Shown piece after piece: positions 1-64,000 of a DNA stretch of 64,000 nucleotides. The position numbers and the translations under genes were made by a program. A model generated the notes under the pieces. The model was given only the letters and a program-made list of their open reading frames with translations. It did not search any database and was not told the origin of the DNA. The DNA is from an uncultured Chthonomonadaceae bacterium. Lineage in GTDB: Bacteria > Armatimonadota > Chthonomonadetes > Chthonomonadales > Chthonomonadaceae. The stretch is taken from NCBI GenBank assembly GCA_963835065.1, contig CAWIEK010000057.1, forward strand, positions 90,024 through 154,023, given 5' to 3'. Within the stretch, counting starts at the first letter, position 1. Every line of letters begins with the position of its first letter.

Positions 1-2106
1 CGCTAATTGTCCCAGCGCGGCAAGCGCGGCGGCACGGCGGTAAGGCAATTTGGACAGCGCTTCCGCGTGGAAAAGCGGGCGCAGTTCCTCGCTCTTGGCG
101 CTGCTCAGGCTTCTAATCAGGGTCGCGCCCAGGCTGTTGCCCGGTTCCACCTTCAACACGTCGGTGAACAGGGCGATTTTGCCGGCATCCAGGCTTTCCC
201 CCGTCAATTTATTTGCCGCATAAGTTCGGTCTACGGAATTGGGCGCGACACGCAGCAGCAGCGCCATGTCCGCGTCCGTCCAATGGTTGTCCGGCACTTC
301 CTTGAGCAGATCGTGATCCGGGTCCAGCAGCACAAGCGCGGGCTTTTCCGCGCAGGGCAGATGGAACTCCTGCGTGGCCTGATTGAGAACCACCCGCTGG
401 CGCTGCAAGGCTTTGCTTCCGGTCTGCGCTCCGCTCCGAGGTTTCTCGCTTGACAGGGCCGCTTGCTTCAAGCCGGATGGGGCGGTTCCCATTCCACGCG
501 CCAGGCCGAACGTCACGGGCATGGTGTAAATGGGTGTGCCGTCCGTCGTGTTTTGCAGTTGCTTGACCGTCGCAACCACTTCCTTGCGTCCCTCATCATA
601 CGTCCACGTCATGTCCAGCACGGGATGGCCGGGCTTGCGTATCCACTGGTCGAAAAACGGCTTGATGTCGTGGTGGGTTTCTTCCGTGATGGCTTTTTCC
701 AGGTCACTGGTTTCCACCGCTTTATACTCGTTGGCTTTCAGATAGCGGCGCAGGCTGGCGAAAAAGGCTTTGTCGCCGAGTTCCCGGCGCAGCATGTGCA
801 AAATCACGCCGCCCTTCGCATAAGTGTGCCCCTGCTCGAACATGGCATCGTAGCTGGCATAGGTGTTGGTGCTGAGGGCGCGCTTGGAACGCGCCGCCGA
901 AGCCAGGTAGGAGCGCGTGTTCCCCTCCACTTCGGCTTCGTAGGTTTCCCTGCCGTTGAGATGTTCCATATAAAACATCTCCATGAAGGTCGCAAAACTC
1001 TCGTTGAGCCAGATGTCGCCCCAATCTTTACACGTCACCAGGTCGCCGAACCACTGGTGGCCGAGTTCGTGCGAGGTCAGGCTGGACATGGGGAATTTGT
1101 CGCCACGCGGTTCGGCCAGGCTGCGCGATCCCAGCGTGGTCGCGCTGACGTTTTCCATGCCGCCGGGAAAATCGAACACCCAGTCCTGCGCGTACTTGGG
1201 CCAGGGATACTTGACGCCCAGATTGTCGGAAAACCAACTCAGCATATCGGGCGTATTGCCGAACGATTCGGGAATCTGCTTTCCCATGCCTTTGGGAACG
1301 ACATAATAAAGGGGAACGCCGCGCCACATATCTTTTTGCACGTCCAGTTCGCCGCCGACAAGGGACAGCAGGTACGTGGAGTGGGGCTGCTTCATTGTCC
1401 AGTGAAACGTGCGGGTGTGCGCGTCGGCGTTGAGCGTGGCGGGAGTCTCGAAGCCATTGCCGATGACGGTCCACTCTTCCGGCACGGTGGTATGGGTTTC
1501 GCTGGTGCATTTGTCATTGGGATAATCGTAGCAGGGAACCCACGAACTGTTGGTGTTGGTTTCGCCCTGCGTCCAGAACCCCGGTCGGCGGGCCGGCTGA
1601 TTGGGGCGGGGGTCAATCCACGTGAACCCGCCCGCGCCGTTTGCGCCCGCTCGTGTGCGCGCGCCGACAGCAGGCATCGTATAAGCGATTTCTACGGCCA
1701 CTTCCTTGCCGCCGGCCAGGGGCGCGGCGGGCGTCAGGGTCAGCTGGTTGTTCTGCTGCGCAAAAGGAACATCCGTGCCGTTGATTTTGCAGGTTTCGAT
1801 TTTCAGGTTGTCGCGGGCGTCCAAAACTACGGTTGCCAGCGAATCGCGCAGGGGCGTCAGGTAGTGCGTGACGACGCCATGCGCGGAGTGTTCTTTGGCA
1901 TTGACATCGAAAATAAGTTTGAGATGCCGCACATGGTAATCGCGGACGCGCTCGGCATGGACGGTGGCGACGGGACGGTCATTGCGCCGCGCGTTCTGGC
2001 CGAATCCGCCCTGCGCCCCTGACATGGGCGCGAGCAGGCTCAAACCGGCAATGGCGGCAAGCGCGGCGAAACCGGCGCGAAATGGCAACATGGAAAAAGG
2101 CTTCAA
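1..2106 (-). CDS. M1 family (aminopeptidase N-like) zinc metallopeptidase, 3' end runs off the window
   Basis: Manual minus-strand translation gives GGMEN (GAMEN-like) and SHELGHQWFGDLVTCKDWGDIWLNESFA (HEXXH-X18-E). AAGGAG RBS before TTG at 2106 (alternative ATG 2091). Signal-peptide-like N-terminus. Confidence 0.92.
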   Translation of the reverse strand, partial: MKPFSMLPFRAGFAALAAIAGLSLLAPMSGAQGGFGQNARRNDRPVATVHAERVRDYHVRHLKLIFDVNAKEHSAHGVVTHYLTPLRDSLATVVLDARDNLKIETCKINGTDVPFAQQNNQLTLTPAAPLAGGKEVAVEIAYTMPAVGARTRAGANGAGGFTWIDPRPNQPARRPGFWTQGETNTNSSWVPCYDYPNDKCTSETHTTVPEEWTVIGNGFETPATLNADAHTRTFHWTMKQPHSTYLLSLVGGELDVQKDMWRGVPLYYVVPKGMGKQIPESFGNTPDMLSWFSDNLGVKYPWPKYAQDWVFDFPGGMENVSATTLGSRSLAEPRGDKFPMSSLTSHELGHQWFGDLVTCKDWGDIWLNESFATFMEMFYMEHLNGRETYEAEVEGNTRSYLASAARSKRALSTNTYASYDAMFEQGHTYAKGGVILHMLRRELGDKAFFASLRRYLKANEYKAVETSDLEKAITEETHHDIKPFFDQWIRKPGHPVLDMTWTYDEGRKEVVATVKQLQNTTDGTPIYTMPVTFGLARGMGTAPSGLKQAALSSEKPRSGAQTGSKALQRQRVVLNQATQEFHLPCAEKPALVLLDPDHDLLKEVPDNHWTDADMALLLRVAPNSVDRTYAANKLTGESLDAGKIALFTDVLKVEPGNSLGATLIRSLSSAKSEELRPLFHAEALSKLPYRRAAALAALGQLA

Positions 2107-2342
2107 CGGAAACTCCTTGCAAAATCGTGGGCACGAGGGAAGAGGATCAAAAATAGCGAATACAATCACGCGAACACAGCCCTATCAACGGACGCGCAAC
2201 CTACCGCTATATTACCACAATCCGGCGCAATCTAGCAGGTATGAAAGAGAAGAATACAGAGGAAAGGAGAATTCCAACCAACATAAAAAGTTTAAAATGT
2301 GGAACAACCATCACGAGATTATCAATTCACCGCCGGGAGTTA

Positions 2343-2702
2343 TTACACGCGGCCCAGAACATCGTCTCCAATGCGAACGCCATACAGAGGAGCATCAGGA
2401 CGTTTTTCCAAAATCATGTCGGCGGCAGCGCTGACAGTCTCGCCAATTGCATATTCTTCCGTATCCATTGCAATTACAAGAATCAGGCCGGCGTACTTTC
2501 GGGGTGAGTTGATGTCCAGATGCACGAACGGAAAGTAGATGCGTTTCGTATTTCCTTCCCAACCGGTCGTGACAATCATGTAGCGGTCGCGCTCCTGATC
2601 GAAAATGGCCTCATTTGTCACACTCGGGCTGGAAAAGCGGAGTTGCGCGAGGGGCATAAGAACATCGCGCACAATGTGACGATAACATTCTATTTTATCC
2701 AT
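2343..2702 (-). pseudogene. Chimeric XisI-like gene: XisI N-terminal ~65 aa fused to an unrelated C-terminal fragment
   Basis: MDKIECYRHIVRDVL...IFDQERDRYMIVTTGWEGNTKRIYFPFVHLDIN is XisI-like. The expected GKIWIQ.D.TE tail is replaced by SPRKYAGLILVIAMDTEEY...PDAPLYGVRIG. Confidence 0.65.
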
Positions 2703-2828
2703 TGCGTTATCTTCTCCCTCTCCGTATCGAACACGATCAGGCGCAATGTCTTTCGCGGACATGGTGTTTTGCTCTTGCTGAATTATACCATAGCCCGTCA
2801 GGAGTGAATAGTCGCAACCGCCAACACG

Positions 2829-2862
2829 CCGCGAAGTCCTGCCGACACAGCAGGACTTCGCA
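2829..2862. repeat. Palindromic hairpin GCGAAGTCCTGC...GCAGGACTTCGC, copy A
   Basis: Near-identical hairpin at 4679-4716. Confidence 0.7.
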
Positions 2863-2949
2863 GGCAGTACTTTGGCTTCAGGAGGCCGCTTGTACAACAC
2901 ATTGAAACCCCTGAGATTGGTGTATAATACGGATAAGGAGATAGCGATT

Positions 2950-3321
2950 ATGCAAACGGCTCTGCGCCTGCAAACGACGGTTCTGCCCGGACAGCGCATT
3001 GAGGTTTCTGCGCCCGAACTGCTGGAAGGCGATACGGTAGAACTGATTATCCTCAGCGCGAACACGACTTCTGCGGGGCGGTATCCTGCCGCGCTGGAGG
3101 CCGCCTACGATACGTTGATCCAGAAGAAATTGGCGGGAACGCTGACCTCCGAAGAGACTCTGCGCCTTCAGGCGGCGCGGGAAGAGATAAGCGCCATAGA
3201 TCAAACTTATCCCGATATTCGCGCGCAGCAGGCGCACAAATTAAGCGAGGAACTGGCGCAGATACGCGCTGAATTACAAGCCTTGCCTCCAATCTGTCAG
3301 CCGACACCCCCATTGCCATGA
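2950..3321 (+). CDS. Small hypothetical, antitoxin-like protein
   Basis: TAAGGAG RBS, GTGTATAAT upstream, MQTALRLQTTVLPGQRIEVSAPEL..GDTVELIIL beta-hairpin N-terminus. Confidence 0.65.
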   Translation: MQTALRLQTTVLPGQRIEVSAPELLEGDTVELIILSANTTSAGRYPAALEAAYDTLIQKKLAGTLTSEETLRLQAAREEISAIDQTYPDIRAQQAHKLSEELAQIRAELQALPPICQPTPPLP

Positions 3322-3383
3322 TCTTTGCTCGCAGCCAACCGGAACGCGAAATAGTCAGTAGCTCATGTCTTGCCTGATTTTTA

Positions 3384-3806
3384 TCAGACAGACCAATCTT
3401 CCACTTTCAAGCCGGGTACTCTCTGGAAGTCGGACAGATTACGGGTCAACAGAACGGCATCATTGGCAAGCGCGATAGCGGCAATCTGCAAATCTTTTGT
3501 GCCAACGCGAAGACGTGACTGCCGCAAGCGTTCGTAGATGGCAGCGGCGTTCTCGTCATAATCCAGAATAGGAATGCGGCGAAACCTTTCCACATGACTC
3601 CGCAATTTCGCATACGCTTCAATCTGCTTTGAGGGCGTATTTGCTCGCGCGACATAAGCCAGCCAGCCGCGCATTTGTTCTTCATACGTGATAATGCTAA
3701 CGGCAACGTCCTCTTGCGGCAATGCGGCCAGACGCCTGCCGAGATTGAAAGCCTCGATGGTATCCAAATCCAGTATGCTGAGATGGTCGGTATCCAGAAC
3801 GCGCAT
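3384..3806 (-). CDS. vapC: PIN-domain VapC toxin
   Basis: VLDTDHLS...ITYEEQMRG...DLQIAAIALANDAVLLTRNLSDF PIN motifs. TGATG overlap with upstream gene. Confidence 0.92.
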   Translation of the reverse strand: MRVLDTDHLSILDLDTIEAFNLGRRLAALPQEDVAVSIITYEEQMRGWLAYVARANTPSKQIEAYAKLRSHVERFRRIPILDYDENAAAIYERLRQSRLRVGTKDLQIAAIALANDAVLLTRNLSDFQRVPGLKVEDWSV

Positions 3807-4021
3807 CAGGAGCCAGTTTCCTCGTCTTCTACCTGCTGCGATTGCCGCCACTCGCGCCCTAATTGCATGGCTTCGACGTACGCCGGATCGTTCTTGAACG
3901 TGCCGCGTATTTCTTCCCACCAGGGTTTTTTAACAGGCGCGGCATCCGCGCGTTGCCGCTTCAACGCTTCCACTTCCGCTTCCAATCGCGTCAGACGTTC
4001 TTCTATTTCGGTGACTGCCAT
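3806..4021 (-). CDS. Putative VapB-like antitoxin
   Basis: 71 aa, coiled-coil N-terminus, PWWEEIRGTF motif, translationally coupled to the PIN gene, GGAGG RBS and TGGTATAAT promoter upstream. Confidence 0.82.
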   Translation of the reverse strand: MAVTEIEERLTRLEAEVEALKRQRADAAPVKKPWWEEIRGTFKNDPAYVEAMQLGREWRQSQQVEDEETGS

Positions 4022-4236
4022 AAAGGAAACCTCCTCCCTAAATTGCTCTGCACAGCCAGATTATACCACAGCCCCACTCTCACGCCATGCGTTTGCGGCG
4101 TATCTAGGCGCCTATCGCGTCAGGCCGGGCGTTTCCTCCTGAATCCACCCGGCAGGAAAGCGCAAGCATCCTGCGAACGCCCTCCCAAGCTTGTCAGGAG
4201 AGGATCGAGGCAAAAGCAAAGGATGAAGGATGAGGG

Positions 4237-4390
4237 TATGTAGAGACAGCGTCGAAATCTTGGCAATGCAGCGCTTCCAGCCCAGTGTCTCGTTGTGTCA
4301 AATTGTAAGTAGAGGCGTCGTGACCTCAGAGGCGTCAGGGCGAACGGGAAGAGTTTACAGGCATCTTCTTGCACCTCCCTTCTGTGTTAG
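4237..4390. repeat. Dispersed ~150-bp element, copy 1 (inverted relative to copy at ~21020-21171)
   Basis: Reverse complement aligns block by block with 21020-21171: gaagggaggtgcaa, atgcctgta, tgaggtcacgacgcctct, gacacaa, gctggaagcgctgcattgccaa, atttcgacg, ctctacata. Confidence 0.88.
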
Positions 4391-4678
4391 GGTTTTAGGT
4401 TGTTAGGTTGAGAGTTGAGAGTTGATAGAAACTACGAACGTTCTACGGCCCACCACCTGGCTGATTAGTAGACGTTTGTATCTAGTAGACAGGAGGAGTG
4501 GGGCGATAGTTTCGGTTTTTTAGCGCTGTACGGCTTTTTTGCTGTCTTTTTGCTGGATTGTGGCTGTGGGAAGAATCGGGAGAGGGCGCTTGCTTCGGTT
4601 CGTGCCTCTATCCCTTCCCGGTTACAGCTCCTGAAATCATTCGCACATTATCGTAACGTTTGCGAATTGCCACAAAAA

Positions 4679-4716
4679 CCGCGAAGTCTTGCCGCCATAG
4701 CAGCAGGACTTCGCGG
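4679..4716 (-). terminator. Probable intrinsic terminator of the Kelch/Ig gene (hairpin copy B)
   Basis: GC-rich stem followed by a T-run on the minus strand, ~50 bp after the stop at 4769. Confidence 0.6.
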
Positions 4717-4768
4717 ATAGGATGCCTTGAACTGTAGGGTCCCTGTCTTGGAAGATGATTCGCGCGGG

Positions 4769-7700
4769 TTAGCGGCTGCCCTGTCCGGCCAGAACCCGCG
4801 TGGCGTAGGTGATGGGCTTGCCGGTGTCGCTGTTGGTGAAATCCAGCGTCACCGTCACGCTTGCGCCTGCCGCCATATCGCCCGCCTGTATGGTGAGGTA
4901 CGGACTGCCTGCCGGTGTGGTCGCGCTCGTGACGCCGGTTTTGTTGAACAGCGCGGCATTGCTGCTCAGGCCATCCAGCACCAGCGAAACCGGACCGGCA
5001 ATGGCGGAACTGCCCGTGTTCTTGACCGTGACGCGTCTGCGCGAAACGCCCGGTGGCGCGGTTGAAGCGGAAGGCGCTGCGCGTGACGCTGACCTGCGAA
5101 GAAACGTCTGTAGCGATGTTGGGAAGTTGCGTGACGGTATCCGGCTGCGAGTGCGCGTTTTCCAGGTTGAAGGTGTTGTCCCGCGCCTGACTGTAAAAGG
5201 CATACGTGTGCCCGCCCACGCCCGTAAACGTCGCGCTCGTGTCCGTCGTATTCGTCAGCCAGGGCGTGTACGCGCCGCCGTTGTCCGAAACATAGATGGT
5301 GAAGTCCCGCAATCCCGAACCTACATCCTGCCCCTTCCACGACACAGGGAAGTTCAGCGCGTTCTGCACCCCCGCCAGTGGGTTTACCTGACTGCTCGGC
5401 TTGTCGTTGTCAATGGTATTGAACCAGATGGGTGTGAGCATGGCGGCATTCGCATCGAACACGATGGAAGCCTGATCGCGGACGATGGTTCCGGTTTTCA
5501 GGTTCTTGCGCGGCATGACGGTGAACAGCATACTGCCTTCCTGCCCCGGATCAAGGAAGCCGTTGGGATCGTCGGGAGCGAGCGGCAGACCAGTAGCCGG
5601 ATTGATGGAGGTAAACGTCCACGCCAGTAGGCCGTTGTCAAGGTTCAGCTTCGCATTGACATGCACCAGCAGATTCTTCGTCGGGCGCAGGTCTACGTCG
5701 GCGTCGTACTCCCGAACGCCCGCAATGGGGTTGATATGATCTTCGGGCGTGACGGTCTGATTGCCGATAGTGATGGTTCCCAAACTTAGCGTACTCAGGT
5801 CCGCGCCGGGCAAGTCCAGTTGATCCGTGACTTTGATCACCTGCGCCGCCGCTGTCGCTTCCGGCTTATTGGCGAAGAAGACGGTATACGGCATAGGCTG
5901 TGAGCCTGATACCCACTGCGGAGCGCCGAACCCTATCGTTCCAGCGATGTCGTTTGGATCACCGGATGTGATATTCTCTCCAAAAAGATGAGCTAACGCT
6001 TCGCAAGCGAGATCAATGAGGTAATCTTGCACCTTGCTTTTGACCCAATCCTTGGGATTGAGTTCTAGAAGAGCAACAACACACAAAACGTGAACTGCTG
6101 GTAAGGCTGGTATCAATGCAGGGAACGTGATGCCAACCGCAACATCTATGGCGAGACAGGCTTCGTATGCCTCTGGTATGCCAGCTAAGGTTTCGACTTG
6201 CTCAACTACGAACTTGATCCATTCACAAGCCAGTTTAAAATCGAAAGGAGTTGACGGGCCAGGTGGCACAGGTGGATTAACATAGGTTGAGTTACTTATG
6301 TTTACCTGGAAAGTGGCAGTTTGAGAATATCCGGGAACGGTCACTGTTCCAGTTGCCTGACCAGCATTTGACCAGTTCAAGTTGATGGTAGTTCCCTGTG
6401 AGTTGGTCATCAAGGTTGGCTGCAAGTGTTCATTTAATGTCACCGTTGTTACGGTTCCATCGCTGCTAGTGACTTCGTATTGACCTAACCTACTGACTCG
6501 GCCACCAACCATAACTCCGAAGTAGTCTACTGTATTACCTGACTTGGTTCTAGTTCTGATAATACGTCGCTCAGTAAGGTCTCCTATGTATATCACTCCC
6601 CCTACCAACTCCTGATTTATCCAGGCATTGACCTGAAACAGATTGTGAGCGTACCGTGGATCATCAGGTGATTTCACACGTAGCGAGATAGTTTGGGAAC
6701 TGCCTGCTGGTACAGAAGCAAGTTGAACTCCGATAGCCGTGCTGTTCCCGCCCGTGAAGGTGTCACTGGCTTTCGCGTCTATCAATTGCCACTCGAAGTA
6801 GTTAGGGAACTGGATACGGATGTCTGCGGTGCTGGCGTCCACGTTGCCTGAGTTCTGCACTTGCACGTTGTACGTTGTCCATGCGCCGCCGCGAATCTGG
6901 CTACGTCCAATTACCTGCGTTTGCAGCAACGGTTGTTTGAGGTCTTCGACGGTGAACTGTTGGGGCAGGGTGATGACTGTGCCGTCGGGGTTGGTGATGA
7001 CGACATAGCGTGGGCCTAGCGTTGCGCCAGTCAGATCGAACGTGGTTTGTATACGCGAAGAGCCTTTGAAGTTGGTAAAAATGAACGTCTTGGTGTTCGT
7101 GCCTTGAATGTCCGGCTGTTTGTCGGCAGTCAATTTGACGGATGCGCCCTCCTGAACGCCGTTGAGGAGTATGGTGGCTGTCACACTGCCACCTTTGCCA
7201 CCATGATCGGGGAAGATGTTGGTAGCCGCGATGTGGAATGTGTCGAACTCTGGCCTTTAGTGAAGAGGCGTCTCCCGCCTCATCCGTCGCGAAAGCGAAC
7301 AGACGCCCATCACCTATCGACACAACGGGCATGTAATAACTTGGTTTGGGCAGGGCAGGGGCAGAAGCCCATCGGGAAGTTACAGGGTCGTAAGCATCTA
7401 CTTCGGTGAACGAGGCACTATAATAGTATCTGCCACCAATGACATAGATCAAACCGTCCTGTCCGGTAACGACTGCCGATTGATTGCGCGGATTGGGCAA
7501 TGAGGGAAGCGTTGTCCAGGTATTAGCAACAGGATCATAAGCAGCAAAACCTCCAGAGACGCCGAATCCTGCGTAGATTTTCCCGTCTGGCCCTGCCGCG
7601 ATAGTGATTGGATCTCCCATATAGGGCGCAGGCATTCGTGTTATCCACGTTTTTGCTTTTACATCATAGGCCAATACCGTATTAGACGGGTTCCCCTGTG

Positions 7701-8193
7701 GACGTCCACCGATTGAATAGATTAGCCCATCCGAACCGACTGCAGTGGCGTGGGAGGTCTCATATAAAATTGGCTGCGGGAGCGACGTAACTGTAGTCCA
7801 GGTGTCGGTCACCGTATTGTAGGCTTCGACAGTCGCTACTATATTACCCGAACTGTCAACCCCACCAATGGCATAAATCAAGCCATCCGGGCCAGCTACC
7901 ACACTCAGACCGACGCGGGACGTGGGGAGTGGAGTACCCTTCGTCCAGATGTTCTTTGCCGGGTCATAGATGTCCACCGGACTCACGGTGTCATAATAGT
8001 CAGGATGGAATTGTCCCCCAACGACATAGATGCGACCATCAGGGCCGACAGCGGCTCCGAAGCCTGCACGCGGTGTCGGCATGACGGTTGGCTGCGTCCA
8101 GCCCGCCTGGGCGAAAGATCGAGATGGCACACAGGTCAGCAAGCAGACCAGAAGTACGAGGATAGAAAGTAGCTGGCATAAAGTGCGGTTCAT
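4769..8193 (-). CDS. Large secreted protein: signal peptide, Kelch beta-propeller, Ig/CARDB-like domains, low-GC variable core, DPND-type domain, FN3-like and C-terminal domain; two 1-bp frameshifts (~7255, ~5032)
   Basis: Three overlapping ORFs (6901-8193, 4608-7184, 4769-5203) join into one protein. Kelch repeats GPDGRIYVVGG/GPDGLIYAIGG. Junctions read ...SLK|PEFDTFHIAATNIFPDHGG and ...RFAQT|VTVKNTG. Confidence 0.82.
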
Positions 8194-8312
8194 CCTACAA
8201 GTCTCCCTTCAACAATAGTACAGAGATAACCATCACGAGCAAGGCATCAGCCCGAAAAGACGCGCAGGTAAACGCCTGACAGACTGGACCACTGAGTTCA
8301 AGTTGGCTAAGA

Positions 8313-9947
8313 TTAGCCTTGTAAATGCTGGGCCGTTCCCACGAGCCAGAGAGTGCCGTCATTGCTGAAGGTGACGGCGTGGGGCGTCACGTCGGCAGGG
8401 AGTGGGATGCGCTGCTGCAATTTGCCGTCCGCCGCGTACACGGCAATATCGCGGCTTGTATTGCAGGGAATATAGAACCGTTCCTCTTGCGCATGGAAGG
8501 CGAACGGGCCATGATATGCGTCCTCCGCCCGCCAGCAACGCAGGAACTCGCCTTCGGCATCGTAAATCTGCATCATCGGCTCTTCCGGTTTCTCCCGACT
8601 GTTGCTACAACGCAACGCAGCGAGTTCTCCGCCGGGAAGCGATTGAAGGCCGGGAAAGTAGGTATCCATCGGCAGTTGCGCGAACGTCCGCCGCAGTTTC
8701 CCCTCGCGTGTATACAGGCCGATAGAACCACCCCGGGTGCTGTAGTGCGCCAGGTACAGACGCTCCTTTGCCGCCAATGCGATGCAGGTACAGCATTGCA
8801 GAATCAAGGGCTGGACGTGCCCGCCGCCGTTAGTGAATCGTTGCAGCGCATTCCCCGATGTCATCAGCAGCCTGCCCGAAGCATCGAACGCCATGCCTTT
8901 GCCATCGCTAAGCGCGGCGAGGGTGGAACGTCCGCCATAAAAGACGCGCTGCTCCGCGCCGTCCGGCATAAATTCAATGACTTCCTGCTGATTTAGCCCT
9001 TCCCGTATGGCTCGCTTATGCACCACATACACCCGACCTGGGGTAAAGTCCTGACGCCGCGCTGCGGGCGGCGCAATCGCAAGCCCGGCGGGATAGCGCA
9101 GCCGCCCCGGCCCGACGATCTGCCGCGCCCGATACACCTTTCCCGCCTCCGGTTCCAGGCAATACAATACGCCGGAAGACGGAGACGGGTTTGCCGCATA
9201 GCCCAACGGCACGGAAGCCGCGTTGGTTGCCAGCATCAACATCATGCCGAAGGATGCCAGTTCCTGCCACTGCGCTATGTCTGACAGGTTTTCCAGGCTG
9301 TGCGCTGAAATCTGGCAGTCCAGGGGCGAATAGTCACGCGCAAAACAGCGCGCCGTTTCATTTACAAACTTCATCACGTCCAGGGGTAAATGGCCCATTG
9401 CAATCGCGACGGCCACAGCCTCCTGCGGACTCTGCGTGTTCAGGCGCGTTTGGATGCTTTTCAGAATGTTGTTGATGTTGGCGGGCGCGCAGCCGCGCTG
9501 CATCGCAATTTGCGCGGGCGTTTTGCCCTGCGCGAAAAGAACCAAAATTTCAATCTGCGTTTCGGTCAGCCGCTTTTTGCCATCCTCGGTCACGGCTTCC
9601 TTACGCCGATGGCGCTGTTCGGGAAACAGATTGCCGAACAAGACTTGCAGGACTTCGCCGTTTCCCAACAAAGACGGCAGACGGTGCAGCATTTCGGCGC
9701 GGCGCGGGTCTTCGTCCAGCGTTTGCCGAATGTCGGTAACAATCTTGCGCAGCCAATCGAATTCTGCCAGAGCGGGCGCGCTGAAGTCGTTTTCCGGCAC
9801 AGCGTAGGTTCCGGCTTCTGCCTCACCTTCCGCAACAAGCGCTTCCCCGGCCAGATACAGCGCGGAAGTCATCTGCGCTTCAGCGGCGTAAGGATGGGCA
9901 GAAGGCGGGTCAGGTGATTGTGAAGAAGCCTTGTCCGGTTCGCCCAT
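8313..9947 (-). CDS. LuxR-type HTH regulator fused to C-terminal NHL-like beta-propeller
   Basis: AGGAAGG RBS before ATG 9947. LTETQIEILVLFAQGKTPAQIA..RG......NNILKSIQTRLN LuxR HTH. Repeats such as YPAGLAI, GMAFDASGRLL, PHAVTFSNDGTLW. Confidence 0.78.
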   Translation of the reverse strand: MGEPDKASSQSPDPPSAHPYAAEAQMTSALYLAGEALVAEGEAEAGTYAVPENDFSAPALAEFDWLRKIVTDIRQTLDEDPRRAEMLHRLPSLLGNGEVLQVLFGNLFPEQRHRRKEAVTEDGKKRLTETQIEILVLFAQGKTPAQIAMQRGCAPANINNILKSIQTRLNTQSPQEAVAVAIAMGHLPLDVMKFVNETARCFARDYSPLDCQISAHSLENLSDIAQWQELASFGMMLMLATNAASVPLGYAANPSPSSGVLYCLEPEAGKVYRARQIVGPGRLRYPAGLAIAPPAARRQDFTPGRVYVVHKRAIREGLNQQEVIEFMPDGAEQRVFYGGRSTLAALSDGKGMAFDASGRLLMTSGNALQRFTNGGGHVQPLILQCCTCIALAAKERLYLAHYSTRGGSIGLYTREGKLRRTFAQLPMDTYFPGLQSLPGGELAALRCSNSREKPEEPMMQIYDAEGEFLRCWRAEDAYHGPFAFHAQEERFYIPCNTSRDIAVYAADGKLQQRIPLPADVTPHAVTFSNDGTLWLVGTAQHLQG

Positions 9948-10080
9948 AAAATCCCTTCCTGCCGAAGTAAAATGCTCAGTGGGTAACGTGGAGAAGTATA
10001 ACACAAAATGGGAAAATGTTTTGGTTGTCAATTGCAACCATTCTGGCCGGGATTTTGGAGCGGAAGAGGGGGAAGGAAGT

Positions 10081-10152
10081 GATGAATGATGAGTGATGAG
10101 TGCTGAATGAACTGCATTTTGTTCATCATTCATCATTCCGCGTTCAGCATTT
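10081..10152. repeat. GATGAAT/ATTCATC heptamer palindromic element
   Basis: Shares arms and the core gcattttgttcatcattcatca with 59393-59470. Confidence 0.8.
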
Positions 10153-10580
10153 CCTTCTGTTCCCTTGCTCACCGACAGTCCGGCATCGTGGAGGCACAAG
10201 TTGCGATGTTCTTCAACAAAGGCAAGCTGTTCGGATGTAAGAGAAGCAGACGCAGCAAGGCGGGCAAGAAGAGTGGCGGCGGAACGGAAGTCACGGAGTT
10301 GGCAGGCTTGCTGCGCTTGTTGGTACAGGGGATGGGCTTGCACAACAACAAGGGCGTTTTGTTGCGATGTGGGAGGAACAAGCGCGGCGGGATGTAGGCG
10401 CGGCACGGCGGCAGACGCCCGCTTGGACGCCAACGCGGCGGAAGGAGGCGCGTGGGAGCAGCCCGTCAGCAGGCACAGGCCGCAACAAAGCAAAGGAGAA
10501 CGAACACTACGCCATACGAACATCAGCAACCGCGCCTTTCCGAGATCAACCGGAAACACTTTGCCCAGGGCAAAGCGCAA
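10153..10580 (-). pseudogene. Truncated lipoprotein-like gene (lipobox, helical domain) ending at the heptamer element
   Basis: LCLLTGC lipobox and helical segment HPLYQQAQQACQLRDFRSAATLL. The frame then reads into repeat-derived sequence. Confidence 0.5.
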
Positions 10581-10854
10581 ACGTCAACAAACAACGTCAC
10601 AGGCAAACGGCAAACGCAATACAGCAAGGTAAAAATGACGGATTAGAACCGAAACATTTAGAACGATGCAGACGCATCCGACTAAATTGTGGGAAATCGG
10701 GAAACAGGAACAGCGTCGCCGCAAGTTTGATGCAGACACGCCTTTAGAATGATTTTCTTTCCGTTTTATGTCATTCAATGTCAGTAAACAGCGAACCGCC
10801 AATCACTAACCACCAACCACCTATTTCTTCCTGTCTGATTATTCCCGGATAAAA

Positions 10855-10888
10855 ATAACCGCCGCAGGCAATTGCCTGCGGCGGTTAT
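10855..10888. terminator. Perfect palindrome downstream of manC-pmm
   Basis: ataaccgccgcaggcaattgcctgcggcggttat, T-rich on the minus side. Confidence 0.65.
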
Positions 10889-10943
10889 ATGCTTCCTATC
10901 TTGGTCTGCGCCTATCAACTATCAACCACCGACTATCAACTCC

Positions 10944-13487
10944 TCATCCTCGCAAATGCTCCACTTTCTCCACATACCGGCAGAGCAGTTGGTTGGCGGT
11001 GTCGGGGTTATCGGCTTCGGCGTATATGTGGAAGAACGGCTCGGAAGCGTCCGGCAGCACGAGCGCCCAGTTGTGATTGCTCTGGAAGAACTTGATGCCG
11101 TCTATCAGTTCGACGTGTTCGCCGTTGTGACCGTTGTTGCTGTCGGCTTCTTTGGTCAGGACGCGCATGATGCGCCCCTTCATCTCCCACGGACAGCGCA
11201 CATTCGCCCGCACTACATGCGCAAGGGGCAGTTCCGAAGACAGTTCCGAAAGGCGCAGGTCGCTCACGGTCAGCATTTCCAGCAATTTGCCGAACGCGAA
11301 CATGGCGTCGTAACTGGGCTGGAACTCCGAAAAGATAAACCCGCCATTGTCATCCCCGGCGAAATCCACGCGCGCCGGCTGACTTGAACTGCCGGAACAC
11401 ATTTCCATCAGGTTGCGCGCGTCGGTTTTCGTGCGCTGCACGGTTGCCCCGTGCAGTTCCGCCAGCGATTCGATCATGCGCGGCGCGGTCACGGGCACGG
11501 CGATGCGGGCGCGCTCTTTGGTGCGCGCGACCAGGACCGCCATGATTGCCAGCAAATTGTTGTGGTCTATCACTTTGCCGTATTCATCAATCAGGGTCAT
11601 GCGTTCGCCGTCCGCCTCGAACAACACGCCCATATCGGCATGAAGGCTTTGCACGATCTGCGACAGATTGGGCAGCAGCGCGGCGCGGGCTTCGGGCGTT
11701 TTCGGCGTTTTGTTCACGTCCGCGTAAGCGTTCAGCGCGATGAGGTCAATGTCCATGCGCCCCAGCATCGTCGGGTACACGCTGCCCAGCCGCCCGAACG
11801 CGAAATCCGCCACCACTTTCAATTGGCGATTTTTTACGACATCGGCCTTGACATGGCGGTAGAAATCTTCGCCGTATTGTTCTACGCTGCGGCTGGAAAA
11901 TTGCAGTTCTCCCACCTGATCGGCGTCCACGCGGCGGAAATCTTCGCGGAAGAAAATGGTTTCCACCTTGCGCTCGGCGTTTTTGGACAGATAAATGCCA
12001 TGCTCGTCAAAGAACTCAATGACCAGCATCTTGGGATCGTTGGGCGCGAGCCGGATGTGAACGCCGCCTGTCGCCTGCGTCCCCAAAATTCCCAGACGCG
12101 CGACGGGCAGGGGCATGGAGCGCATATCCACGACATTGACGCCCACGGACAGCAGGCCGGAAATCATCGCCCGCTTCATCATGCGCGCGACCGGTCCCGA
12201 ATCGCGGTTGGTCACGACGGTTGCGCCTTTTTTGAGATAGCCGCCAAAGCTCGCGCCCAATTTGCAGGCGAAATCCGGCGTCATTTCGATGTTGGCGATG
12301 CCCATCACGCTGTTGTTGCGGAACAGCGACCCGGCCCACTTCTGTCCCCAGATCAGCGACATCGTGACCGTACTGCCCGCCTCGATGATTTTATCCGGCC
12401 ACAGTTTAATCTGAGTGCGGATGGTGGAATCGTCTTCGATGCGGCAGCGCGCCCCAATGACCGCGCCTTCCTGCACGTCGCAGTTGGCCTTGATGGTGGC
12501 ATACGAGCAGACCGTACACGCGCTTAACTGCGTGTCCACGCCCACGTACACGTTATCCCAAATTACGCTGCGATACAAACGCGCCTTTTCCTCGATGATG
12601 CAGTTGTCGCCGATAACGCTGTAGGGTCCCACAGTCGCTTCGGCTTTGATTTTGCAGTTGCGCCCAATAACGACGGGCGCGACGATATGGGCGCTGGGGT
12701 CAATGTCGCTGCCTTCGCCCACCCACACGCCGTTGCCCCGGCCTTCCGAGGAGCCGCTGCCGATACGGATGCGGGTTCTGCCGTCCAAAACCGTATACTG
12801 CGCTTCGCGGTACTGCTGCAAGTTGCCCACGTCGCACCAGTAATCCTCCGCCATCACATAGCCGAACATGGGCTTTTCTTCGGCCAGTATCTGCGGGAAA
12901 ATATCGTGGCTCCAGTCGTAATTCTTGCCCATCTCCATATAATCGAAAATGGACGGCTCCAGAATATACATGCCCGTGTTGACCGTATCGGAAAACACTT
13001 CGCCCCACGAAGGCTTTTCCAGAAAGCGGCGGATGTGGCCTTCGTCGTCGGTAATGACAACGCCGAACTCCAGGGGGTTCGGCACATGGGAAAGCACGAT
13101 GGTCGCCACGCTGTTCTTCTCGCGGTGGTAGGCAATGGCTTTGTCCAGGTCAATGTCGGTGAGCGCGTCGCCGCTGATGATGAGGAAGGTATCATCGCGC
13201 AGGTGTTCTTCCGCCTGCTTTACGCTGCCCGCCGTTCCCAAAGGCGTATCTTCCACCGAATAGATAAAATTGACGCCCCACTCGGCCCCATCGCCGAAAT
13301 AGCCTTCGATCTCATCCGCCAGATAGTGAAGCGTGACAACGATGTCGGTTATGTCGTGTTCCTTGAGGAGCAGGACGATATGCTCCATAATCGGAATGTT
13401 GAGCGCGGGCGCAAGCGGCTTGGGGCGCTGGGAAGTCAAGGGCCGCAGGCGCGTACCCTCCCCGCCGGCCATGATGACGGCTTTCAT
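10944..13487 (-). CDS. Bifunctional mannose-1-phosphate guanylyltransferase / phosphomannomutase-like protein
   Basis: MKAVIMAGGEGTRLRPLT..PKP nucleotidyltransferase motif, hexapeptide left-handed beta-helix, C-terminal PGM/PMM-like domains. Confidence 0.93.
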   Translation of the reverse strand: MKAVIMAGGEGTRLRPLTSQRPKPLAPALNIPIMEHIVLLLKEHDITDIVVTLHYLADEIEGYFGDGAEWGVNFIYSVEDTPLGTAGSVKQAEEHLRDDTFLIISGDALTDIDLDKAIAYHREKNSVATIVLSHVPNPLEFGVVITDDEGHIRRFLEKPSWGEVFSDTVNTGMYILEPSIFDYMEMGKNYDWSHDIFPQILAEEKPMFGYVMAEDYWCDVGNLQQYREAQYTVLDGRTRIRIGSGSSEGRGNGVWVGEGSDIDPSAHIVAPVVIGRNCKIKAEATVGPYSVIGDNCIIEEKARLYRSVIWDNVYVGVDTQLSACTVCSYATIKANCDVQEGAVIGARCRIEDDSTIRTQIKLWPDKIIEAGSTVTMSLIWGQKWAGSLFRNNSVMGIANIEMTPDFACKLGASFGGYLKKGATVVTNRDSGPVARMMKRAMISGLLSVGVNVVDMRSMPLPVARLGILGTQATGGVHIRLAPNDPKMLVIEFFDEHGIYLSKNAERKVETIFFREDFRRVDADQVGELQFSSRSVEQYGEDFYRHVKADVVKNRQLKVVADFAFGRLGSVYPTMLGRMDIDLIALNAYADVNKTPKTPEARAALLPNLSQIVQSLHADMGVLFEADGERMTLIDEYGKVIDHNNLLAIMAVLVARTKERARIAVPVTAPRMIESLAELHGATVQRTKTDARNLMEMCSGSSSQPARVDFAGDDNGGFIFSEFQPSYDAMFAFGKLLEMLTVSDLRLSELSSELPLAHVVRANVRCPWEMKGRIMRVLTKEADSNNGHNGEHVELIDGIKFFQSNHNWALVLPDASEPFFHIYAEADNPDTANQLLCRYVEKVEHLRG

Positions 13488-13884
13488 ACGAATCCCCCAT
13501 TATCCGCGATACGCTTCCAAAGCATGGTGCGTATCGCCAGTGTGCGATGTTTGATTTTGGCTATTCGGCCCACAGCGCGCCGTTTGCCCATGCGAGACTA
13601 CAGCGAGACGGCCTCCGTGCCGTACAAAACAGTCTCATTTCTGTAAGAAAAAGGCGGCGCTATGCCGTTGAATTTGAATTCCGTGTTAATGCTAATACGG
13701 CGACAGTATAAATTTTGCAGCAATGTTGTGGCGGAAATGGCGGAAATCGCATTGGATATTGCTTCGAAAATTTTCTCTACGCGCATTTTTCACAGAGCGG
13801 TATTAAGAGCGCATGGTATCCGACATATTCTGTCAATCCTGCTTGATGGCATGGCTGCCCGGCATCCTTTTGTTACTCGGCTTA

Positions 13885-14340
13885 TTAGTCGGCAGGGGAA
13901 GGCTCGGCGCGCAGGCAGCGGTCCGCAACGCCCAGGCACAGCAGGACGCCGCCAATCAATCCGACCACTACGCCCGGAAGCAGGGCAAAACGTGTCAGGG
14001 CGATAATCACGCAGGCAAACGCGCCTGCGCCCCCGACGGCGGCCAGCGCAATCCGATTTCTGGCCGTCGCATCCCACAGCAGCGTACACGCGCACAGCGC
14101 GGCGCAGATCGTCAGCGGCAAGGCGCAGCCCGCGCCAAAGCCATTGTGCTGTACGGTCAGGCTTTCCACATGCACGGCCCCAACCGGGAAAGTCGGAAAC
14201 TGCTCCGGGCGCTGCACCTTCCAGGTCAGAAACAGGCTGGAAATAACCGTTACCATGCCAAGCAGGATGGCCGCCTCGGCCCGCGTCAAAAAGCGGCGCA
14301 TCGCAGGCGGCGCAAAGGGTTTTGGTTGTGGCCCGGACAT
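13885..14340 (-). CDS. Small membrane protein
   Basis: About four hydrophobic segments. GGAGA RBS before ATG 14340. Confidence 0.65.
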   Translation of the reverse strand: MSGPQPKPFAPPAMRRFLTRAEAAILLGMVTVISSLFLTWKVQRPEQFPTFPVGAVHVESLTVQHNGFGAGCALPLTICAALCACTLLWDATARNRIALAAVGGAGAFACVIIALTRFALLPGVVVGLIGGVLLCLGVADRCLRAEPSPAD

Positions 14341-14705
14341 AGCTAAATTCTCCCCGAAAACGTTCCCGCAATCCTCATTTACTTCTCGCCCCGTGAAATC
14401 AATTTCTCTCCACGCGCACATGAGCAGAGAACAGGCCGCGCGATTGGAAACCAAAACTACATTCGACACCGTATGCGGCAACTCCTTGTTCGTAAAATGA
14501 AAATTTCTCATCTCAGGCCGCGCATTTTGCGGGAGTTGGTATTTTGCATGATTTAGCCCTATTTTCTGGTAAAAAGGAGAAAAATGTCTGTAATTTAGAG
14601 GTGGAAGCGCGTGAGAAGGCTTGCGTTTGGCGCAAGTCTATGCTATCATAGCCGCATTGTAACCCTGTCTCAAGCAAACGCAAACTCACCGGCAAGGAGA
14701 ACCTC

Positions 14706-15065
14706 ATGGCGTATTCGCACAAAAGCAACAAATCCGGCACGACCTACTACTTACATTCTAAAGAAACCGAGTCGCGCGGCGGTAAGCGCACCCTGTTTTT
14801 CTTCAGCAAAGAAGTGAAAGAGGCGAAAGACGGCACGCTCCCCCTCGACGCGGTTCCCGAAGGCTACACCGTGACGGAAAGCGCGCAAACCGGCCTGCCG
14901 CTGCTCAAGAAGGCGGACAAAGGCGAAGCGGCGGAAGCGCCTGCCGCAGCGGAAAAGCCCGCCAAAGCAGACAAGCCCGCCAAAGCGCCTGCGGCGGCGA
15001 AAGCGGACAAACCGGCAAAAACGGAAGCGGCTGCAAAAACCGATAAGAGCAAAGCGAAAAAATGA
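14706..15065 (+). CDS. Small basic protein with histone-H1-like Ala/Lys/Pro tail
   Basis: AAGGAG RBS. Globular GTTYYLHSK...RGGK.TLFFFSK...PEGY.V.E...TGLP.LKK core, followed by (A/D)KPAKA repeats. Confidence 0.8.
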   Translation: MAYSHKSNKSGTTYYLHSKETESRGGKRTLFFFSKEVKEAKDGTLPLDAVPEGYTVTESAQTGLPLLKKADKGEAAEAPAAAEKPAKADKPAKAPAAAKADKPAKTEAAAKTDKSKAKK

Positions 15066-15316
15066 GCGCGGCCAATGACGGCAAGCGTCAGGGCGCAGAT
15101 GTTGTGGTGCAGGGGTATTGTGTCCACTGCCGCAGCCGGCGTCAGATGGTGGGCGCAATTCAAGTCTGCAACAAGCGCGGCGGACGCGACCTGAAGGGAC
15201 TTTGCAGCATTTGCGGCAAATCCATGTACCGTCTGGGCGGTTGGGATTCCGTTGTCGCCGCCGCGCAGGAAACCGACAAAAACAGCCGCACTCAGAACAC
15301 TCCACCAGAAGAGTAG
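15062..15316 (+). CDS. DUF5679-like zinc-ribbon protein
   Basis: YCVHCR...M...KGLCSICGKSMYRLG. ATGA overlap with upstream gene. Confidence 0.78.
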   Translation: MSAANDGKRQGADVVVQGYCVHCRSRRQMVGAIQVCNKRGGRDLKGLCSICGKSMYRLGGWDSVVAAAQETDKNSRTQNTPPEE

Positions 15317-15334
15317 TACAGCAAATGTTTTGAA

Positions 15335-15377
15335 AAATGCCTGCCTCCTTCCATTATCGGAAGAAGGCAGGCATTTT
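15335..15377. terminator. Bidirectional terminator-like hairpin
   Basis: aaaatgcctgcc...ggcaggcatttt between convergent genes. Confidence 0.65.
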
Positions 15378-15496
15378 CATAACTCACTTAAAATCGTTTG
15401 ACAATGCCACGAACATGGCCCATAATTCCGCATGATTGCCGCGTCACCGCCACTGCGTTTCCTGGACACTAACGTCTGTATTGACATTGTTCTGGC

Positions 15497-15832
15497 TCAG
15501 GCGACGGCGAATTCTCCCACCTGGCGCAACGGCAAAGAGTAAAATCCCAGCACGATACGGTCTTTCGGTACGCCTTCCGCCACCAGTTCGGAAGCGATGC
15601 CTTCTTCCGTATTGTCGGTCAACACCCATATTTTGCCGTCCCGTATCTCCAGATAGGCAAGCAGCCGCGCGTCATAGCGATCTCCGGCAAAACTGACGTT
15701 TTGTAGTGTGTAGCGGTCGTGCGGCGCGTCCTGTACGCTGACGATTTTCCAGTCACTCGGCATACGCGGCAGCTTTTCCCATTCAGCAAACACGCGCCCA
15801 ATCGCTTCGCGCAAAGTGTCTACGATTTCCAT
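15497..15832 (-). CDS. xisI: XisI family protein
   Basis: DRYTL...LEIRDGKIWVLTDNTEEGIASELVAEGVPKDRIVLGF is the canonical XisI C-terminus. Confidence 0.9.
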   Translation of the reverse strand: MEIVDTLREAIGRVFAEWEKLPRMPSDWKIVSVQDAPHDRYTLQNVSFAGDRYDARLLAYLEIRDGKIWVLTDNTEEGIASELVAEGVPKDRIVLGFYSLPLRQVGEFAVA

Positions 15833-16178
15833 GCTACAATCTCCTCGCGTTCCACTGAAAAATAAAAACTGAAAAATAAAACAGGCGGTTTATATGCTCC
15901 TTCAGCATCAACTGTCCTAATTCCTCGCTTAAAATGGAATCGCGCACTTCTTCGGAAACAGCAAGATAAAGTTCTCGATCCGGTTCTACCTGTGACAGAA
16001 TACTTTTGTACATGAGGAACTGGCCCATAGCCTGCTGCAAGTCAGCGACGGGCGAGGCGCCGCCAAAGGTTTTAATCTCTACTGCAATTCGCTTCGTATC
16101 GCGCTCTGCCCCGATCAACACCCTTTCCGCTCCTACATCAACCGAAAGTGTTCGCTTGCCAACGACAAAGAAGGAATG
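15820..16178 (-). pseudogene. xisH: XisH family gene, 5'-truncated and frameshifted by a 14-bp tandem duplication
   Basis: VDVGAERVLIGAE....IAVEIKTF.G.SPV.DL..A.GQ...Y...L...EPDRELYLAV. ACTGAAAAATAAAA occurs twice (15854-15881); removing one copy restores EREEIVAWKS*. Confidence 0.85.
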
Positions 16179-16454
16179 CCGTATGCTAAAGTATTATATC
16201 TGACCCTTCAACGATGAAGTGACAGATACTATTTTCTAACGACGCCTCTAATATACGATTGAGGACGTACTTCTTTAAGGCAAATGGTTGTTGAGCCAAG
16301 CGTAGAAAGTCAAACATCACTATCCCTAGCTCCTTACCATTAGACATAGGGTTCTGTCCGCCAATTTCGCGTTGTATGCGTTTTAGCAGAAGCGCGGCTT
16401 CTTTACCTGACACATCAATGCGAAAGATTAAGCCACCGGGGAATGGCTGCTCTT

Positions 16455-17112
16455 GCTGGTGAAAACCGCAGGCGTCATACGAGTACAGGATACTCCCGCC
16501 CATGAGTGTGCAGCTCAGGCTTTTGCGGTGTCCATCCGGGTAGTAATCGTATTCCAGCGTGAACACATAGGGCATCGCGGCGTATTTGGTTGTCGCCGTC
16601 AGCACGTTGCCCAGGCAGTCGTAGGTATACGACAGGGTAAGCCTGCTGTCCTGCGCGCTTTTCACGCGGCCAAACGCATCGTATTCGTAATGTACGGACG
16701 GCAGCGCGTTTTGCCCGTACTGCACGTCGGTCACGCGGCTGTCATCGGGGGCGCGGGTGTACCACGTATCGCGGTCCTGCTCGTCCAGCGTGTGCGCGAC
16801 ATTGCCTTCGGGATCGTAATCGGCCTGCAGCCTCTGGCTGTTCTTGTTGATGACCTGCCGCAGATTGCCCACATTGTCGTAAACATGCTGAAACGTTCTG
16901 CCGTTGCCGTCTGTCAGCTGGCGCAGGCGGCTCAGGCCATCGTACTGGAGCCGCGCCTGCTCGCCGCTGCCCTGCTGCATCGTGGACGCGCCCTCGCCGT
17001 TCAAACTCACGCCTTCCTGCCGTACCGCCATTCCGTTGCCCGCGTACAACACCGTGCCAACCGCCGGCCTGCCGGGATAAGCATACGCACTCACAACATA
17101 GCTGCGCCCCAT
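16455..17112 (-). pseudogene. RHS/YD-repeat gene fragment
   Basis: YDGLSRL, YDNVGNL, YDPEGNV, YDAFGRV, YDCLGNV repeats. No RHS start or core end. Fused in frame to low-GC sequence at 16186-16450. Confidence 0.8.
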
Positions 17113-17149
17113 GTTAAAATCGCAACCTTTTCCATGCCAGCCCTGTCTT

Positions 17150-17980
17150 ATGAGCAACAAGGAAATAGTAGGCCGAATTCATCGAGCAAGCAAGCAAAAA
17201 TTTTAGAGGAATTTTCAGGCAATGATAGAAGACGCGAGGCACATCTTTACCGATGCCTATTTTCGATGGCAAGATGGACTAATAGTAGCAAGCCACTTCC
17301 GGCAAGTGACTCGAACAAGTGTGCCATTGGGAAGAGAAGCAGCATTCCAACATGCAATGAACATTGCACAAAACCATCCTCAGATGGTCAGCATGTTTCA
17401 AAATCAGAACCTTTCTCAAAATGCAGAGATGCAAAATATCTTTGCGAACAAGGCGGCTGATGTTTTTGCAGAAAATGTAATTACCGCTATCAATGCTGCC
17501 TCACTGTTGTTCATTTACGCCACATTGGACAGCGTACTGAGCGACCATCTGCATTGTTCGGCCTTGATAGCCTGTCACGACTGGAAATCAGTGATCGTAA
17601 ACGACAAATTTACTGCCGAGCAATTCGCTGGCCTATCGGACGATGAACTCGCAAGGAAGGTGCATAAATGCCGGTTAAACCTCAAAGAACGAAGCGGATT
17701 GTCGGCAAAGGCTGAGGCTCTCTGCAAAATCTGCAATCCGTCTGTTGACCTTATGAGCAAAGAAGGTATTATTTACGACAGCAAGCGTTTATATCAACTG
17801 ACTCAAGCCCGCAATGAGATTGCGCATGGGGATGGGTTACGGAAACCTATTCCTGATTTCGAGGATGAGTTGCGCTTTCTGATCTGATGCGGCAACTATT
17901 TCTTCAAAGCGACCCAAGCAAAATATAACCTGTCGCTAGATTGGCAATACTACATGAACAAACACTCGGCATCAGGATAG
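17150..17980 (+). pseudogene. Low-GC HEPN-like protein (core ORF 17222-17887) with in-frame TAG and TGA stops
   Basis: ARNEIAHGDG RX4H motif. Upstream ATG 17150 and downstream CGNYFFK...SASG* are in frame across single stops. Confidence 0.55.
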
Positions 17981-18334
17981 CTCCGCAAGGGCTTGTTGAA
18001 GCTGTTCTTCGGTTTCATCGCCCGGCCACTTGCCGGAAACCATGTCCGCCAGCGTTTTACCCGGCGGCGGCGTTCTTCTCGGCTGATAGCGTTCCATTGC
18101 GCGTTGCTGTGCCTGCGCAAGTTGTTCCGGCGTACGGTGCGTCATTTCGTAAATGGCGCGTTCCAATGGCGTTTGCTCCTGCATTTCTGCCTCCTGCGCA
18201 TCTATTGTTTGCGTTGTCTCAATATGTACTTGTACCACATCGCCAGGATGCAATCCTAATTCAGCAACCATTTCTTTCGGAACAGTAAGCGAACCATCCC
18301 CCGTAAGTGGGGCGGCAAAAGCAATAGCCGTCAT
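17972..18334 (-). CDS. AbrB/MazE-like DNA-binding antitoxin, no adjacent toxin
   Basis: GSLTVPKEMVAELGLHPGDVVQV AbrB signature, C-terminal GKWPGDET motif. Confidence 0.75.
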   Translation of the reverse strand: MTAIAFAAPLTGDGSLTVPKEMVAELGLHPGDVVQVHIETTQTIDAQEAEMQEQTPLERAIYEMTHRTPEQLAQAQQRAMERYQPRRTPPPGKTLADMVSGKWPGDETEEQLQQALAELS

Positions 18335-18696
18335 GCCTCTTTCCTCCTCAGAACCGAATGTCGTATTGCACAGTATACCATGCCGCAATATGTGATGACA
18401 AAAAGTAAAAGCGCAGGTTTCCTTGTTCGAAAGAACCTGCGCTTTATACATAGAGGATAGAGTCTATACTTCTGGCGCGATGCTTTTGCAGGCGGGGGCG
18501 GCTAGTATTACAACGACGGGTTTGGGGTAAAATGTAAAATCCCTATTCGGCATGGCGGGAGAGGCTGCAACCCTGACCGCCTTTTTCATTCACACCCAAT
18601 CACACCATAAAAGCATGTATTGGCTCATGTTTTTCAGAAAATAGTTTGAAGGTGTCCATACTTTTTGGTATACTGTCTGGCAGGGATGATAAAGAT

Positions 18697-18924
18697 ATGC
18701 TCACAGTTCAGCAGGTGGCAGAAATGCTTGGAGTGAACCAGAACTCTGTTTACCTCGCTGCCAGTGAGGGACCTTTGCCCTACTCAGAAATGTTGGGGCG
18801 CAAAGTCATTGTCCGTGCTGATGCAGAGGCGTACCAAGAACGTACCCGCGTCAGTGGCGAGAAGCCGAAGGGCAGGCCGAAGGGAAGTGCGAACCGGAAG
18901 AAGATAGACGCAGGAGAAAGTTAA
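18697..18924 (+). CDS. Excisionase-like HTH_17 protein with AT-hook tail
   Basis: MLTVQQVAEMLGVNQNSVY...G.LP; C-terminal KGRPKG. Confidence 0.8.
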   Translation: MLTVQQVAEMLGVNQNSVYLAASEGPLPYSEMLGRKVIVRADAEAYQERTRVSGEKPKGRPKGSANRKKIDAGES

Positions 18925-18927
18925 ATA

Positions 18928-19896
18928 ATGGCTTCTTTCACATTCCAAATAAAATTAATGGTTTCGCGCAGTATTGCTATTGTTAGTGAACAGCAGGTTT
19001 TAGAACTTGCTAGACCTAGTGAAAACACGGTTATTACTCTTGAATCTCTCATTGATAAGTCTATACAACAAGCGTCTTTCCTACGTGTTAAAGGTACAGG
19101 TTACCACTCAGAGGAGGCAGCCTTTGAAGCAGGGCAGACTTGGCTTCGAGTTTTGATGCTGACTTTGGCAAGAGTACGCATGGGCACAGACTTCAGCAGG
19201 GCTAAGCCATCGGCGGCTTTTATACCCGCCAATTATCCTTCCGCATCGTATGAAGGTGTAAAAGAAATACCAGAGAGACAATTAGTAGATACCACATATG
19301 GAATTGTAGTATACGATGCTGACAAACTTACCCGTTTTGCCGGGACTGGAAGTGCAATCCATGCAATCCATTCCGTACTAGGTGAGAATCTGGTTCGACT
19401 AGCCAACAACATCAAGGAGAGGTTTCCCACAATAAATCTTAAAGAGGAAATTGCCTTTGAACTTTTCAATGCTTCCTTTTTTGAGGTTTCAACACGCACA
19501 CGATTCTTATTGCTTGTTATGGCAATTGAGGCACTAATTGAACTCACGCCGCAAAGCGATCAGGCAATAAAGCATGTCGAATTCCTAATGCTACAAACTA
19601 AGAATTCTCTCACGCTTTCAGCTAGCGAGAAAGCGTCCTTTACTGGCAGTTTACGATATATGCTGAACAAGTCAATTGGTAAAAGAGGCCGTGATTATGT
19701 TGCGCAGCGTCTTGGAGACCGCCAGTATCAAGGTAAACAGGCTGAGAATTTCTTTACATACTGTTATAGTCTGCGTAGCGAACTTGTTCATGAAGGCCAA
19801 ACAGAAGCAGGCATTAATATGAAGGCACTGGTATATATTTTGGAAGGGTTTGTGTCAGACCTGTTATGCGCAAACATCCTAGACATTCCTAAATGA
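18928..19896 (+). CDS. ApeA-like HEPN domain protein (putative defence RNase)
   Basis: RFLLLVMAIEALI and YSLRSELVHEG (E...RX4H) HEPN motifs. AT-rich. Starts 3 bp after the HTH gene. Confidence 0.72.
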   Translation: MASFTFQIKLMVSRSIAIVSEQQVLELARPSENTVITLESLIDKSIQQASFLRVKGTGYHSEEAAFEAGQTWLRVLMLTLARVRMGTDFSRAKPSAAFIPANYPSASYEGVKEIPERQLVDTTYGIVVYDADKLTRFAGTGSAIHAIHSVLGENLVRLANNIKERFPTINLKEEIAFELFNASFFEVSTRTRFLLLVMAIEALIELTPQSDQAIKHVEFLMLQTKNSLTLSASEKASFTGSLRYMLNKSIGKRGRDYVAQRLGDRQYQGKQAENFFTYCYSLRSELVHEGQTEAGINMKALVYILEGFVSDLLCANILDIPK

Positions 19897-20011
19897 CTTA
19901 ACTATAGTGATTGAGAAGAGCCTATTTGACAGTGGCATTGCAAGCCCTTCCCCATCGGCGGGGCTTGCAGCATTTACACCGGGCACACTCAACGCAGGAG
20001 GCAAGACAGCC

Positions 20012-20076
20012 ATGCACACCTTCATTACGGTTCCCGAAGCCGCCGACCTATGGGCTACAGGCCGCGCACAAGTCTT
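20012..20076 (+). pseudogene. Start of a second excisionase-like HTH gene, cut off by the convergent nuclease gene
   Basis: AGGAGG RBS, then MHTFITVPEAADLWATGRAQVF. Confidence 0.4.
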
Positions 20077-20868
20077 TCAGTCTTCCCCACCCTCTTCCAT
20101 GTCGTGAAGCAAACTTCCCTGCTGCCAGACGCCCTTTAGAGGCCGCTCTACGCCTGTTTTAGCAGGACAAACGTTCTTGTACGGGCAAGTCGTGCAACCG
20201 ATTCCCGGCGTAGGCTTCCATGCTTTTTCCTGTTGAATACTCGCACAGGTTGCGTCCACCCACTCTACCGTAGCCTTCAACGTAGCGCGATTCGCGGGAA
20301 AAACCTTTTCCTCTCCATGTCGCAGGTAGTATAGCCTCACGTCCGCCACAGGAAGCCCCAAACCGTGTTCCGCCAAGATTTGGTAAAAGCCCAATTGTCG
20401 CGGATTGAAACCTGTTTCGCCCTCCGGTAGCAATTTGTCCAATTTGTAATCAATAACGCTGTATCGGTTATCGTCGCGCAGGTCAATGCGATCCACAACA
20501 CCGCTGAGGTTGTAGGGGCCAAAAGACAGTCTAATCACTTGTTCATGGTGTGTGGGCAAACGTCTGAGACGGTTCTCGCGTTCCGCAAAGGCGCGTAGAA
20601 TAGTCTCGCTTTCACGATACGGTTGAGAATTACGTACATCCGGCGAACGCGGTAAATCGTAGACGTGCGCCAGGGCGTCGAGTAAACCCTGCTCCTCGAC
20701 CACGCCGTCTTTGCGCCCTCGGACGTAGTAACTGCGAATCGCGGCGTGAATACGCTTTTGGAACGTCAGAGACGTGATCGGAGGCCGGGGCAGGCGCTCG
20801 ATGTAGCCATACCGATATTTGAGCCGGCAGTCGCTGAAGGTTTTAAGTTTTGTATAGGACAAGTTCAT
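20077..20868 (-). CDS. PD-(D/E)XK RecB/AddB/Cas4-like nuclease with four Fe-S cysteines
   Basis: LSYTKL..FSDC.LKY, GVVDRID...VIDYK, QL.FY, CTTCPYKNVC. Confidence 0.88.
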   Translation of the reverse strand: MNLSYTKLKTFSDCRLKYRYGYIERLPRPPITSLTFQKRIHAAIRSYYVRGRKDGVVEEQGLLDALAHVYDLPRSPDVRNSQPYRESETILRAFAERENRLRRLPTHHEQVIRLSFGPYNLSGVVDRIDLRDDNRYSVIDYKLDKLLPEGETGFNPRQLGFYQILAEHGLGLPVADVRLYYLRHGEEKVFPANRATLKATVEWVDATCASIQQEKAWKPTPGIGCTTCPYKNVCPAKTGVERPLKGVWQQGSLLHDMEEGGED

Positions 20869-21019
20869 CAAAAATTAAAAAAACTTTGCACCATGCGAAA
20901 AAAAGAACACTTTCCACCTTCTAAAATGCCTGCGAAGTGTGAATATATCTGCAAATCAGCCAGGCGGCGGGACGGGGGAGAGTTAGAGCGGAGTTCCTAT
21001 CAACGAACAACCTGACAAC

Positions 21020-21171
21020 CTAACCCGGAAGGGAGGTGCAACAAACATGCCTGTACATACGCGGGCGCCGTAACTCTAATGAGGTCACGACGCCTCTGCT
21101 AAAAACTAGACACAATGAGGCGGAGTGCTGGAAGCGCTGCATTGCCAAAATTTCGACGATGCCTCTACATA
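21020..21171. repeat. Dispersed ~150-bp element, copy 2
   Basis: Inverted homolog of 4237-4390. Confidence 0.88.
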
Positions 21172-21261
21172 TTCTTTTATTTTCCATTTAGATGCGGTCG
21201 CCCTGAACGCAGGTTTTCCTGATGCGGAAGGACCTGCGCTCTATGCATTAAAAGGTAAAGA

Positions 21262-22680
21262 CTACGCTTTGGGCGCAACGCCTTTATAAGTCGGGTCCGC
21301 GAGGCCGGGGAGTTCGCCGTCGCTGTCTCCGAAATTGCTGACGGGAACGCCCATGCGAGTCGCCATGCCCCGGTATAGGTCGCACAGGGGCGTGTTTTTG
21401 CCGTATACCAGATGCCGCCCGGTTGCCAGCGTGCCGCCGCCCCGTCCGGCAAGCACCATCGGCAGGTTGTGCGGGTCGTGGGCGTTGCCGTCCTTCATGC
21501 CGCAGCCCAAAAGCACCATGCTGTTGGCAAGCAGGTTGCTGTCGCCTTCCCGTATCCCCTTCATCTTTTCCAGCATATAAGCGTACTGCTGCAAGTGCCA
21601 GATGTTGATGCGCTTGTATTCTTCCAGCTTGGCTTTGTCGTTGGAGTGGTGCGAAATCTCGTGGTGGCTGCCCGACACTCCCGGCAGAAACGAGAAGTTC
21701 TTGCCGCTCACTTCGTTGCCGAACATGAACGTCGCCACTCGGGTCGAGTCCGTCCAAAAGGCCAGCACCATCAGGTCCAGCATCAGGCGCACCTGTTCCG
21801 TATGGTCTATGCGCTCGTGCAGTTTGGCGGAGTCTTTGTAGTAGTCCTGTATGCGCAGGCCGAGTTTTTCCACTTCCGCTTTAGCAAGGGCGTCGTCGGA
21901 ATAGTGCGCCTTGCGCCGGGCGGCATCGAACGCGATCCGCTTTTCCACCGAGCGCACCGACTCGAAATACTCCTCTAATTTCAGCTTGTCCGCCTGCCCG
22001 ATTTTGCTGTTCAGGCTTTTGGCGTCGTCCATCACGGCGTCTAAGACGCTCATGTCGTTTTGGTTGGCCGGTTTCGCGCTCATCGTGGAGCGGAACAGGC
22101 GGTCAAACGCAAGCTGCGGGTTGATTTCGCGCGTCACGGGCGTGGTCGGCGTACTCCACGAGATATGCGAGCCGTACAAAGCGGTCAGGCCGACGTTGGT
22201 ATCCACATACGTTGTCGGCGGCTCCACGCTCAGTTCCAGCGAGGGCAGGGGCGTCAGGTTGCCGATGTGCTGCGCGACCAGTTGATCCAGGGAGACGCCG
22301 CCGCAGCGCAGATTGCTGCCGGTTGTCTTCGTGATGTGCGTACCCGTCAGCCAGGGCGCGACCTTGAAATAGTGCCCGTCGCCGTCGTTGCTCTGCTTGT
22401 TCATCAATTCGGTGAACACCAGCACGTCGGACTTGACGCTTTCCAATGGCGACAAAATGGACGAGAGTTGAAAATCCGCGCCCGCTCCCTGCGGCATCCA
22501 CTCATGCGGATTGACGCCATTCGGCATGTACAGCGCGGCCATGCGAACGGGCGGCTTGACGATTTTGCCGGCTGCAAACGCCGTTCCCGCCTGCATAGAC
22601 TCCAGAAACGGCAGGCACAGCGTCACGCCCAATCCCTTCAGCACAGTGCGGCGCGTCATCGGTTCAGAAAATCGGCTCAT
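21262..22680 (-). CDS. DUF1552 family Tat-exported protein
   Basis: TRRTVLKGLG..LPFLESM, YMPNG, SLDQ..A, SHHEISHH, DGNAH...NLP..LAG. Confidence 0.9.
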   Translation of the reverse strand: MSRFSEPMTRRTVLKGLGVTLCLPFLESMQAGTAFAAGKIVKPPVRMAALYMPNGVNPHEWMPQGAGADFQLSSILSPLESVKSDVLVFTELMNKQSNDGDGHYFKVAPWLTGTHITKTTGSNLRCGGVSLDQLVAQHIGNLTPLPSLELSVEPPTTYVDTNVGLTALYGSHISWSTPTTPVTREINPQLAFDRLFRSTMSAKPANQNDMSVLDAVMDDAKSLNSKIGQADKLKLEEYFESVRSVEKRIAFDAARRKAHYSDDALAKAEVEKLGLRIQDYYKDSAKLHERIDHTEQVRLMLDLMVLAFWTDSTRVATFMFGNEVSGKNFSFLPGVSGSHHEISHHSNDKAKLEEYKRINIWHLQQYAYMLEKMKGIREGDSNLLANSMVLLGCGMKDGNAHDPHNLPMVLAGRGGGTLATGRHLVYGKNTPLCDLYRGMATRMGVPVSNFGDSDGELPGLADPTYKGVAPKA

Positions 22681-24698
22681 TATCTCTCCTGGTTCGTCAC
22701 AACGTCTTTTTTCGATTCGGCAGTCTCGTCCTTGCGGTACAGGAACGGGTAGCTTTTCACAATGCCGCGAATCAGTATGGAACTGCGGTAATCGTTCTTC
22801 GCCAGTTCACTCGTGATTTTGCGGACGGCGGGCAGGTCGTAGGGTTCCAGGCCCCGGCCCAGCGCGTACGCCAGCATCTTTTCGGTCAGGTTGCGGGCAA
22901 ACTCATCCTTTTGCGCCATAAGAATTTGCTTGAGTTCAACGGCTCCCGTAAACTTTTCGCCCGTTGTCAGAACGCCGGACGCATCTACGGGTTTGCCGCC
23001 GATGTCCGCGCGCCATTTGCCCGTCGCGTCGAAGTTTTCCAGCCCGAAGCCGATGGGGTCCATGCGGGCGTGGCAGCCGGCGCATTCCGGCTTGGTACGG
23101 TGCTGCTCCAAACGCTGCCGGAACGTGATCCCGCCTTTGGGCGCATCGTCGGGCGGCAGGGTGGCGACAACGGGCGGCGGGGGCGGAACCGACGCGCCCA
23201 GCACTTCCGACAGCACCCACTTGCCGCGCAAAACCGGGCTTGTGCGCAGGGGGTACGAGGTCAGGGTTAAGATACTCGCCTGCGTCAAAATGCCGCCGCG
23301 CCGATGATCGGCAAGCGATATGCGGCGCATCCCCATACCGGTCACGCCGTCAATGCCGTAGTGCTTGGCAAGCGGTTCGTTGACATAGGTGTAATCGGCG
23401 TCCAGCAGGCGCAGCAGGCTGGCATCATCCTGCACGACGGACTGAAAGAAATCAATGGTTTCGCCGTACATAGCGTCGCGCAGTTCGGGCGTGTAATCAG
23501 GAAAGCGTTTCGGGTCGGGCTTGGCGGACGTGTACAAATCGCGCGCCCGCAGCCATTGCCCCGCAAACCCGTCCGCAAACGCATGGGCTTTTGGACTTTT
23601 CAGCATCCGCGCGACCTGCTGATCCAGCACGACAGGCAGATGCAGCTTCTTTTGCGCGGCAAGCGCGAACAACTCCTCATCCGGCATGGACGACCACAAA
23701 AAGTACGACAGGCGATTAGCGATCTCATAATCGTTGAGCGGGTAGGCGTCCTGCGCGGGCTTGCTTTGCTCGGCGCGAAACAGGAAATTGGGCGACACCA
23801 GAACGGCTTTCAGCGCGAACTTCACGGACGGCTGAAAACCCTCGCCCCGTTTTGCCGCCGCATCGTACAAGTGAAGCAAGCGCTCCACTTCCATTGCATC
23901 AGCGGGGCGGCGATAGCCCAGCGTGGCGTAGCGGGACAGGATTTTACGCGCGGCTTCGCGGGCGGGAACGGTTTTGCCGGGACGGACAAAGAACAAGCGC
24001 TCCGGTTTCGCCGCGTCCACAATCTCGCCCGCCGCCTGCAAATAGCGCTCCATTAAAATCGGCGGCACGAACAGCGTATCGGCGTTGTTGTCGAAACCGC
24101 CGCCCCCGCCGCCATCGGCAGGAAAATTATCGGCGGGATTGGAGGAAACGCCGAACAAATCACGAACCGTATTGTTGTATTCCACGCGGCTCAGGCGGTG
24201 CAGCAACACGCGCCCCGGATTTTTTGGCAGCAAACTGTCATCCGTACTGGCAAGCGTATGCCCAATCCAGATGGAAAGTAAATCGCGTTGCTCCATTGAG
24301 GGCTGCGGCAGGCGGGCAGGCGGCATTGAGCGTCCGCGCACCTGCGCCAGAACCTTGCGCCACGTCGTCTGGTCGCGCTGAATCGCCGCAACATCGGCAT
24401 AGCCCGCGAGATTGACGCCCGCCGCCGGATTTGTCGCGCCGTGACAGCCAATACAATACTGCTGTAACAGCGGCTTGATCTGCTTGTCATACGCGGCCGT
24501 ATCGGCAGGGGGTGTTTGCGCGATTTTGGGTTCGTCCGCGCCCCGCGCCAACGTCGCGCCCAACAGCAGGGCGGGCAAAGTAAGCGATAACGCGAAACGC
24601 AGCAGTGTGGGACGGTGTAGGTGACGCTGTATATTAAGGATAGCAGGATGGTTCAAATTCAAAAATTTCTCTCGCAAAGGACGCTGAAATACGCGCAA
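22680..24698 (-). CDS. DUF1592/DUF1588/DUF1585-type cytochrome c domain protein (start uncertain)
   Basis: CIGCH and CAGCH heme motifs, RLSRVEYNNT, RLSYFLWSSMPD, TSPVLRGKW, DPIGFGLENFD. Confidence 0.9.
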   Translation of the reverse strand: MRVFQRPLREKFLNLNHPAILNIQRHLHRPTLLRFALSLTLPALLLGATLARGADEPKIAQTPPADTAAYDKQIKPLLQQYCIGCHGATNPAAGVNLAGYADVAAIQRDQTTWRKVLAQVRGRSMPPARLPQPSMEQRDLLSIWIGHTLASTDDSLLPKNPGRVLLHRLSRVEYNNTVRDLFGVSSNPADNFPADGGGGGGFDNNADTLFVPPILMERYLQAAGEIVDAAKPERLFFVRPGKTVPAREAARKILSRYATLGYRRPADAMEVERLLHLYDAAAKRGEGFQPSVKFALKAVLVSPNFLFRAEQSKPAQDAYPLNDYEIANRLSYFLWSSMPDEELFALAAQKKLHLPVVLDQQVARMLKSPKAHAFADGFAGQWLRARDLYTSAKPDPKRFPDYTPELRDAMYGETIDFFQSVVQDDASLLRLLDADYTYVNEPLAKHYGIDGVTGMGMRRISLADHRRGGILTQASILTLTSYPLRTSPVLRGKWVLSEVLGASVPPPPPVVATLPPDDAPKGGITFRQRLEQHRTKPECAGCHARMDPIGFGLENFDATGKWRADIGGKPVDASGVLTTGEKFTGAVELKQILMAQKDEFARNLTEKMLAYALGRGLEPYDLPAVRKITSELAKNDYRSSILIRGIVKSYPFLYRKDETAESKKDVVTNQER

Positions 24699-24886
24699 AC
24701 TCTTCTTTTATAATACAACATTCGGGCGAAGGCTGCACGATTTGTTGGAGCGCCGTACGCGGCATTGGTTACAAGTTTGTGCAGGAGAGGCGTTTTTGAA
24801 CATAGCCGCGAATGAACGCGAATACAGCGAATAGAGAATAAAAGAATGACAATTCTTGATGTTCAGGAGGCGGACAAGGAGAATCT

Positions 24887-26059
24887 ATGCGACAGAGCAG
24901 GCATTATTACATCATGGCGGCGGCAGCGATAATGGCCTTTTTAACAGGCTGTTCCGGCTTGCTGCGCCCTTCGGGCACAGGTAACAGCGGCACAGATACC
25001 GGCGGCGATCAGTACGCGGCAACGCCAGCGCTTGCTGTCCATTCGGCGACTCCGCGCACTGCCGCGCCGCGCCGAACGATTGGCGCGGGCGCGGAAAAAT
25101 TGATGCCCCGGCAGCCGATACCAAAGCGCGTCCTTGCCCTGTATTATCCCTGGTATCAAACGCCGGACCGCAGCATGAAGTGGGCGCACCAGGAGGGCGT
25201 TGACGTTCGCCATAAGCGTATTCTCAGCCACGCGCATTATCCCACCTCAGGCCCGTATGACAGCAGCGATCCCGCCCTCATTGACCGGCATCTCGCGCAG
25301 GCGCAGGCGGCGGGAATTGATACGCTGGTATGCAGTTGGTGGGGCGCGGGCGATCCGACAGACGAGGCCATACGGGTTTTACTCAAGCGCGCTTCCAAAT
25401 ACCACATCAAAATTTGCGTTTTGTGGGAACAATATGCGGGCGCGGGCGGGGCGGACGAACTGCGGCGCAATTTAACCTATCTGCTGCAAGGCATGGCCCG
25501 TTCGTCGGCTTATCTTAAAGCAGACAATCGGCCCGTGATTTTCGTGTACGAGCGTGTGCGGCAAAGCGCCAATTACGATACGTGGATAGAGGTTCTGAAT
25601 GAGATTACGACCCGGTATCCACCGGGCGTCTTCATCGTGGGCGATGGACGGACGGCAGACGAGCGCCTGATGTGGGACGGCCAGTACAGCCTTCACGCGC
25701 CCGGTCGCATGGTGGGACAAACGCCCGAAGCCAACGCCAAAACGCAGCATCGGGAACGGCTTGCCGACCTGACGGAATCGCGCCGCCAAAACCATCTTGG
25801 CGTTGCCAGCCTGATGCCCGGCTACGACGACCGACGGTACAACGCGCTGCACCGTCAGCCGGGCAGCATCCTCGTCAACCGCGAAGACGGCCAATTGTAC
25901 GCCGCGCTGTGGAAACAGGCCATAGCCGACAAGCCGGACTGGATTTTAATCAACTCGTTCAATCAGTGGCATGCCGGCAACGAAATCGAACCCTCAGTAG
26001 AAATGGGCGACCGGTATTTGAAAATGACGCGCGCGTTCGCCGACAAATTTAAGCAATAG
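24887..26059 (+). CDS. Glycoside hydrolase family 99/71-like lipoprotein
   Basis: FLTGC lipobox. ALYYPWY, GPYDSSDP, AGID...SWWG, PGYDD, LINSFNQWHAGNEIEP. Confidence 0.8.
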   Translation: MRQSRHYYIMAAAAIMAFLTGCSGLLRPSGTGNSGTDTGGDQYAATPALAVHSATPRTAAPRRTIGAGAEKLMPRQPIPKRVLALYYPWYQTPDRSMKWAHQEGVDVRHKRILSHAHYPTSGPYDSSDPALIDRHLAQAQAAGIDTLVCSWWGAGDPTDEAIRVLLKRASKYHIKICVLWEQYAGAGGADELRRNLTYLLQGMARSSAYLKADNRPVIFVYERVRQSANYDTWIEVLNEITTRYPPGVFIVGDGRTADERLMWDGQYSLHAPGRMVGQTPEANAKTQHRERLADLTESRRQNHLGVASLMPGYDDRRYNALHRQPGSILVNREDGQLYAALWKQAIADKPDWILINSFNQWHAGNEIEPSVEMGDRYLKMTRAFADKFKQ

Positions 26060-26067
26060 GCCACGAA

Positions 26068-26640
26068 CTACTTTTTCGGGATCGCGGTTTTCAGGGTCGG
26101 CGTGACATCCTTGCCGTCCACGCGCAGGGTTGCGCCCGGCATATCCTCGTTTTTTTGGACCAGCCATTTGCCGCCGGTTTTCACCCACGTATGGCGCGAA
26201 GGCACAGACGCTTCGATGTGATGCGACTGGCCTTTGGAACCGGGTTTGTCTCCCGGCCCGACCGCCGTGAAATCCAGTTTTTCCATATCTTCCGTGACGG
26301 CTTTGTCGCCCATCACCTTACAATTCATAATGCTGGCGGATACAGTGTTCATCGAAGCAATCACGCTGAAATTTTGCTTCAAGAGCGCTGTGTACTCGGC
26401 GCGGTTATGTATTTTGCCGGAAATCTCCTGCGTCGTGTAATCCGGCGTAAAGTTGCGCAGCACCCCCTCGGCATCTTTCTTCTTGAGCGCCGCGCTGATC
26501 GTGTCTATTTGCGCTTGAAGCTGCTTTCTTACGTCGGCTTCACTGGCGTGGGCAACGGAGGAAGCGGCAAGCAGCGTTCCCACAGGAACCACAACCCCCA
26601 TCAAGGCGGCAAACGCGCGATTGTATCGAACCCGGCGCAT
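26068..26640 (-). CDS. Secreted NTF2-like (DUF4440-like) protein
   Basis: Signal peptide. A.KKKD...L....TPDY and HTWVKTGGKWLV. Confidence 0.72.
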   Translation of the reverse strand: MRRVRYNRAFAALMGVVVPVGTLLAASSVAHASEADVRKQLQAQIDTISAALKKKDAEGVLRNFTPDYTTQEISGKIHNRAEYTALLKQNFSVIASMNTVSASIMNCKVMGDKAVTEDMEKLDFTAVGPGDKPGSKGQSHHIEASVPSRHTWVKTGGKWLVQKNEDMPGATLRVDGKDVTPTLKTAIPKK

Positions 26641-26790
26641 AAATCTATCTCCTTCAGCAGCAGTGACCATTTTAGATTTTATTGTACCCCGTTGCCTGCG
26701 TAAGAACAGGCATCAGGCATTAGATACGAGACAGAAAGCAGAAGAGACTTGTACTTGGTTCCTAATGCCTGATGCCTGGATGCCTGATGC

Positions 26791-27075
26791 CTACTTATGT
26801 CCCGTGCGCGGCAGGCGTTTTTCCACTGAAGCGCCGGGACGCGAGTTGGAATTGGCGCGATTATTGAAGTGGTTCTGCGCGGAATTAACTCCTGTCGGCC
26901 CACCTTTTTTGCCTTTGGCCTGTGCCCGCCGCTGTTCTCGGTTCAGGGGAGGCGTGGAAACGGGCGGGGCGTTTTGACTGTCGGAAGCAGCGGGCTGCGT
27001 TTGTTGTTCGGATGTTTCGGTTTGTTCTGCGGAGTCGGCTGCGTTTTGCGCGGACTGTGAATCTTCGGCTGCCAT
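26791..27075 (-). CDS. Hypothetical disordered protein (acidic N-terminus, basic C-terminus)
   Basis: AAGGAGG RBS. NREQRRAQ and PRTGHK motifs. Confidence 0.65.
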   Translation of the reverse strand: MAAEDSQSAQNAADSAEQTETSEQQTQPAASDSQNAPPVSTPPLNREQRRAQAKGKKGGPTGVNSAQNHFNNRANSNSRPGASVEKRLPRTGHK

Positions 27076-27457
27076 AAAAGTTCCTCCTTGCGCGCGAGGA
27101 ATGTTGCGCGGCTACTTGCATTATAGCGCAAAATCCTCACTTTGCTCAATTCAAGGAAGCATGACTGGTAATTTGTCGGCTCTGGCGCTGTGAAGAAATT
27201 TGACCGGCGAAGCGTATGTGATTGCGCATGGAAGTTGTACCCAACCTCTGACAAGTATGCTTGTTTTCGCATAATGCCGGGCGTTTGCTCCAAATCGCGT
27301 GTTATACTGTTTCTCGGTACGCAAATTGTACGCTCGGCAGAATTGCGAGGCGCTTCTGCTGCGGAAATGGCGCTGCCCGAATCACTTTTCTGCACTTACG
27401 CAGCTTCTCTCGGGGAAGACAATCAAAAGGACTTTGCAGTTGAAAAGGCTATTGGAA

Positions 27458-28561
27458 TTGAATAGGAAGACGAAACTGTTTCCCGCCGCGCTGCTGGCGC
27501 TTGTCGGCGGGTCCGCGTCCGCGCAAACTTCGCTTGGCACAGCCGATGCGTTCAACGTGTTTACTTTTGGGAACGCTACCGTGAACGCGGGCGAAGCCGA
27601 AGGCGGCATCGCAGTCGGCGGCACGTTCAACCTCACCGGTTACAATACCAACATCGGACACGGCGGCGCTAAAGTCGGCGGGTCTATCAGCGGCCTGAAA
27701 AAGACGGATAACTCGCTCGGTACGCAAAGCAACATCGCTATTTACGTGGGCAACAACCTTGTCGTTTCCAACTCGCCCAGCGCCAACAATGGCGGCGACG
27801 TGTACGTGTTCAATACAATCACGCCCCCAGACAACGTCAACCAGCACCCCATCAACCTTAACGGCGGCGGGCATATCTATACCGGCAGTCCCGCCGTCTA
27901 CCCGACTGGCTACAATTACGCCGTTGACACCAACGTCTTCACCAATCAACAGACGTTTTCGCTGAACCAGGCAGCCACGCTTAAAACAGAATCGGCGGCG
28001 GGGCACGGCACGATCTTCATGCAGGATCAGAACAACTGGTATATTGATACGGCCACGCAGACAGGGCTGACGACAAGCACGGGCAAGCTGAAGTTTTTTG
28101 AGGTCAGCGCGGCGGCGCTGGCAACGGCTAACGGAACCAACATCCACGTGCAAAACCTGAGCGCCAACGATACGCTTGTCATCAATGTGACCGGCGCAAC
28201 CCTTTCCAAAACGTTCTTTTCGCTGGTCAATGACAGCGCCAACAGCAATTATGCCAACATCCTGTGGAACTTCGCGGATGCGACGGAAATTGACATCAAC
28301 AACCGCGCTTTCGAGGGTTCCCTGCTCGCGCCCAATGCGTTTGTGGATCAGAACCAGCTTTTTGAAGGCAACCTCATTGCCAATACGCTGACGGGACACG
28401 GCTTCGAGGATCATTTCGGCGCGGGGCTGCAATTCACCGGCAACCTGACTGTTCTGGGCAATCCCAATACTCCCAATGTGCCGGAACCCGGCGCGCTGGC
28501 GCTCCTGACAGGCATGGGATTGTCGGGCGCAGGCGTTCTTTTCCGGCGCAGGCGCCGGTAA
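27458..28561 (+). CDS. Choice-of-anchor A domain PEP-CTERM surface protein (start approximate)
   Basis: FNVFTFG..EGGIAVGG, VINVTG, ILWNFADA, GSLLAPNA, VPEPG-TM-RRRRR. Confidence 0.88.
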   Translation: MNRKTKLFPAALLALVGGSASAQTSLGTADAFNVFTFGNATVNAGEAEGGIAVGGTFNLTGYNTNIGHGGAKVGGSISGLKKTDNSLGTQSNIAIYVGNNLVVSNSPSANNGGDVYVFNTITPPDNVNQHPINLNGGGHIYTGSPAVYPTGYNYAVDTNVFTNQQTFSLNQAATLKTESAAGHGTIFMQDQNNWYIDTATQTGLTTSTGKLKFFEVSAAALATANGTNIHVQNLSANDTLVINVTGATLSKTFFSLVNDSANSNYANILWNFADATEIDINNRAFEGSLLAPNAFVDQNQLFEGNLIANTLTGHGFEDHFGAGLQFTGNLTVLGNPNTPNVPEPGALALLTGMGLSGAGVLFRRRRR

Positions 28562-28581
28562 TCCCTGCCTCGTGGCAAACA

Positions 28582-28651
28582 CGAGAAAAGCCTTCCGGGT
28601 TCCTTTCGACTTCCTCATTCCTGTCGAAAGGAACCCGGAAGGCTTTTCTCG
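28582..28651. terminator. Perfect 29-bp-stem hairpin
   Basis: cgagaaaagccttccgggttcctttcgac / gtcgaaaggaacccggaaggcttttctcg. Confidence 0.75.
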
Positions 28652-28725
28652 CATGTCACATTGGCGGCGAGCGCGGGTTGCGGCAGGAAAATGCGTTGCG
28701 AGAAGGGAAGTAGCCGCAGATGGAC
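28616..28725 (+). repeat. Direct repeat, left copy (46-bp perfect core 28680-28725)
   Basis: Core identical to 32809-32854. Diverged homology extends ~65 bp upstream. Confidence 0.92.
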
Positions 28726-28778
28726 GGGAACGCCAACAGGCTTAACATAGAATTATTTCACGGAAAGTAGGGCGGTGT

Positions 28779-31574
28779 ATGCTCGGAGAACGCTGGCGTA
28801 TTACACTGTGCGGCGGACTGACGGCCCGGCAGGGATCCCACGTTATTACCCGTTTTCGGACACAGAAGACGGGATTGCTGCTGGCCTATCTTGCTCTGTA
28901 TGGTGAGCGTACACACGGGCGCGAAGAGCTGGCCGAGCTTTTCTGGGAAGACAGCGACCGGCCGCTGCAAAGCCTGCGTATGGCGCTCACGTCGCTGCGT
29001 AGGCAGCTTGAACTACCGGGGGTTGGACAGGGACAGGTGCTGGCGACGGATCGCAGCTCTGTCAGGCTGGCGTCCGGGGCGGTGACGACAGATATATCCG
29101 ATTTTTATGCGGCGGTGGCGGAAGCGGAGCAGGCCAACACGGCGCGGCTGAAGGCGGAACGACTTCGGACAGGAGTGGAGGCTATTGGCGGGGAACTCCT
29201 GCCAGGCGGCTATATGGATTGGATATTACAGGCGCGCGAAGTTGTCGCGGAGCAGGCGCAGACTGCGCTAAGGGAACTGATCGCGCTGTTGATAACTCTG
29301 GGTGAAGAGGAGCAAGCGCTGGTCTATGCGCTGCGGCGGACACATCAGGATTCTCTGAACGAGGAGGCGGCTGTTACCGTAATGCAGTTGCTTCTCCGGT
29401 TGAAGCGGCCAGCCGATGTGGCGCAGCATTTTCAGCGCCTGACTACGCTGTTGAAGGAAGAACTTGGCGCTGCGCCTTGTTCGCAAGCGCAGGAGTTGGC
29501 TGCTGTTGCTGCGGCTGAACTGAAGTCGGCGATCACGCCTGCCAATTGGAAAATGGTTCCTCCGTCGGTGTCCCCCGCGCCGACGGAGGAACGTATTCCC
29601 GTATCTCTAACTGCTTCGCCCGGCGTTTCTGGGCCGGCTGTACCCGTTGTTCGCCTGCCGCTGACGCTAACTCCCTTCTTCGGCCGGGAAGAGGAGTTGC
29701 AGCGATTGTACGCGATGCTGGAGCCGACGGCAGCGGTTGATACATACGGGATAGATTTTAGACCATCGCTTCCGGCCTGGAAGTTACGGATCGTGACACT
29801 GCTCGGAACCGGGGGGGCGGGAAAAACCCGGCTGGCGATAGAAACGGCGAGAGCCTGCGCGTCCGCAGGCAGCCGCTCTATCTATTTTGTCGGACTGGCG
29901 GACGCGGAAACGCCGGAACGGATGCTTCAGTTGGTTGCGGAAGCGGTCTGCTTGAACACTCCCATTGAAAGCCCGCCTCTGGAGGTGATTACATCCGCGT
30001 TGAGGGCTGTCCCTGCTTTGTTGGTTCTGGATAATATGGAGCAGTTGGGTGAAGCGGGAGCGGAAGTGGCGCATACGCTGCTGGAAGAACTGCCACATTT
30101 GACGCTGCTGGTTACGAGCCGGTCACGGCTTCATCTGGACGGCGAACGCGAACTGGCCTTGCTGCCTTTACAGACCCCGGAGAACGCTGATACGCCGGCG
30201 TGTCTTATGGAGTTTGCCAGTGTGCAATTGTTTGTTGATCGGGCGCAGGCGGCCTGTGCAGACTTTCAATTGACGGCGCGAAACGCGGCGAGTGTCGCGG
30301 CCTTGTGCCGTCGGCTGGAAGGGCTGCCGCTGGCGCTGGAATTAGCCGCGAGTTGGGCGCAGACGCTCTCCCCTGCACAGATGCTGGCGCGTTTAAATCG
30401 GCGTTTCGAACTGCTGCGCGCGCGGCGAAAAGGGATGTCTCTCCGGCATCAAGCGCTGGAGACATGTATTAAGTGGAGTTTTCGGCTGCTGCGGGCAGAC
30501 GTACAACCTTTTTTTTGCCGTTTATGCCTGCTGCGCGGCGAGTGGACGCTGGAGATGGCAGAGATACTGACAGCGGATAGGCAGGCATTAGACAAATTAC
30601 AGCAGTTGAGGGAAGCGTCTTTTTTGTCTGCTCGTGAGGCCCCCGATCCGGCGGGAACGATCTGGTATTTCCGTATACTTGAGTCGCTGCGCGAGTTTGG
30701 AATGGAGCAACTGTCTTCCGAAGATATTGATGTGTGGCAGGCGCGTCTGGCGCATGCGCTTATCGAACTCCCGCACCCGAACCCTCTCTCAAGGATTGAC
30801 GCCGAAAACTTGCGCGTACTCGTGCAGTGGTGTCGCGCGTCAGCGGCAGAGCCGGTTCTGGAACTGGAACTGCTCAATGCCCTCAAGTATCTCTGGTTGT
30901 CTCGCGGCGGTTGGATCGAGGGGCGGCGCTGGCTGCAGGATGCGCTCCGCAGACATGCGGGAGAGGATACGGCCGCGTATCGCGCTGCGTGGAACATGCT
31001 GGGCAGCCTGCACTGGCTGCTGCGCGAAACGTCGGAGGCGAAGCGTTGTTTTAACGAGGCGCTAGTCGTTTCGGAGCGGGCGGGGGATGATGCGCTGGCA
31101 GCTCGCGCCTTGAACAATCTGGCGATGACGGCCACCCAGGAAGGTGATTTTGCGCTGGCGCGCGCGTTGGGGGAGCAGTCCTTGCGTTTTGCGCAGAGAC
31201 TGGAAGACGAGCGGCTTGTCGCGGCGCTGTTGAACAATGTGGGCAGCGCGCACCTGTCTCTCGGACAGTACGAGACGGCGCGAAGTTATCTGGAACAGAG
31301 TTTGCAAAAAAATCGGGAACAGGGTTCGCCGGGCATGGTGGCAATGTCTCTGGTAAATCTTGGCGAGATAGCGCGCCATCTGGGAGACAGGAACACTGCC
31401 CGGCAAATGTATGAAGAGGGGTTGGAGATGTTACGGGCCTGCGAAGATCAGGCAGGTATCGAGGAAACACTTCGTTCCCTGGCTCAGGTGCTGGAAGAGC
31501 AGGGAGAAGTCGCCCAGGCGCGTCTTCTGAGGGAGGAAAGCGCCGCGCTGAGACTTCGCATGAAGGGCGAATAG
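28779..31574 (+). CDS. SARP/AfsR-type regulator: wHTH-BTAD, NB-ARC/STAND ATPase, TPR
   Basis: LLAYLAL...REELAELFW, FFGREEEL, GTGGAGKTRLA, LLVLDNME, LEGLPLALELAA, C-terminal TPRs. Confidence 0.92.
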   Translation: MLGERWRITLCGGLTARQGSHVITRFRTQKTGLLLAYLALYGERTHGREELAELFWEDSDRPLQSLRMALTSLRRQLELPGVGQGQVLATDRSSVRLASGAVTTDISDFYAAVAEAEQANTARLKAERLRTGVEAIGGELLPGGYMDWILQAREVVAEQAQTALRELIALLITLGEEEQALVYALRRTHQDSLNEEAAVTVMQLLLRLKRPADVAQHFQRLTTLLKEELGAAPCSQAQELAAVAAAELKSAITPANWKMVPPSVSPAPTEERIPVSLTASPGVSGPAVPVVRLPLTLTPFFGREEELQRLYAMLEPTAAVDTYGIDFRPSLPAWKLRIVTLLGTGGAGKTRLAIETARACASAGSRSIYFVGLADAETPERMLQLVAEAVCLNTPIESPPLEVITSALRAVPALLVLDNMEQLGEAGAEVAHTLLEELPHLTLLVTSRSRLHLDGERELALLPLQTPENADTPACLMEFASVQLFVDRAQAACADFQLTARNAASVAALCRRLEGLPLALELAASWAQTLSPAQMLARLNRRFELLRARRKGMSLRHQALETCIKWSFRLLRADVQPFFCRLCLLRGEWTLEMAEILTADRQALDKLQQLREASFLSAREAPDPAGTIWYFRILESLREFGMEQLSSEDIDVWQARLAHALIELPHPNPLSRIDAENLRVLVQWCRASAAEPVLELELLNALKYLWLSRGGWIEGRRWLQDALRRHAGEDTAAYRAAWNMLGSLHWLLRETSEAKRCFNEALVVSERAGDDALAARALNNLAMTATQEGDFALARALGEQSLRFAQRLEDERLVAALLNNVGSAHLSLGQYETARSYLEQSLQKNREQGSPGMVAMSLVNLGEIARHLGDRNTARQMYEEGLEMLRACEDQAGIEETLRSLAQVLEEQGEVAQARLLREESAALRLRMKGE

Positions 31575-31893
31575 AAGCAGGCCGTCTTACCAGGATTTTG
31601 TGGGACGGAAATCAAGGAATATACAGGCTCGCTCCGACGAATAATCGGGGCGAGCCTGTCGTTTGGCGCAGAGTGTCCTCGGAACCCGATGGTAATTTCC
31701 AAAAGAACCGCGCAGAGCCTTTGTTGTGACGTTGTTGTGACACCAGGCCGCTATACTGGGCGTGTGAGTGGTTGTCCGGGAAGGCGGGCGCGCGGAGAAA
31801 CCGCCGGCAGTATGTCTCTCCGCGCGCTGCGCCCCTGGTTGAAGCAACCTCTACACGATAATGAATGTCCGTTTTGAAAGGAACCCACCACTC

Positions 31894-32613
31894 ATGTTCA
31901 CACGTCTCTCTGTTTCTCGCGCCGCCCTGCTGAACCGGGCCAGTCTTCTTCTCGCTGCCGCAGGCGCGCTCTGCGCCGCGCCACAGGCCCATGCTCAGGT
32001 CTACCTGGTTGGCGCCGAGCAGTTCGCTGCTGACGCGACTGGCGCAACAACCTCGCAGTTTTTCCAATCTACGACGAACTCTGGAAGCGCAGTCACGCCG
32101 CTCGACATCACCATCAATAGCGTTACCCAAAACCAGGCTATCTCCTTTGCCCTGTCCAACGGCAGCAACGCCATCTCCTTCGCCGCGCCTGGTTCCCCTC
32201 CCTTCTCCAATTATGGAGGGACTGACGGGGATCTGGGTCTGTTCTTCTCATCCACCAACACGCCGTATGATCCCTCCTCCTCAGCGCGAACACCTGATCT
32301 GCTGGTCGCCCGCGTTACTGATGGTTCTACGGCATTTTTCATTCCCACGGCGGGAACCCAGATTAACGATTATGTCTTCAATGGCTTGACGACTTATGGC
32401 GGAGCGACCAGCTTCACGGTGGGAACCGTTCCCATTACGGTGACTCAGTACAGTGTCGCAGATGACACGACCGGGACGCTCACGTTACAGCTTGGGGCCG
32501 TTCCTGCCTCCGTTCCCGAACCCGGCAGTGTAGCTCTGCTCACGGGGATAGGTGTCGCCGGCGCGAGCTTCCTGTCTCGCCGCCGTCGCCAGAGCGCCAG
32601 GAAAACTGTGTAA
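31894..32613 (+). CDS. PEP-CTERM sorting domain protein
   Basis: Signal peptide AHA|Q, Ser/Thr-rich body, VPEPGSVALL...RRRR. Confidence 0.88.
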   Translation: MFTRLSVSRAALLNRASLLLAAAGALCAAPQAHAQVYLVGAEQFAADATGATTSQFFQSTTNSGSAVTPLDITINSVTQNQAISFALSNGSNAISFAAPGSPPFSNYGGTDGDLGLFFSSTNTPYDPSSSARTPDLLVARVTDGSTAFFIPTAGTQINDYVFNGLTTYGGATSFTVGTVPITVTQYSVADDTTGTLTLQLGAVPASVPEPGSVALLTGIGVAGASFLSRRRRQSARKTV

Positions 32614-32745
32614 GACGGCTACAAACCTTCTCCCGCATCCCACGGCGAAGTTATCAGCCACAGAACCGCGCTCAGGCGGACTGTGGCTGATAGTGTTTCT
32701 GATGCCGACGCAAAGCCGCCCGGTACTTGCCCATACGAACGCCTT

Positions 32746-32854
32746 ATTCCTGTTGAACGGAACCCGAAAGGCTTTTTCGCATGGCAACATTGGCCGCAAG
32801 CGCGTATGGCGGCAGGAAAATGCGTTGCGAGAAGGGAAGTAGCCGCAGATGGAC
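32746..32854 (+). repeat. Direct repeat, right copy (includes RBS and ATG of the methyltransferase)
   Basis: Matches 28616-28725. Confidence 0.92.
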
Positions 32855-34153
32855 CTGGAACAACTACGCTTTTTAACTTCCAACGCCGGGGAACGCGCGC
32901 TGGCGCAGGCGGCGCTGCTGCCGCCGGACCGCCTGACGCGCCTGACGCGCCTGCGCCGGGAAGTCGCGCCCCATCTTGCCGCCGGGATCGTGGAACTGCT
33001 GGAACTGCGAACGCGCGCTCGCGCCAAATTCGCCCATGCCGACCGGATGTTCTTTACGCCGGAAGGACTGGAGCAATCTACGGGAGAAACCATCGCCGCC
33101 TATCGCGCCAGCCGCTTTCCCGCCGAGGCTGGGATTTTGGACGCCTGCTGCGGCATTGGCGGGGATGCGCTGGCGCTTTCTCACTACGCGCCCGTTCTGT
33201 CCGTAGACCGCAATCCCGTCGCCGCCGCCTGCGCCCTTGCCAATGCCCGCGTTTTTTCAGAATTGCAATTGCAAATGGAACCGGGGTTGGGGTCCATTGT
33301 GGAATCTTCGCGCAATGGCAATAGGGGCGTTCATGCGCTGTGCGCGGATGTTACCGGCCTTGACCTTGCCCGCCTGCGTGACCGGGGTATCGGCGCGGCG
33401 TTCTTCGATCCTTCCCGGCGCGTGAACACCCGCGAAGGCCGCAAGCGCGCCCGCAATTCCGAGGATTACTTGCCGCCGCTCTCCTGGCTGAATACGCTTG
33501 CCGCGCATTTCCCTTTTGTCGGCGCAAAGGTTTCCCCGGCGATTGACGACGAGACCCTGCGGCAATTCACCTCCGACGGCGCGACGGTGGAGTTTATCGC
33601 GGAAGGGGGCGAGTGCAAGGAGGCGGTTTTGTGGCGCGGCAGCGAAGCGGAAGCATGGCGCGGCCCACAATCATCTGCACAGGGCGAACCCTACTGCGCA
33701 ACGATTGTTACCAAAGGCATGACTGCCGCAACGCTGTATCGGGAAACCGAAGGAATGGCTTCAATTTCCCCTCCCCGCGCCTGGCTGTTCGAGCCGAACC
33801 CCGCCGTTATCCGGGCGCATCTCACGGGTGAAATCGCCGCCCGCCTCCACGCCGCGCTCCTTGACCCGCAAATCGCCTACCTGACCGCCGCCGACTTCAC
33901 GCCCATGCTGTTCGCCACCGCCTACCGCATTTTGGACTGGATGCCGTTTCACGTCAAGAATGTACAGGCATGGCTGCGAACAAACGGGCGGCGCGTGGAA
34001 GTCGTGAAAAAGCGCGGCGTTGATCTGGAGCCAACAGAAGTACGCAAAAAACTCTCCTCGCCCGCCCTCGCCGACAATCCGCCCGCCGTTCTCGTCCTGA
34101 CGCGCGTAAAGGAGCAGACCATTGCTATTCTATGCGACTTACCTGCTGCATAA
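32849..34153 (+). CDS. Class I SAM-dependent methyltransferase with THUMP-like C-terminus
   Basis: LEQST, DACCGIGGDA, FFDPSRR, KVSP, EPNPAVIRA. Confidence 0.85.
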   Translation: MDLEQLRFLTSNAGERALAQAALLPPDRLTRLTRLRREVAPHLAAGIVELLELRTRARAKFAHADRMFFTPEGLEQSTGETIAAYRASRFPAEAGILDACCGIGGDALALSHYAPVLSVDRNPVAAACALANARVFSELQLQMEPGLGSIVESSRNGNRGVHALCADVTGLDLARLRDRGIGAAFFDPSRRVNTREGRKRARNSEDYLPPLSWLNTLAAHFPFVGAKVSPAIDDETLRQFTSDGATVEFIAEGGECKEAVLWRGSEAEAWRGPQSSAQGEPYCATIVTKGMTAATLYRETEGMASISPPRAWLFEPNPAVIRAHLTGEIAARLHAALLDPQIAYLTAADFTPMLFATAYRILDWMPFHVKNVQAWLRTNGRRVEVVKKRGVDLEPTEVRKKLSSPALADNPPAVLVLTRVKEQTIAILCDLPAA

Positions 34154-34231
34154 TGCAGGAATTTGCCTGTTTCGCGTCCAATAGAGGTTTACCACTATGT
34201 AAGCCGTACTTTTAGTTTGAGGACACTTCCA

Positions 34232-35518
34232 ATGGAAGATCGTGATTCTACGTTCATCACTCGCGTTGTTATCGAGAATTACAAGAGCATCGAAAGGTGT
34301 GACGTGTCTCTGGGACCGTTGATGCTGCTCGTCGGCCCCAATGGGTCAGGCAAGAGCAATTTTCTGGACGCGCTTCGCTTTGTTTCGGATGCGCTGCATA
34401 ATTCGCTTGACCATGCGTTACGCGAAAGAGGCGGCATCAAGGAAGTTTGCCGCCGCTCCGGTTCTCGCGCGCCTGGCTTTCGCATACAACTAGATTTCAA
34501 CCTTCACCCAGAGGGTCGTGGGGTGATTGTTGGCAGCAAACAAATCGCGGCAAGATCATTGTCAGCCTATGCAGATAGGTTGTTTGGCCGCTATGAAATT
34601 CAGGTGCAAACACATTTAAGAACCGGGTACGTCGTTCAACAGGAAAGATGTGCAGTGACTGCGAAACTGACGGGAGAACAGAAAACAAAGGAATTCTTTT
34701 ACGAGCTGAATAACGGAAAACTAAAGTCGAATTCTCCCATGTCAGCGCCTCCATCAAAAGATCGGCTGTACCTGGTTAATGCTGCCGGATATGATCCTTT
34801 CCGCCCTGTTTACGATAATCTTTCACGCATGGCCTTTTATAATCTCAACCCGGATCGTATCAGGAGTTTACAAGCGCCTGACGCCGGGGAATTGCTTTTG
34901 CGCGATGGCGGCAACATTGCCAGCGTTCTTGCGCAAATAAACTCTCGCTCAAAACCGGAAAAACAGAGAATTGAAGCCTATTTATCCAAAGTTGCGCCTT
35001 CCATACTGGGAGTAAACGCAAAAACAATCAGCCCGATGGAAACGCTGGAGTTTCAGCAGCAAAGGAATGGGACAGGCTCCGCGTGGTTTTTTCCGGCATC
35101 AAGCATGTCGGACGGCACATTGCGGGCTTTGGGCGTTCTGGTGGCCTTATTCCAGTCCGGCGGCGCAAGTCGGAACCGCGTACCCCTTGTTGGCATTGAA
35201 GAACCGGAAATCGCCTTGCACCCTGCAGCGACAGGCGTACTGCTCAACAGTCTGGATGAAGCCAGCCAAAACAAACAGGTGCTTGTCACCAGCCATAGCC
35301 CGGAATTGCTTGACAGCAAGGACATCAAAGCCGAATCCATTCTTGCGGTTGTCGCGGAAAATGGCGTGACGAAGATCGGCCCCATTGACGCGGCGGGGCG
35401 CTTTGCGCTGCGTGAACATTTGTACACGGCAGGCGAACTGCTGCGCCTCAATCAGCTTGCGCCTGATTTGTCTCAAACAAACTTGCAGGAACCGCAGGAA
35501 ACGGTTTTGATTGGCTGA
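34232..35518 (+). CDS. AAA_21/ABC-type ATPase
   Basis: GPNGSGKSN, MSDGTLR, IEEPE.ALHP, VTSHSP. Confidence 0.9.
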   Translation: MEDRDSTFITRVVIENYKSIERCDVSLGPLMLLVGPNGSGKSNFLDALRFVSDALHNSLDHALRERGGIKEVCRRSGSRAPGFRIQLDFNLHPEGRGVIVGSKQIAARSLSAYADRLFGRYEIQVQTHLRTGYVVQQERCAVTAKLTGEQKTKEFFYELNNGKLKSNSPMSAPPSKDRLYLVNAAGYDPFRPVYDNLSRMAFYNLNPDRIRSLQAPDAGELLLRDGGNIASVLAQINSRSKPEKQRIEAYLSKVAPSILGVNAKTISPMETLEFQQQRNGTGSAWFFPASSMSDGTLRALGVLVALFQSGGASRNRVPLVGIEEPEIALHPAATGVLLNSLDEASQNKQVLVTSHSPELLDSKDIKAESILAVVAENGVTKIGPIDAAGRFALREHLYTAGELLRLNQLAPDLSQTNLQEPQETVLIG

Positions 35519-35527
35519 AGGAGAGGC

Positions 35528-36052
35528 GTGATGCAAGTTGAAATTGGGTGCATTGTAGAAGGCTATGGAGAAGAGCAGGCGGTTCCTATCTTGATACGCC
35601 GCATTGCTGAACGTCTTGACCTACAGTTGTATGTTCGTATCCCGCAGCCGTTGCGCACCTCCCGAAGTAAACTGGTAAAGCCGGGAGAACTTGAACGCGC
35701 CGTGCAGCTTACGGCATTGAAGGTTCAGGGGCGTTGTGGTATCCTGACGCTAATTGATGCCGATGATGACGATCCCGATATATTGAAGGCAAGTTTGCTG
35801 CAAAGGGCTGTTGCCGCCCGCAAGGACCTGCCTCACGTTGCCGCCATTGCAAAGTATGAATTCGAGGCATGGTTCCTTGCTTCCGCGGCGTCCCTGCGTG
35901 GCAAACATGGCCTGCCGGATGATATAGAGTGTCACCCAACCCCTGAAAATGTGCGCGGAGCCAAAGAGTGGCTGAACAAGCGGATGGCAGGCCGAAAATA
36001 CGAAGAGGTCGTAGATCAGCCTGCCTTCACCGCAAGCGGTTACTACCAGTAA
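35528..36052 (+). CDS. DUF4276 (TOPRIM-like) protein, probably 3'-truncated
   Basis: IVEGYGE..AVP, LIDADDD, EFEAWFLA, Y....DQP. Ends abruptly after DQPAFTA. Confidence 0.8.
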   Translation: MMQVEIGCIVEGYGEEQAVPILIRRIAERLDLQLYVRIPQPLRTSRSKLVKPGELERAVQLTALKVQGRCGILTLIDADDDDPDILKASLLQRAVAARKDLPHVAAIAKYEFEAWFLASAASLRGKHGLPDDIECHPTPENVRGAKEWLNKRMAGRKYEEVVDQPAFTASGYYQ

Positions 36053-36069
36053 GTTCCGCCCCGTTCTGC

Positions 36070-36711
36070 TTACCCACTGCGGATGGTGCGTATGTGCTGG
36101 AGAGCGGGAAACAGAAACAGGAACGTGTGCAGGAGGGGATCCACCGGAGCCTCCAGAGTTATGGTCTGCACCAGCGGGCCCGTATCCACGGAGAATGTCA
36201 GAACTTCGTATACGGTGTCGCGCTCCTTCGCAGAGGGTCGCGCATAGTGGCGGTCACAGGTTCCCACGACCTGCTCCGAGGCATCCATGTAGGTGTGAAC
36301 TACTTCAGTCGGTTCCGTCGCCGGCTCGTTTTCCGGGCGGACGGGGCGGCGCGCTTTGCCGACGAGCGTACCGTCCGCTGTTTCGAAATCCGCGCCCCAG
36401 TTGGCGTCGTACAGGGTTCCGAGCAGTGTGCCATCAAATGCGTGAATTTGCACTTTCGCTTCCCGCTTGGTGCCGCCCCAGTAGGAAGTGGTCGTCAGCA
36501 GGAGATTGCCGTCCGCGTCTTTCAGTTCCCCATGCAGGTTGCTGTCCGCGTTGAACAGGTGGAACAAGCCTGTCTTCTTGTAAACTTTGGCGAACCTCGC
36601 AACAGCCACGCCCTGACTGTCCCTGTATTCCAGATGCAGGTTGCGATAATCCGTGGCTTCCTGAAGCCGTATTACCACGCAGGAGTTAATCTGCGGAAAA
36701 GGGGAATTCAT
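36070..36711 (-). CDS. Hypothetical protein, possibly scramblase/Tubby-like
   Basis: Repeated D.DG..VG beta-turns. ATGA coupling to upstream gene. Confidence 0.55.
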   Translation of the reverse strand: MNSPFPQINSCVVIRLQEATDYRNLHLEYRDSQGVAVARFAKVYKKTGLFHLFNADSNLHGELKDADGNLLLTTTSYWGGTKREAKVQIHAFDGTLLGTLYDANWGADFETADGTLVGKARRPVRPENEPATEPTEVVHTYMDASEQVVGTCDRHYARPSAKERDTVYEVLTFSVDTGPLVQTITLEAPVDPLLHTFLFLFPALQHIRTIRSG

Positions 36712-37310
36712 TCTTTATCTCCATCCTTGCCTGCCGCCGCGACGTACAGGCCGAGCTTCCTGACCTGCGCCAGCGAAACAGGCGCTTCATTCAACTCGAC
36801 CACCATGTTTTCGGACACGCCGGCGGCCTGCGCGTCCTCCAAAACTTGCAGGAGGATGCTGCCTGCTTCCGCCGCAAAGGTCGCCTGCTCGTCGCTCAAA
36901 CTTTCCGGCTCACCCAAATCGCTGACCCACACATTGGCCTGCAAGAGCGCCTGCTGAATACGGGAACGGTATATTCGCTCGGCTGCGTGAGTTTGCACTT
37001 CGCGGCACCAGGCTTGCCATTCGTCCAGCGTCCATTCCCGGACTTCACTTTGGCTGCAAAGCGTAACGGCAATCGTGTCGCTTGCCGCCGTTCCCGTATC
37101 CAGCGCGGCGGCAAACGCGGCAAGACACGCGCCGCACTGTGCCAGCAGCGCCTCCGCCTGCTCCTTTTCCATCACGCCGAACGGAACCCCGCGCGAGTCA
37201 ATTGTTCCGACAGCGTTTGCCAACGTTTGGATATTCTGCACAAGAACCGTTTGGGACAGCAACATCATCCACGCTCGATTTCCAGCACAGTTTTCATGCG
37301 CTTCGCTCAT
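36708..37310 (-). CDS. Hypothetical helical protein
   Basis: Co-oriented ORF overlapping the next gene by 4 bp. Confidence 0.55.
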   Translation of the reverse strand: MSEAHENCAGNRAWMMLLSQTVLVQNIQTLANAVGTIDSRGVPFGVMEKEQAEALLAQCGACLAAFAAALDTGTAASDTIAVTLCSQSEVREWTLDEWQAWCREVQTHAAERIYRSRIQQALLQANVWVSDLGEPESLSDEQATFAAEAGSILLQVLEDAQAAGVSENMVVELNEAPVSLAQVRKLGLYVAAAGKDGDKE

Positions 37311-37373
37311 CTTTGCGCATGAAAACTGCGGGGCAGAGAAGCCGCAGGGCGGCTATTTCCCGGATAGGCGGCA

Positions 37374-38465
37374 TCAGGGAATGTTGAACCCGGTGAGCGG
37401 GTTGCCGTAAAAGGCGTCCGTTTTGTAGGTCGTGGGAACGGCCTTAACATCGCCTCCGGGCAGCACTTTTACGGGAAGTATCATGTTCATTCCCGCCATG
37501 CCGTTACTGGCCGCAATGCCGTTGTCCACGATCTTGCCGTCCGCGCCAACCGTGAATGCCGCCGTTCGCGCCAACTGCCCTTTTACCAGCACTTTGATCT
37601 CGTAATTGCCCGGATTCTTGTCCAGAAAGTGCGTGTTGGGATACTGGTTCGCGGTGGTCATGCGGTTGGTAAGGGCGACTTTGCTGAAGTTGAAGACGAA
37701 GCCCACCCAGCGCGGATTGGGCGCGTCGCTTGGCGTAATCAGGGAAAAGCGCGGGTAGCCACTGCCCTGCTCCGAATTTGCGGTGCTGCAAATGGACTTG
37801 CCATTGTAGAAGAGATAGGCGGCAGCCTGTTCCTGCTTGATGTCGCCGCGCAGCCACATCAGGGTTTGCAGTTGGGGCGCTTCTTCGTTGGGGTTCGGGT
37901 TCCAGAACAGGTAGCCGATGGGCAGCAGCCAGTCATGCTCGACATAGTAATCGAACTGGCCTTTGTTGACGGGCAAATCCGGCCCGACATGGAACTTGTT
38001 GACCGTAAATTTGCCGTTATACAGCGTTGTGGTTGTGCCGGCAAGGGGATTTTTCAGGATGATTTTGAAGGTGTAGGTTCCCGTCGCCGTTGTGGTGTGG
38101 CGTTCCGCGTCCGGGGTGGAGTCGTTGGGGTTGACGACATTGACCGTTTGCCCGGCGGGAACTTCTTTGATGGGCAGGGGCATGGACAGCCACGCGCTGC
38201 CATCGGGCTTGGCAAACGAAATGCTGAGTTGGCTGCCGTCCGTGAGCGGTCCTTCCACCTGAAAACTGAAACGAGGCCGCCAGCTCCAGGTATTGTACAC
38301 GGGTTCTTTGGCGGTGGGCGTAGCGAAGTAGCGCAGATAGCGCGTGACCATGATGTTCAGCGTAGGCTTGACAACGCGGGGCAGGGCATCTTCGGCGCGG
38401 GCGCGGGGCGTCAGGGCGGTGACAAGCAGCAAAGCAACAAACAGTTTATAGATTCGAGCGTTCAC
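37374..38465 (-). CDS. Secreted hypothetical beta-rich protein
   Basis: GGAGG RBS, signal peptide ARA|E, coding-like composition. Confidence 0.75.
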   Translation of the reverse strand: MNARIYKLFVALLLVTALTPRARAEDALPRVVKPTLNIMVTRYLRYFATPTAKEPVYNTWSWRPRFSFQVEGPLTDGSQLSISFAKPDGSAWLSMPLPIKEVPAGQTVNVVNPNDSTPDAERHTTTATGTYTFKIILKNPLAGTTTTLYNGKFTVNKFHVGPDLPVNKGQFDYYVEHDWLLPIGYLFWNPNPNEEAPQLQTLMWLRGDIKQEQAAAYLFYNGKSICSTANSEQGSGYPRFSLITPSDAPNPRWVGFVFNFSKVALTNRMTTANQYPNTHFLDKNPGNYEIKVLVKGQLARTAAFTVGADGKIVDNGIAASNGMAGMNMILPVKVLPGGDVKAVPTTYKTDAFYGNPLTGFNIP

Positions 38466-38595
38466 GTCTTCCTCCAGGCAGTTCGCGCCATTGCGGCGCG
38501 GTGATGCCTGGAGGATACGCTCCTACCATGACATTATCATAACATCATCGTGATATTATGCAAGTTCTCCTAACACCAACACCTAACACCCTCCC

Positions 38596-39063
38596 TCACC
38601 GTTTCATAATCACCGCGCCATCATTGGCGGTCAGCAGGCTCAGGGCGTTGGTATGCAGGTTGCACTCATGCGTAATCAGTTTGCGCAGCGTGACGCCCAT
38701 CGGCAGATTGGCATCTGCCGGCCTGGCAATATCACTGACGGCCTGCAATGCGGCAACCCGGCCTTCCGCAGCCGCTTCGATGAGGGGCGCGATCTGCGCA
38801 TCCCCGGCTTCAACGGCGTAGCCATTGGCGTTCAAAAACGTCAGCGTGGCGATCAGCGCCGTGCGCCGATTGCCTTCCAGAAACGGCGTCTTGGTCAGCA
38901 GGCGTTCCAGCATTACCGCTGCCTGCGTCAGCGCGTCGTCGCTTTTGCCGTAAGCATACTGCCCGGCCATGACCGCTTCCAAAGTAACGTAATTATACGG
39001 CTGGATGCGCCCCGTTACTATTTCGTTGATCCAAACTAGATCGTGCGTTGTTAAATACTCCAT
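38596..39063 (-). CDS. Fic/Doc family protein with degenerate active-site motif
   Basis: TPFLEGNRRTA versus canonical HPFxDGNKRTA, followed by FLNANGY. Confidence 0.8.
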   Translation of the reverse strand: MEYLTTHDLVWINEIVTGRIQPYNYVTLEAVMAGQYAYGKSDDALTQAAVMLERLLTKTPFLEGNRRTALIATLTFLNANGYAVEAGDAQIAPLIEAAAEGRVAALQAVSDIARPADANLPMGVTLRKLITHECNLHTNALSLLTANDGAVIMKR

Positions 39064-39080
39064 GTGTGTCTCCTAAAACC

Positions 39081-40001
39081 CTACCCCATTACTTCTGCGC
39101 GCGTGGGGAGGGAAGGCTGCGCGCCGGGGCGCGTGACGGCAATCGCCGCCGCCCGTGTGGCAAAATCCACCGCTGAACGCAGGGTGCGGCCTTCGCCCAA
39201 GCCTACCGCCAACGCGCCCGTAAAACAGTCGCCCGCCGCCGTTGTATCTACGGGCGCGACAACCTCTGCTGGGATGTGCTGAACGCCGTCTGCCGTCGCC
39301 ATCGCACAGCCCAACTCTCCCAATGTGACCACCACCTGCGCAATGCCGATGCCGTATAATTGCTGCGCCACATCCGCCATGTCCAATCCTTCCGCTGTTT
39401 CGCAGCCAAGCAGATTGGCGGCTTCCTGCGCGTTGGGCGTCAGTGTGCCTACCTTGCGCAAGAGATACGCGGGGAGGGGATTCTCGTACCGCGCCGGAGC
39501 CGGGTTCAGCACAACGCGGGTGTTCAGCGAACGCGCGAATTCTACGGCAAACGTCACCACGTCAAGCGGAATTTCCAGTTGAATCACCAGTACATCCGCG
39601 TCGGCAATCGTTTGCCGCGCCGCTTCCACATCCGCGCGGCTGATTGCGTGGTTCGCGCCGGGCGCAACGGTAATAGCGTTCTGTCCCTCATTATTGACCG
39701 TAATCAGCGCCACGCCGGACGGCTGATCGGCGTCGCGCCCTAAAAAATCCGTATGGATACCATCCGCCGCAAGCGCCTGCGCCAATTGGTCGCCAAACGC
39801 ATCCCTGCCCACGCGCCCGACAAACCAAACGTCGCCGCCTAAGCGCGCCGCCGCCACCGCCTGGTTCGCGCCCTTGCCGCCCGGAGCCGTCATAAACTGC
39901 CCGCCCAGCACGGTTTCTCCCGGCGTGGCGATCCTGGCGCACCGCACCACCATATCCATATTCGCGCTGCCCACCACGACAATGCGCGGCCTTCCTGCCA
40001 T
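39081..40001 (-). CDS. rbsK: Ribokinase
   Basis: VVGSANMD, GGKGANQA, QLEIP, NPAP, DTTAAGDCF. Confidence 0.93.
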   Translation of the reverse strand: MAGRPRIVVVGSANMDMVVRCARIATPGETVLGGQFMTAPGGKGANQAVAAARLGGDVWFVGRVGRDAFGDQLAQALAADGIHTDFLGRDADQPSGVALITVNNEGQNAITVAPGANHAISRADVEAARQTIADADVLVIQLEIPLDVVTFAVEFARSLNTRVVLNPAPARYENPLPAYLLRKVGTLTPNAQEAANLLGCETAEGLDMADVAQQLYGIGIAQVVVTLGELGCAMATADGVQHIPAEVVAPVDTTAAGDCFTGALAVGLGEGRTLRSAVDFATRAAAIAVTRPGAQPSLPTRAEVMG

Positions 40002-40021
40002 AACTGTACCTCATTGGTATA

Positions 40022-40125
40022 AACCACGGGGGGCACGGGGAACACGGGGAGAATAACAGGGAAAGAACCCAGGGGAGCATCCTCCCCTTTTCTCTTCCCC
40101 GTGTTCCCCGTGTCCCCCGTGGTTT
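40022..40125. repeat. Inverted repeat built from CACGGGG(AA/GG) nonamers
   Basis: aaccacggggggcacggggaacacgggga ... tccccgtgttccccgtgtcccccgtggtt. Confidence 0.8.
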
Positions 40126-41101
40126 ATTGTTTTACCACTGGTTTCGCGGTGGTTTTGACCGGCAGGAGTTTCTTTGTTTTCACGGTTTTGCCGGTTTCGA
40201 TGGTGATGCGCCAACAGATGGCGTCGCCCGCGTAATCGTGGCGCAGACGCGCGCCGACATGCTGGCCGGGGTGCAGAGCCGTCCAAGGCATCGGCTTGCT
40301 TTTCTGCACCACTTCGGTTTCCGCGTTGCCCTGCACCAGCCGCATGTCGCTGCTCGTCGTTTCTACCATCAGTTTGTACCCGGCGGCGTCTACGGTTTTG
40401 ATAACGCCGTGCAGGGAAGTGGCCTGCCGCTCCTTAAGTTGCGCGGCGGCCTGCGGCGTGTCACTGACCGCCCGCGCCATGATTGCGCCGCTCGGCAGGG
40501 AACGGGGAATGACGCACACTTTCTCCCCGGCTTTGAAATCGGAAGCCGACGCGGGCTTGCCGTTGCGGCTCCAGGTCGTCTTGTCACTCACCTTATACGC
40601 AAGCGGAATTTTTTCCGCGCCAACAGCAACTGTTAATTCATCGTCTTCCACTGACGTAATGATCGCTTCGGTCATGCTGCGCTTCACGTCTTCAAGCCAT
40701 GCCCATGAGGCTTTATCCGCCACTTCCACTGCTTGTGAGTCGCCGCCATCGCGCGCCTTGCGGATATGTACGACAATCGCCTCACCCGGTTTGAAAGCGC
40801 TCGCTTCCGCTTCCCGCTTGTTTTTCAAAAAGCGCGTTTTTTCCGTCACGGCGTAAGCGGTTGTTTTGCCCAGTTTGTCTTTGAGTTGCAGGGTTCCATC
40901 TTCGGCGTTGAGAGCGACGAGTTCACCGGGCTTGACATTGGGCGATTTGGGCGCAGTTTTGGCGGGCTTTTTTAGCGTGGGAGACACGGACGTGGAAGGC
41001 GTTTGCGCATGAGCGAAAGGGGCGAAGAGCAGCAGCGACAACAGGGACAAACCGGGCAGGGCAGCAGGGCAAAAGCGCGCGGGCTTCGTAGTGGGCTTCA
41101 T
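40124..41101 (-). CDS. Secreted protein with three DUF5666-like OB-fold repeats
   Basis: Signal peptide. Repeats V.EKT.F...FKPGE.I, VSDKT...FKAGEKV, LHPGQHV. Confidence 0.72.
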   Translation of the reverse strand: MKPTTKPARFCPAALPGLSLLSLLLFAPFAHAQTPSTSVSPTLKKPAKTAPKSPNVKPGELVALNAEDGTLQLKDKLGKTTAYAVTEKTRFLKNKREAEASAFKPGEAIVVHIRKARDGGDSQAVEVADKASWAWLEDVKRSMTEAIITSVEDDELTVAVGAEKIPLAYKVSDKTTWSRNGKPASASDFKAGEKVCVIPRSLPSGAIMARAVSDTPQAAAQLKERQATSLHGVIKTVDAAGYKLMVETTSSDMRLVQGNAETEVVQKSKPMPWTALHPGQHVGARLRHDYAGDAICWRITIETGKTVKTKKLLPVKTTAKPVVKQ

Positions 41102-41444
41102 GGTTGTTCTTCTCCTCACGAACAGGGTAGGTACTGCGGAGTGACAACACTCTTCGCCCGTCTTTGCGCGAAGAAGTGACAGGAACGATTTCCACTGCAT
41201 AAATGCAGGAATATAAGGGCGTATCAGGATAAACACTCAGACAACAGTGGTAACATTCGCAATTTGCAGCCCAATTCCTGCCTGTGCCCGAAATTTTTCT
41301 GGAAATTTGCAAAACAGGACAATTGAGGCTATGACAGTTTCTTTTTCGGGGCGCGTCAGTGTAAAGGGCAGTTCTTTGACAACCGGGAATAATCTTGCTA
41401 TACTACTGTTATTCGTGTGCATCCGGGTAGCGGCGGATAGAACT

Positions 41445-41696
41445 ATGGCGCTTTTAGACGTTCCCAAAGTTCCAGAGGAAGCAAAAACTACGGTTTCCCT
41501 CCTTGACAACAAGGAACAGGAGAAGGCTTGTCAAGCAAGTCAGGAGGCTACTGCTGCTACAGAGATATCTGCTTCTGTAGCGCCGCACCCTTTGTCTGAC
41601 TTGGTTGGAAAATATGGCGGGGGCTACTGGGATGAACTTTTCGACAAAATAGATCAAGAGAGACAGAACGAAAATGCGGTGGATTCGCAAACATAG
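41445..41696 (+). CDS. Putative antitoxin upstream of PIN toxin
   Basis: HPLSDLVGKYGG.YWDELF..I..ER tail; precedes a PIN gene. Confidence 0.65.
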   Translation: MALLDVPKVPEEAKTTVSLLDNKEQEKACQASQEATAATEISASVAPHPLSDLVGKYGGGYWDELFDKIDQERQNENAVDSQT

Positions 41697-41711
41697 CCAA
41701 CGGAGCGAATT

Positions 41712-42157
41712 GTGTATCTACTTGATACAGACACTTTTAGCAATCTAATCGCTGAAAACGCCAGACTCCTGTATTAGATCGGAGGATTCGGCGTGAACCC
41801 CTTGCCGGTATTCATATCAGTGTCATACTCGTTGAAGAATACTTGAACAGTATACTGCCGGATATAAACAAGTACCACTCCTCTGAGAAAGTCGTTCAAG
41901 TGTATGAAGTTCTACGTTTGTTTCTGCAAGAGGTCGAACGTTTTGATGTTCTGCCGTTTGATGAACCGGCGTATGAGCAATACCTGAAAATTCCTGACAA
42001 AATCAGGCAAGCGCATCGGCGCGATTGTCGTGTCGCCGCAATTGCGGCAACACGAGGGTATACAGTTGTAACCGGCAACACTCGTGATTTCGGTAAGATA
42101 GCGATTGCTCACTATGAAAATTGGATGATTGAGGAAAATTCTGACGAACCCCGCTGA
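41712..42157 (+). CDS. vapC: PIN-domain VapC toxin with a 1-bp frameshift near 41757
   Basis: VYLLDTDTFS in the first frame, then ISVILVEEYL...VLPFD...DCRVAAIA...VVTGNTRDF. Confidence 0.8.
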
Positions 42158-42177
42158 TTATCAAGCGGGGTTCGTCG
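42143..42177. terminator. Hairpin between convergent genes
   Basis: gacgaaccccgct...agcggggttcgtc. Confidence 0.6.
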
Positions 42178-42201
42178 TGTTTGTTCCCTCAAACCTTTTC
42201 T

Positions 42202-43350
42202 TTACTCCACCTCGCCTATATAGACATCGTTGCCGTAGAAGAACAGCGCGTGTTTGCTGTCGGCAAGCCATTGGACGCCGTACAGCCGTTGAAAGTACGC
42301 GGCGCGCTGCTGAAGCAATGCGCGCGGATTAGACGCGGCGGAAGTAGCGGCGGGAACGGGCTTTTCCGGGGCATACCCTATTTCGCGCAGGCCGCTGCCG
42401 TCGGTATTGCTGACCCACAGACTGTTTTGCTCCTGCGCTTTGATGCCGAACCAGCCCAGGAATGTTTGTACGGGGCGCGGTCCGGGCGGTTCACGGTGGA
42501 TGCGCAGGTTCCACAACAAGCGCGTCCCATCCGGCGCAACGTAAATACCAACGAATGTGGCTCCATCCGGCATGCGAACATTAATTTGGCGCGTGGGCGC
42601 GTGGTCGGTTTCCAGATCGGTATCGTAAAGGGTGTACGCGCTTACAGAGCCGAAGGTGTAATCATGCGTCAGCAGGTGATGCGTATTTGTGATGCCGAGC
42701 AGCCAGTGCCCCCCGCTGCCGGCAAAATCGCGTTTGCTGTCCGATTCGGACGCTTCCATGTGATGCAGCCGCGCGCCGTTGATGCGAAACTGATTGTCGT
42801 AATGCGGTTCCAGCCAGAGCCGACTATCGGAACTCCAGCGTACCTCACGCCGGTAGCGGTTTTCCTGCAAATCGCGCGGCCATTGTCGCTGTACGCTTCC
42901 ATCCAATGCAAACGCGCGCCACACAGCCTTGTCCTTCCACAGCAGCCATTTGCCATTCGGGGAAAATTGTCTAAGCGAAGGCGTATAGATTATCGCCTTG
43001 CTGCCTGCCGCGCCGCGTTGAGGAATAGACACAGGAACGAGTTTCAACTGCGACGCGAAGCGGTCATTGAATGGCTGCAAGGGCGTCTCGCTTCCCGTCA
43101 GCACATCGCGTACCCCAACGGTATCATAATCCAAACCGGGAGCATTGCGCAGCACAAGTTGCTCGTGATTGCTGCGCCACGCGCTCGTGTCGTACTGATT
43201 GTGTCCCGCATCAAATGCGTCAACGGAAAGCGGCAGTTTATGCGCGTCCCGCAGGAGCAGGCGTTCGCGCGGCATCAGCGCAAAGCCCAACAGGACAAGA
43301 ATTGCCAGTATACCCACTGCCAGCAATGCCTTAACCCAACGCTTCCGCAT
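42202..43350 (-). CDS. Membrane-anchored TolB-like beta-propeller hypothetical protein
   Basis: N-terminal TM. FSPNGKWLLW, WSSDS, APDGTRLLW, WLADSK repeats. Confidence 0.7.
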   Translation of the reverse strand: MRKRWVKALLAVGILAILVLLGFALMPRERLLLRDAHKLPLSVDAFDAGHNQYDTSAWRSNHEQLVLRNAPGLDYDTVGVRDVLTGSETPLQPFNDRFASQLKLVPVSIPQRGAAGSKAIIYTPSLRQFSPNGKWLLWKDKAVWRAFALDGSVQRQWPRDLQENRYRREVRWSSDSRLWLEPHYDNQFRINGARLHHMEASESDSKRDFAGSGGHWLLGITNTHHLLTHDYTFGSVSAYTLYDTDLETDHAPTRQINVRMPDGATFVGIYVAPDGTRLLWNLRIHREPPGPRPVQTFLGWFGIKAQEQNSLWVSNTDGSGLREIGYAPEKPVPAATSAASNPRALLQQRAAYFQRLYGVQWLADSKHALFFYGNDVYIGEVE

Positions 43351-43387
43351 GTTCCCTGCGCTCCTTTCCGCACATTGCAAATCGGCT

Positions 43388-44723
43388 TTACATCGGCAAA
43401 TCGGGTCCGACGCGCTCCAATCCTGCTGCGGTTACGGCATAATCGTGTTCCAGGCGAACGCCGATGCCTTCGGACGCGATGTATAATCCCGGCTCGACGG
43501 TGATTACGTTGCCGGGCTGGAGGGGGGCTTCGCGGTCGGCAAACAAAACGGCGTCATGCACGTCCAAGCCGAGATGGTGGCCCAGGCCGTGCGGCATGAA
43601 CGCTTTCATCGTCTGTTCCTTGCCGTCCGCGTCCAGAGCGCGCAGGGGCAACTCGTCCAAAAATGTTTTACACCGGTCATCCAGGGTTTTCAGGCTGTCC
43701 TCGCCGGGTTTGTACTGTTCCAGCGTATGCTGAAACGCCGCCCGAACCAGATTGTAAATGTCGCGCTGCCGGTCCGTCATGGTTTCGCCTACGGCATACG
43801 TGCGCGTCAGGTCGCCGCAATAGTGGTCCACCTGCGCGCCGATGTCCACGACGACCAATTCTCCCGCCTGTAAAACGTGGTGATTGTCTTCGTAGTGCAG
43901 CACTGTCGCGTTGCGCCCGCCCCCGACAATCGTAGAAAACGCAAGCATCGCACCCCGGCTGCGAAACGCCTGAAAGATGGCCGCTTCCACTTCGTACTCG
44001 CGCTTTCCCGCGCCGTTCAGAATCAATTCGCGGGCAATCCGCTGCCCTTCCGCCGTCACCGCAACCGCCTGCGCGATGCGCTCGATTTCCGCCGGGGATT
44101 TTATCAAGCGCTGTTCCATGATGCTCGGCGACACGTCCCGAAACTGCGCGCCCGGCGCAAGCCGTCCAATGTGCTGCATCAAGCGCGTACTCCCGCGTCA
44201 TTTGCGCCTGTTCGCCATACGGCGTGACCGTATAAATCAGCGCATTGCGCCGCAGCCAGCCTGTCAGCGCGCCCCACAAACCGCCCGCGTCCACGACCTT
44301 TTCAATCCCCGTCGCCTTTTCCGTATCCTCGCCCGGTCCCAAGCGCGGCCCCATCCACAACTCCGTTTGCGCATTGCGGGCCGGCAAAAACAGCAGTTCC
44401 CGCGTTTTGGCTTCTACCGCCCGCAGCCCGACGCTTGCGCTCAGGCCATCGGGAAGCAACACCAGAAACGCGCCGGGTGTCGTAATCCCTGTCAGGTAAA
44501 AGATATTGCTGTTTTGCTGGAACACAGCGCCTTTGGCGGCTTCGTCTTCCGTCGTGCCGCGTACCAAAACAATGCCGTCCAGGCAGGCGCGGCGTAGCGC
44601 CGCGCGCCGCGCCTGAAACTCTTCGGGCGCAAACCCGGCAAGCGGAACGGGCGGTGTCAGCAGGCTGGAAGCGGGCGCATCGGCGGCATCGGCAAAAGCA
44701 ACGGGAACAGGCGGCGCGGTCAC
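43388..44723 (-). CDS. pepP: Xaa-Pro aminopeptidase (M24B) with a 1-bp frameshift near 44183
   Basis: N-domain FQQNSNIFYLTG. RLIKSPAEI, LHY, VDIGA...GDLTRT, HGLGHHLGLDVHD, TVEPG.Y...GVRLE. Confidence 0.88.
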
Positions 44724-44736
44724 GAATGGTTTTCTC

Positions 44737-45387
44737 CTACGGCATTTCGGAAGCAGGGGGCGTGTCAGCGGCAATGGCTTCGGTTTGTTCGCCCATGAGC
44801 GCGGCCAGATTCAGCGTTAATCCCGGAAACAGGGCGGGCTGAAAATCCTCGCCGCGATCAATGGCATTAATGGTTACGGAACCGTCAGGCAGAAAACGCA
44901 ACTCTTCCAAAACCAGCGTGATGGGATCAATAAGCCAGTACCATTGAACGCCGTTGCGCCGATAAACGCGCTGTTTATGAACGCGGTCACGCCGCTGATT
45001 GTCGGAAAGTATTTCGACGACAAGTTCGGGAACGCCGTGTATTTTGTCGTCCTCCGGGTCAAGCCGCGCCCCGCCATTAGCCGCCACAAAGGTTATGTCG
45101 GGAATGTACATCTTGCCATCCGGCAGGTAAACATCCACTTCCATGAAAGCCTCACCGATAGGATTAGCGACAAGGTACTCATCAATGGGGTATGCAAGAC
45201 GAAGCAGCAGACGTTGGTGACGGCTTTTTGGCGATACCATCGGGTTCTCTTCTCCATTGCGGGGTATCAGCAGGCCGTCCTCAAACTCGTAGTACGGTGG
45301 CCCTTCCCCCATCGCCACAAATTCCTCCAGCGTAATGCGTTTCTGAGGAAGCAGCGTTTTATCAGGCGGTTGTGATACGGCAGTCAT
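44737..45387 (-). CDS. Uma2 (DUF820) family endonuclease
   Basis: SP...HQ, PDI.FV, PELVVEILS, YWLIDP. Confidence 0.9.
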   Translation of the reverse strand: MTAVSQPPDKTLLPQKRITLEEFVAMGEGPPYYEFEDGLLIPRNGEENPMVSPKSRHQRLLLRLAYPIDEYLVANPIGEAFMEVDVYLPDGKMYIPDITFVAANGGARLDPEDDKIHGVPELVVEILSDNQRRDRVHKQRVYRRNGVQWYWLIDPITLVLEELRFLPDGSVTINAIDRGEDFQPALFPGLTLNLAALMGEQTEAIAADTPPASEMP

Positions 45388-45475
45388 GGATAGTGGTTAC
45401 TCCTGAAACGAAAATAACATGGCGCAGTACGCAGGAAAGAGGCTTTTTCCTTTCTCCTTTTCCCTTTTTCCTTCC

Positions 45476-46243
45476 CTAACTCACTCCGCGCGGAATGGCA
45501 AGCGGGTCAATGCCGCGCAGCATCATGCCCTGTCCGCGCGATTCGTGCGTCACGATAGAGGGCGGGTCAGCGGGGTCGCGCATTTGTACCAGCAGCGTGG
45601 TGCGCGCTTCCTGGCTGACGTTGATGCCCGAACCGTGAATGGTGAGATAGGAGAAGAACAGTACGTCGCCCGCTTTGGCCTCGCATGGTATGGCGCTGTC
45701 AATCGGGTACTGCTCAAACGGCAGATGCCAGCCGCCCTGCGAACTGTGTTCCAGAACGCCCAATTTGTGGCTGCCCGGCACGACGCGGACGCACCCCTTT
45801 TCAATCGGCGCGTCGTCGAAATGGATGATAGCGGCCATCATGGTATGGCGGTCATGCGGAAAATAGGGCGCGTCCTGGTGCATGGGGAACGGCGAACCTT
45901 TTTCGGGTGGCTTGATGAACATTTTGGTATGGTGCAACTGGACGTTGGGACTGCCGATAACGCCACTGGCGCGATCCGTGAGGCGCGGGTCTACAATCAG
46001 GCGGGCAAAGGCGGCGGAATAAAACTGCACATTGTGACAGTGCATGATTTTGGTGTCTTTGGCTTCCGGCACGGCTTCCCGCGCCGCCCCCCACGTCGCG
46101 TCCATGTTCTGCTGCGCGCCCAGCCGCGCGGCTAATTCATGGCACTCGCGGCGCAAATCAGCGGACTCGGCGGGCGTGAGAAGGCCACGCGCCAGCACAT
46201 AGCCGTTCTCATGGTAAAAAGCAAGTTCCTCAGGCGTCAACAT
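45476..46243 (-). CDS. Phytanoyl-CoA dioxygenase family Fe(II)/2OG enzyme
   Basis: FYHENGY, HQD, VPGSH, AGDVLFF..LTIHGS. Confidence 0.9.
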   Translation of the reverse strand: MLTPEELAFYHENGYVLARGLLTPAESADLRRECHELAARLGAQQNMDATWGAAREAVPEAKDTKIMHCHNVQFYSAAFARLIVDPRLTDRASGVIGSPNVQLHHTKMFIKPPEKGSPFPMHQDAPYFPHDRHTMMAAIIHFDDAPIEKGCVRVVPGSHKLGVLEHSSQGGWHLPFEQYPIDSAIPCEAKAGDVLFFSYLTIHGSGINVSQEARTTLLVQMRDPADPPSIVTHESRGQGMMLRGIDPLAIPRGVS

Positions 46244-46274
46244 CGTCGTAGTCTCCAGTGGTTTTGGTAATAGT

Positions 46275-47183
46275 CTACCTCGGATACTGCTTCATCAGTT
46301 CGTGGAAGTCCGTCGCCATTTGCAGCGCCTGCTCAAAAGGACGCTGCCAGATGTTGCGCCCGAAGATCAGTCCCGTCGCGCCCGCTTCCATGGAGCGTTT
46401 GGCTTTCAGGTGCAGGGCCGTATCATCCTCGTGTTCCCCGCCCGAAATCAGCGTCAGGGTTCGGCCTGCGGTGGCGATGACCCGCGCAATCATGGCTTCC
46501 TCGTCCTCGTTCAAGTCGTTGTACGGCTTGGGCATTTTGGCGCGGTCTTCGGGCGACACCTGCTGCGGGAAGTTGACCTTGACCACATCCGCGCCCATTT
46601 CCATTGCCACACGCGCCGCGTAATCCACCGCCCAGATACTGTCCGGCCCGCCCTTCGCCTTGACGTTCTCGCCGCGTGGATACGCCCACACGATAACCGG
46701 CATCCCAAGCCGTTCCGCTTCATCACGAACGCGGGCAAACTGCTTGAAATCCTCATCCTGGCGCGGCGAACCGACGTACAGCGTGTACCCGATAGCGTCC
46801 GCGCCCATGCGAACCGCGTCCTCCACACTGGACTCGACGGGCGAAAGCGGCGCGTCCGCGCCCGAAATCTCGGTTTTGCCGTTCACTTTCAGCACCAGGG
46901 GAACCAGTCCGGCAAAGTCCCGCATGTACTTGTCCGCCAACCCATATTGCAGCGCGATACCCGTAAACTTGCCGTCCAGAGCGACGTTGAGTTCAAATTC
47001 CGGGTTGGCGCTGGCGGGATTGACAAAAAAGTCGCGCGGCCCATGTTCCAATCCCTGATCTATGGGCAAAAACAGCAGCGTTCCGTTCCCCGGCCCATAC
47101 TGATACAGCAGCCGATGCAGGCGCGTCCGCTTGCCTAAATTCAGGTGTGACATGTCGTTGAGAGTGATGCGTTTGTTTGTCAT
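46275..47183 (-). CDS. fbaB: Class I (DhnA-type) fructose-bisphosphate aldolase
   Basis: LPIDQGLEHGP, WAYPRG, GADVVKV, GLIFGRN. Confidence 0.9.
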   Translation of the reverse strand: MTNKRITLNDMSHLNLGKRTRLHRLLYQYGPGNGTLLFLPIDQGLEHGPRDFFVNPASANPEFELNVALDGKFTGIALQYGLADKYMRDFAGLVPLVLKVNGKTEISGADAPLSPVESSVEDAVRMGADAIGYTLYVGSPRQDEDFKQFARVRDEAERLGMPVIVWAYPRGENVKAKGGPDSIWAVDYAARVAMEMGADVVKVNFPQQVSPEDRAKMPKPYNDLNEDEEAMIARVIATAGRTLTLISGGEHEDDTALHLKAKRSMEAGATGLIFGRNIWQRPFEQALQMATDFHELMKQYPR

Positions 47184-47201
47184 TGAAGTCTCACTTTCCG
47201 C

Positions 47202-48374
47202 CTACTGAACTTTCTCCATGAACTCGTTGATTTTCGCGCGAAACGCCTGCGTATAGCCTTCGATGGTGTCCACTGTCAGCGCGTCGAACGCGGCGGAATC
47301 CGCCACGCTGCCGCCCGCGTAGGCTTTGGTTACATCCTCAGAGGCATACGCGGCTTGAAACGCGGCGCGAATGTCGGCGTCCGTCAGGCGAGCAAGCTGC
47401 TTACGGAACCATTGCGCATGGGCAAGCGGAATCTTTTCGTGAACCGCCGCCATGTTCTTGATAATGTCCTCGAACTTCAGGTAAACATACTCGCCGTCCA
47501 CCTTGCGCACGAAACTGGTTTCTTTCCGGTAGTCGCTGAGAACGCCTTTGGATTTCATCTGCCCGAAACTCGCGCCCCAATCGCTGACGATGTACCAGTT
47601 TTGCGGGCCATCGGCTCCCGCAGTCTGAACGATTTTGTTGTTCTTGGGCTGCGCGTCCCAATCGTGTACCATCACTTCCAAAATCAGCAGGCCGGAAAGC
47701 TGTTCGGGCGGAACACCGGGGTTTTTGCGCTCGTCCCAATCGGCGTCCGCGTCCTCGTCTTTGGAGTTGGCTTTGCTGTTGGCTGCGCCTTTCAGGTGCT
47801 TTTCCGCCTTGTCGTGCCGCTTGAAACGGGCTTCCGCGAATGTGCCGTCCGGGGCAATGTACCCTTTGCACTTGCCTAAATCCGTATCCGCGCCGATGCC
47901 GTAGATTCTGCCGGTCTTGACGTAATAGTTTTCGTCCACTCCGTAGCCGAGCGCCCATGCCAGCCGGGGCGCGGCAACGTCGGCATGGACTTCCGGCCCA
48001 AACTTCACCGTCCACTTGATGCCGTTCTTGTCTGTCATACGGCATTTCGGGCTGGTTCCGTCATTATCCTTTTCAAAATTCGTAAACGGCGGCGTTGGCA
48101 GACGGGACGCGGGGTTTTGCTCTCGGCTTGCCGCTCCCCAAAACACCTGCGCGGGCGTCAGCGTACCCCGGTCTTCCCATAGTATCGCTTTGCCCGCCGC
48201 CGTTTCCGATGGTGATGCTGTCGCCTGCTTGCCCCCGGCTTTTACAGTTTGTTTTGTATTGGAAGCAGTTTTCGCTGCATTGTCGGCTGTGTTCGGCGCG
48301 GATTGGCAATATCCCGCCGCAATGCACCCCCCCATCATGCCTGCCGTCAACCAACTGCTATGTCCGTATTTCAT
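47202..48374 (-). CDS. Exported hypothetical protein with atypical kinase-like motifs
   Basis: Signal-like N-terminus. GTSPK, W.VKFG.E, DWDAQPKNN, VSDWGASFG. Confidence 0.7.
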   Translation of the reverse strand: MKYGHSSWLTAGMMGGCIAAGYCQSAPNTADNAAKTASNTKQTVKAGGKQATASPSETAAGKAILWEDRGTLTPAQVFWGAASREQNPASRLPTPPFTNFEKDNDGTSPKCRMTDKNGIKWTVKFGPEVHADVAAPRLAWALGYGVDENYYVKTGRIYGIGADTDLGKCKGYIAPDGTFAEARFKRHDKAEKHLKGAANSKANSKDEDADADWDERKNPGVPPEQLSGLLILEVMVHDWDAQPKNNKIVQTAGADGPQNWYIVSDWGASFGQMKSKGVLSDYRKETSFVRKVDGEYVYLKFEDIIKNMAAVHEKIPLAHAQWFRKQLARLTDADIRAAFQAAYASEDVTKAYAGGSVADSAAFDALTVDTIEGYTQAFRAKINEFMEKVQ

Positions 48375-48545
48375 CCTGCCATGATCTCCTCGCTCCTTGT
48401 GAGTCCTTCCCCTGTATCTGTACACAGACACTAGAAAATACGTGAACTGTTAGAGGATGTATGCAGGATGCGCAGCCAAACACGCAAAAACGCCTGTCTT
48501 GTAGGGAGGCAGGCGTTTCGCTTTATTCTCAATTCAGAACTTAGT

Positions 48546-49505
48546 CTATTGTTTTGACTTGGCGTGTTCGATGGCGGAGGGCAGTTGGTTCGCGCTGCCC
48601 AGATACTGGTTGCGGCTGACGATGAACTTGGCGTATTCGGCCATGAAGATTTTGCCCGGCGGGCGCAGGTCGAACTCGGCGGGCTTATCGCGGAAGAATT
48701 CGCGGAGAACGCGCGTCCACACCAAACGCCCGTCCGTGTCAATGTTGACCTTGCACACGCCCAGTTTGGCGGCAGGCAGATACTGCTCCGGGTCCACGCC
48801 CTTCGCGCCTTCCTTCAATTTCCCGCCCGCCTCATTGATGCGGTGAACTTCGTCCTGCGGCACGGAAGACGAGCCGTGCATGACCAGAGGCGTGTTGGGA
48901 ATTTTGGACTGAATGGCCTTGATGCGGTCGAAGTGCAAGCCCTGCCCGCCCGAAAACTTGTACGCGCCGTGACTGGTTCCAATCGCGCAGGCGAGACTGT
49001 CGCAGCCCGACTGCTTTACGAACTCCTCGGCTTCGTCCGGGTCGGTCAGGCAGGCGTTCTTTTCGTCTACCTTGATGTCTTCCTCAACGCCGCCCAACAT
49101 GCCCAATTCGGCCTCGACGGAAATGCCGCGCGCATGGGCCGCGTCCACAACCCGCTTCGTGATGGCGACATTCTCCTCAAACTTTTCGTGCGAAGCGTCA
49201 ATCATCACGGACGAGTAAAAGCCGCTGGCAACGCACTCCAGAGCCGTCGCCTCGTCGCCGTGGTCCAGATGCACGGCAAACAGCGCGTTGGGGAAAATCT
49301 CATCGGCGGTGCGGATGATAGCTTCCAGCATGCGCTTGTCGGTGTACGCGCGCGCGCCTTTGGAAATCTGAATGATGAACGGCGCTTGCGAGTCAATGCA
49401 GCCTTGAAACAGGCCCATCGTCTGTTCCAGGTTGTTGATGTTGTACGCGCCCAGGGCATATTTGCCGTAAGCGTGTTCAAACAGAGTGCGGGTCGTGGCG
49501 ATCAT
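48546..49505 (-). CDS. fbaA: Class II fructose-bisphosphate aldolase
   Basis: VHLDHG, SVMIDASH, VEAELG, GTSHGAYK, VMHGSS, KVNIDTD. Confidence 0.94.
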   Translation of the reverse strand: MIATTRTLFEHAYGKYALGAYNINNLEQTMGLFQGCIDSQAPFIIQISKGARAYTDKRMLEAIIRTADEIFPNALFAVHLDHGDEATALECVASGFYSSVMIDASHEKFEENVAITKRVVDAAHARGISVEAELGMLGGVEEDIKVDEKNACLTDPDEAEEFVKQSGCDSLACAIGTSHGAYKFSGGQGLHFDRIKAIQSKIPNTPLVMHGSSSVPQDEVHRINEAGGKLKEGAKGVDPEQYLPAAKLGVCKVNIDTDGRLVWTRVLREFFRDKPAEFDLRPPGKIFMAEYAKFIVSRNQYLGSANQLPSAIEHAKSKQ

Positions 49506-49518
49506 GAGGGTTCCTCCG

Positions 49519-49780
49519 GGTCAGGGTTTCAGGGTGTTAAGGTTTTAGGGTTTTAGGTGTTCGGTGTTCGGCTTCTGTCTTTTGTTATTCGTACAATTCA
49601 AAGCGCTTGAAGTATGCGAGTTTCATTATAGCCGCAAAGTCAGCGCGAATACAAGCCTTTTCAAAGAGAAATACTAGATATAAGATATAAGATATTAGAT
49701 ATTAGGGAAGAAGATAGAAGCCCAATATTGAACACCGAACACCGAATACCGAACACCCAACACCCATTCCCTGACACCTA
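49519..49780. repeat. Heptamer tandem repeats (GGTTTTA, GGTGTTC, AGATATT, AACACCG) around the fbaA promoter
   Basis: Directly visible. The 49519-49560 tract resembles the reverse complement of 57355-57406. Confidence 0.8.
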
Positions 49781-49909
49781 TTCACCCTTATTCATTGGTA
49801 TTAGTGCGTGTATTTGTTCGGAAGGTTGGAAATGCCGCATATTTACCTGCGCTATGCCCGCGAAAGTAGTGAATAATAAACATACTTTCAGAGAAAGGAG
49901 AGTGGCTCG

Positions 49910-50173
49910 ATGGTTGATAATGGATACGATGCCGCGCCCGCGCGCTGTACCTGCGGCGGCGTTTGTGAAGCCCAGCGTACCGCCCTGACCTTGCGGCGGG
50001 GCGTCAACACCTTTGTGTTGATACGCGATGTGCCCGCAGACGTTTGCCAGGAGTGTGGAGAAATGTACTTCTCGCTCTGGACAGCAAAGCAACTTGTAAC
50101 GGCGCTGCAGCCCCAACACGCGCCCGACAGCCTGGCCGTCATGCCCATCTACGATTATCCGCTTGTCGGGTAA
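49910..50173 (+). CDS. YgiT/MqsA-type zinc-finger protein
   Basis: CTCGG...IRDVPADVCQECGE.YF; AAGGAG RBS. Confidence 0.8.
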   Translation: MVDNGYDAAPARCTCGGVCEAQRTALTLRRGVNTFVLIRDVPADVCQECGEMYFSLWTAKQLVTALQPQHAPDSLAVMPIYDYPLVG

Positions 50174-50358
50174 TCTGGAGACGGCAGACTGTCACGCCTG
50201 TGTTCGCGCGCTGCGCGATTTCTTTTTACGATGCTCAGGCAGTGCCCTCTCCCTGAAAATCGTACTCGTCGGCCCTCAAAATCCTTTCATTGCGCATACT
50301 TCTTTGTCAAACTCCTGTGTCGCGCAGACACAGGAGTTTTTGCCGCGTAGATTATCGT

Positions 50359-50823
50359 ATGGAAACTCTGGAATTTACCTGTGACATAAACGCGCCTTTG
50401 GAGAAAGTCTGGGCGTTTCATAACTCGGTGGAAACGCTGTTCAAATTGACGCCACCGGCCAAACACGCGCGCCTGCTCGATTCGCCGGAACCCATGCGCG
50501 AAGGCGTGATTTACCGCATTCAGGTACGGCAGTTCGGCATTATTCCCATTACCATGCATAGCCTGATACGCGAATACACGCCGCCAACCGGCTTTGTGGA
50601 CATCCAATTGCCCGGCAAAGGTCCCTTCAAATCATGGGAGCATCGCCACCAATTTACAGCCGTAACGCCCACCTGCACCCGCTTGACCGATCATGTCACC
50701 TACGAAGTTCCGCTTGGGATTTTCGGCTCCCTCGCCAACGCGCTGTTCGTGCGCCGCGACCTGCAAGCCATGTTCGCGTACCGACATGCCGTGACTCGGA
50801 AGGAATTAGAAGGCAGTGGATGA
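50359..50823 (+). CDS. SRPBCC family protein
   Basis: VWAFH....L..LTPP, FVDIQ..GPFKSWEHRHQF, MFAYRH. Confidence 0.88.
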   Translation: METLEFTCDINAPLEKVWAFHNSVETLFKLTPPAKHARLLDSPEPMREGVIYRIQVRQFGIIPITMHSLIREYTPPTGFVDIQLPGKGPFKSWEHRHQFTAVTPTCTRLTDHVTYEVPLGIFGSLANALFVRRDLQAMFAYRHAVTRKELEGSG

Positions 50824-51014
50824 AGCAAGCTGATCCGGTCTTGAACGGGTAAGCCCAGTTGAGACAGATAGTTCCCACCCAACCCGCGCACAAGGGTACA
50901 GCCGCCAAAGGTATAGGTGAACTCCTGCTCCAATGATTCCAGCAACTCTTGGTAGGCGGGAGAAGGCAGATCAGGAAGGTAGACTTCGACCCGCGCTCTT
51001 TCGGACAGCGGCAA
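50820..51014 (-). pseudogene. Small gene apparently truncated where it meets the convergent SRPBCC gene
   Basis: RVEVYLP...EFTYTFGGCT..G..G.Y...QDRI, after which the frame reads antisense SRPBCC sequence. Confidence 0.5.
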
Positions 51015-51156
51015 TAATCTGCTCCTTCCGTTCTGGAAAAGCCTCCATGCGTTTGATTGACTCTTCGGCAGTCAGCTTGGCGCGCTTGGGACGCTGCACC
51101 TTCACCGCTTGTACATCTTGGTCCTGTATGTCTCGGGTTTCCAGTTGCTCAGGCAT
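50971..51156 (-). CDS. Small hypothetical (antitoxin-like) protein
   Basis: GGAGG RBS, LTAEESIKRMEAFPERKEQI, overlaps the next gene. Confidence 0.6.
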   Translation of the reverse strand: MPEQLETRDIQDQDVQAVKVQRPKRAKLTAEESIKRMEAFPERKEQIIAAVRKSAGRSLPS

Positions 51157-51274
51157 CGTTCCCTCCAAAATGCAAAGTGGAGCGCAAATGTCTGCGCTCC
51201 ACTTCATTATACCGCAACTTGCCAGCTCAACTTAGAGCAGGGCACAGGGTGTGTAACTGTATCGGATTGCCGGG

Positions 51275-51646
51275 CTATGTCTGCTGCTCTCTGTTCTCTT
51301 GCTCCAGTCGCTTTCGCAATTCTTCGTTCTCTTTTTGGAGAAACTCTACCTGCTTACGCAATGTGTTTTCTTCCTCGTGAGCCTGTGATTGCGCAGGAGG
51401 AAGTTGTCGCTCTGAGCGCAGCAGTAGTTCCAAGCGCAGCAACAGATTTTCGCGTTCAAGTCCTGCATTATCTCGGTCACGTTGTTGCTCAAATCTTTGT
51501 TGCTGCATAGCTTCTGCTAACGCCCGTAGCTCCTGCCGCACTTCCTTCATTTCTTGTCGAAGCGCCTTGAGGTCCTCTTCGTGTTGCTGCGTCTTACGTG
51601 CCAATCCAAGAACCTGCTTGGCAAAGTCAACGGCTTCTTTCAGCAT
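51275..51646 (-). CDS. Coiled-coil hypothetical protein
   Basis: Q/E/L-rich heptads; starts 3 bp after the upstream gene. Confidence 0.65.
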   Translation of the reverse strand: MLKEAVDFAKQVLGLARKTQQHEEDLKALRQEMKEVRQELRALAEAMQQQRFEQQRDRDNAGLERENLLLRLELLLRSERQLPPAQSQAHEEENTLRKQVEFLQKENEELRKRLEQENREQQT

Positions 51647-51649
51647 CAG

Positions 51650-51850
51650 TTAGACACCTACCCCTAGCGTGGCAAGAATGGCGCGCGTTTCGATCTTAAG
51701 CAGGTCTGTTTCTGCTTTTAAACGCTCAATGTCCTTGCGGTCCTGTGCCATTAGTCCATTGAGGTAGTCTATCTCAACACTGATCTGTTTGAGAGTGGTT
51801 TCGTACTCGGTTTCGCTTTGCGGCGCGGGTGAAGTTAAAATCTCGCTCAT
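51650..51850 (-). CDS. Small coiled-coil hypothetical protein
   Basis: GGAGG RBS and TGTTATACT -10 upstream. Confidence 0.6.
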   Translation of the reverse strand: MSEILTSPAPQSETEYETTLKQISVEIDYLNGLMAQDRKDIERLKAETDLLKIETRAILATLGVGV

Positions 51851-51926
51851 GGTTGCACCTCCACTTAAAGTATAACACAGCCTCACAGCACTATATGATG
51901 ATTTTAATCAGTAGCAGCCTATTCCA

Positions 51927-52238
51927 TCATGTATCTGTTGTTTTGTTTAAAGCAGGAGAGGCAAGGAAGCGTCCGATTTCTTGATACTGTTGCCAATGCT
52001 CCAAAGTCGCAGAAGCAGGTCGAATACCATTCTCCATATAGAAGATGAATTCGCCAAGTTCTTCATTGTACTGGTGGGTTTCGCTTTCACGCCGGTAGAA
52101 CTGTCGGGTAGATATGGCCTGTTCCAGTAGATCAAGTTCGCGGCGAGCGTGTAAACTGGCTGACAATCTATCCATGCCCTTACAACTGGCAAGAAATTCT
52201 GTAATAAGACAATCCTTGCTTACCATTTGCTCTTTCAT
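51927..52238 (-). CDS. Low-GC hypothetical protein
   Basis: 103-aa ORF in an AT-rich patch. Confidence 0.45.
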   Translation of the reverse strand: MKEQMVSKDCLITEFLASCKGMDRLSASLHARRELDLLEQAISTRQFYRRESETHQYNEELGEFIFYMENGIRPASATLEHWQQYQEIGRFLASPALNKTTDT

Positions 52239-52452
52239 TGGAGAAGACCTTTCTTTGCCTCTTCAACACTCCTAATGAGGGCAAGATGTAGTAATTCTAA
52301 CATAAGGTGCTGCATGACGTCAATAACTACTGTCCAGTATCTTTTATACAGTCGCAACCTTCTCGATTCAGGCAGACAGTTTGTTCAAAAACCGCTCCTT
52401 CTCCCAAATCGTTGATGAGAAGGAGCGGTTAAATCCCAAACAACACCCATTC

Positions 52453-53697
52453 TTAATCTGCGGCTCGCGCTGCTTCTACGGTTTGCTGTAGATAGTGTTC
52501 GAGGCGTTCGGTGGCGGCGGTGAGTGTCCATTTTTCGTGGACTAGGCGGCAGCCGGTTTCGCCTAGTTCGCGGGCTTGGGTGGGGTTTTGCAGGAGTTTT
52601 TCGATGGCTGCGGCCATTGATTTTGGTTCGCCGCCGACGAGCAGGCCGTTGACGCCATCAACAACGGTTTCGCGGACGCCGCCTTCCGCAACGGCCACGA
52701 CGGGCAGGCCGCAGGCGTTGGCTTCCAGAGGGGCATAGCCAAAGGGTTCCAGGCGGGGGGCATAAACCATCAGGGCGGCGCGGTTGAGCAGGTCTACCAT
52801 TTCCGCGTCCGAAACCATGATTTTCAATTCCAAACACACGCCCTCGGAACGGGCCAATTCTTCCAAAAAGGCGCGGTATTCCGGGGCGACCAAATTCCCG
52901 ATCCACACCAGGCGCGGCTTCCGTCCCCGCATCGCGCCCACTGCCTTGATGACAAATTCCACGTTCTTGTGCGCCTGCAACGCCCCGATGCCGATCACGA
53001 AATCCTCGCGGGGCAGATGTTGGTTGTGGAAATTGGCCGTGTCTATGCCCAGGTAGCACACGTTGGACTCGCGCCCATAACTGCGCAAAACGCTTTCCCG
53101 GCTGAAATACGAGTTGACCAGCAGCATATCGAAGGCAAGAGCATTGCGGCGCTCGTAGCGGGCGTACAACCGGGATTTGCGCTGCCGCGCAGCGGCGATG
53201 ATACGCGCTTTTACTGCCGTCGGTTTCCAGCCGCTTACCGTCGCCTTATCCGGGCCGACCCAGGGCAAATGCGGGCGCGCTTCGTACAGCAGGCGGTTCG
53301 GTTCCTGCAAATACAGCACGTTCGGCAATCGGCATACGTGGGCAATCGGCGGCGCAAAGTAATAGTAATCCGTGTTGGCAAACAGCACATCGAATCCGCC
53401 CTGCCGCATTGCCTGCGCCGCCTTAGCGCACGCCTGCTCCATGCGCTCCATGTCTACGGTCACGCGATTTAATGACCGCATGGCGTGTTGAATTGGGTTG
53501 CTGTGTTCGTAAGGAACATGATCGAAGTGGACAACGTGTTCGGGTATCAGTTCACTCAACGGCAGGTACGTGGAATGGCTCGTCTGCGTCGTCCACGCTT
53601 CGACGTGATGCCCCCGCTCCACCAGCCCGCGCACATGCAGGTACAAGGCCCGCTTGCCGCCCCCGCTCGGAAGATTATGCCAGATTGCTATTTTCAT
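52453..53697 (-). CDS. Glycosyltransferase family 4
   Basis: HNLPSGGG, KNV, EPFGYAPLEANACGLPVV, GGVRETV.DG.NG. Confidence 0.92.
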   Translation of the reverse strand: MKIAIWHNLPSGGGKRALYLHVRGLVERGHHVEAWTTQTSHSTYLPLSELIPEHVVHFDHVPYEHSNPIQHAMRSLNRVTVDMERMEQACAKAAQAMRQGGFDVLFANTDYYYFAPPIAHVCRLPNVLYLQEPNRLLYEARPHLPWVGPDKATVSGWKPTAVKARIIAAARQRKSRLYARYERRNALAFDMLLVNSYFSRESVLRSYGRESNVCYLGIDTANFHNQHLPREDFVIGIGALQAHKNVEFVIKAVGAMRGRKPRLVWIGNLVAPEYRAFLEELARSEGVCLELKIMVSDAEMVDLLNRAALMVYAPRLEPFGYAPLEANACGLPVVAVAEGGVRETVVDGVNGLLVGGEPKSMAAAIEKLLQNPTQARELGETGCRLVHEKWTLTAATERLEHYLQQTVEAARAAD

Positions 53698-53707
53698 AGG
53701 TTTTAGG

Positions 53708-53810
53708 ATAGCCGCGAATGAACGCGAATGAACGCGAATAGGCAATCAGATCGTACACAAGGATACTTACAGGCTGACTTGAATTGTATTCGCGTTCATT
53801 CGCGGCTAAT
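53708..53810. repeat. GCGAATGAAC decamer inverted-repeat element
   Basis: tagccgcgaatgaacgcgaat... / ...attcgcgttcattcgcggcta. Half-copies at 24802-24832 and 56125-56157. Confidence 0.78.
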
Positions 53811-53824
53811 TTCCTCATTCTATT

Positions 53825-55870
53825 CTATCGGTTTTGCTCGTTTTTCACCGTGCGCAGGTGCTTTTCCCAGCGGGCAATGTCGGAGTCCACCATCATTTCA
53901 ATCAGTTCCTTGAACGTCACTTTGGGTTCCCATCCGAGTTTCTGGCGGGCTTTGGCCGGGTCGCCGACAAGCAAATCCACTTCGGCGGGGCGGTAGAACT
54001 GCGGGTCTTCCACGACATACTGCTGCCAGTCCAGGCCGACGCGCCCGAACGCCACTTCCACCAATTCGCGCACGGGATGGGTTTCATTGGTGGCAATCAC
54101 GTAATCGTCCGGCTCATGCTGCTGCAACATGCGCCACATGGCATCCACGTAATCCCCCGCAAAGCCCCAGTCGCGCCGCGCTTCCAGATTGCCAAGCCGC
54201 AGTTCCTTGTCCAATCCAAGCTTGATTCGCGCCGCGCCGTTGGTCACTTTGCGCGTCACGAATTCGAGGCCGCGACGGGGAGAATTGTGGACCCACCCCT
54301 GCCCGATGCCCGCATGGAATGTGCCGGTTGTGGTTGCCAGATCGAACAGCCAGCCCTTGTATTCGACGGGCTGCGCCTTGACCACTTCGGCCAGAGGCCG
54401 CACCAAATGCTGCCCTTTTTGCCCGGCTTTATCCGGCGAGTTCAGATTGATTTGATAGTACAGCCGGTCTTCGCGCTCTTCCAGGCACACAATGGCGCGC
54501 TGTCCGAGCGTTGTCGTCGCCAGCCAGTACAATCCCGCTGCCATAGACGCCGAAGCTGTTTTGAAGCCCTGAAATGTGTAGGTGCAGGGCGTACTTTTCA
54601 AGCCATCCCCGGCATGGAAGCCATGCAGAAACGCGCGCCGCGCTTCGCAGGTCGCGTTCAAAACGCGGATAGGAATACGCTTGTGTCCCGAACGGGTGTA
54701 CAGCGCCTCGAACAAGTAGCGACCGTAAACGCCGCCGCCATTTAAGTGCAACTGCGTCACTTCCTTGCCGTTGGCGAAGCCGCTTGGATGCGTGGAGCGT
54801 CTGGCTGTGCCGCCGGTCACGCGCCGCCAACACGCTTCTACCTCATCCAGCAGGGTTTGATCCTGATTGGTGAACTGGATTTTGCCCTCTTCGTGCGCGT
54901 ACCCCTCTGCCGCCATCACGCCCAACAGCCACGCTTCATCTTCGGTCATCGTAATCATGTTGGTGGGCTGCGGCAGACTGATAAGCGCCAATTTGTCGCC
55001 CTTTTGTACCTGCTCGGCGGGCATTTCGACAGGCTTGCCGTCCTGCTCCACAAAAACCTTATGGTCGCCGGTCGCGTGGTACACGGCTCCACGCGCTGCA
55101 ATGCGATGCACGGTTTTGTTGGGCTTGCGCTCGAAACCATTCCAGGTCGCGGTCATGCACGTCACAGTGGCCCATCCCTGCGCGTCCCATACTTCCAACC
55201 GGTCGGCGGGATTGGGCGTTGTGGAATACTTGGGGTAGCTGCGCGGGTTGGTACGGTGCGGCACGACATCTTCAATGGGCAGAATGTCCATCAAGCCTTG
55301 TTTGCGAATGATAACCGGGGTCGTGTCCGTGACGCACTCATGGTTGAACAATATGCCGGATACCGCAAATAGATTGTAAGACTCACGGTAGTTGACCGTA
55401 ATGTAGTGTCCGTACACTTTGGCGACACCATACGGACTCCGGGGATAGAACGGCGTGTCTTCCGTTTGCGGGGTTTCGCGCACCTTGCCGAACATTTCGC
55501 TGCTGGACGCCTGATAAAAGCGGATTTTCGGGTTCACCAGGCGAATGGCTTCCAGAACGCGGGTCACGCCCAATGCGGTAAACTCGCCCGTCAGGACGGG
55601 CTGGTTCCAACTGGTCGGCACAAACGATTGCGCGGCCAGGTTGTACACTTCTTCGGGCTGCACTTTTTGCAGCGCTTCGATAAGCGAATACTGATCCAGC
55701 AGGTCGGCCTGTATCAGTTCGACGCGCTCAATGATGTGCGCGATACGCTCGAAACTCTCCGTGCTGGAACGCCGTACCACGCCCACCACGCGGTAGCCTT
55801 TTTCCAGCAGCAGTTCTGCCAGGTACGATCCATCCTGCCCGGTAATGCCCGTTATCAGCGCCGTCTTCAT
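53825..55870 (-). CDS. gmd: GDP-mannose 4,6-dehydratase containing an intein
   Basis: ALITGITGQDGSYL, YNLAAQSFV, QASSSEMFG, SPYGVAK, GILFNHE|...|SPRRG.EFVTRK, RDWGFAGDYV. Confidence 0.96.
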   Translation of the reverse strand: MKTALITGITGQDGSYLAELLLEKGYRVVGVVRRSSTESFERIAHIIERVELIQADLLDQYSLIEALQKVQPEEVYNLAAQSFVPTSWNQPVLTGEFTALGVTRVLEAIRLVNPKIRFYQASSSEMFGKVRETPQTEDTPFYPRSPYGVAKVYGHYITVNYRESYNLFAVSGILFNHECVTDTTPVIIRKQGLMDILPIEDVVPHRTNPRSYPKYSTTPNPADRLEVWDAQGWATVTCMTATWNGFERKPNKTVHRIAARGAVYHATGDHKVFVEQDGKPVEMPAEQVQKGDKLALISLPQPTNMITMTEDEAWLLGVMAAEGYAHEEGKIQFTNQDQTLLDEVEACWRRVTGGTARRSTHPSGFANGKEVTQLHLNGGGVYGRYLFEALYTRSGHKRIPIRVLNATCEARRAFLHGFHAGDGLKSTPCTYTFQGFKTASASMAAGLYWLATTTLGQRAIVCLEEREDRLYYQINLNSPDKAGQKGQHLVRPLAEVVKAQPVEYKGWLFDLATTTGTFHAGIGQGWVHNSPRRGLEFVTRKVTNGAARIKLGLDKELRLGNLEARRDWGFAGDYVDAMWRMLQQHEPDDYVIATNETHPVRELVEVAFGRVGLDWQQYVVEDPQFYRPAEVDLLVGDPAKARQKLGWEPKVTFKELIEMMVDSDIARWEKHLRTVKNEQNR
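54284..55336 (-). mobile_element. Intein (351 aa) with LAGLIDADG homing endonuclease domain
   Basis: Starts CVTDTTPV, block B ATGDHKVF, AWLLGVMAAEG and AFLHGFHAGDG motifs, block F/G LFDLAT...FHAG...VHN followed by Ser. Confidence 0.95.
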
Positions 55871-56336
55871 GCTTGTTGTATCCTTAAAATTACGCCTTCT
55901 TGTCACCCCCGGAGCCTGCCGGAAGTGTCGCGTGGTGTTTGTTGGTATCGTGTTGTTGGGCAGCGGTAATGAGCGCGTGTGCCGAAACTGTCCGGCACTT
56001 ATTGAAAAGCGATCCGTCTGTCTATTATTATATCTAAATTCGCGCAAAACTAGAGCGACAAACCGGTATTTTGCAAACACGGCAAATTATGCCATAATTT
56101 TGCGTCGGTTTATGAATCAGGATTTAGCCGCAAATACACGCAAATACACGCGAATAGACCGTTGTCTTACGGACAAACCACTTAAGCACGGCACAATCTT
56201 ATGTTCATAGGACAATTGACCGCAGGCCTAATAACCCGGTAAAGAATTTAGATGGTATATACCGGGTCAGTACAATTGTGCATGCTATGTCACATCTATC
56301 AGGCCAACGGGAACGCCAATCAGGAAAATTAACATA

Positions 56337-57293
56337 ATGGATACTTCGCTGACACCACAACTGCCTGATGGTTTCGCGTTCGGAGTGCCGCCCACGCCGG
56401 ACGCGGTTTACCGTCTGCATACGCTGCTGTCCGCGCCGGAGTTTGGCGACGCCCAAAAATCCTTAGACGCCGCGCGCATTTCGGGAGAGTCTGACGCCAT
56501 CGAAAACCTGTCGATGGACGATGCCGACGCGGAACAGCCCATTTTGACGCCGCATTGGCAGCACATTGATATGCTGGATCATCTGGCGCATACAGGGGAA
56601 CTGCCCGTCACGCTGCTGTCGGTTCCCGCGTATGCGTATGTGCAGGATCAGTACCGTATTTTGTCGTGCGGGGCGCGATTTGGGGGTGGGTATGGCGCGA
56701 TGATCGTCACCTACAACCCGCTTACGCCCGTCGAACTGCCGCCCGCCTCAATGGTGGCTTCCGGCCTGCGCAACAGCGGTTTCCTCGCTTATTCCCTGTT
56801 CCTGCCGAAAACCTTTACGTATACACTCCTGCCGGAAGGCGAACTGCGCGAAGCGGTTGTGCGCGGCGAAGCCGAAGCCGCCCTGCTGACGGGGCAGGAG
56901 CAATTGACGCACCAGGCTTTGGGATTGTACAACGTCGTGGATTTGGGCGCGTGGTGGCAGGAAACGACGGGCTTGCCCCTGCCCCTCGAAGTCGTTGCTG
57001 TGCGCCGGGACGTGCCGGAAGACGTACAGCGCCAGATCGCCCGCCGTATCCGCGCCGCGGTATCCACTTCTCTTGCCAATCCCACTGCTTCACTCGACGC
57101 GGCCATACCCTACGCCCACAAACTGGACCGCGAATCCACTGCCATCTACATCGGCATGTACGTCACGGAACAATCCATAGAAATGGGCGAGGAGGGCCGC
57201 CGCAGCATCGAAACCCTCCTTCAGCGCGGCGCGGAACGGAATCTTATCCCCGCCATCACGCAGCTTGACATTCTGGACGCCAGAAATGCGTGA
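56337..57293 (+). CDS. MqnD/MqnA-like (futalosine pathway) protein, divergent
   Basis: AY.Y..DQY.IL.CGA.FG.GYG, DLGAWWQETTGLPLPL, YIGMYV. Confidence 0.75.
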   Translation: MDTSLTPQLPDGFAFGVPPTPDAVYRLHTLLSAPEFGDAQKSLDAARISGESDAIENLSMDDADAEQPILTPHWQHIDMLDHLAHTGELPVTLLSVPAYAYVQDQYRILSCGARFGGGYGAMIVTYNPLTPVELPPASMVASGLRNSGFLAYSLFLPKTFTYTLLPEGELREAVVRGEAEAALLTGQEQLTHQALGLYNVVDLGAWWQETTGLPLPLEVVAVRRDVPEDVQRQIARRIRAAVSTSLANPTASLDAAIPYAHKLDRESTAIYIGMYVTEQSIEMGEEGRRSIETLLQRGAERNLIPAITQLDILDARNA

Positions 57294-57354
57294 TGATGAA
57301 TTGTGGTATCGTTGTACCCGTTCCCTGCGTATAAAGAAGAGAAGTACCGGTATC

Positions 57355-57406
57355 TGAACACCTGACACCCTAAAACCTAAAACCTTAAAACCCTAACAAC
57401 CTAACC
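57355..57406. repeat. CTAAAAC-type heptamer tandem repeat directly upstream of ATG
   Basis: cctgacaccctaaaacctaaaaccttaaaaccctaacaacctaacc. Confidence 0.8.
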
Positions 57407-57407
57407 T

Positions 57408-58766
57408 ATGGCTAATAATTCACCTTCACCAAGTACCAATATCAATGGTTCTAATCCCGCTGCCGGTTCGGATGCGCCGCCCGCGCCGCCGCGTTCCGGC
57501 GAAACCTCGGAAGAAGCGCTGTATCGCGGGATGCAGCGCGCCCGTAACTTAGAATGGGGCGCGGCGGTGGAAGCGTTTCGCCGCGCCGTCGTCCTCGATT
57601 CGGACAATCTGGAAGCGCGTTTTCGCTTGGGCTGGAGCCTGTGGAACCATGCCGAAGCCGAAAAGCCGTCCGTGACTGATATGGCCGTGATTTACGGCGC
57701 GCAGATTTTCGGGTTCGACCAGACGGCCCGCGACGGCAAGCGCAAATTCCAGTTTTACCGGCAACTGCTCAACGACTCGGTACACTATCTGCGCTCCGTG
57801 CTGGAACGCGCCCCCAACGACGCCCGCGCCTACCACTATCTTGGACGCGCGTTGCAGGCGCTGGATCTGCGGCAGGAGGCGGTGGAAGCCGCCCGCAAAG
57901 CCGCCACGCTCGACCCGCAAAACACGTCGTATGCCACGCTCGCGCACTCCTTTGAGCAGGCTCCGCCCGACGCGCAGCATCGCCCTGTTACCACGACCGT
58001 AGACGAGTCGCGTCTGAATTGGGATGATCTTGTCCTCAACCCGAAAACCAAGCGCGAACTGCGGCAAATGCAGTTGATGCTGGAAAAGCCCGACCTGGCA
58101 AAAGAATTAGGCGTACAGCCGCCGACGGGAATCCTGCTGAAAGGCCCGCCCGGAACCGGCAAAACCACAATTGCGCGTATCCTTGCCAACGAAGCAAAGT
58201 GCAATTTTGTTTCGATTACGCCCGCCGACATCCATCAGATGTACGTGGGCGAAAGCGAAAAGCGCGTCCGCGATTTATTCGCCAAAGCCCGCTCCAATCC
58301 GCCGGCGATTATTTTTGTGGACGAGATTGACGCGCTGCTTCCCATACGGCAGGGCGGCATCGCCATCCATTCGGATAAAGTGGTCAACCAGTTCTTGCAG
58401 GAAATGGACGGCATCACGCCCAATGCGCGCGTGTTTCTCGTCGGCGCGACCAATCGCCCCGATATGCTCGACCCCGCCCTGCGGCGCGGCGGGCGCTTGA
58501 GCCGCGAGATTGAGATACCCATGCCCGATCTGGAAGCGCGGCGGCAGCTTTTCGCGCTTTGCACCCGCCACGCCAACCTCGCGCCCGACGTGGACCTGGA
58601 AGGACTGGCAACCCAAAGCGAAGGCTACAGCGGCGCGGACATCAAAGCATTGGTCAATGAGGCGGGACTACAGGCATTGATCCGCATCGCCGACGCCGAC
58701 AATCAAGGGACGCCCAAAACGCTGACAATGGCCGACTTTACGGGCGCGTTGGCGAATTTAGGATAG
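57408..58766 (+). CDS. TPR-domain AAA+ ATPase (single CDC48/FtsH-like AAA module)
   Basis: N-terminal TPRs. GPPGTGKT, IFVDEID, ATNRPD.LDPALRRGGRL. Confidence 0.9.
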   Translation: MANNSPSPSTNINGSNPAAGSDAPPAPPRSGETSEEALYRGMQRARNLEWGAAVEAFRRAVVLDSDNLEARFRLGWSLWNHAEAEKPSVTDMAVIYGAQIFGFDQTARDGKRKFQFYRQLLNDSVHYLRSVLERAPNDARAYHYLGRALQALDLRQEAVEAARKAATLDPQNTSYATLAHSFEQAPPDAQHRPVTTTVDESRLNWDDLVLNPKTKRELRQMQLMLEKPDLAKELGVQPPTGILLKGPPGTGKTTIARILANEAKCNFVSITPADIHQMYVGESEKRVRDLFAKARSNPPAIIFVDEIDALLPIRQGGIAIHSDKVVNQFLQEMDGITPNARVFLVGATNRPDMLDPALRRGGRLSREIEIPMPDLEARRQLFALCTRHANLAPDVDLEGLATQSEGYSGADIKALVNEAGLQALIRIADADNQGTPKTLTMADFTGALANLG

Positions 58767-58776
58767 AGGAACTTTC

Positions 58777-59388
58777 ATGTCAAAACTAATCTTACTGCGG
58801 CACGGGCAGTCTACGTGGAATTTGGAAAATCGGTTTACCGGGTGGGTGGATGTGGAATTGACGCCGCAGGGCGAAGCCGAAGCCGCACAATCGGGCGAGA
58901 AAATCAAAATGGCCGGCATCCATCTGGACAAAGCCTATACGTCCGTGCTGAAACGCGCCATTGAAACCCTCACCATCTGCCTGCGTTCGGCGGGGCAGGA
59001 GGGGATTCCCATCGAATACGACCAGGCGCTCAATGAGCGGCACTATGGCGACCTGCAGGGCTTGAACAAGGCGGAAACGGCGGAAAAGTTCGGCGAAGAC
59101 CAGGTGAAGCTCTGGCGGCGCAGCTATTCTACGCAGCCGCCGGGCGGCGAAAGCCTCGAAGATACGGCCCAGCGCACCATGCCGTATTTTGACAGTAAAA
59201 TCTTGCCTGAACTCACGTCCGGGCATAACATTCTGATTTCCGCGCACGGCAACAGCCTGCGCGCTATCGTCATGAAGCTGGACAATCTGAGCGAGCAGCA
59301 AGTCGTGGAACTCAACATCCCCAACGGCGTTCCTATCGTCTACGATTTCGACTCGCAGGGCAATGCGATTAACAAAGCGGAGCTTTAG
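58777..59388 (+). CDS. gpmA: 2,3-bisphosphoglycerate-dependent phosphoglycerate mutase
   Basis: LRHGQS.WN.ENRFTGW, LNERHYG, WRRSY, AHGNSLR. Confidence 0.95.
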   Translation: MSKLILLRHGQSTWNLENRFTGWVDVELTPQGEAEAAQSGEKIKMAGIHLDKAYTSVLKRAIETLTICLRSAGQEGIPIEYDQALNERHYGDLQGLNKAETAEKFGEDQVKLWRRSYSTQPPGGESLEDTAQRTMPYFDSKILPELTSGHNILISAHGNSLRAIVMKLDNLSEQQVVELNIPNGVPIVYDFDSQGNAINKAEL

Positions 59389-59392
59389 GCAA

Positions 59393-59470
59393 ATGATGAA
59401 TGATGAATGATGAGTGATGAATTGGGATTTCGCATTTTGTTCATCATTCATCACTCATCATTCATCATTT
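59393..59470. repeat. GATGAAT/ATTCATC heptamer palindromic element
   Basis: Homolog of 10081-10152. Confidence 0.8.
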
Positions 59471-59485
59471 CTTCAATGAGGGTTT

Positions 59486-60163
59486 ATGGCAGCAGGAATT
59501 CAGCCGACAAACGCGAGTTTGCTCTGGTTCTGCATTGCGCTGATTGTGGGCGTGATGGTGGGACTGGCGGCGGGGTTGTGGCTGCGCGGGCGGCGGGGCG
59601 TGGTGCGGGCGTGGCAGAAATTGGCGCGGGATTTGGACGGCGAGTTCAAGGCCCGCAATTCGCTGTCGCCGGAGCGCGTCATCGGCACACTGCGCGAACG
59701 GCCTTATGTGCTGGAAACCGCCATCAGCCATGACGACGACGCGCCGTACTACCACACGCGGGGCGCGTTTCCAATTCGCAACCCGGCCAGTTTCATTCTG
59801 GGCGTTCGGCGCAAAAGCCTGCTGGAAGAAGCGCAGACCCGCCGTGACCGTCCCGCCTTCGATCTGGAAGACGCGGATTTTACGCGGCAGTTTTTCGTCG
59901 TGTGCAACGACGCGCAAAACCTGCCCGCCGTGCTGACGCGGGAAGCGCGGCGCGAACTCAGCCGCTATTCCGACATAGAAATCTACGTCCGGCGCGGCGA
60001 ACTGGAATGGCGGCGCGCGGGCGCGCAGGGCGACATGCGCGCCATCAAACGCCTCAATGACCTGCTCGCGGACATGGCCGAAGCCATAGATGCCCTGCCC
60101 AAACGCCCCCGAACCCTTTCCGAACTTCTCGCCGACGAAGAACTAATCACTAAGGGCATCTAA
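59486..60163 (+). CDS. Membrane-anchored hypothetical protein
   Basis: GAGG RBS, N-terminal TM helix. Confidence 0.7.
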   Translation: MAAGIQPTNASLLWFCIALIVGVMVGLAAGLWLRGRRGVVRAWQKLARDLDGEFKARNSLSPERVIGTLRERPYVLETAISHDDDAPYYHTRGAFPIRNPASFILGVRRKSLLEEAQTRRDRPAFDLEDADFTRQFFVVCNDAQNLPAVLTREARRELSRYSDIEIYVRRGELEWRRAGAQGDMRAIKRLNDLLADMAEAIDALPKRPRTLSELLADEELITKGI

Positions 60164-60166
60164 TTC

Positions 60167-60333
60167 CAATACCGTTCAAATGAGCGTTCGTAGGGACACA
60201 ACATGTTGTGTCCTCTTCCTGTTGTGTCCTCTTCCTGTTGTGTCCTCTTCCTATAGATAAGGGCGCGGACACAACATGTTGTGTCCCTACGAATTTGTTT
60301 TCAGGTAAAAACCGCCTTATTTGAACGGTATTG
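60167..60333. mobile_element. MITE/REPIN-like element: 15-bp TIRs around an inverted pair of GTAG-type REP palindromes
   Basis: caataccgttcaaat / atttgaacggtattg outer TIRs. 27-bp inner IR ttcgtagggacacaacatgttgtgtcc. Internal 16-bp unit x3. Confidence 0.8.
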
Positions 60334-60378
60334 CGTCTAATTCCCTGTTCCCCATGTCTCCTCCTCTTCTTTTCTTCC

Positions 60379-62210
60379 TCAGTCCGCCTTTGCGCCCGCC
60401 TGTTCCAGCAAAGTGACCATTTCCGGTTCCGGCGGGCGGTGCTTTTGCGCCAGATAGAGGGGCGTGTGTCCCCGTTCCCCGCGCAAATTCACGTCCGCGC
60501 CATGAGCCAGCAGCAGGCGCGCGATGCCGACGTTTCCCGCTGTGACCGCAACCATTAGGGGCGTGTGCTGTGAGCGCGGTATGATGTTGACGTTTGCGCC
60601 GCGCTCAATTAGAAACGGTACGCCGGCAGGCACATGCATAATCGCCTGCGTCAGCGCGGTTTCGCCGTTCTCATCCTTGCCATTAATGTCGGCTCCCAGG
60701 TCCAGCAGGCGCGTAAACAGGTCGGCGCGTCCGGCCTTCGCGGCCGTTGCCAGAATGGTTCGCTTTTCCGTCCCGATTTTGGCCCCGGCGCGGCGCAGGA
60801 TGTCCATACATTCCGGGGCGCAACACGCGGCCACCAGCAGGGGAGACGATACGACCATCGGCTGTTGCGGTGGCAGAACAACACCGGACGCGCTTATCGC
60901 TAACGCCGTCCGCTCGGAGACTATTGGCGGATTGACGTTCGCGCCGCGCTGCAGCAGTTCCTTTATCAGCATCATGCGCTGGCTTTTGGAAAGGCGCGAA
61001 CTGTTCAGGACGGCGCGCAGGGATGCTCCGTTGTCGGCCCGGACGTTTGCGTCATGCCGCAGTATGTCCGGGATCACTTGAGGCATGTTGTAGATTGCTA
61101 TCTCCAAAATGGATCCTGAATATCTATCGGAATGTTGATTGGGATCGGCTCCCCGCGCCAGCAGCAGGCGCGCGATTTCGGGCCGCTTACTGTACAGAGC
61201 CGGCTGCAGGAGGGGAACGCCTTTCACGTTTACCTTTGCGCCACGCGCCAGCAGCAGATTGACCATTTCCAAATTACCATTTTGGACTGCCACACCAAGC
61301 GCCGCACTGCTGTTCTGGCTATAATAATTAACATCCGCGCCATGTTCCAGCAGCAGATTGACCAGCGCCCGGTTGTCCATGCCTACCGCCGAGGGTAACA
61401 GCGAGGATGCCATATTCGCTGCGGCCTGCGGGGATGCAGCGTCCAGTTTCGTTTTGATTGCCGCAATGTCGCCTAATGTAACGCACTGCGCGAGGGTGGG
61501 CACAGCCCCATGTTCGCGCAGCATCTGCGCCATCTGCCCGATAATTTCCTTGCGCCGATTGCGTCTGCGGATGTTTTCGGCCACAGCCGCCGCGTTCACT
61601 TTGCCGCTTCTGTCCGTTTCGGTAAGATCGCTCAGGCCACCGCCCTGATACAACTCATTTTGAAACTGCAAGGCGGCCTCGATACAATCCGAGTTGGGAA
61701 CCACGCCCTTGTCCAGCAGGCAGCGCAGGACAGGTAGGCTGCCAAGCCGACACGCTTCCTTGATATACCCGTCGGCTTCATACGCGGTAATGGTTTGCTG
61801 CCCGTTGCGGTACAAAAAGCGCGGCAGGCGTAAATCGGCCTGTTTTGCGATCAGCAGGCAAGCAATGGCTTCCGCGTCAGGATAATTAGAAGGGGCGGAT
61901 TGCAGTCCACCCGGCGCAGCGGCAGGTACAGAGGCTACCCGCGTCAGCGCCAGCCATAGCAGGGGCGTTGTATTCTGCGGCGCGTCCACTTCCGCGCCCC
62001 TGTCCAGCAGCGAACGCGCGTCTGCCAGCCTCCCCTTATCCACCGCCACGCCCAGAGCGGCATTCAAATGGCGGCGGTACGCATTCGCCCCATCACAAAC
62101 AACGCGACCGCAACAAACACAAGAAATGCGGCACGGCCTAAACGCGCGGCTTTGGAACGATTGTAATTGGAAGATGTGGAACTAGCGCGATTGGTACGGG
62201 ACTGCGGCAT
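60379..62210 (-). CDS. Ankyrin repeat protein with N-terminal TM; 1-bp frameshift near 62090
   Basis: Many LL..GADVN / TPL..A repeats. AGGAG RBS and ATG 62210 join after adding one G in ATGGGGCG. Confidence 0.88.
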
Positions 62211-62222
62211 AACTAATTTCTC

Positions 62223-64000
62223 CTACTCCGCTTTTGCGCCTGCCTGCTCCAGCAGCGTAATCATTTCCGCGTTGCCGCCTCCATGCACAACCGCCGTGAT
62301 AGATTGGAGGTTTTTATCCACCGCCTGTACCACATGATCCGCGTTGTGCTTGCGCGCCCAATACAGGGGAGTATGGCCGTGTGGCGGGCATAAATTTATG
62401 TTTGCGCCATGCGCCAGCAGCAGGCGCGCGCAGTCCACATTTCCCACGCTTGCGGCAAGGTCGAGAGGCGCGCGCTGGGTTCTGGTTACGAAATTGGGGT
62501 TCGCGCCATGCGCCAGCAAAACGGAAACGCCTTCCGGGGCCAACTTCACCGCCCGCGTCAAAGCGGTTTCCCCATCGCCATCCACGCCGTTGACATCGGC
62601 TCCCAATTCCAGCGTTCGGGCGAACAAGTCTGCCCGTCCGCATTTTGCCAATGCCGCCAGAACGGTGGTTTTGTCCGTGCCGATGTTCGCGCCCGCTTTC
62701 AGCAGCAGGAGTTCGGCTTCGGGGGCGTAAAACGTGGCGTTCAGCAGGGGCGAAAACGGCTGCGGAATCCTTTGTCCGGGATGAGTGGGGTCGGGCGCAT
62801 CCGTAATGCCCTGTGCCGGAGTTGTCGCAGACGGAGCTGCCAGGCTTCCTCCCGCAGCCGTTGTCGGGGTGGCGGGCGGGGGCAGAGGATTCACGTTGAC
62901 GCCGCGCCGCAGCAGTTCCTGCACCAGGGCAATGCGGCGAGTGCGCAGGGCCGCGCGCAGAACCGCTCCATTCCCCGCGTTTAAGTTCACGCCATGCTGC
63001 AGCAATTCCGGTACAATTTCGGGCAGGGACAGGATGGCTTCGGGAAGCGCGGAGTACGCCGCCGACCCGAACGTGAAATTGGGATCGGCGCCCTTCGCCA
63101 ACAGCAGGCGCGCAATGGCAAGATGCTTGCCCCACATCGCGTGTTCCAGCGCGGTTGAGGTTTTGCCGCCCTTCACATCGGCTCCATGCGCCAGCAGCAG
63201 CTTCACCACTTCTAAATTGCCCTGCGCGACGGCAACGTTCAAGGCTGAATCCCCATACCCGGTATGAGAGTTGGCGTCGGCTCCATGCGCCAGCAATAAA
63301 GTCACCATTTCCAGGTTGCCCTTGCGTACAGCCGTGATTAAGGTCGGTTCGGTGTTGCTGCTCTGCGGTTCGGGTGAGATTCCCGCATCCAGCGCCGCTT
63401 TCAGGGCCGTCACGTCGTTGAGTTCCACGCACTGCGCAAGTGTGGGACGCAGGCCGTGTTCGCGCAGCAATTGCGCCATCTGCCGAATGACTTCTTTTTG
63501 CTGCGCCAGCCTCAATGCCTGCTTTGCTTTCTCCGCTTTCGCAGCCGCCGATTCAACTTGCGCCGTTCCTGAACCGCTGAATGTCGTTGAACCGGAGGAA
63601 GCCAGGCTGACATATTGCAGCGCGGCATCCAGGCAGCGCGGGGTGAGAGCCACGCCCCTGTTCAGCAGGCAGCGCAGCACGGGAATACTGCCATGCCGGC
63701 AGGCTTCCTCGACATACCCCGCGTCATCATAACCGCTGACTTTTGGCTGCTCGCCGACGGCAACACTGATGCGCGGCATTCGCAAATCGGCGTGGCGTTC
63801 AATCAGCAGGCAGGCAACCGCTTCGGCATCAGCAGGAATGTCCTGTGAGGGCGGCGTCAGAACCTGCCCCGGTATACTCAGCGTCAATATCATGCTGGGT
63901 GGGGTCAACAGGCTCATGGCTTCCAGCAGAGCGGGCGTTGCGCCCTGCATCGCGTTTACATCCGCGCCCCTGTTCAAGAGCGAACGCGCCTCGTCTACAT
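62223..64000 (-). CDS. Ankyrin repeat protein, tandem paralog; 5' end outside the window
   Basis: Ankyrin repeats. Shared unique motifs DAEA.ACLLI...ADLR.PR, PTLAQCV, C-terminal EM.TLLEQAGAKA. Confidence 0.9.
   Translation of the reverse strand, partial: VDEARSLLNRGADVNAMQGATPALLEAMSLLTPPSMILTLSIPGQVLTPPSQDIPADAEAVACLLIERHADLRMPRISVAVGEQPKVSGYDDAGYVEEACRHGSIPVLRCLLNRGVALTPRCLDAALQYVSLASSGSTTFSGSGTAQVESAAAKAEKAKQALRLAQQKEVIRQMAQLLREHGLRPTLAQCVELNDVTALKAALDAGISPEPQSSNTEPTLITAVRKGNLEMVTLLLAHGADANSHTGYGDSALNVAVAQGNLEVVKLLLAHGADVKGGKTSTALEHAMWGKHLAIARLLLAKGADPNFTFGSAAYSALPEAILSLPEIVPELLQHGVNLNAGNGAVLRAALRTRRIALVQELLRRGVNVNPLPPPATPTTAAGGSLAAPSATTPAQGITDAPDPTHPGQRIPQPFSPLLNATFYAPEAELLLLKAGANIGTDKTTVLAALAKCGRADLFARTLELGADVNGVDGDGETALTRAVKLAPEGVSVLLAHGANPNFVTRTQRAPLDLAASVGNVDCARLLLAHGANINLCPPHGHTPLYWARKHNADHVVQAVDKNLQSITAVVHGGGNAEMITLLEQAGAKAE

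Follow-up and report, generated by a model that had tools for sequence, protein, structure and literature searches.

A 162-copy intergenic element in a Chthonomonadaceae genome with the sequence signatures of a small, ribosome-loaded RNA gene

Two similar sequences lie in opposite orientation within a 64,000-nucleotide stretch (the window) of the genome of an uncultured Chthonomonadaceae bacterium, each with a strong Shine-Dalgarno sequence (SD) ahead of a very short open reading frame (ORF). What kind of unit are they? The first-pass annotation described two diverged inverted copies of a dispersed element, and the coordinates, SDs, ORFs, hairpins, stem letters and heptamer tracts that it gave were all confirmed; the SD-ATG spacing, put at 7-9 nt, measures 7 and 8 nt. 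The two copies align far above chance (blastn, E 4e-33), and a search of the genome of the window (G000; 71 contigs, 92% complete) places both in a dispersed family of 162 members. The copies are real, but the proposed length of about 150 bp is too short: the true unit is 250-300 bp, because a promoter-like region lies upstream. The features in the window are as follows.

4486..4513, minus strand: copy 1, ECF-type promoter-like box (GAAAC ... GTCTA) with an A-rich tract upstream; putative function
4466..4474, minus strand: copy 1, a further GTCTAC box that follows the -10 box by 16-21 nt
4395..4424, minus strand: copy 1, heptamer tract in a variable leader; genome-wide repeat type
4372..4381, minus strand: copy 1, Shine-Dalgarno AAGGGAGGTG
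4335..4364, minus strand: copy 1, mini-ORF MPVNSSRSP*
4312..4327, minus strand: copy 1, hairpin H1, 7 nt beyond the stop
4237..4291, minus strand: copy 1, core with a long imperfect stem and the invariant AGCGCTGYATTGCCA at 4275-4261, ending TACATA
4220..4236, minus strand: copy 1, pyrimidine-rich tail with TCATCCT heptamers (tract 4220-4233)
4596..4620, plus strand: upstream of copy 1, a degenerate terminal repeat of ISAzo13 type; the match is loose, with up to 7 mismatches tolerated
4148..4171, minus strand: REP-like repeat downstream of copy 1, from a separate family of 136 sites
20916..20945, plus strand: copy 2, alternative promoter-like motif ACCTTCTAAA ... AATA, which also precedes several copies in relatives
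21008..21023, plus strand: copy 2, heptamer-like tract
21029..21038, plus strand: copy 2, Shine-Dalgarno
21047..21073, plus strand: copy 2, mini-ORF MPVHTRAP*
21081..21096, plus strand: copy 2, hairpin H1
21117..21171, plus strand: copy 2, core with the invariant 15-mer at 21133-21147, ending TACATA
21187..21205, minus strand: right terminal inverted repeat of an ISAs1-type shell by copy 2, matching the autonomous ISAs1 of the relative G002; no left end was found by this copy

The order of parts is an ECF-type promoter box, the SD, an ORF of 8-16 codons, a hairpin (H1) that starts 7 nt 3' of the ORF stop, a 66-nt core that holds the invariant 15-mer, and a U-rich tail (present in 128 of 162 copies). 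Nearly every copy in G000 keeps the promoter-like box, SD, Pro-stop mini-ORF and invariant core, by sequence all the parts of an expressed, translated RNA. The ECF-type box is found in 151 of 162 copies, with near-invariant boxes and a spacer free in sequence and 16-17 nt long in 143 of the 151; of 178 matches to it in the genome, 136 fall inside the element. Copy 2 has no such box, and on the element strand of copy 1 neither a sigma-70 promoter nor a classic terminator was found. The 67 sigma-factor matches did not single out a cognate for the box. Diversity rises in the 3'-to-5' direction along the element (0.06, 0.18, 0.30, 0.40), and 14 core sites show no deviation in 162 copies, compared with 73 deviations at 39 neighbouring low-variation sites. 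By sequence, selection acts on the promoter boxes and the core as well as on the SD, the reading frame and the Pro-stop. Both window copies do abut heptamer tracts, as first noted, but the tracts are not specific to the element: G000 has 2,529 period-7 arrays of many units, mostly far from any copy, and an origin of the heptamers from a telomerase-like template was rejected on these grounds.

The SD and the frame persist well beyond the two copies first described. Measured against the 16S rRNA tail of G000 itself, the element SD has a median of -15.3 kcal/mol (155 copies) and is stronger than that of 99% of genes (median -5.8, first percentile -12.7 kcal/mol; 2,850 genes). The frame is intact in 193 of 199 ATG-bearing copies, while the adjacent linker varies by single bases. 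The final residue is Pro in 196 of 198 copies, compared with 387 of 4,711 called genes, and Arg stands at -3 (R-x-P-stop) in 179 of 198; a diverged subfamily of 12 copies without this Arg ends LPP-stop. Start codons (ATG, GTG, TTG, CTG) and stops (TGA, TAA, TAG) vary, and Pro and Arg codons vary synonymously. The conserved MPV micropeptide proposed at first is not borne out: MPV opens 44 of 162 ORFs and an MFH/MSH-like start 109 of 162, the N-termini are wholly unlike (MFH, MPV, MLCL, MPTRTPRDGL), lengths run from 8 to 16, and the last one to three residues alone are kept. MPV marks one subfamily only, and the ORF therefore seems to serve for parking a ribosome rather than as a source of peptide. 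Selection on frame and start would suit a micropeptide that is itself the product, but with such N-termini and lengths, and a non-coding core conserved far more than the ORF, we regard this as highly improbable. Occlusion of the SD by the ORF was rejected as an independent signal: pairing is high, but it is so after synonymous shuffling too, and it exceeds the null in 135 of 152 G000 copies but in only 2 of 12 copies of the relative G001.

We therefore come to a reading to which we give nearly an even chance, namely that each copy would be a stand-alone gene for a small RNA of about 160-250 nt with a ribosome-shielded 3' module as its working part. An alternative-sigma promoter would drive each copy, and the very strong SD and the 8-16-codon ORF would load and hold one ribosome, termination being slow at the Pro-stop. 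The ribosome held there would likely protect the conserved 3' module from 5'-to-3' decay by RNase J, which is present in 3 of 3 genomes. The module, probably the working part, would likely bind a protein via its invariant 15-base loop; the host would gain from high dosage, the family would undergo concerted evolution, as rRNA gene families do, and transposon ends would partly spread it. In Bacilli, a 5' ribosome or strong-SD roadblock is described as stabilising RNA downstream, and the STAB-SD and stalled-ribosome 5' stabilisers of cryIIIA, ermC and hbs protect mRNAs (PMC3997798). The element resembles these in its very strong SD, a likely slow ribosome 5' of the RNA and a genome with RNase J; it differs in that what lies downstream does not code for protein and occurs 162 times. 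In E. coli, a C-terminal Pro slows termination, with Pro-Pro-stop among the strongest cases (10.1101/751305), a likeness to the Pro that precedes nearly every element stop. The strong stalling dipeptides named in the sources cited here do not include Ser-Pro-stop, and this commonest ending of the element (136 of 198) counts against Pro-stop stalling. The R-x-P ending also recalls the RxPP/RAPP arrest peptides as described in PMC10951233, but the A site of the element would hold a stop codon rather than Pro-tRNA and no regulated gene follows; with endings of R-x-P-stop or L-P-P-stop, an arrest peptide with an A-site Pro was rejected. The family amounts to a natural set of about 200 alleles, both of a Pro-stop mini-ORF and of a single alternative-sigma promoter.

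The structure of the 3' part was described in the first-pass annotation as a covarying stem. The letters are right (GAGAC..GTCTC versus GAGGC..GCCTC), but the compensatory pair is not typical of the family, because only 30 of 162 copies have a T opposite the flagged stem A and the pair is mismatched in 132. Stem covariation is modest, with few events, found in diverged copies, and the module is no more stable than its shuffles (mean z +0.49). A dispersed, partly mobile, RNA-like unit stands, with its stem only partly supported. The proposed comparison with Rfam by cmscan gave no match (Rfam 15, no family reaching the gathering threshold), and no protein partner or RNA target of the module was found. 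Searches for pairing with the invariant loop returned 19 scattered sites with 1-2 mismatches, of which none was convincing; in the rRNA operon region no site matched with fewer than 3 mismatches. On the opposite strand the sequence is CACCTCCCTT, and fold z-scores fail to tell the strands apart, as an anti-SD small RNA on that strand would allow; frame and Pro-stop conservation, promoter box, U-rich tail and G-U-tolerated changes all favour the SD strand, however, and leave this option hardly probable at all. In bacterial SECIS elements, a UGA codon precedes a hairpin; recoding of this type was rejected, as TAA and TAG are common in relatives and no open frame is kept beyond the ORF stop.

Within the genomes and records searched, the family was found in one genus only. 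Among 68 genomes it was found in three, with 162 copies in G000 (about twice the 76 tRNA and tmRNA calls), 13 in G001 and at least 47 in G002; it was found in 0 of 58 other relatives by BLAST and in 0 of 65 other genomes by a covariance model (52 candidates scored per genome). In 399 other genomes of the phylum, 6 single one-mismatch matches compare with 5 for a reversed control, and viral contigs, plasmids and phage records yielded no copy. A metagenome match was dismissed as chance, its hairpin, ORF and stem all being absent. Presence and absence differ at orthologous sites between genomes, and one or two candidate loci, ambiguous through paralogues, are common to G000 and G001. A range of 13 to 162 copies within one genus, with none found in other genera, fits a selfish element equally well.

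Mobility is visible at the borders. In G000, 15 of 162 copies lie between 19-bp ISAs1-type inverted repeats and 13 more have one end; neither window copy has both. The target-site duplications and cognate transposase that the first-pass annotation proposed to seek were both found: a 10-bp duplication with 0-1 mismatch flanks 9 of the 15 two-ended copies, and G002 carries autonomous ISAs1 copies with the same repeat (1,271 and 1,243 bp; NF033564 at 3e-120). PF13808 was not found in G000 (92% complete) or G001, and no target duplication was seen at one empty site (L038). ISAzo13 ends lie beside 47 copies, compared with 6 of 600 control gaps; only three closed end pairs surround a copy, without clean examples of the 3-bp duplication expected of an ISAzo13-derived composite, and autonomous ISAzo13 is present in G000 as 1,361-bp copies. 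These ends indicate that the same cargo has been captured by two unrelated IS families. The element resembles a MITE of ISAs1 or ISAzo13, but 89 of 162 copies carry no end of either kind, nothing in the interior is homologous to the IS and the cargo is under selection of its own. Terminal inverted repeats fail as a family-wide border, holding for the 15-copy subset only, and the earlier suggestion of an IS end does not hold: the IS ends are placed outside the core, and all that they have in common with the autonomous IS is the terminal repeat. An IS110 bridge RNA or seekRNA was rejected, as the recombinase domain PF02371 has 0 matches in G000 (92% complete).

Could promoter, ORF and core serve only the spread of the element itself, for example as a template for a reverse transcriptase (RT) of the host or as a transposase helper, with no benefit to the host? 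The variable copy number, the presence and absence at orthologous sites and the double IS capture fit this, as do the diversity gradient and a near linkage equilibrium among copies over 10-60 nt, which points to free recombination. All three genomes also carry a retron-type RT without an adjacent ncRNA. However, two other genera have the same RT, in 4 genomes in which the RNA model finds no copy, no copy adjoins an RT or a Y1 transposase, promoters lying outside the transcript are copied too, and resident copies are old (94% nearest-neighbour identity) yet intact. We consider a purely selfish element rather unlikely. Gene conversion could leave dead copies looking intact. A retron msr-msd was rejected, with no model match at the RT loci and the RT in 7 of 68 genomes versus the element in 3; alignments of retron a1/a2 ends and branching G were judged by eye, and RNAalifold gave no conserved end-to-end helix.

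With its promoter, SD, ORF, hairpins and U-tail, the element resembles an attenuator, and a portable cis-regulatory leader, REP2-like or arrest-peptide-like, would act on the next gene. The RxPP-like ending and a same-strand gene downstream of 61 of 161 copies fit this, but the downstream gene is convergent for 100 of 161 (62% versus about 42% for large gaps), the neighbours have no common family (largest cluster 5 of 265) and the LPP-stop subfamily lacks the Arg. A leader is thus very unlikely, and the initial view that the element is not gene-specific is upheld. Neisseria REP2 and Borrelia IR-A/IR-B are described as dispersed, without terminal repeats, with promoter, RBS, ATG and two stem-loops (PMC3184786); the element shares this build, its promoter, RBS and ATG as sequence signatures. 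REP2 sits upstream of controlled genes and its ATG runs into them (PMC3184786), whereas the element ORF closes after 8-16 codons, the core follows and most copies face a convergent gene end, so that REP2-type siting was rejected. The bcr1 repeat of the Bacillus cereus group, about 155 bp, transcribed and intergenic, is similar in its compensatory changes and non-conserved positions; the account of PMC3184786 sets bcr1 apart by a stable cruciform and by direct repeats of 5 bp at its flanks, and describes no promoter-SD-ORF unit for it.

Finally, the copies are evenly spaced along the chromosome. Only 4 gaps between copies are below 10 kb, compared with 28.4 expected (0 of 2,000 simulations as low), while no shortage of this kind was seen in five other repeat families, only one of them (136 sites) with comparable power. 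Median gaps depend on pair orientation (convergent 21 kb, direct 36 kb, divergent 48 kb; permutation p 0.0006), and the deficit of nearby copies extends to 15-20 kb on the upstream side and to about 10 kb on the downstream side. Both patterns would fit copies that act in cis, each marking a territory of 30-50 kb via ribosome-loaded nascent RNA or transcription, such that further copies nearby are useless or harmful. Against this, the trend in G002 is non-significant (p 0.11), G001 manages with 13 copies, the assembly is in 71 contigs and replication direction is unlinked (58 vs 67, though GC skew is weak here); we hold it to be unlikely. Similarly doubtful is a chromosome-wide lattice of 160 ribosome-loaded RNA genes under one alternative sigma factor, IS-spread and conversion-homogenised, with polar territories of tens of kilobases that may serve local chromosome organisation or self-marking. 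If the spacing, absent from other repeats of the same genome, reflects function, it would hint at an undescribed way for RNA genes to organise a bacterial chromosome. Purging of close copies by ectopic recombination would explain the even spacing in part; recombination alone gives no account of divergent gaps that exceed convergent ones.

The window holds just two copies of the element, copy 1 (about 4220-4513, minus strand) and copy 2 (about 20916-21171, plus strand), and their Shine-Dalgarno (SD) sequences, mini-ORFs, hairpin, stem arms and heptamer tracts all lie where the first-pass annotation had placed them. The 8.0-Mb source genome (G000) carries 162 copies by blastn, a count that keeps a few pairs with near-identical flanks, possibly assembly duplicates; nhmmer gave 159, 158 and 162 matches to the promoter, SD and 3' parts, respectively. 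Copy pairs with identical or near-identical flanks (contig C30 at 36954 and 38046; C20/C8, C37/C25 and C1/C28) suggest tandem or assembly duplications. Two relatives of the same genus have 13 copies (G001) and at least 47 (G002; 47 of 52 scored candidates, and, in a separate search, 46 exact core matches). A species-wide collection yielded at least 30 matches, and all 30 among the matches listed are titled Chthonomonadaceae. Outside the genus, no matches above chance were detected in other genomes, metagenomes, viral contigs, plasmids or phage records. No Rfam family matches the element, and no account of it was listed by a literature search with poor cover of subscription papers.

Along the SD strand, the element comprises an A-rich tract, a promoter-like box, a second GTCTAC box, a variable-length leader, the SD and the mini-ORF. 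Hairpin H1 follows after 7 nt, and a linker then leads to a 66-nt core and, in 128/162 copies, a U-rich tail. The promoter-like box, GAA(C/A)C followed by 16-17 free bases and (C/T)GTCTA, occurs in 151 of the 162 copies, with both halves near-fixed and the spacer sequence variable; a stricter pattern has 178 matches genome-wide, 136 of them inside the element. The second box, kept in most copies, lies 16-21 nt past the -10 box.

Window 4466-4474, minus strand: second GTCTAC box of copy 1

In copy 2 and several copies in the relatives, another upstream motif replaces the promoter-like box. With AAC at -35 and TC at -10, the box resembles the Streptomyces sigma E ECF promoters, for which passages of PMC6767563 give these same motifs. 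We infer that it is an active promoter, and the predicted RNA would be about 160-250 nt long. The box presumably also resembles Bacillus sigma W/M promoters. One MLCL-type copy is flanked on one side by a primary-like sigma gene and on the other by a convergent ECF sigma gene (C46:106443-108691).

Our leading but tentative reading is that the element is a multicopy small RNA gene, in which a strong SD and the mini-ORF would hold a ribosome ahead of the conserved 3' module, and which may have spread in part as insertion sequence (IS) cargo, its copies being homogenised in concert. Of 199 ATG-bearing copies, 193 (152/157, 8/9 and 33/33) keep a whole number of codons from ATG to stop; three G000 copies in which the hairpin could not be positioned are left out of this count. 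Mini-ORF lengths are 24, 27, 30, 33 and 48 nt, unlike the adjacent linker, which varies by single bases from 52 to 57 nt. Frameshifts affect five copies in G000 and ATT replaces the start in two, while an internal stop codon interrupts one copy in G001. Start codons include GTG, TTG and CTG, and stops TGA, TAA and TAG. The last residue is proline in 196 of 198 mini-ORFs versus 8.2% of 4,711 genes from our own ORF caller; it is preceded by Ser (136), Pro (53), Ala (7) or Gln (2), and at -3 by Arg (179), Leu (12) or His (6). The frame and Pro-stop of the mini-ORF first described are thus kept, but its MPV start is not general (44/162 copies are MPV-like). N-termini differ wholly among copies, making a functional micropeptide very improbable. 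Pairing of the SD with the genome's own 16S tail has a median of -15.3 kcal/mol (155 copies), compared with a median of -5.8 and a first percentile of -12.7 kcal/mol across 2,850 genes. Frame, Pro-stop and SD strength together argue that selection acts on ribosome loading and on finishing at the Pro-stop; that the unit is instead an anti-SD RNA is hardly credible. Ribosomes may stall at the Pro-stop and protect the RNA. In Bacilli, a ribosome or strong SD acting as a roadblock near the 5' end makes the RNA beyond it more stable (PMC3997798), and a C-terminal Pro delays termination, Pro-Pro-stop being one of the strongest cases in E. coli (10.1101/751305). Ser-Pro-stop is the commonest ending (136/198), and the passages of 10.1101/751305 on Pro-stop stalling do not name it as a strong staller. 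RNase J is present in all three genomes. One copy is convergent on the 3' end of an RNase J gene (C53:218943-220715), which at 1 in 162 may be chance.

The core sequence AGCGCTGYATTGCCA is exact in all 162 HMM-collected G000 copies, and 14 sites never deviate, whereas 39 nearby low-variation sites together show 73 deviations; despite this invariance, nearest-neighbour identity among copies has a median of 94%. Neither genes nor the rRNA operon yielded a base-pairing target for the core, which leads us to infer that its invariant loop probably binds a protein. A 20-pair structure, drawn from the alignment also used to score it, is paired in 96.5% of cells across 39 diverse sequences (of about 200), and four pairs, reflecting few independent events, show two-sided changes, more than in shuffles and slid controls. 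The proposed covarying stem is supported in part; just 30 of the 162 G000 copies have A-U at the pair originally flagged. In additional G001 copies, H1 carries U-A in place of A-U, and the outer stem arms are altered. Thirty sampled copies fold no more stably than shuffled sequences (z +0.49 on the sense strand, -0.49 on the antisense strand).

Almost all copies (160/162) are clear of called genes. The gene that follows, at a median distance of 87 nt, is convergent in 100 of 161 cases (about 42% expected from large gaps), and the 265 neighbour genes have no common family of more than five members. The element is a stand-alone unit and, as the first-pass annotation had it, not a gene-specific leader; these convergent, unrelated neighbours make a portable leader very improbable as well. 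Immediately 3' of copy 1 are a VapC-like PIN toxin gene and a small upstream ORF (window 3384-4020, minus strand). Divergent from copy 2 is a PD-(D/E)XK-type nuclease (window 20077-20871, minus strand), with weak Cas4/AddB similarity below cut-offs.

Most element ends are ragged. Fifteen copies are flanked by 19-bp inverted repeats, and 13 more, including copy 2, retain one such end; ends from a second family (ISAzo13) abut 47 copies, and 89 have neither type, while control gaps have first- and second-family ends in 2/600 and 6/600 cases. The 19-bp repeat also bounds 1.2-kb ISAs1 elements in G002, which have nothing but ends in common with the shells. The second repeat bounds 78-97-bp MITEs with TWA-like flanks and two ISAzo13 elements in G000.

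G000 C53:451924-453284: ISAzo13 element, 1,361 bp, two reading frames, ends shared with the 78-97-bp MITEs
G000 C41:162053-163413: ISAzo13 element, as above

Because IS ends of two families lie outside it, the core is cargo rather than an IS end, and the suggestion that the element is itself an IS end fails. Target-site duplications, which the first-pass annotation had suggested looking for, are present in part: 10 bp at 0-1 mismatch in nine of the 15 two-ended copies, but none at the empty G000 site to which L038, a copy from a relative, maps. The element resembles MITEs but fails a defining MITE test, and the same holds for REP2 and bcr1 as described in passages of PMC3184786. The IS110 transposase (PF02371) has no match in G000. 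A selfish element is unlikely: a retron-type reverse transcriptase (RT) without adjacent ncRNA occurs in all three element genomes, but also in four genomes without the element. Seven of 68 class genomes have this RT, and four of the seven show an overlap between its start and the upstream gene (for the type XIII retron context, see PMC7736814).

G000 C50:52482-53912 (locus L094:1288-2718): retron-type RT, preceded by a SWIM-BRCT gene and lacking space for an msr-msd

A second, group II-like RT lies on C49 at about 681-683 kb (locus L091:1270-3293). The ORF that follows it looks Cas1-like by eye.

Among 41 copies from the relatives, eight have a G000 copy next to an orthologous flank; the nine G001 copies in this set contribute none of the eight. 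At sites common to genomes, each copy bears alleles of its own genome, and the two flanks of L002, another copy from a relative, map to two separate G000 copies. The 3' alleles are common to different 5' subfamilies, 27 of 33 printed site pairs have all four combinations (r-squared mostly <0.1), and diversity falls from 0.40 in the promoter to 0.06 in the core. These patterns indicate frequent gene conversion and crossover among copies, to which recurrent mutation could add.

Copies are also evenly spaced. Only four of 105 within-contig gaps, in an assembly of 71 pieces, are below 10 kb, where uniform placement would give 28.4 and intergenic placement 27.1; none of 2,000 uniform or 1,000 intergenic simulations was as low. 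Five other G000 repeat families, one of similar size, have no such deficit. Median gaps are 21 kb for convergent (27), 36 kb for direct (58) and 48 kb for divergent pairs (20; permutation p 0.0006, for a split chosen after the data were seen); convergent gaps are likewise shorter than divergent ones in G002 (p 0.11). The deficit reaches further on the upstream side of copies (15-20 kb) than on the downstream side (about 10 kb). Deletion between close direct copies partly explains the spacing, and the polarity goes beyond that account. A position-dependent cis element is a rather unlikely reading. Eight copies are found no more than 1.5 kb from a contig end, against 4.3 expected. On large G000 contigs, third-position GC skew is weak and reverses over about 60 kb, consistent with heavy rearrangement. 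The genome has a very heavy heptamer load, with 2,529 period-7 tandem arrays built on many different repeat units, and in this it resembles genomes with cyanobacterial STRRs.
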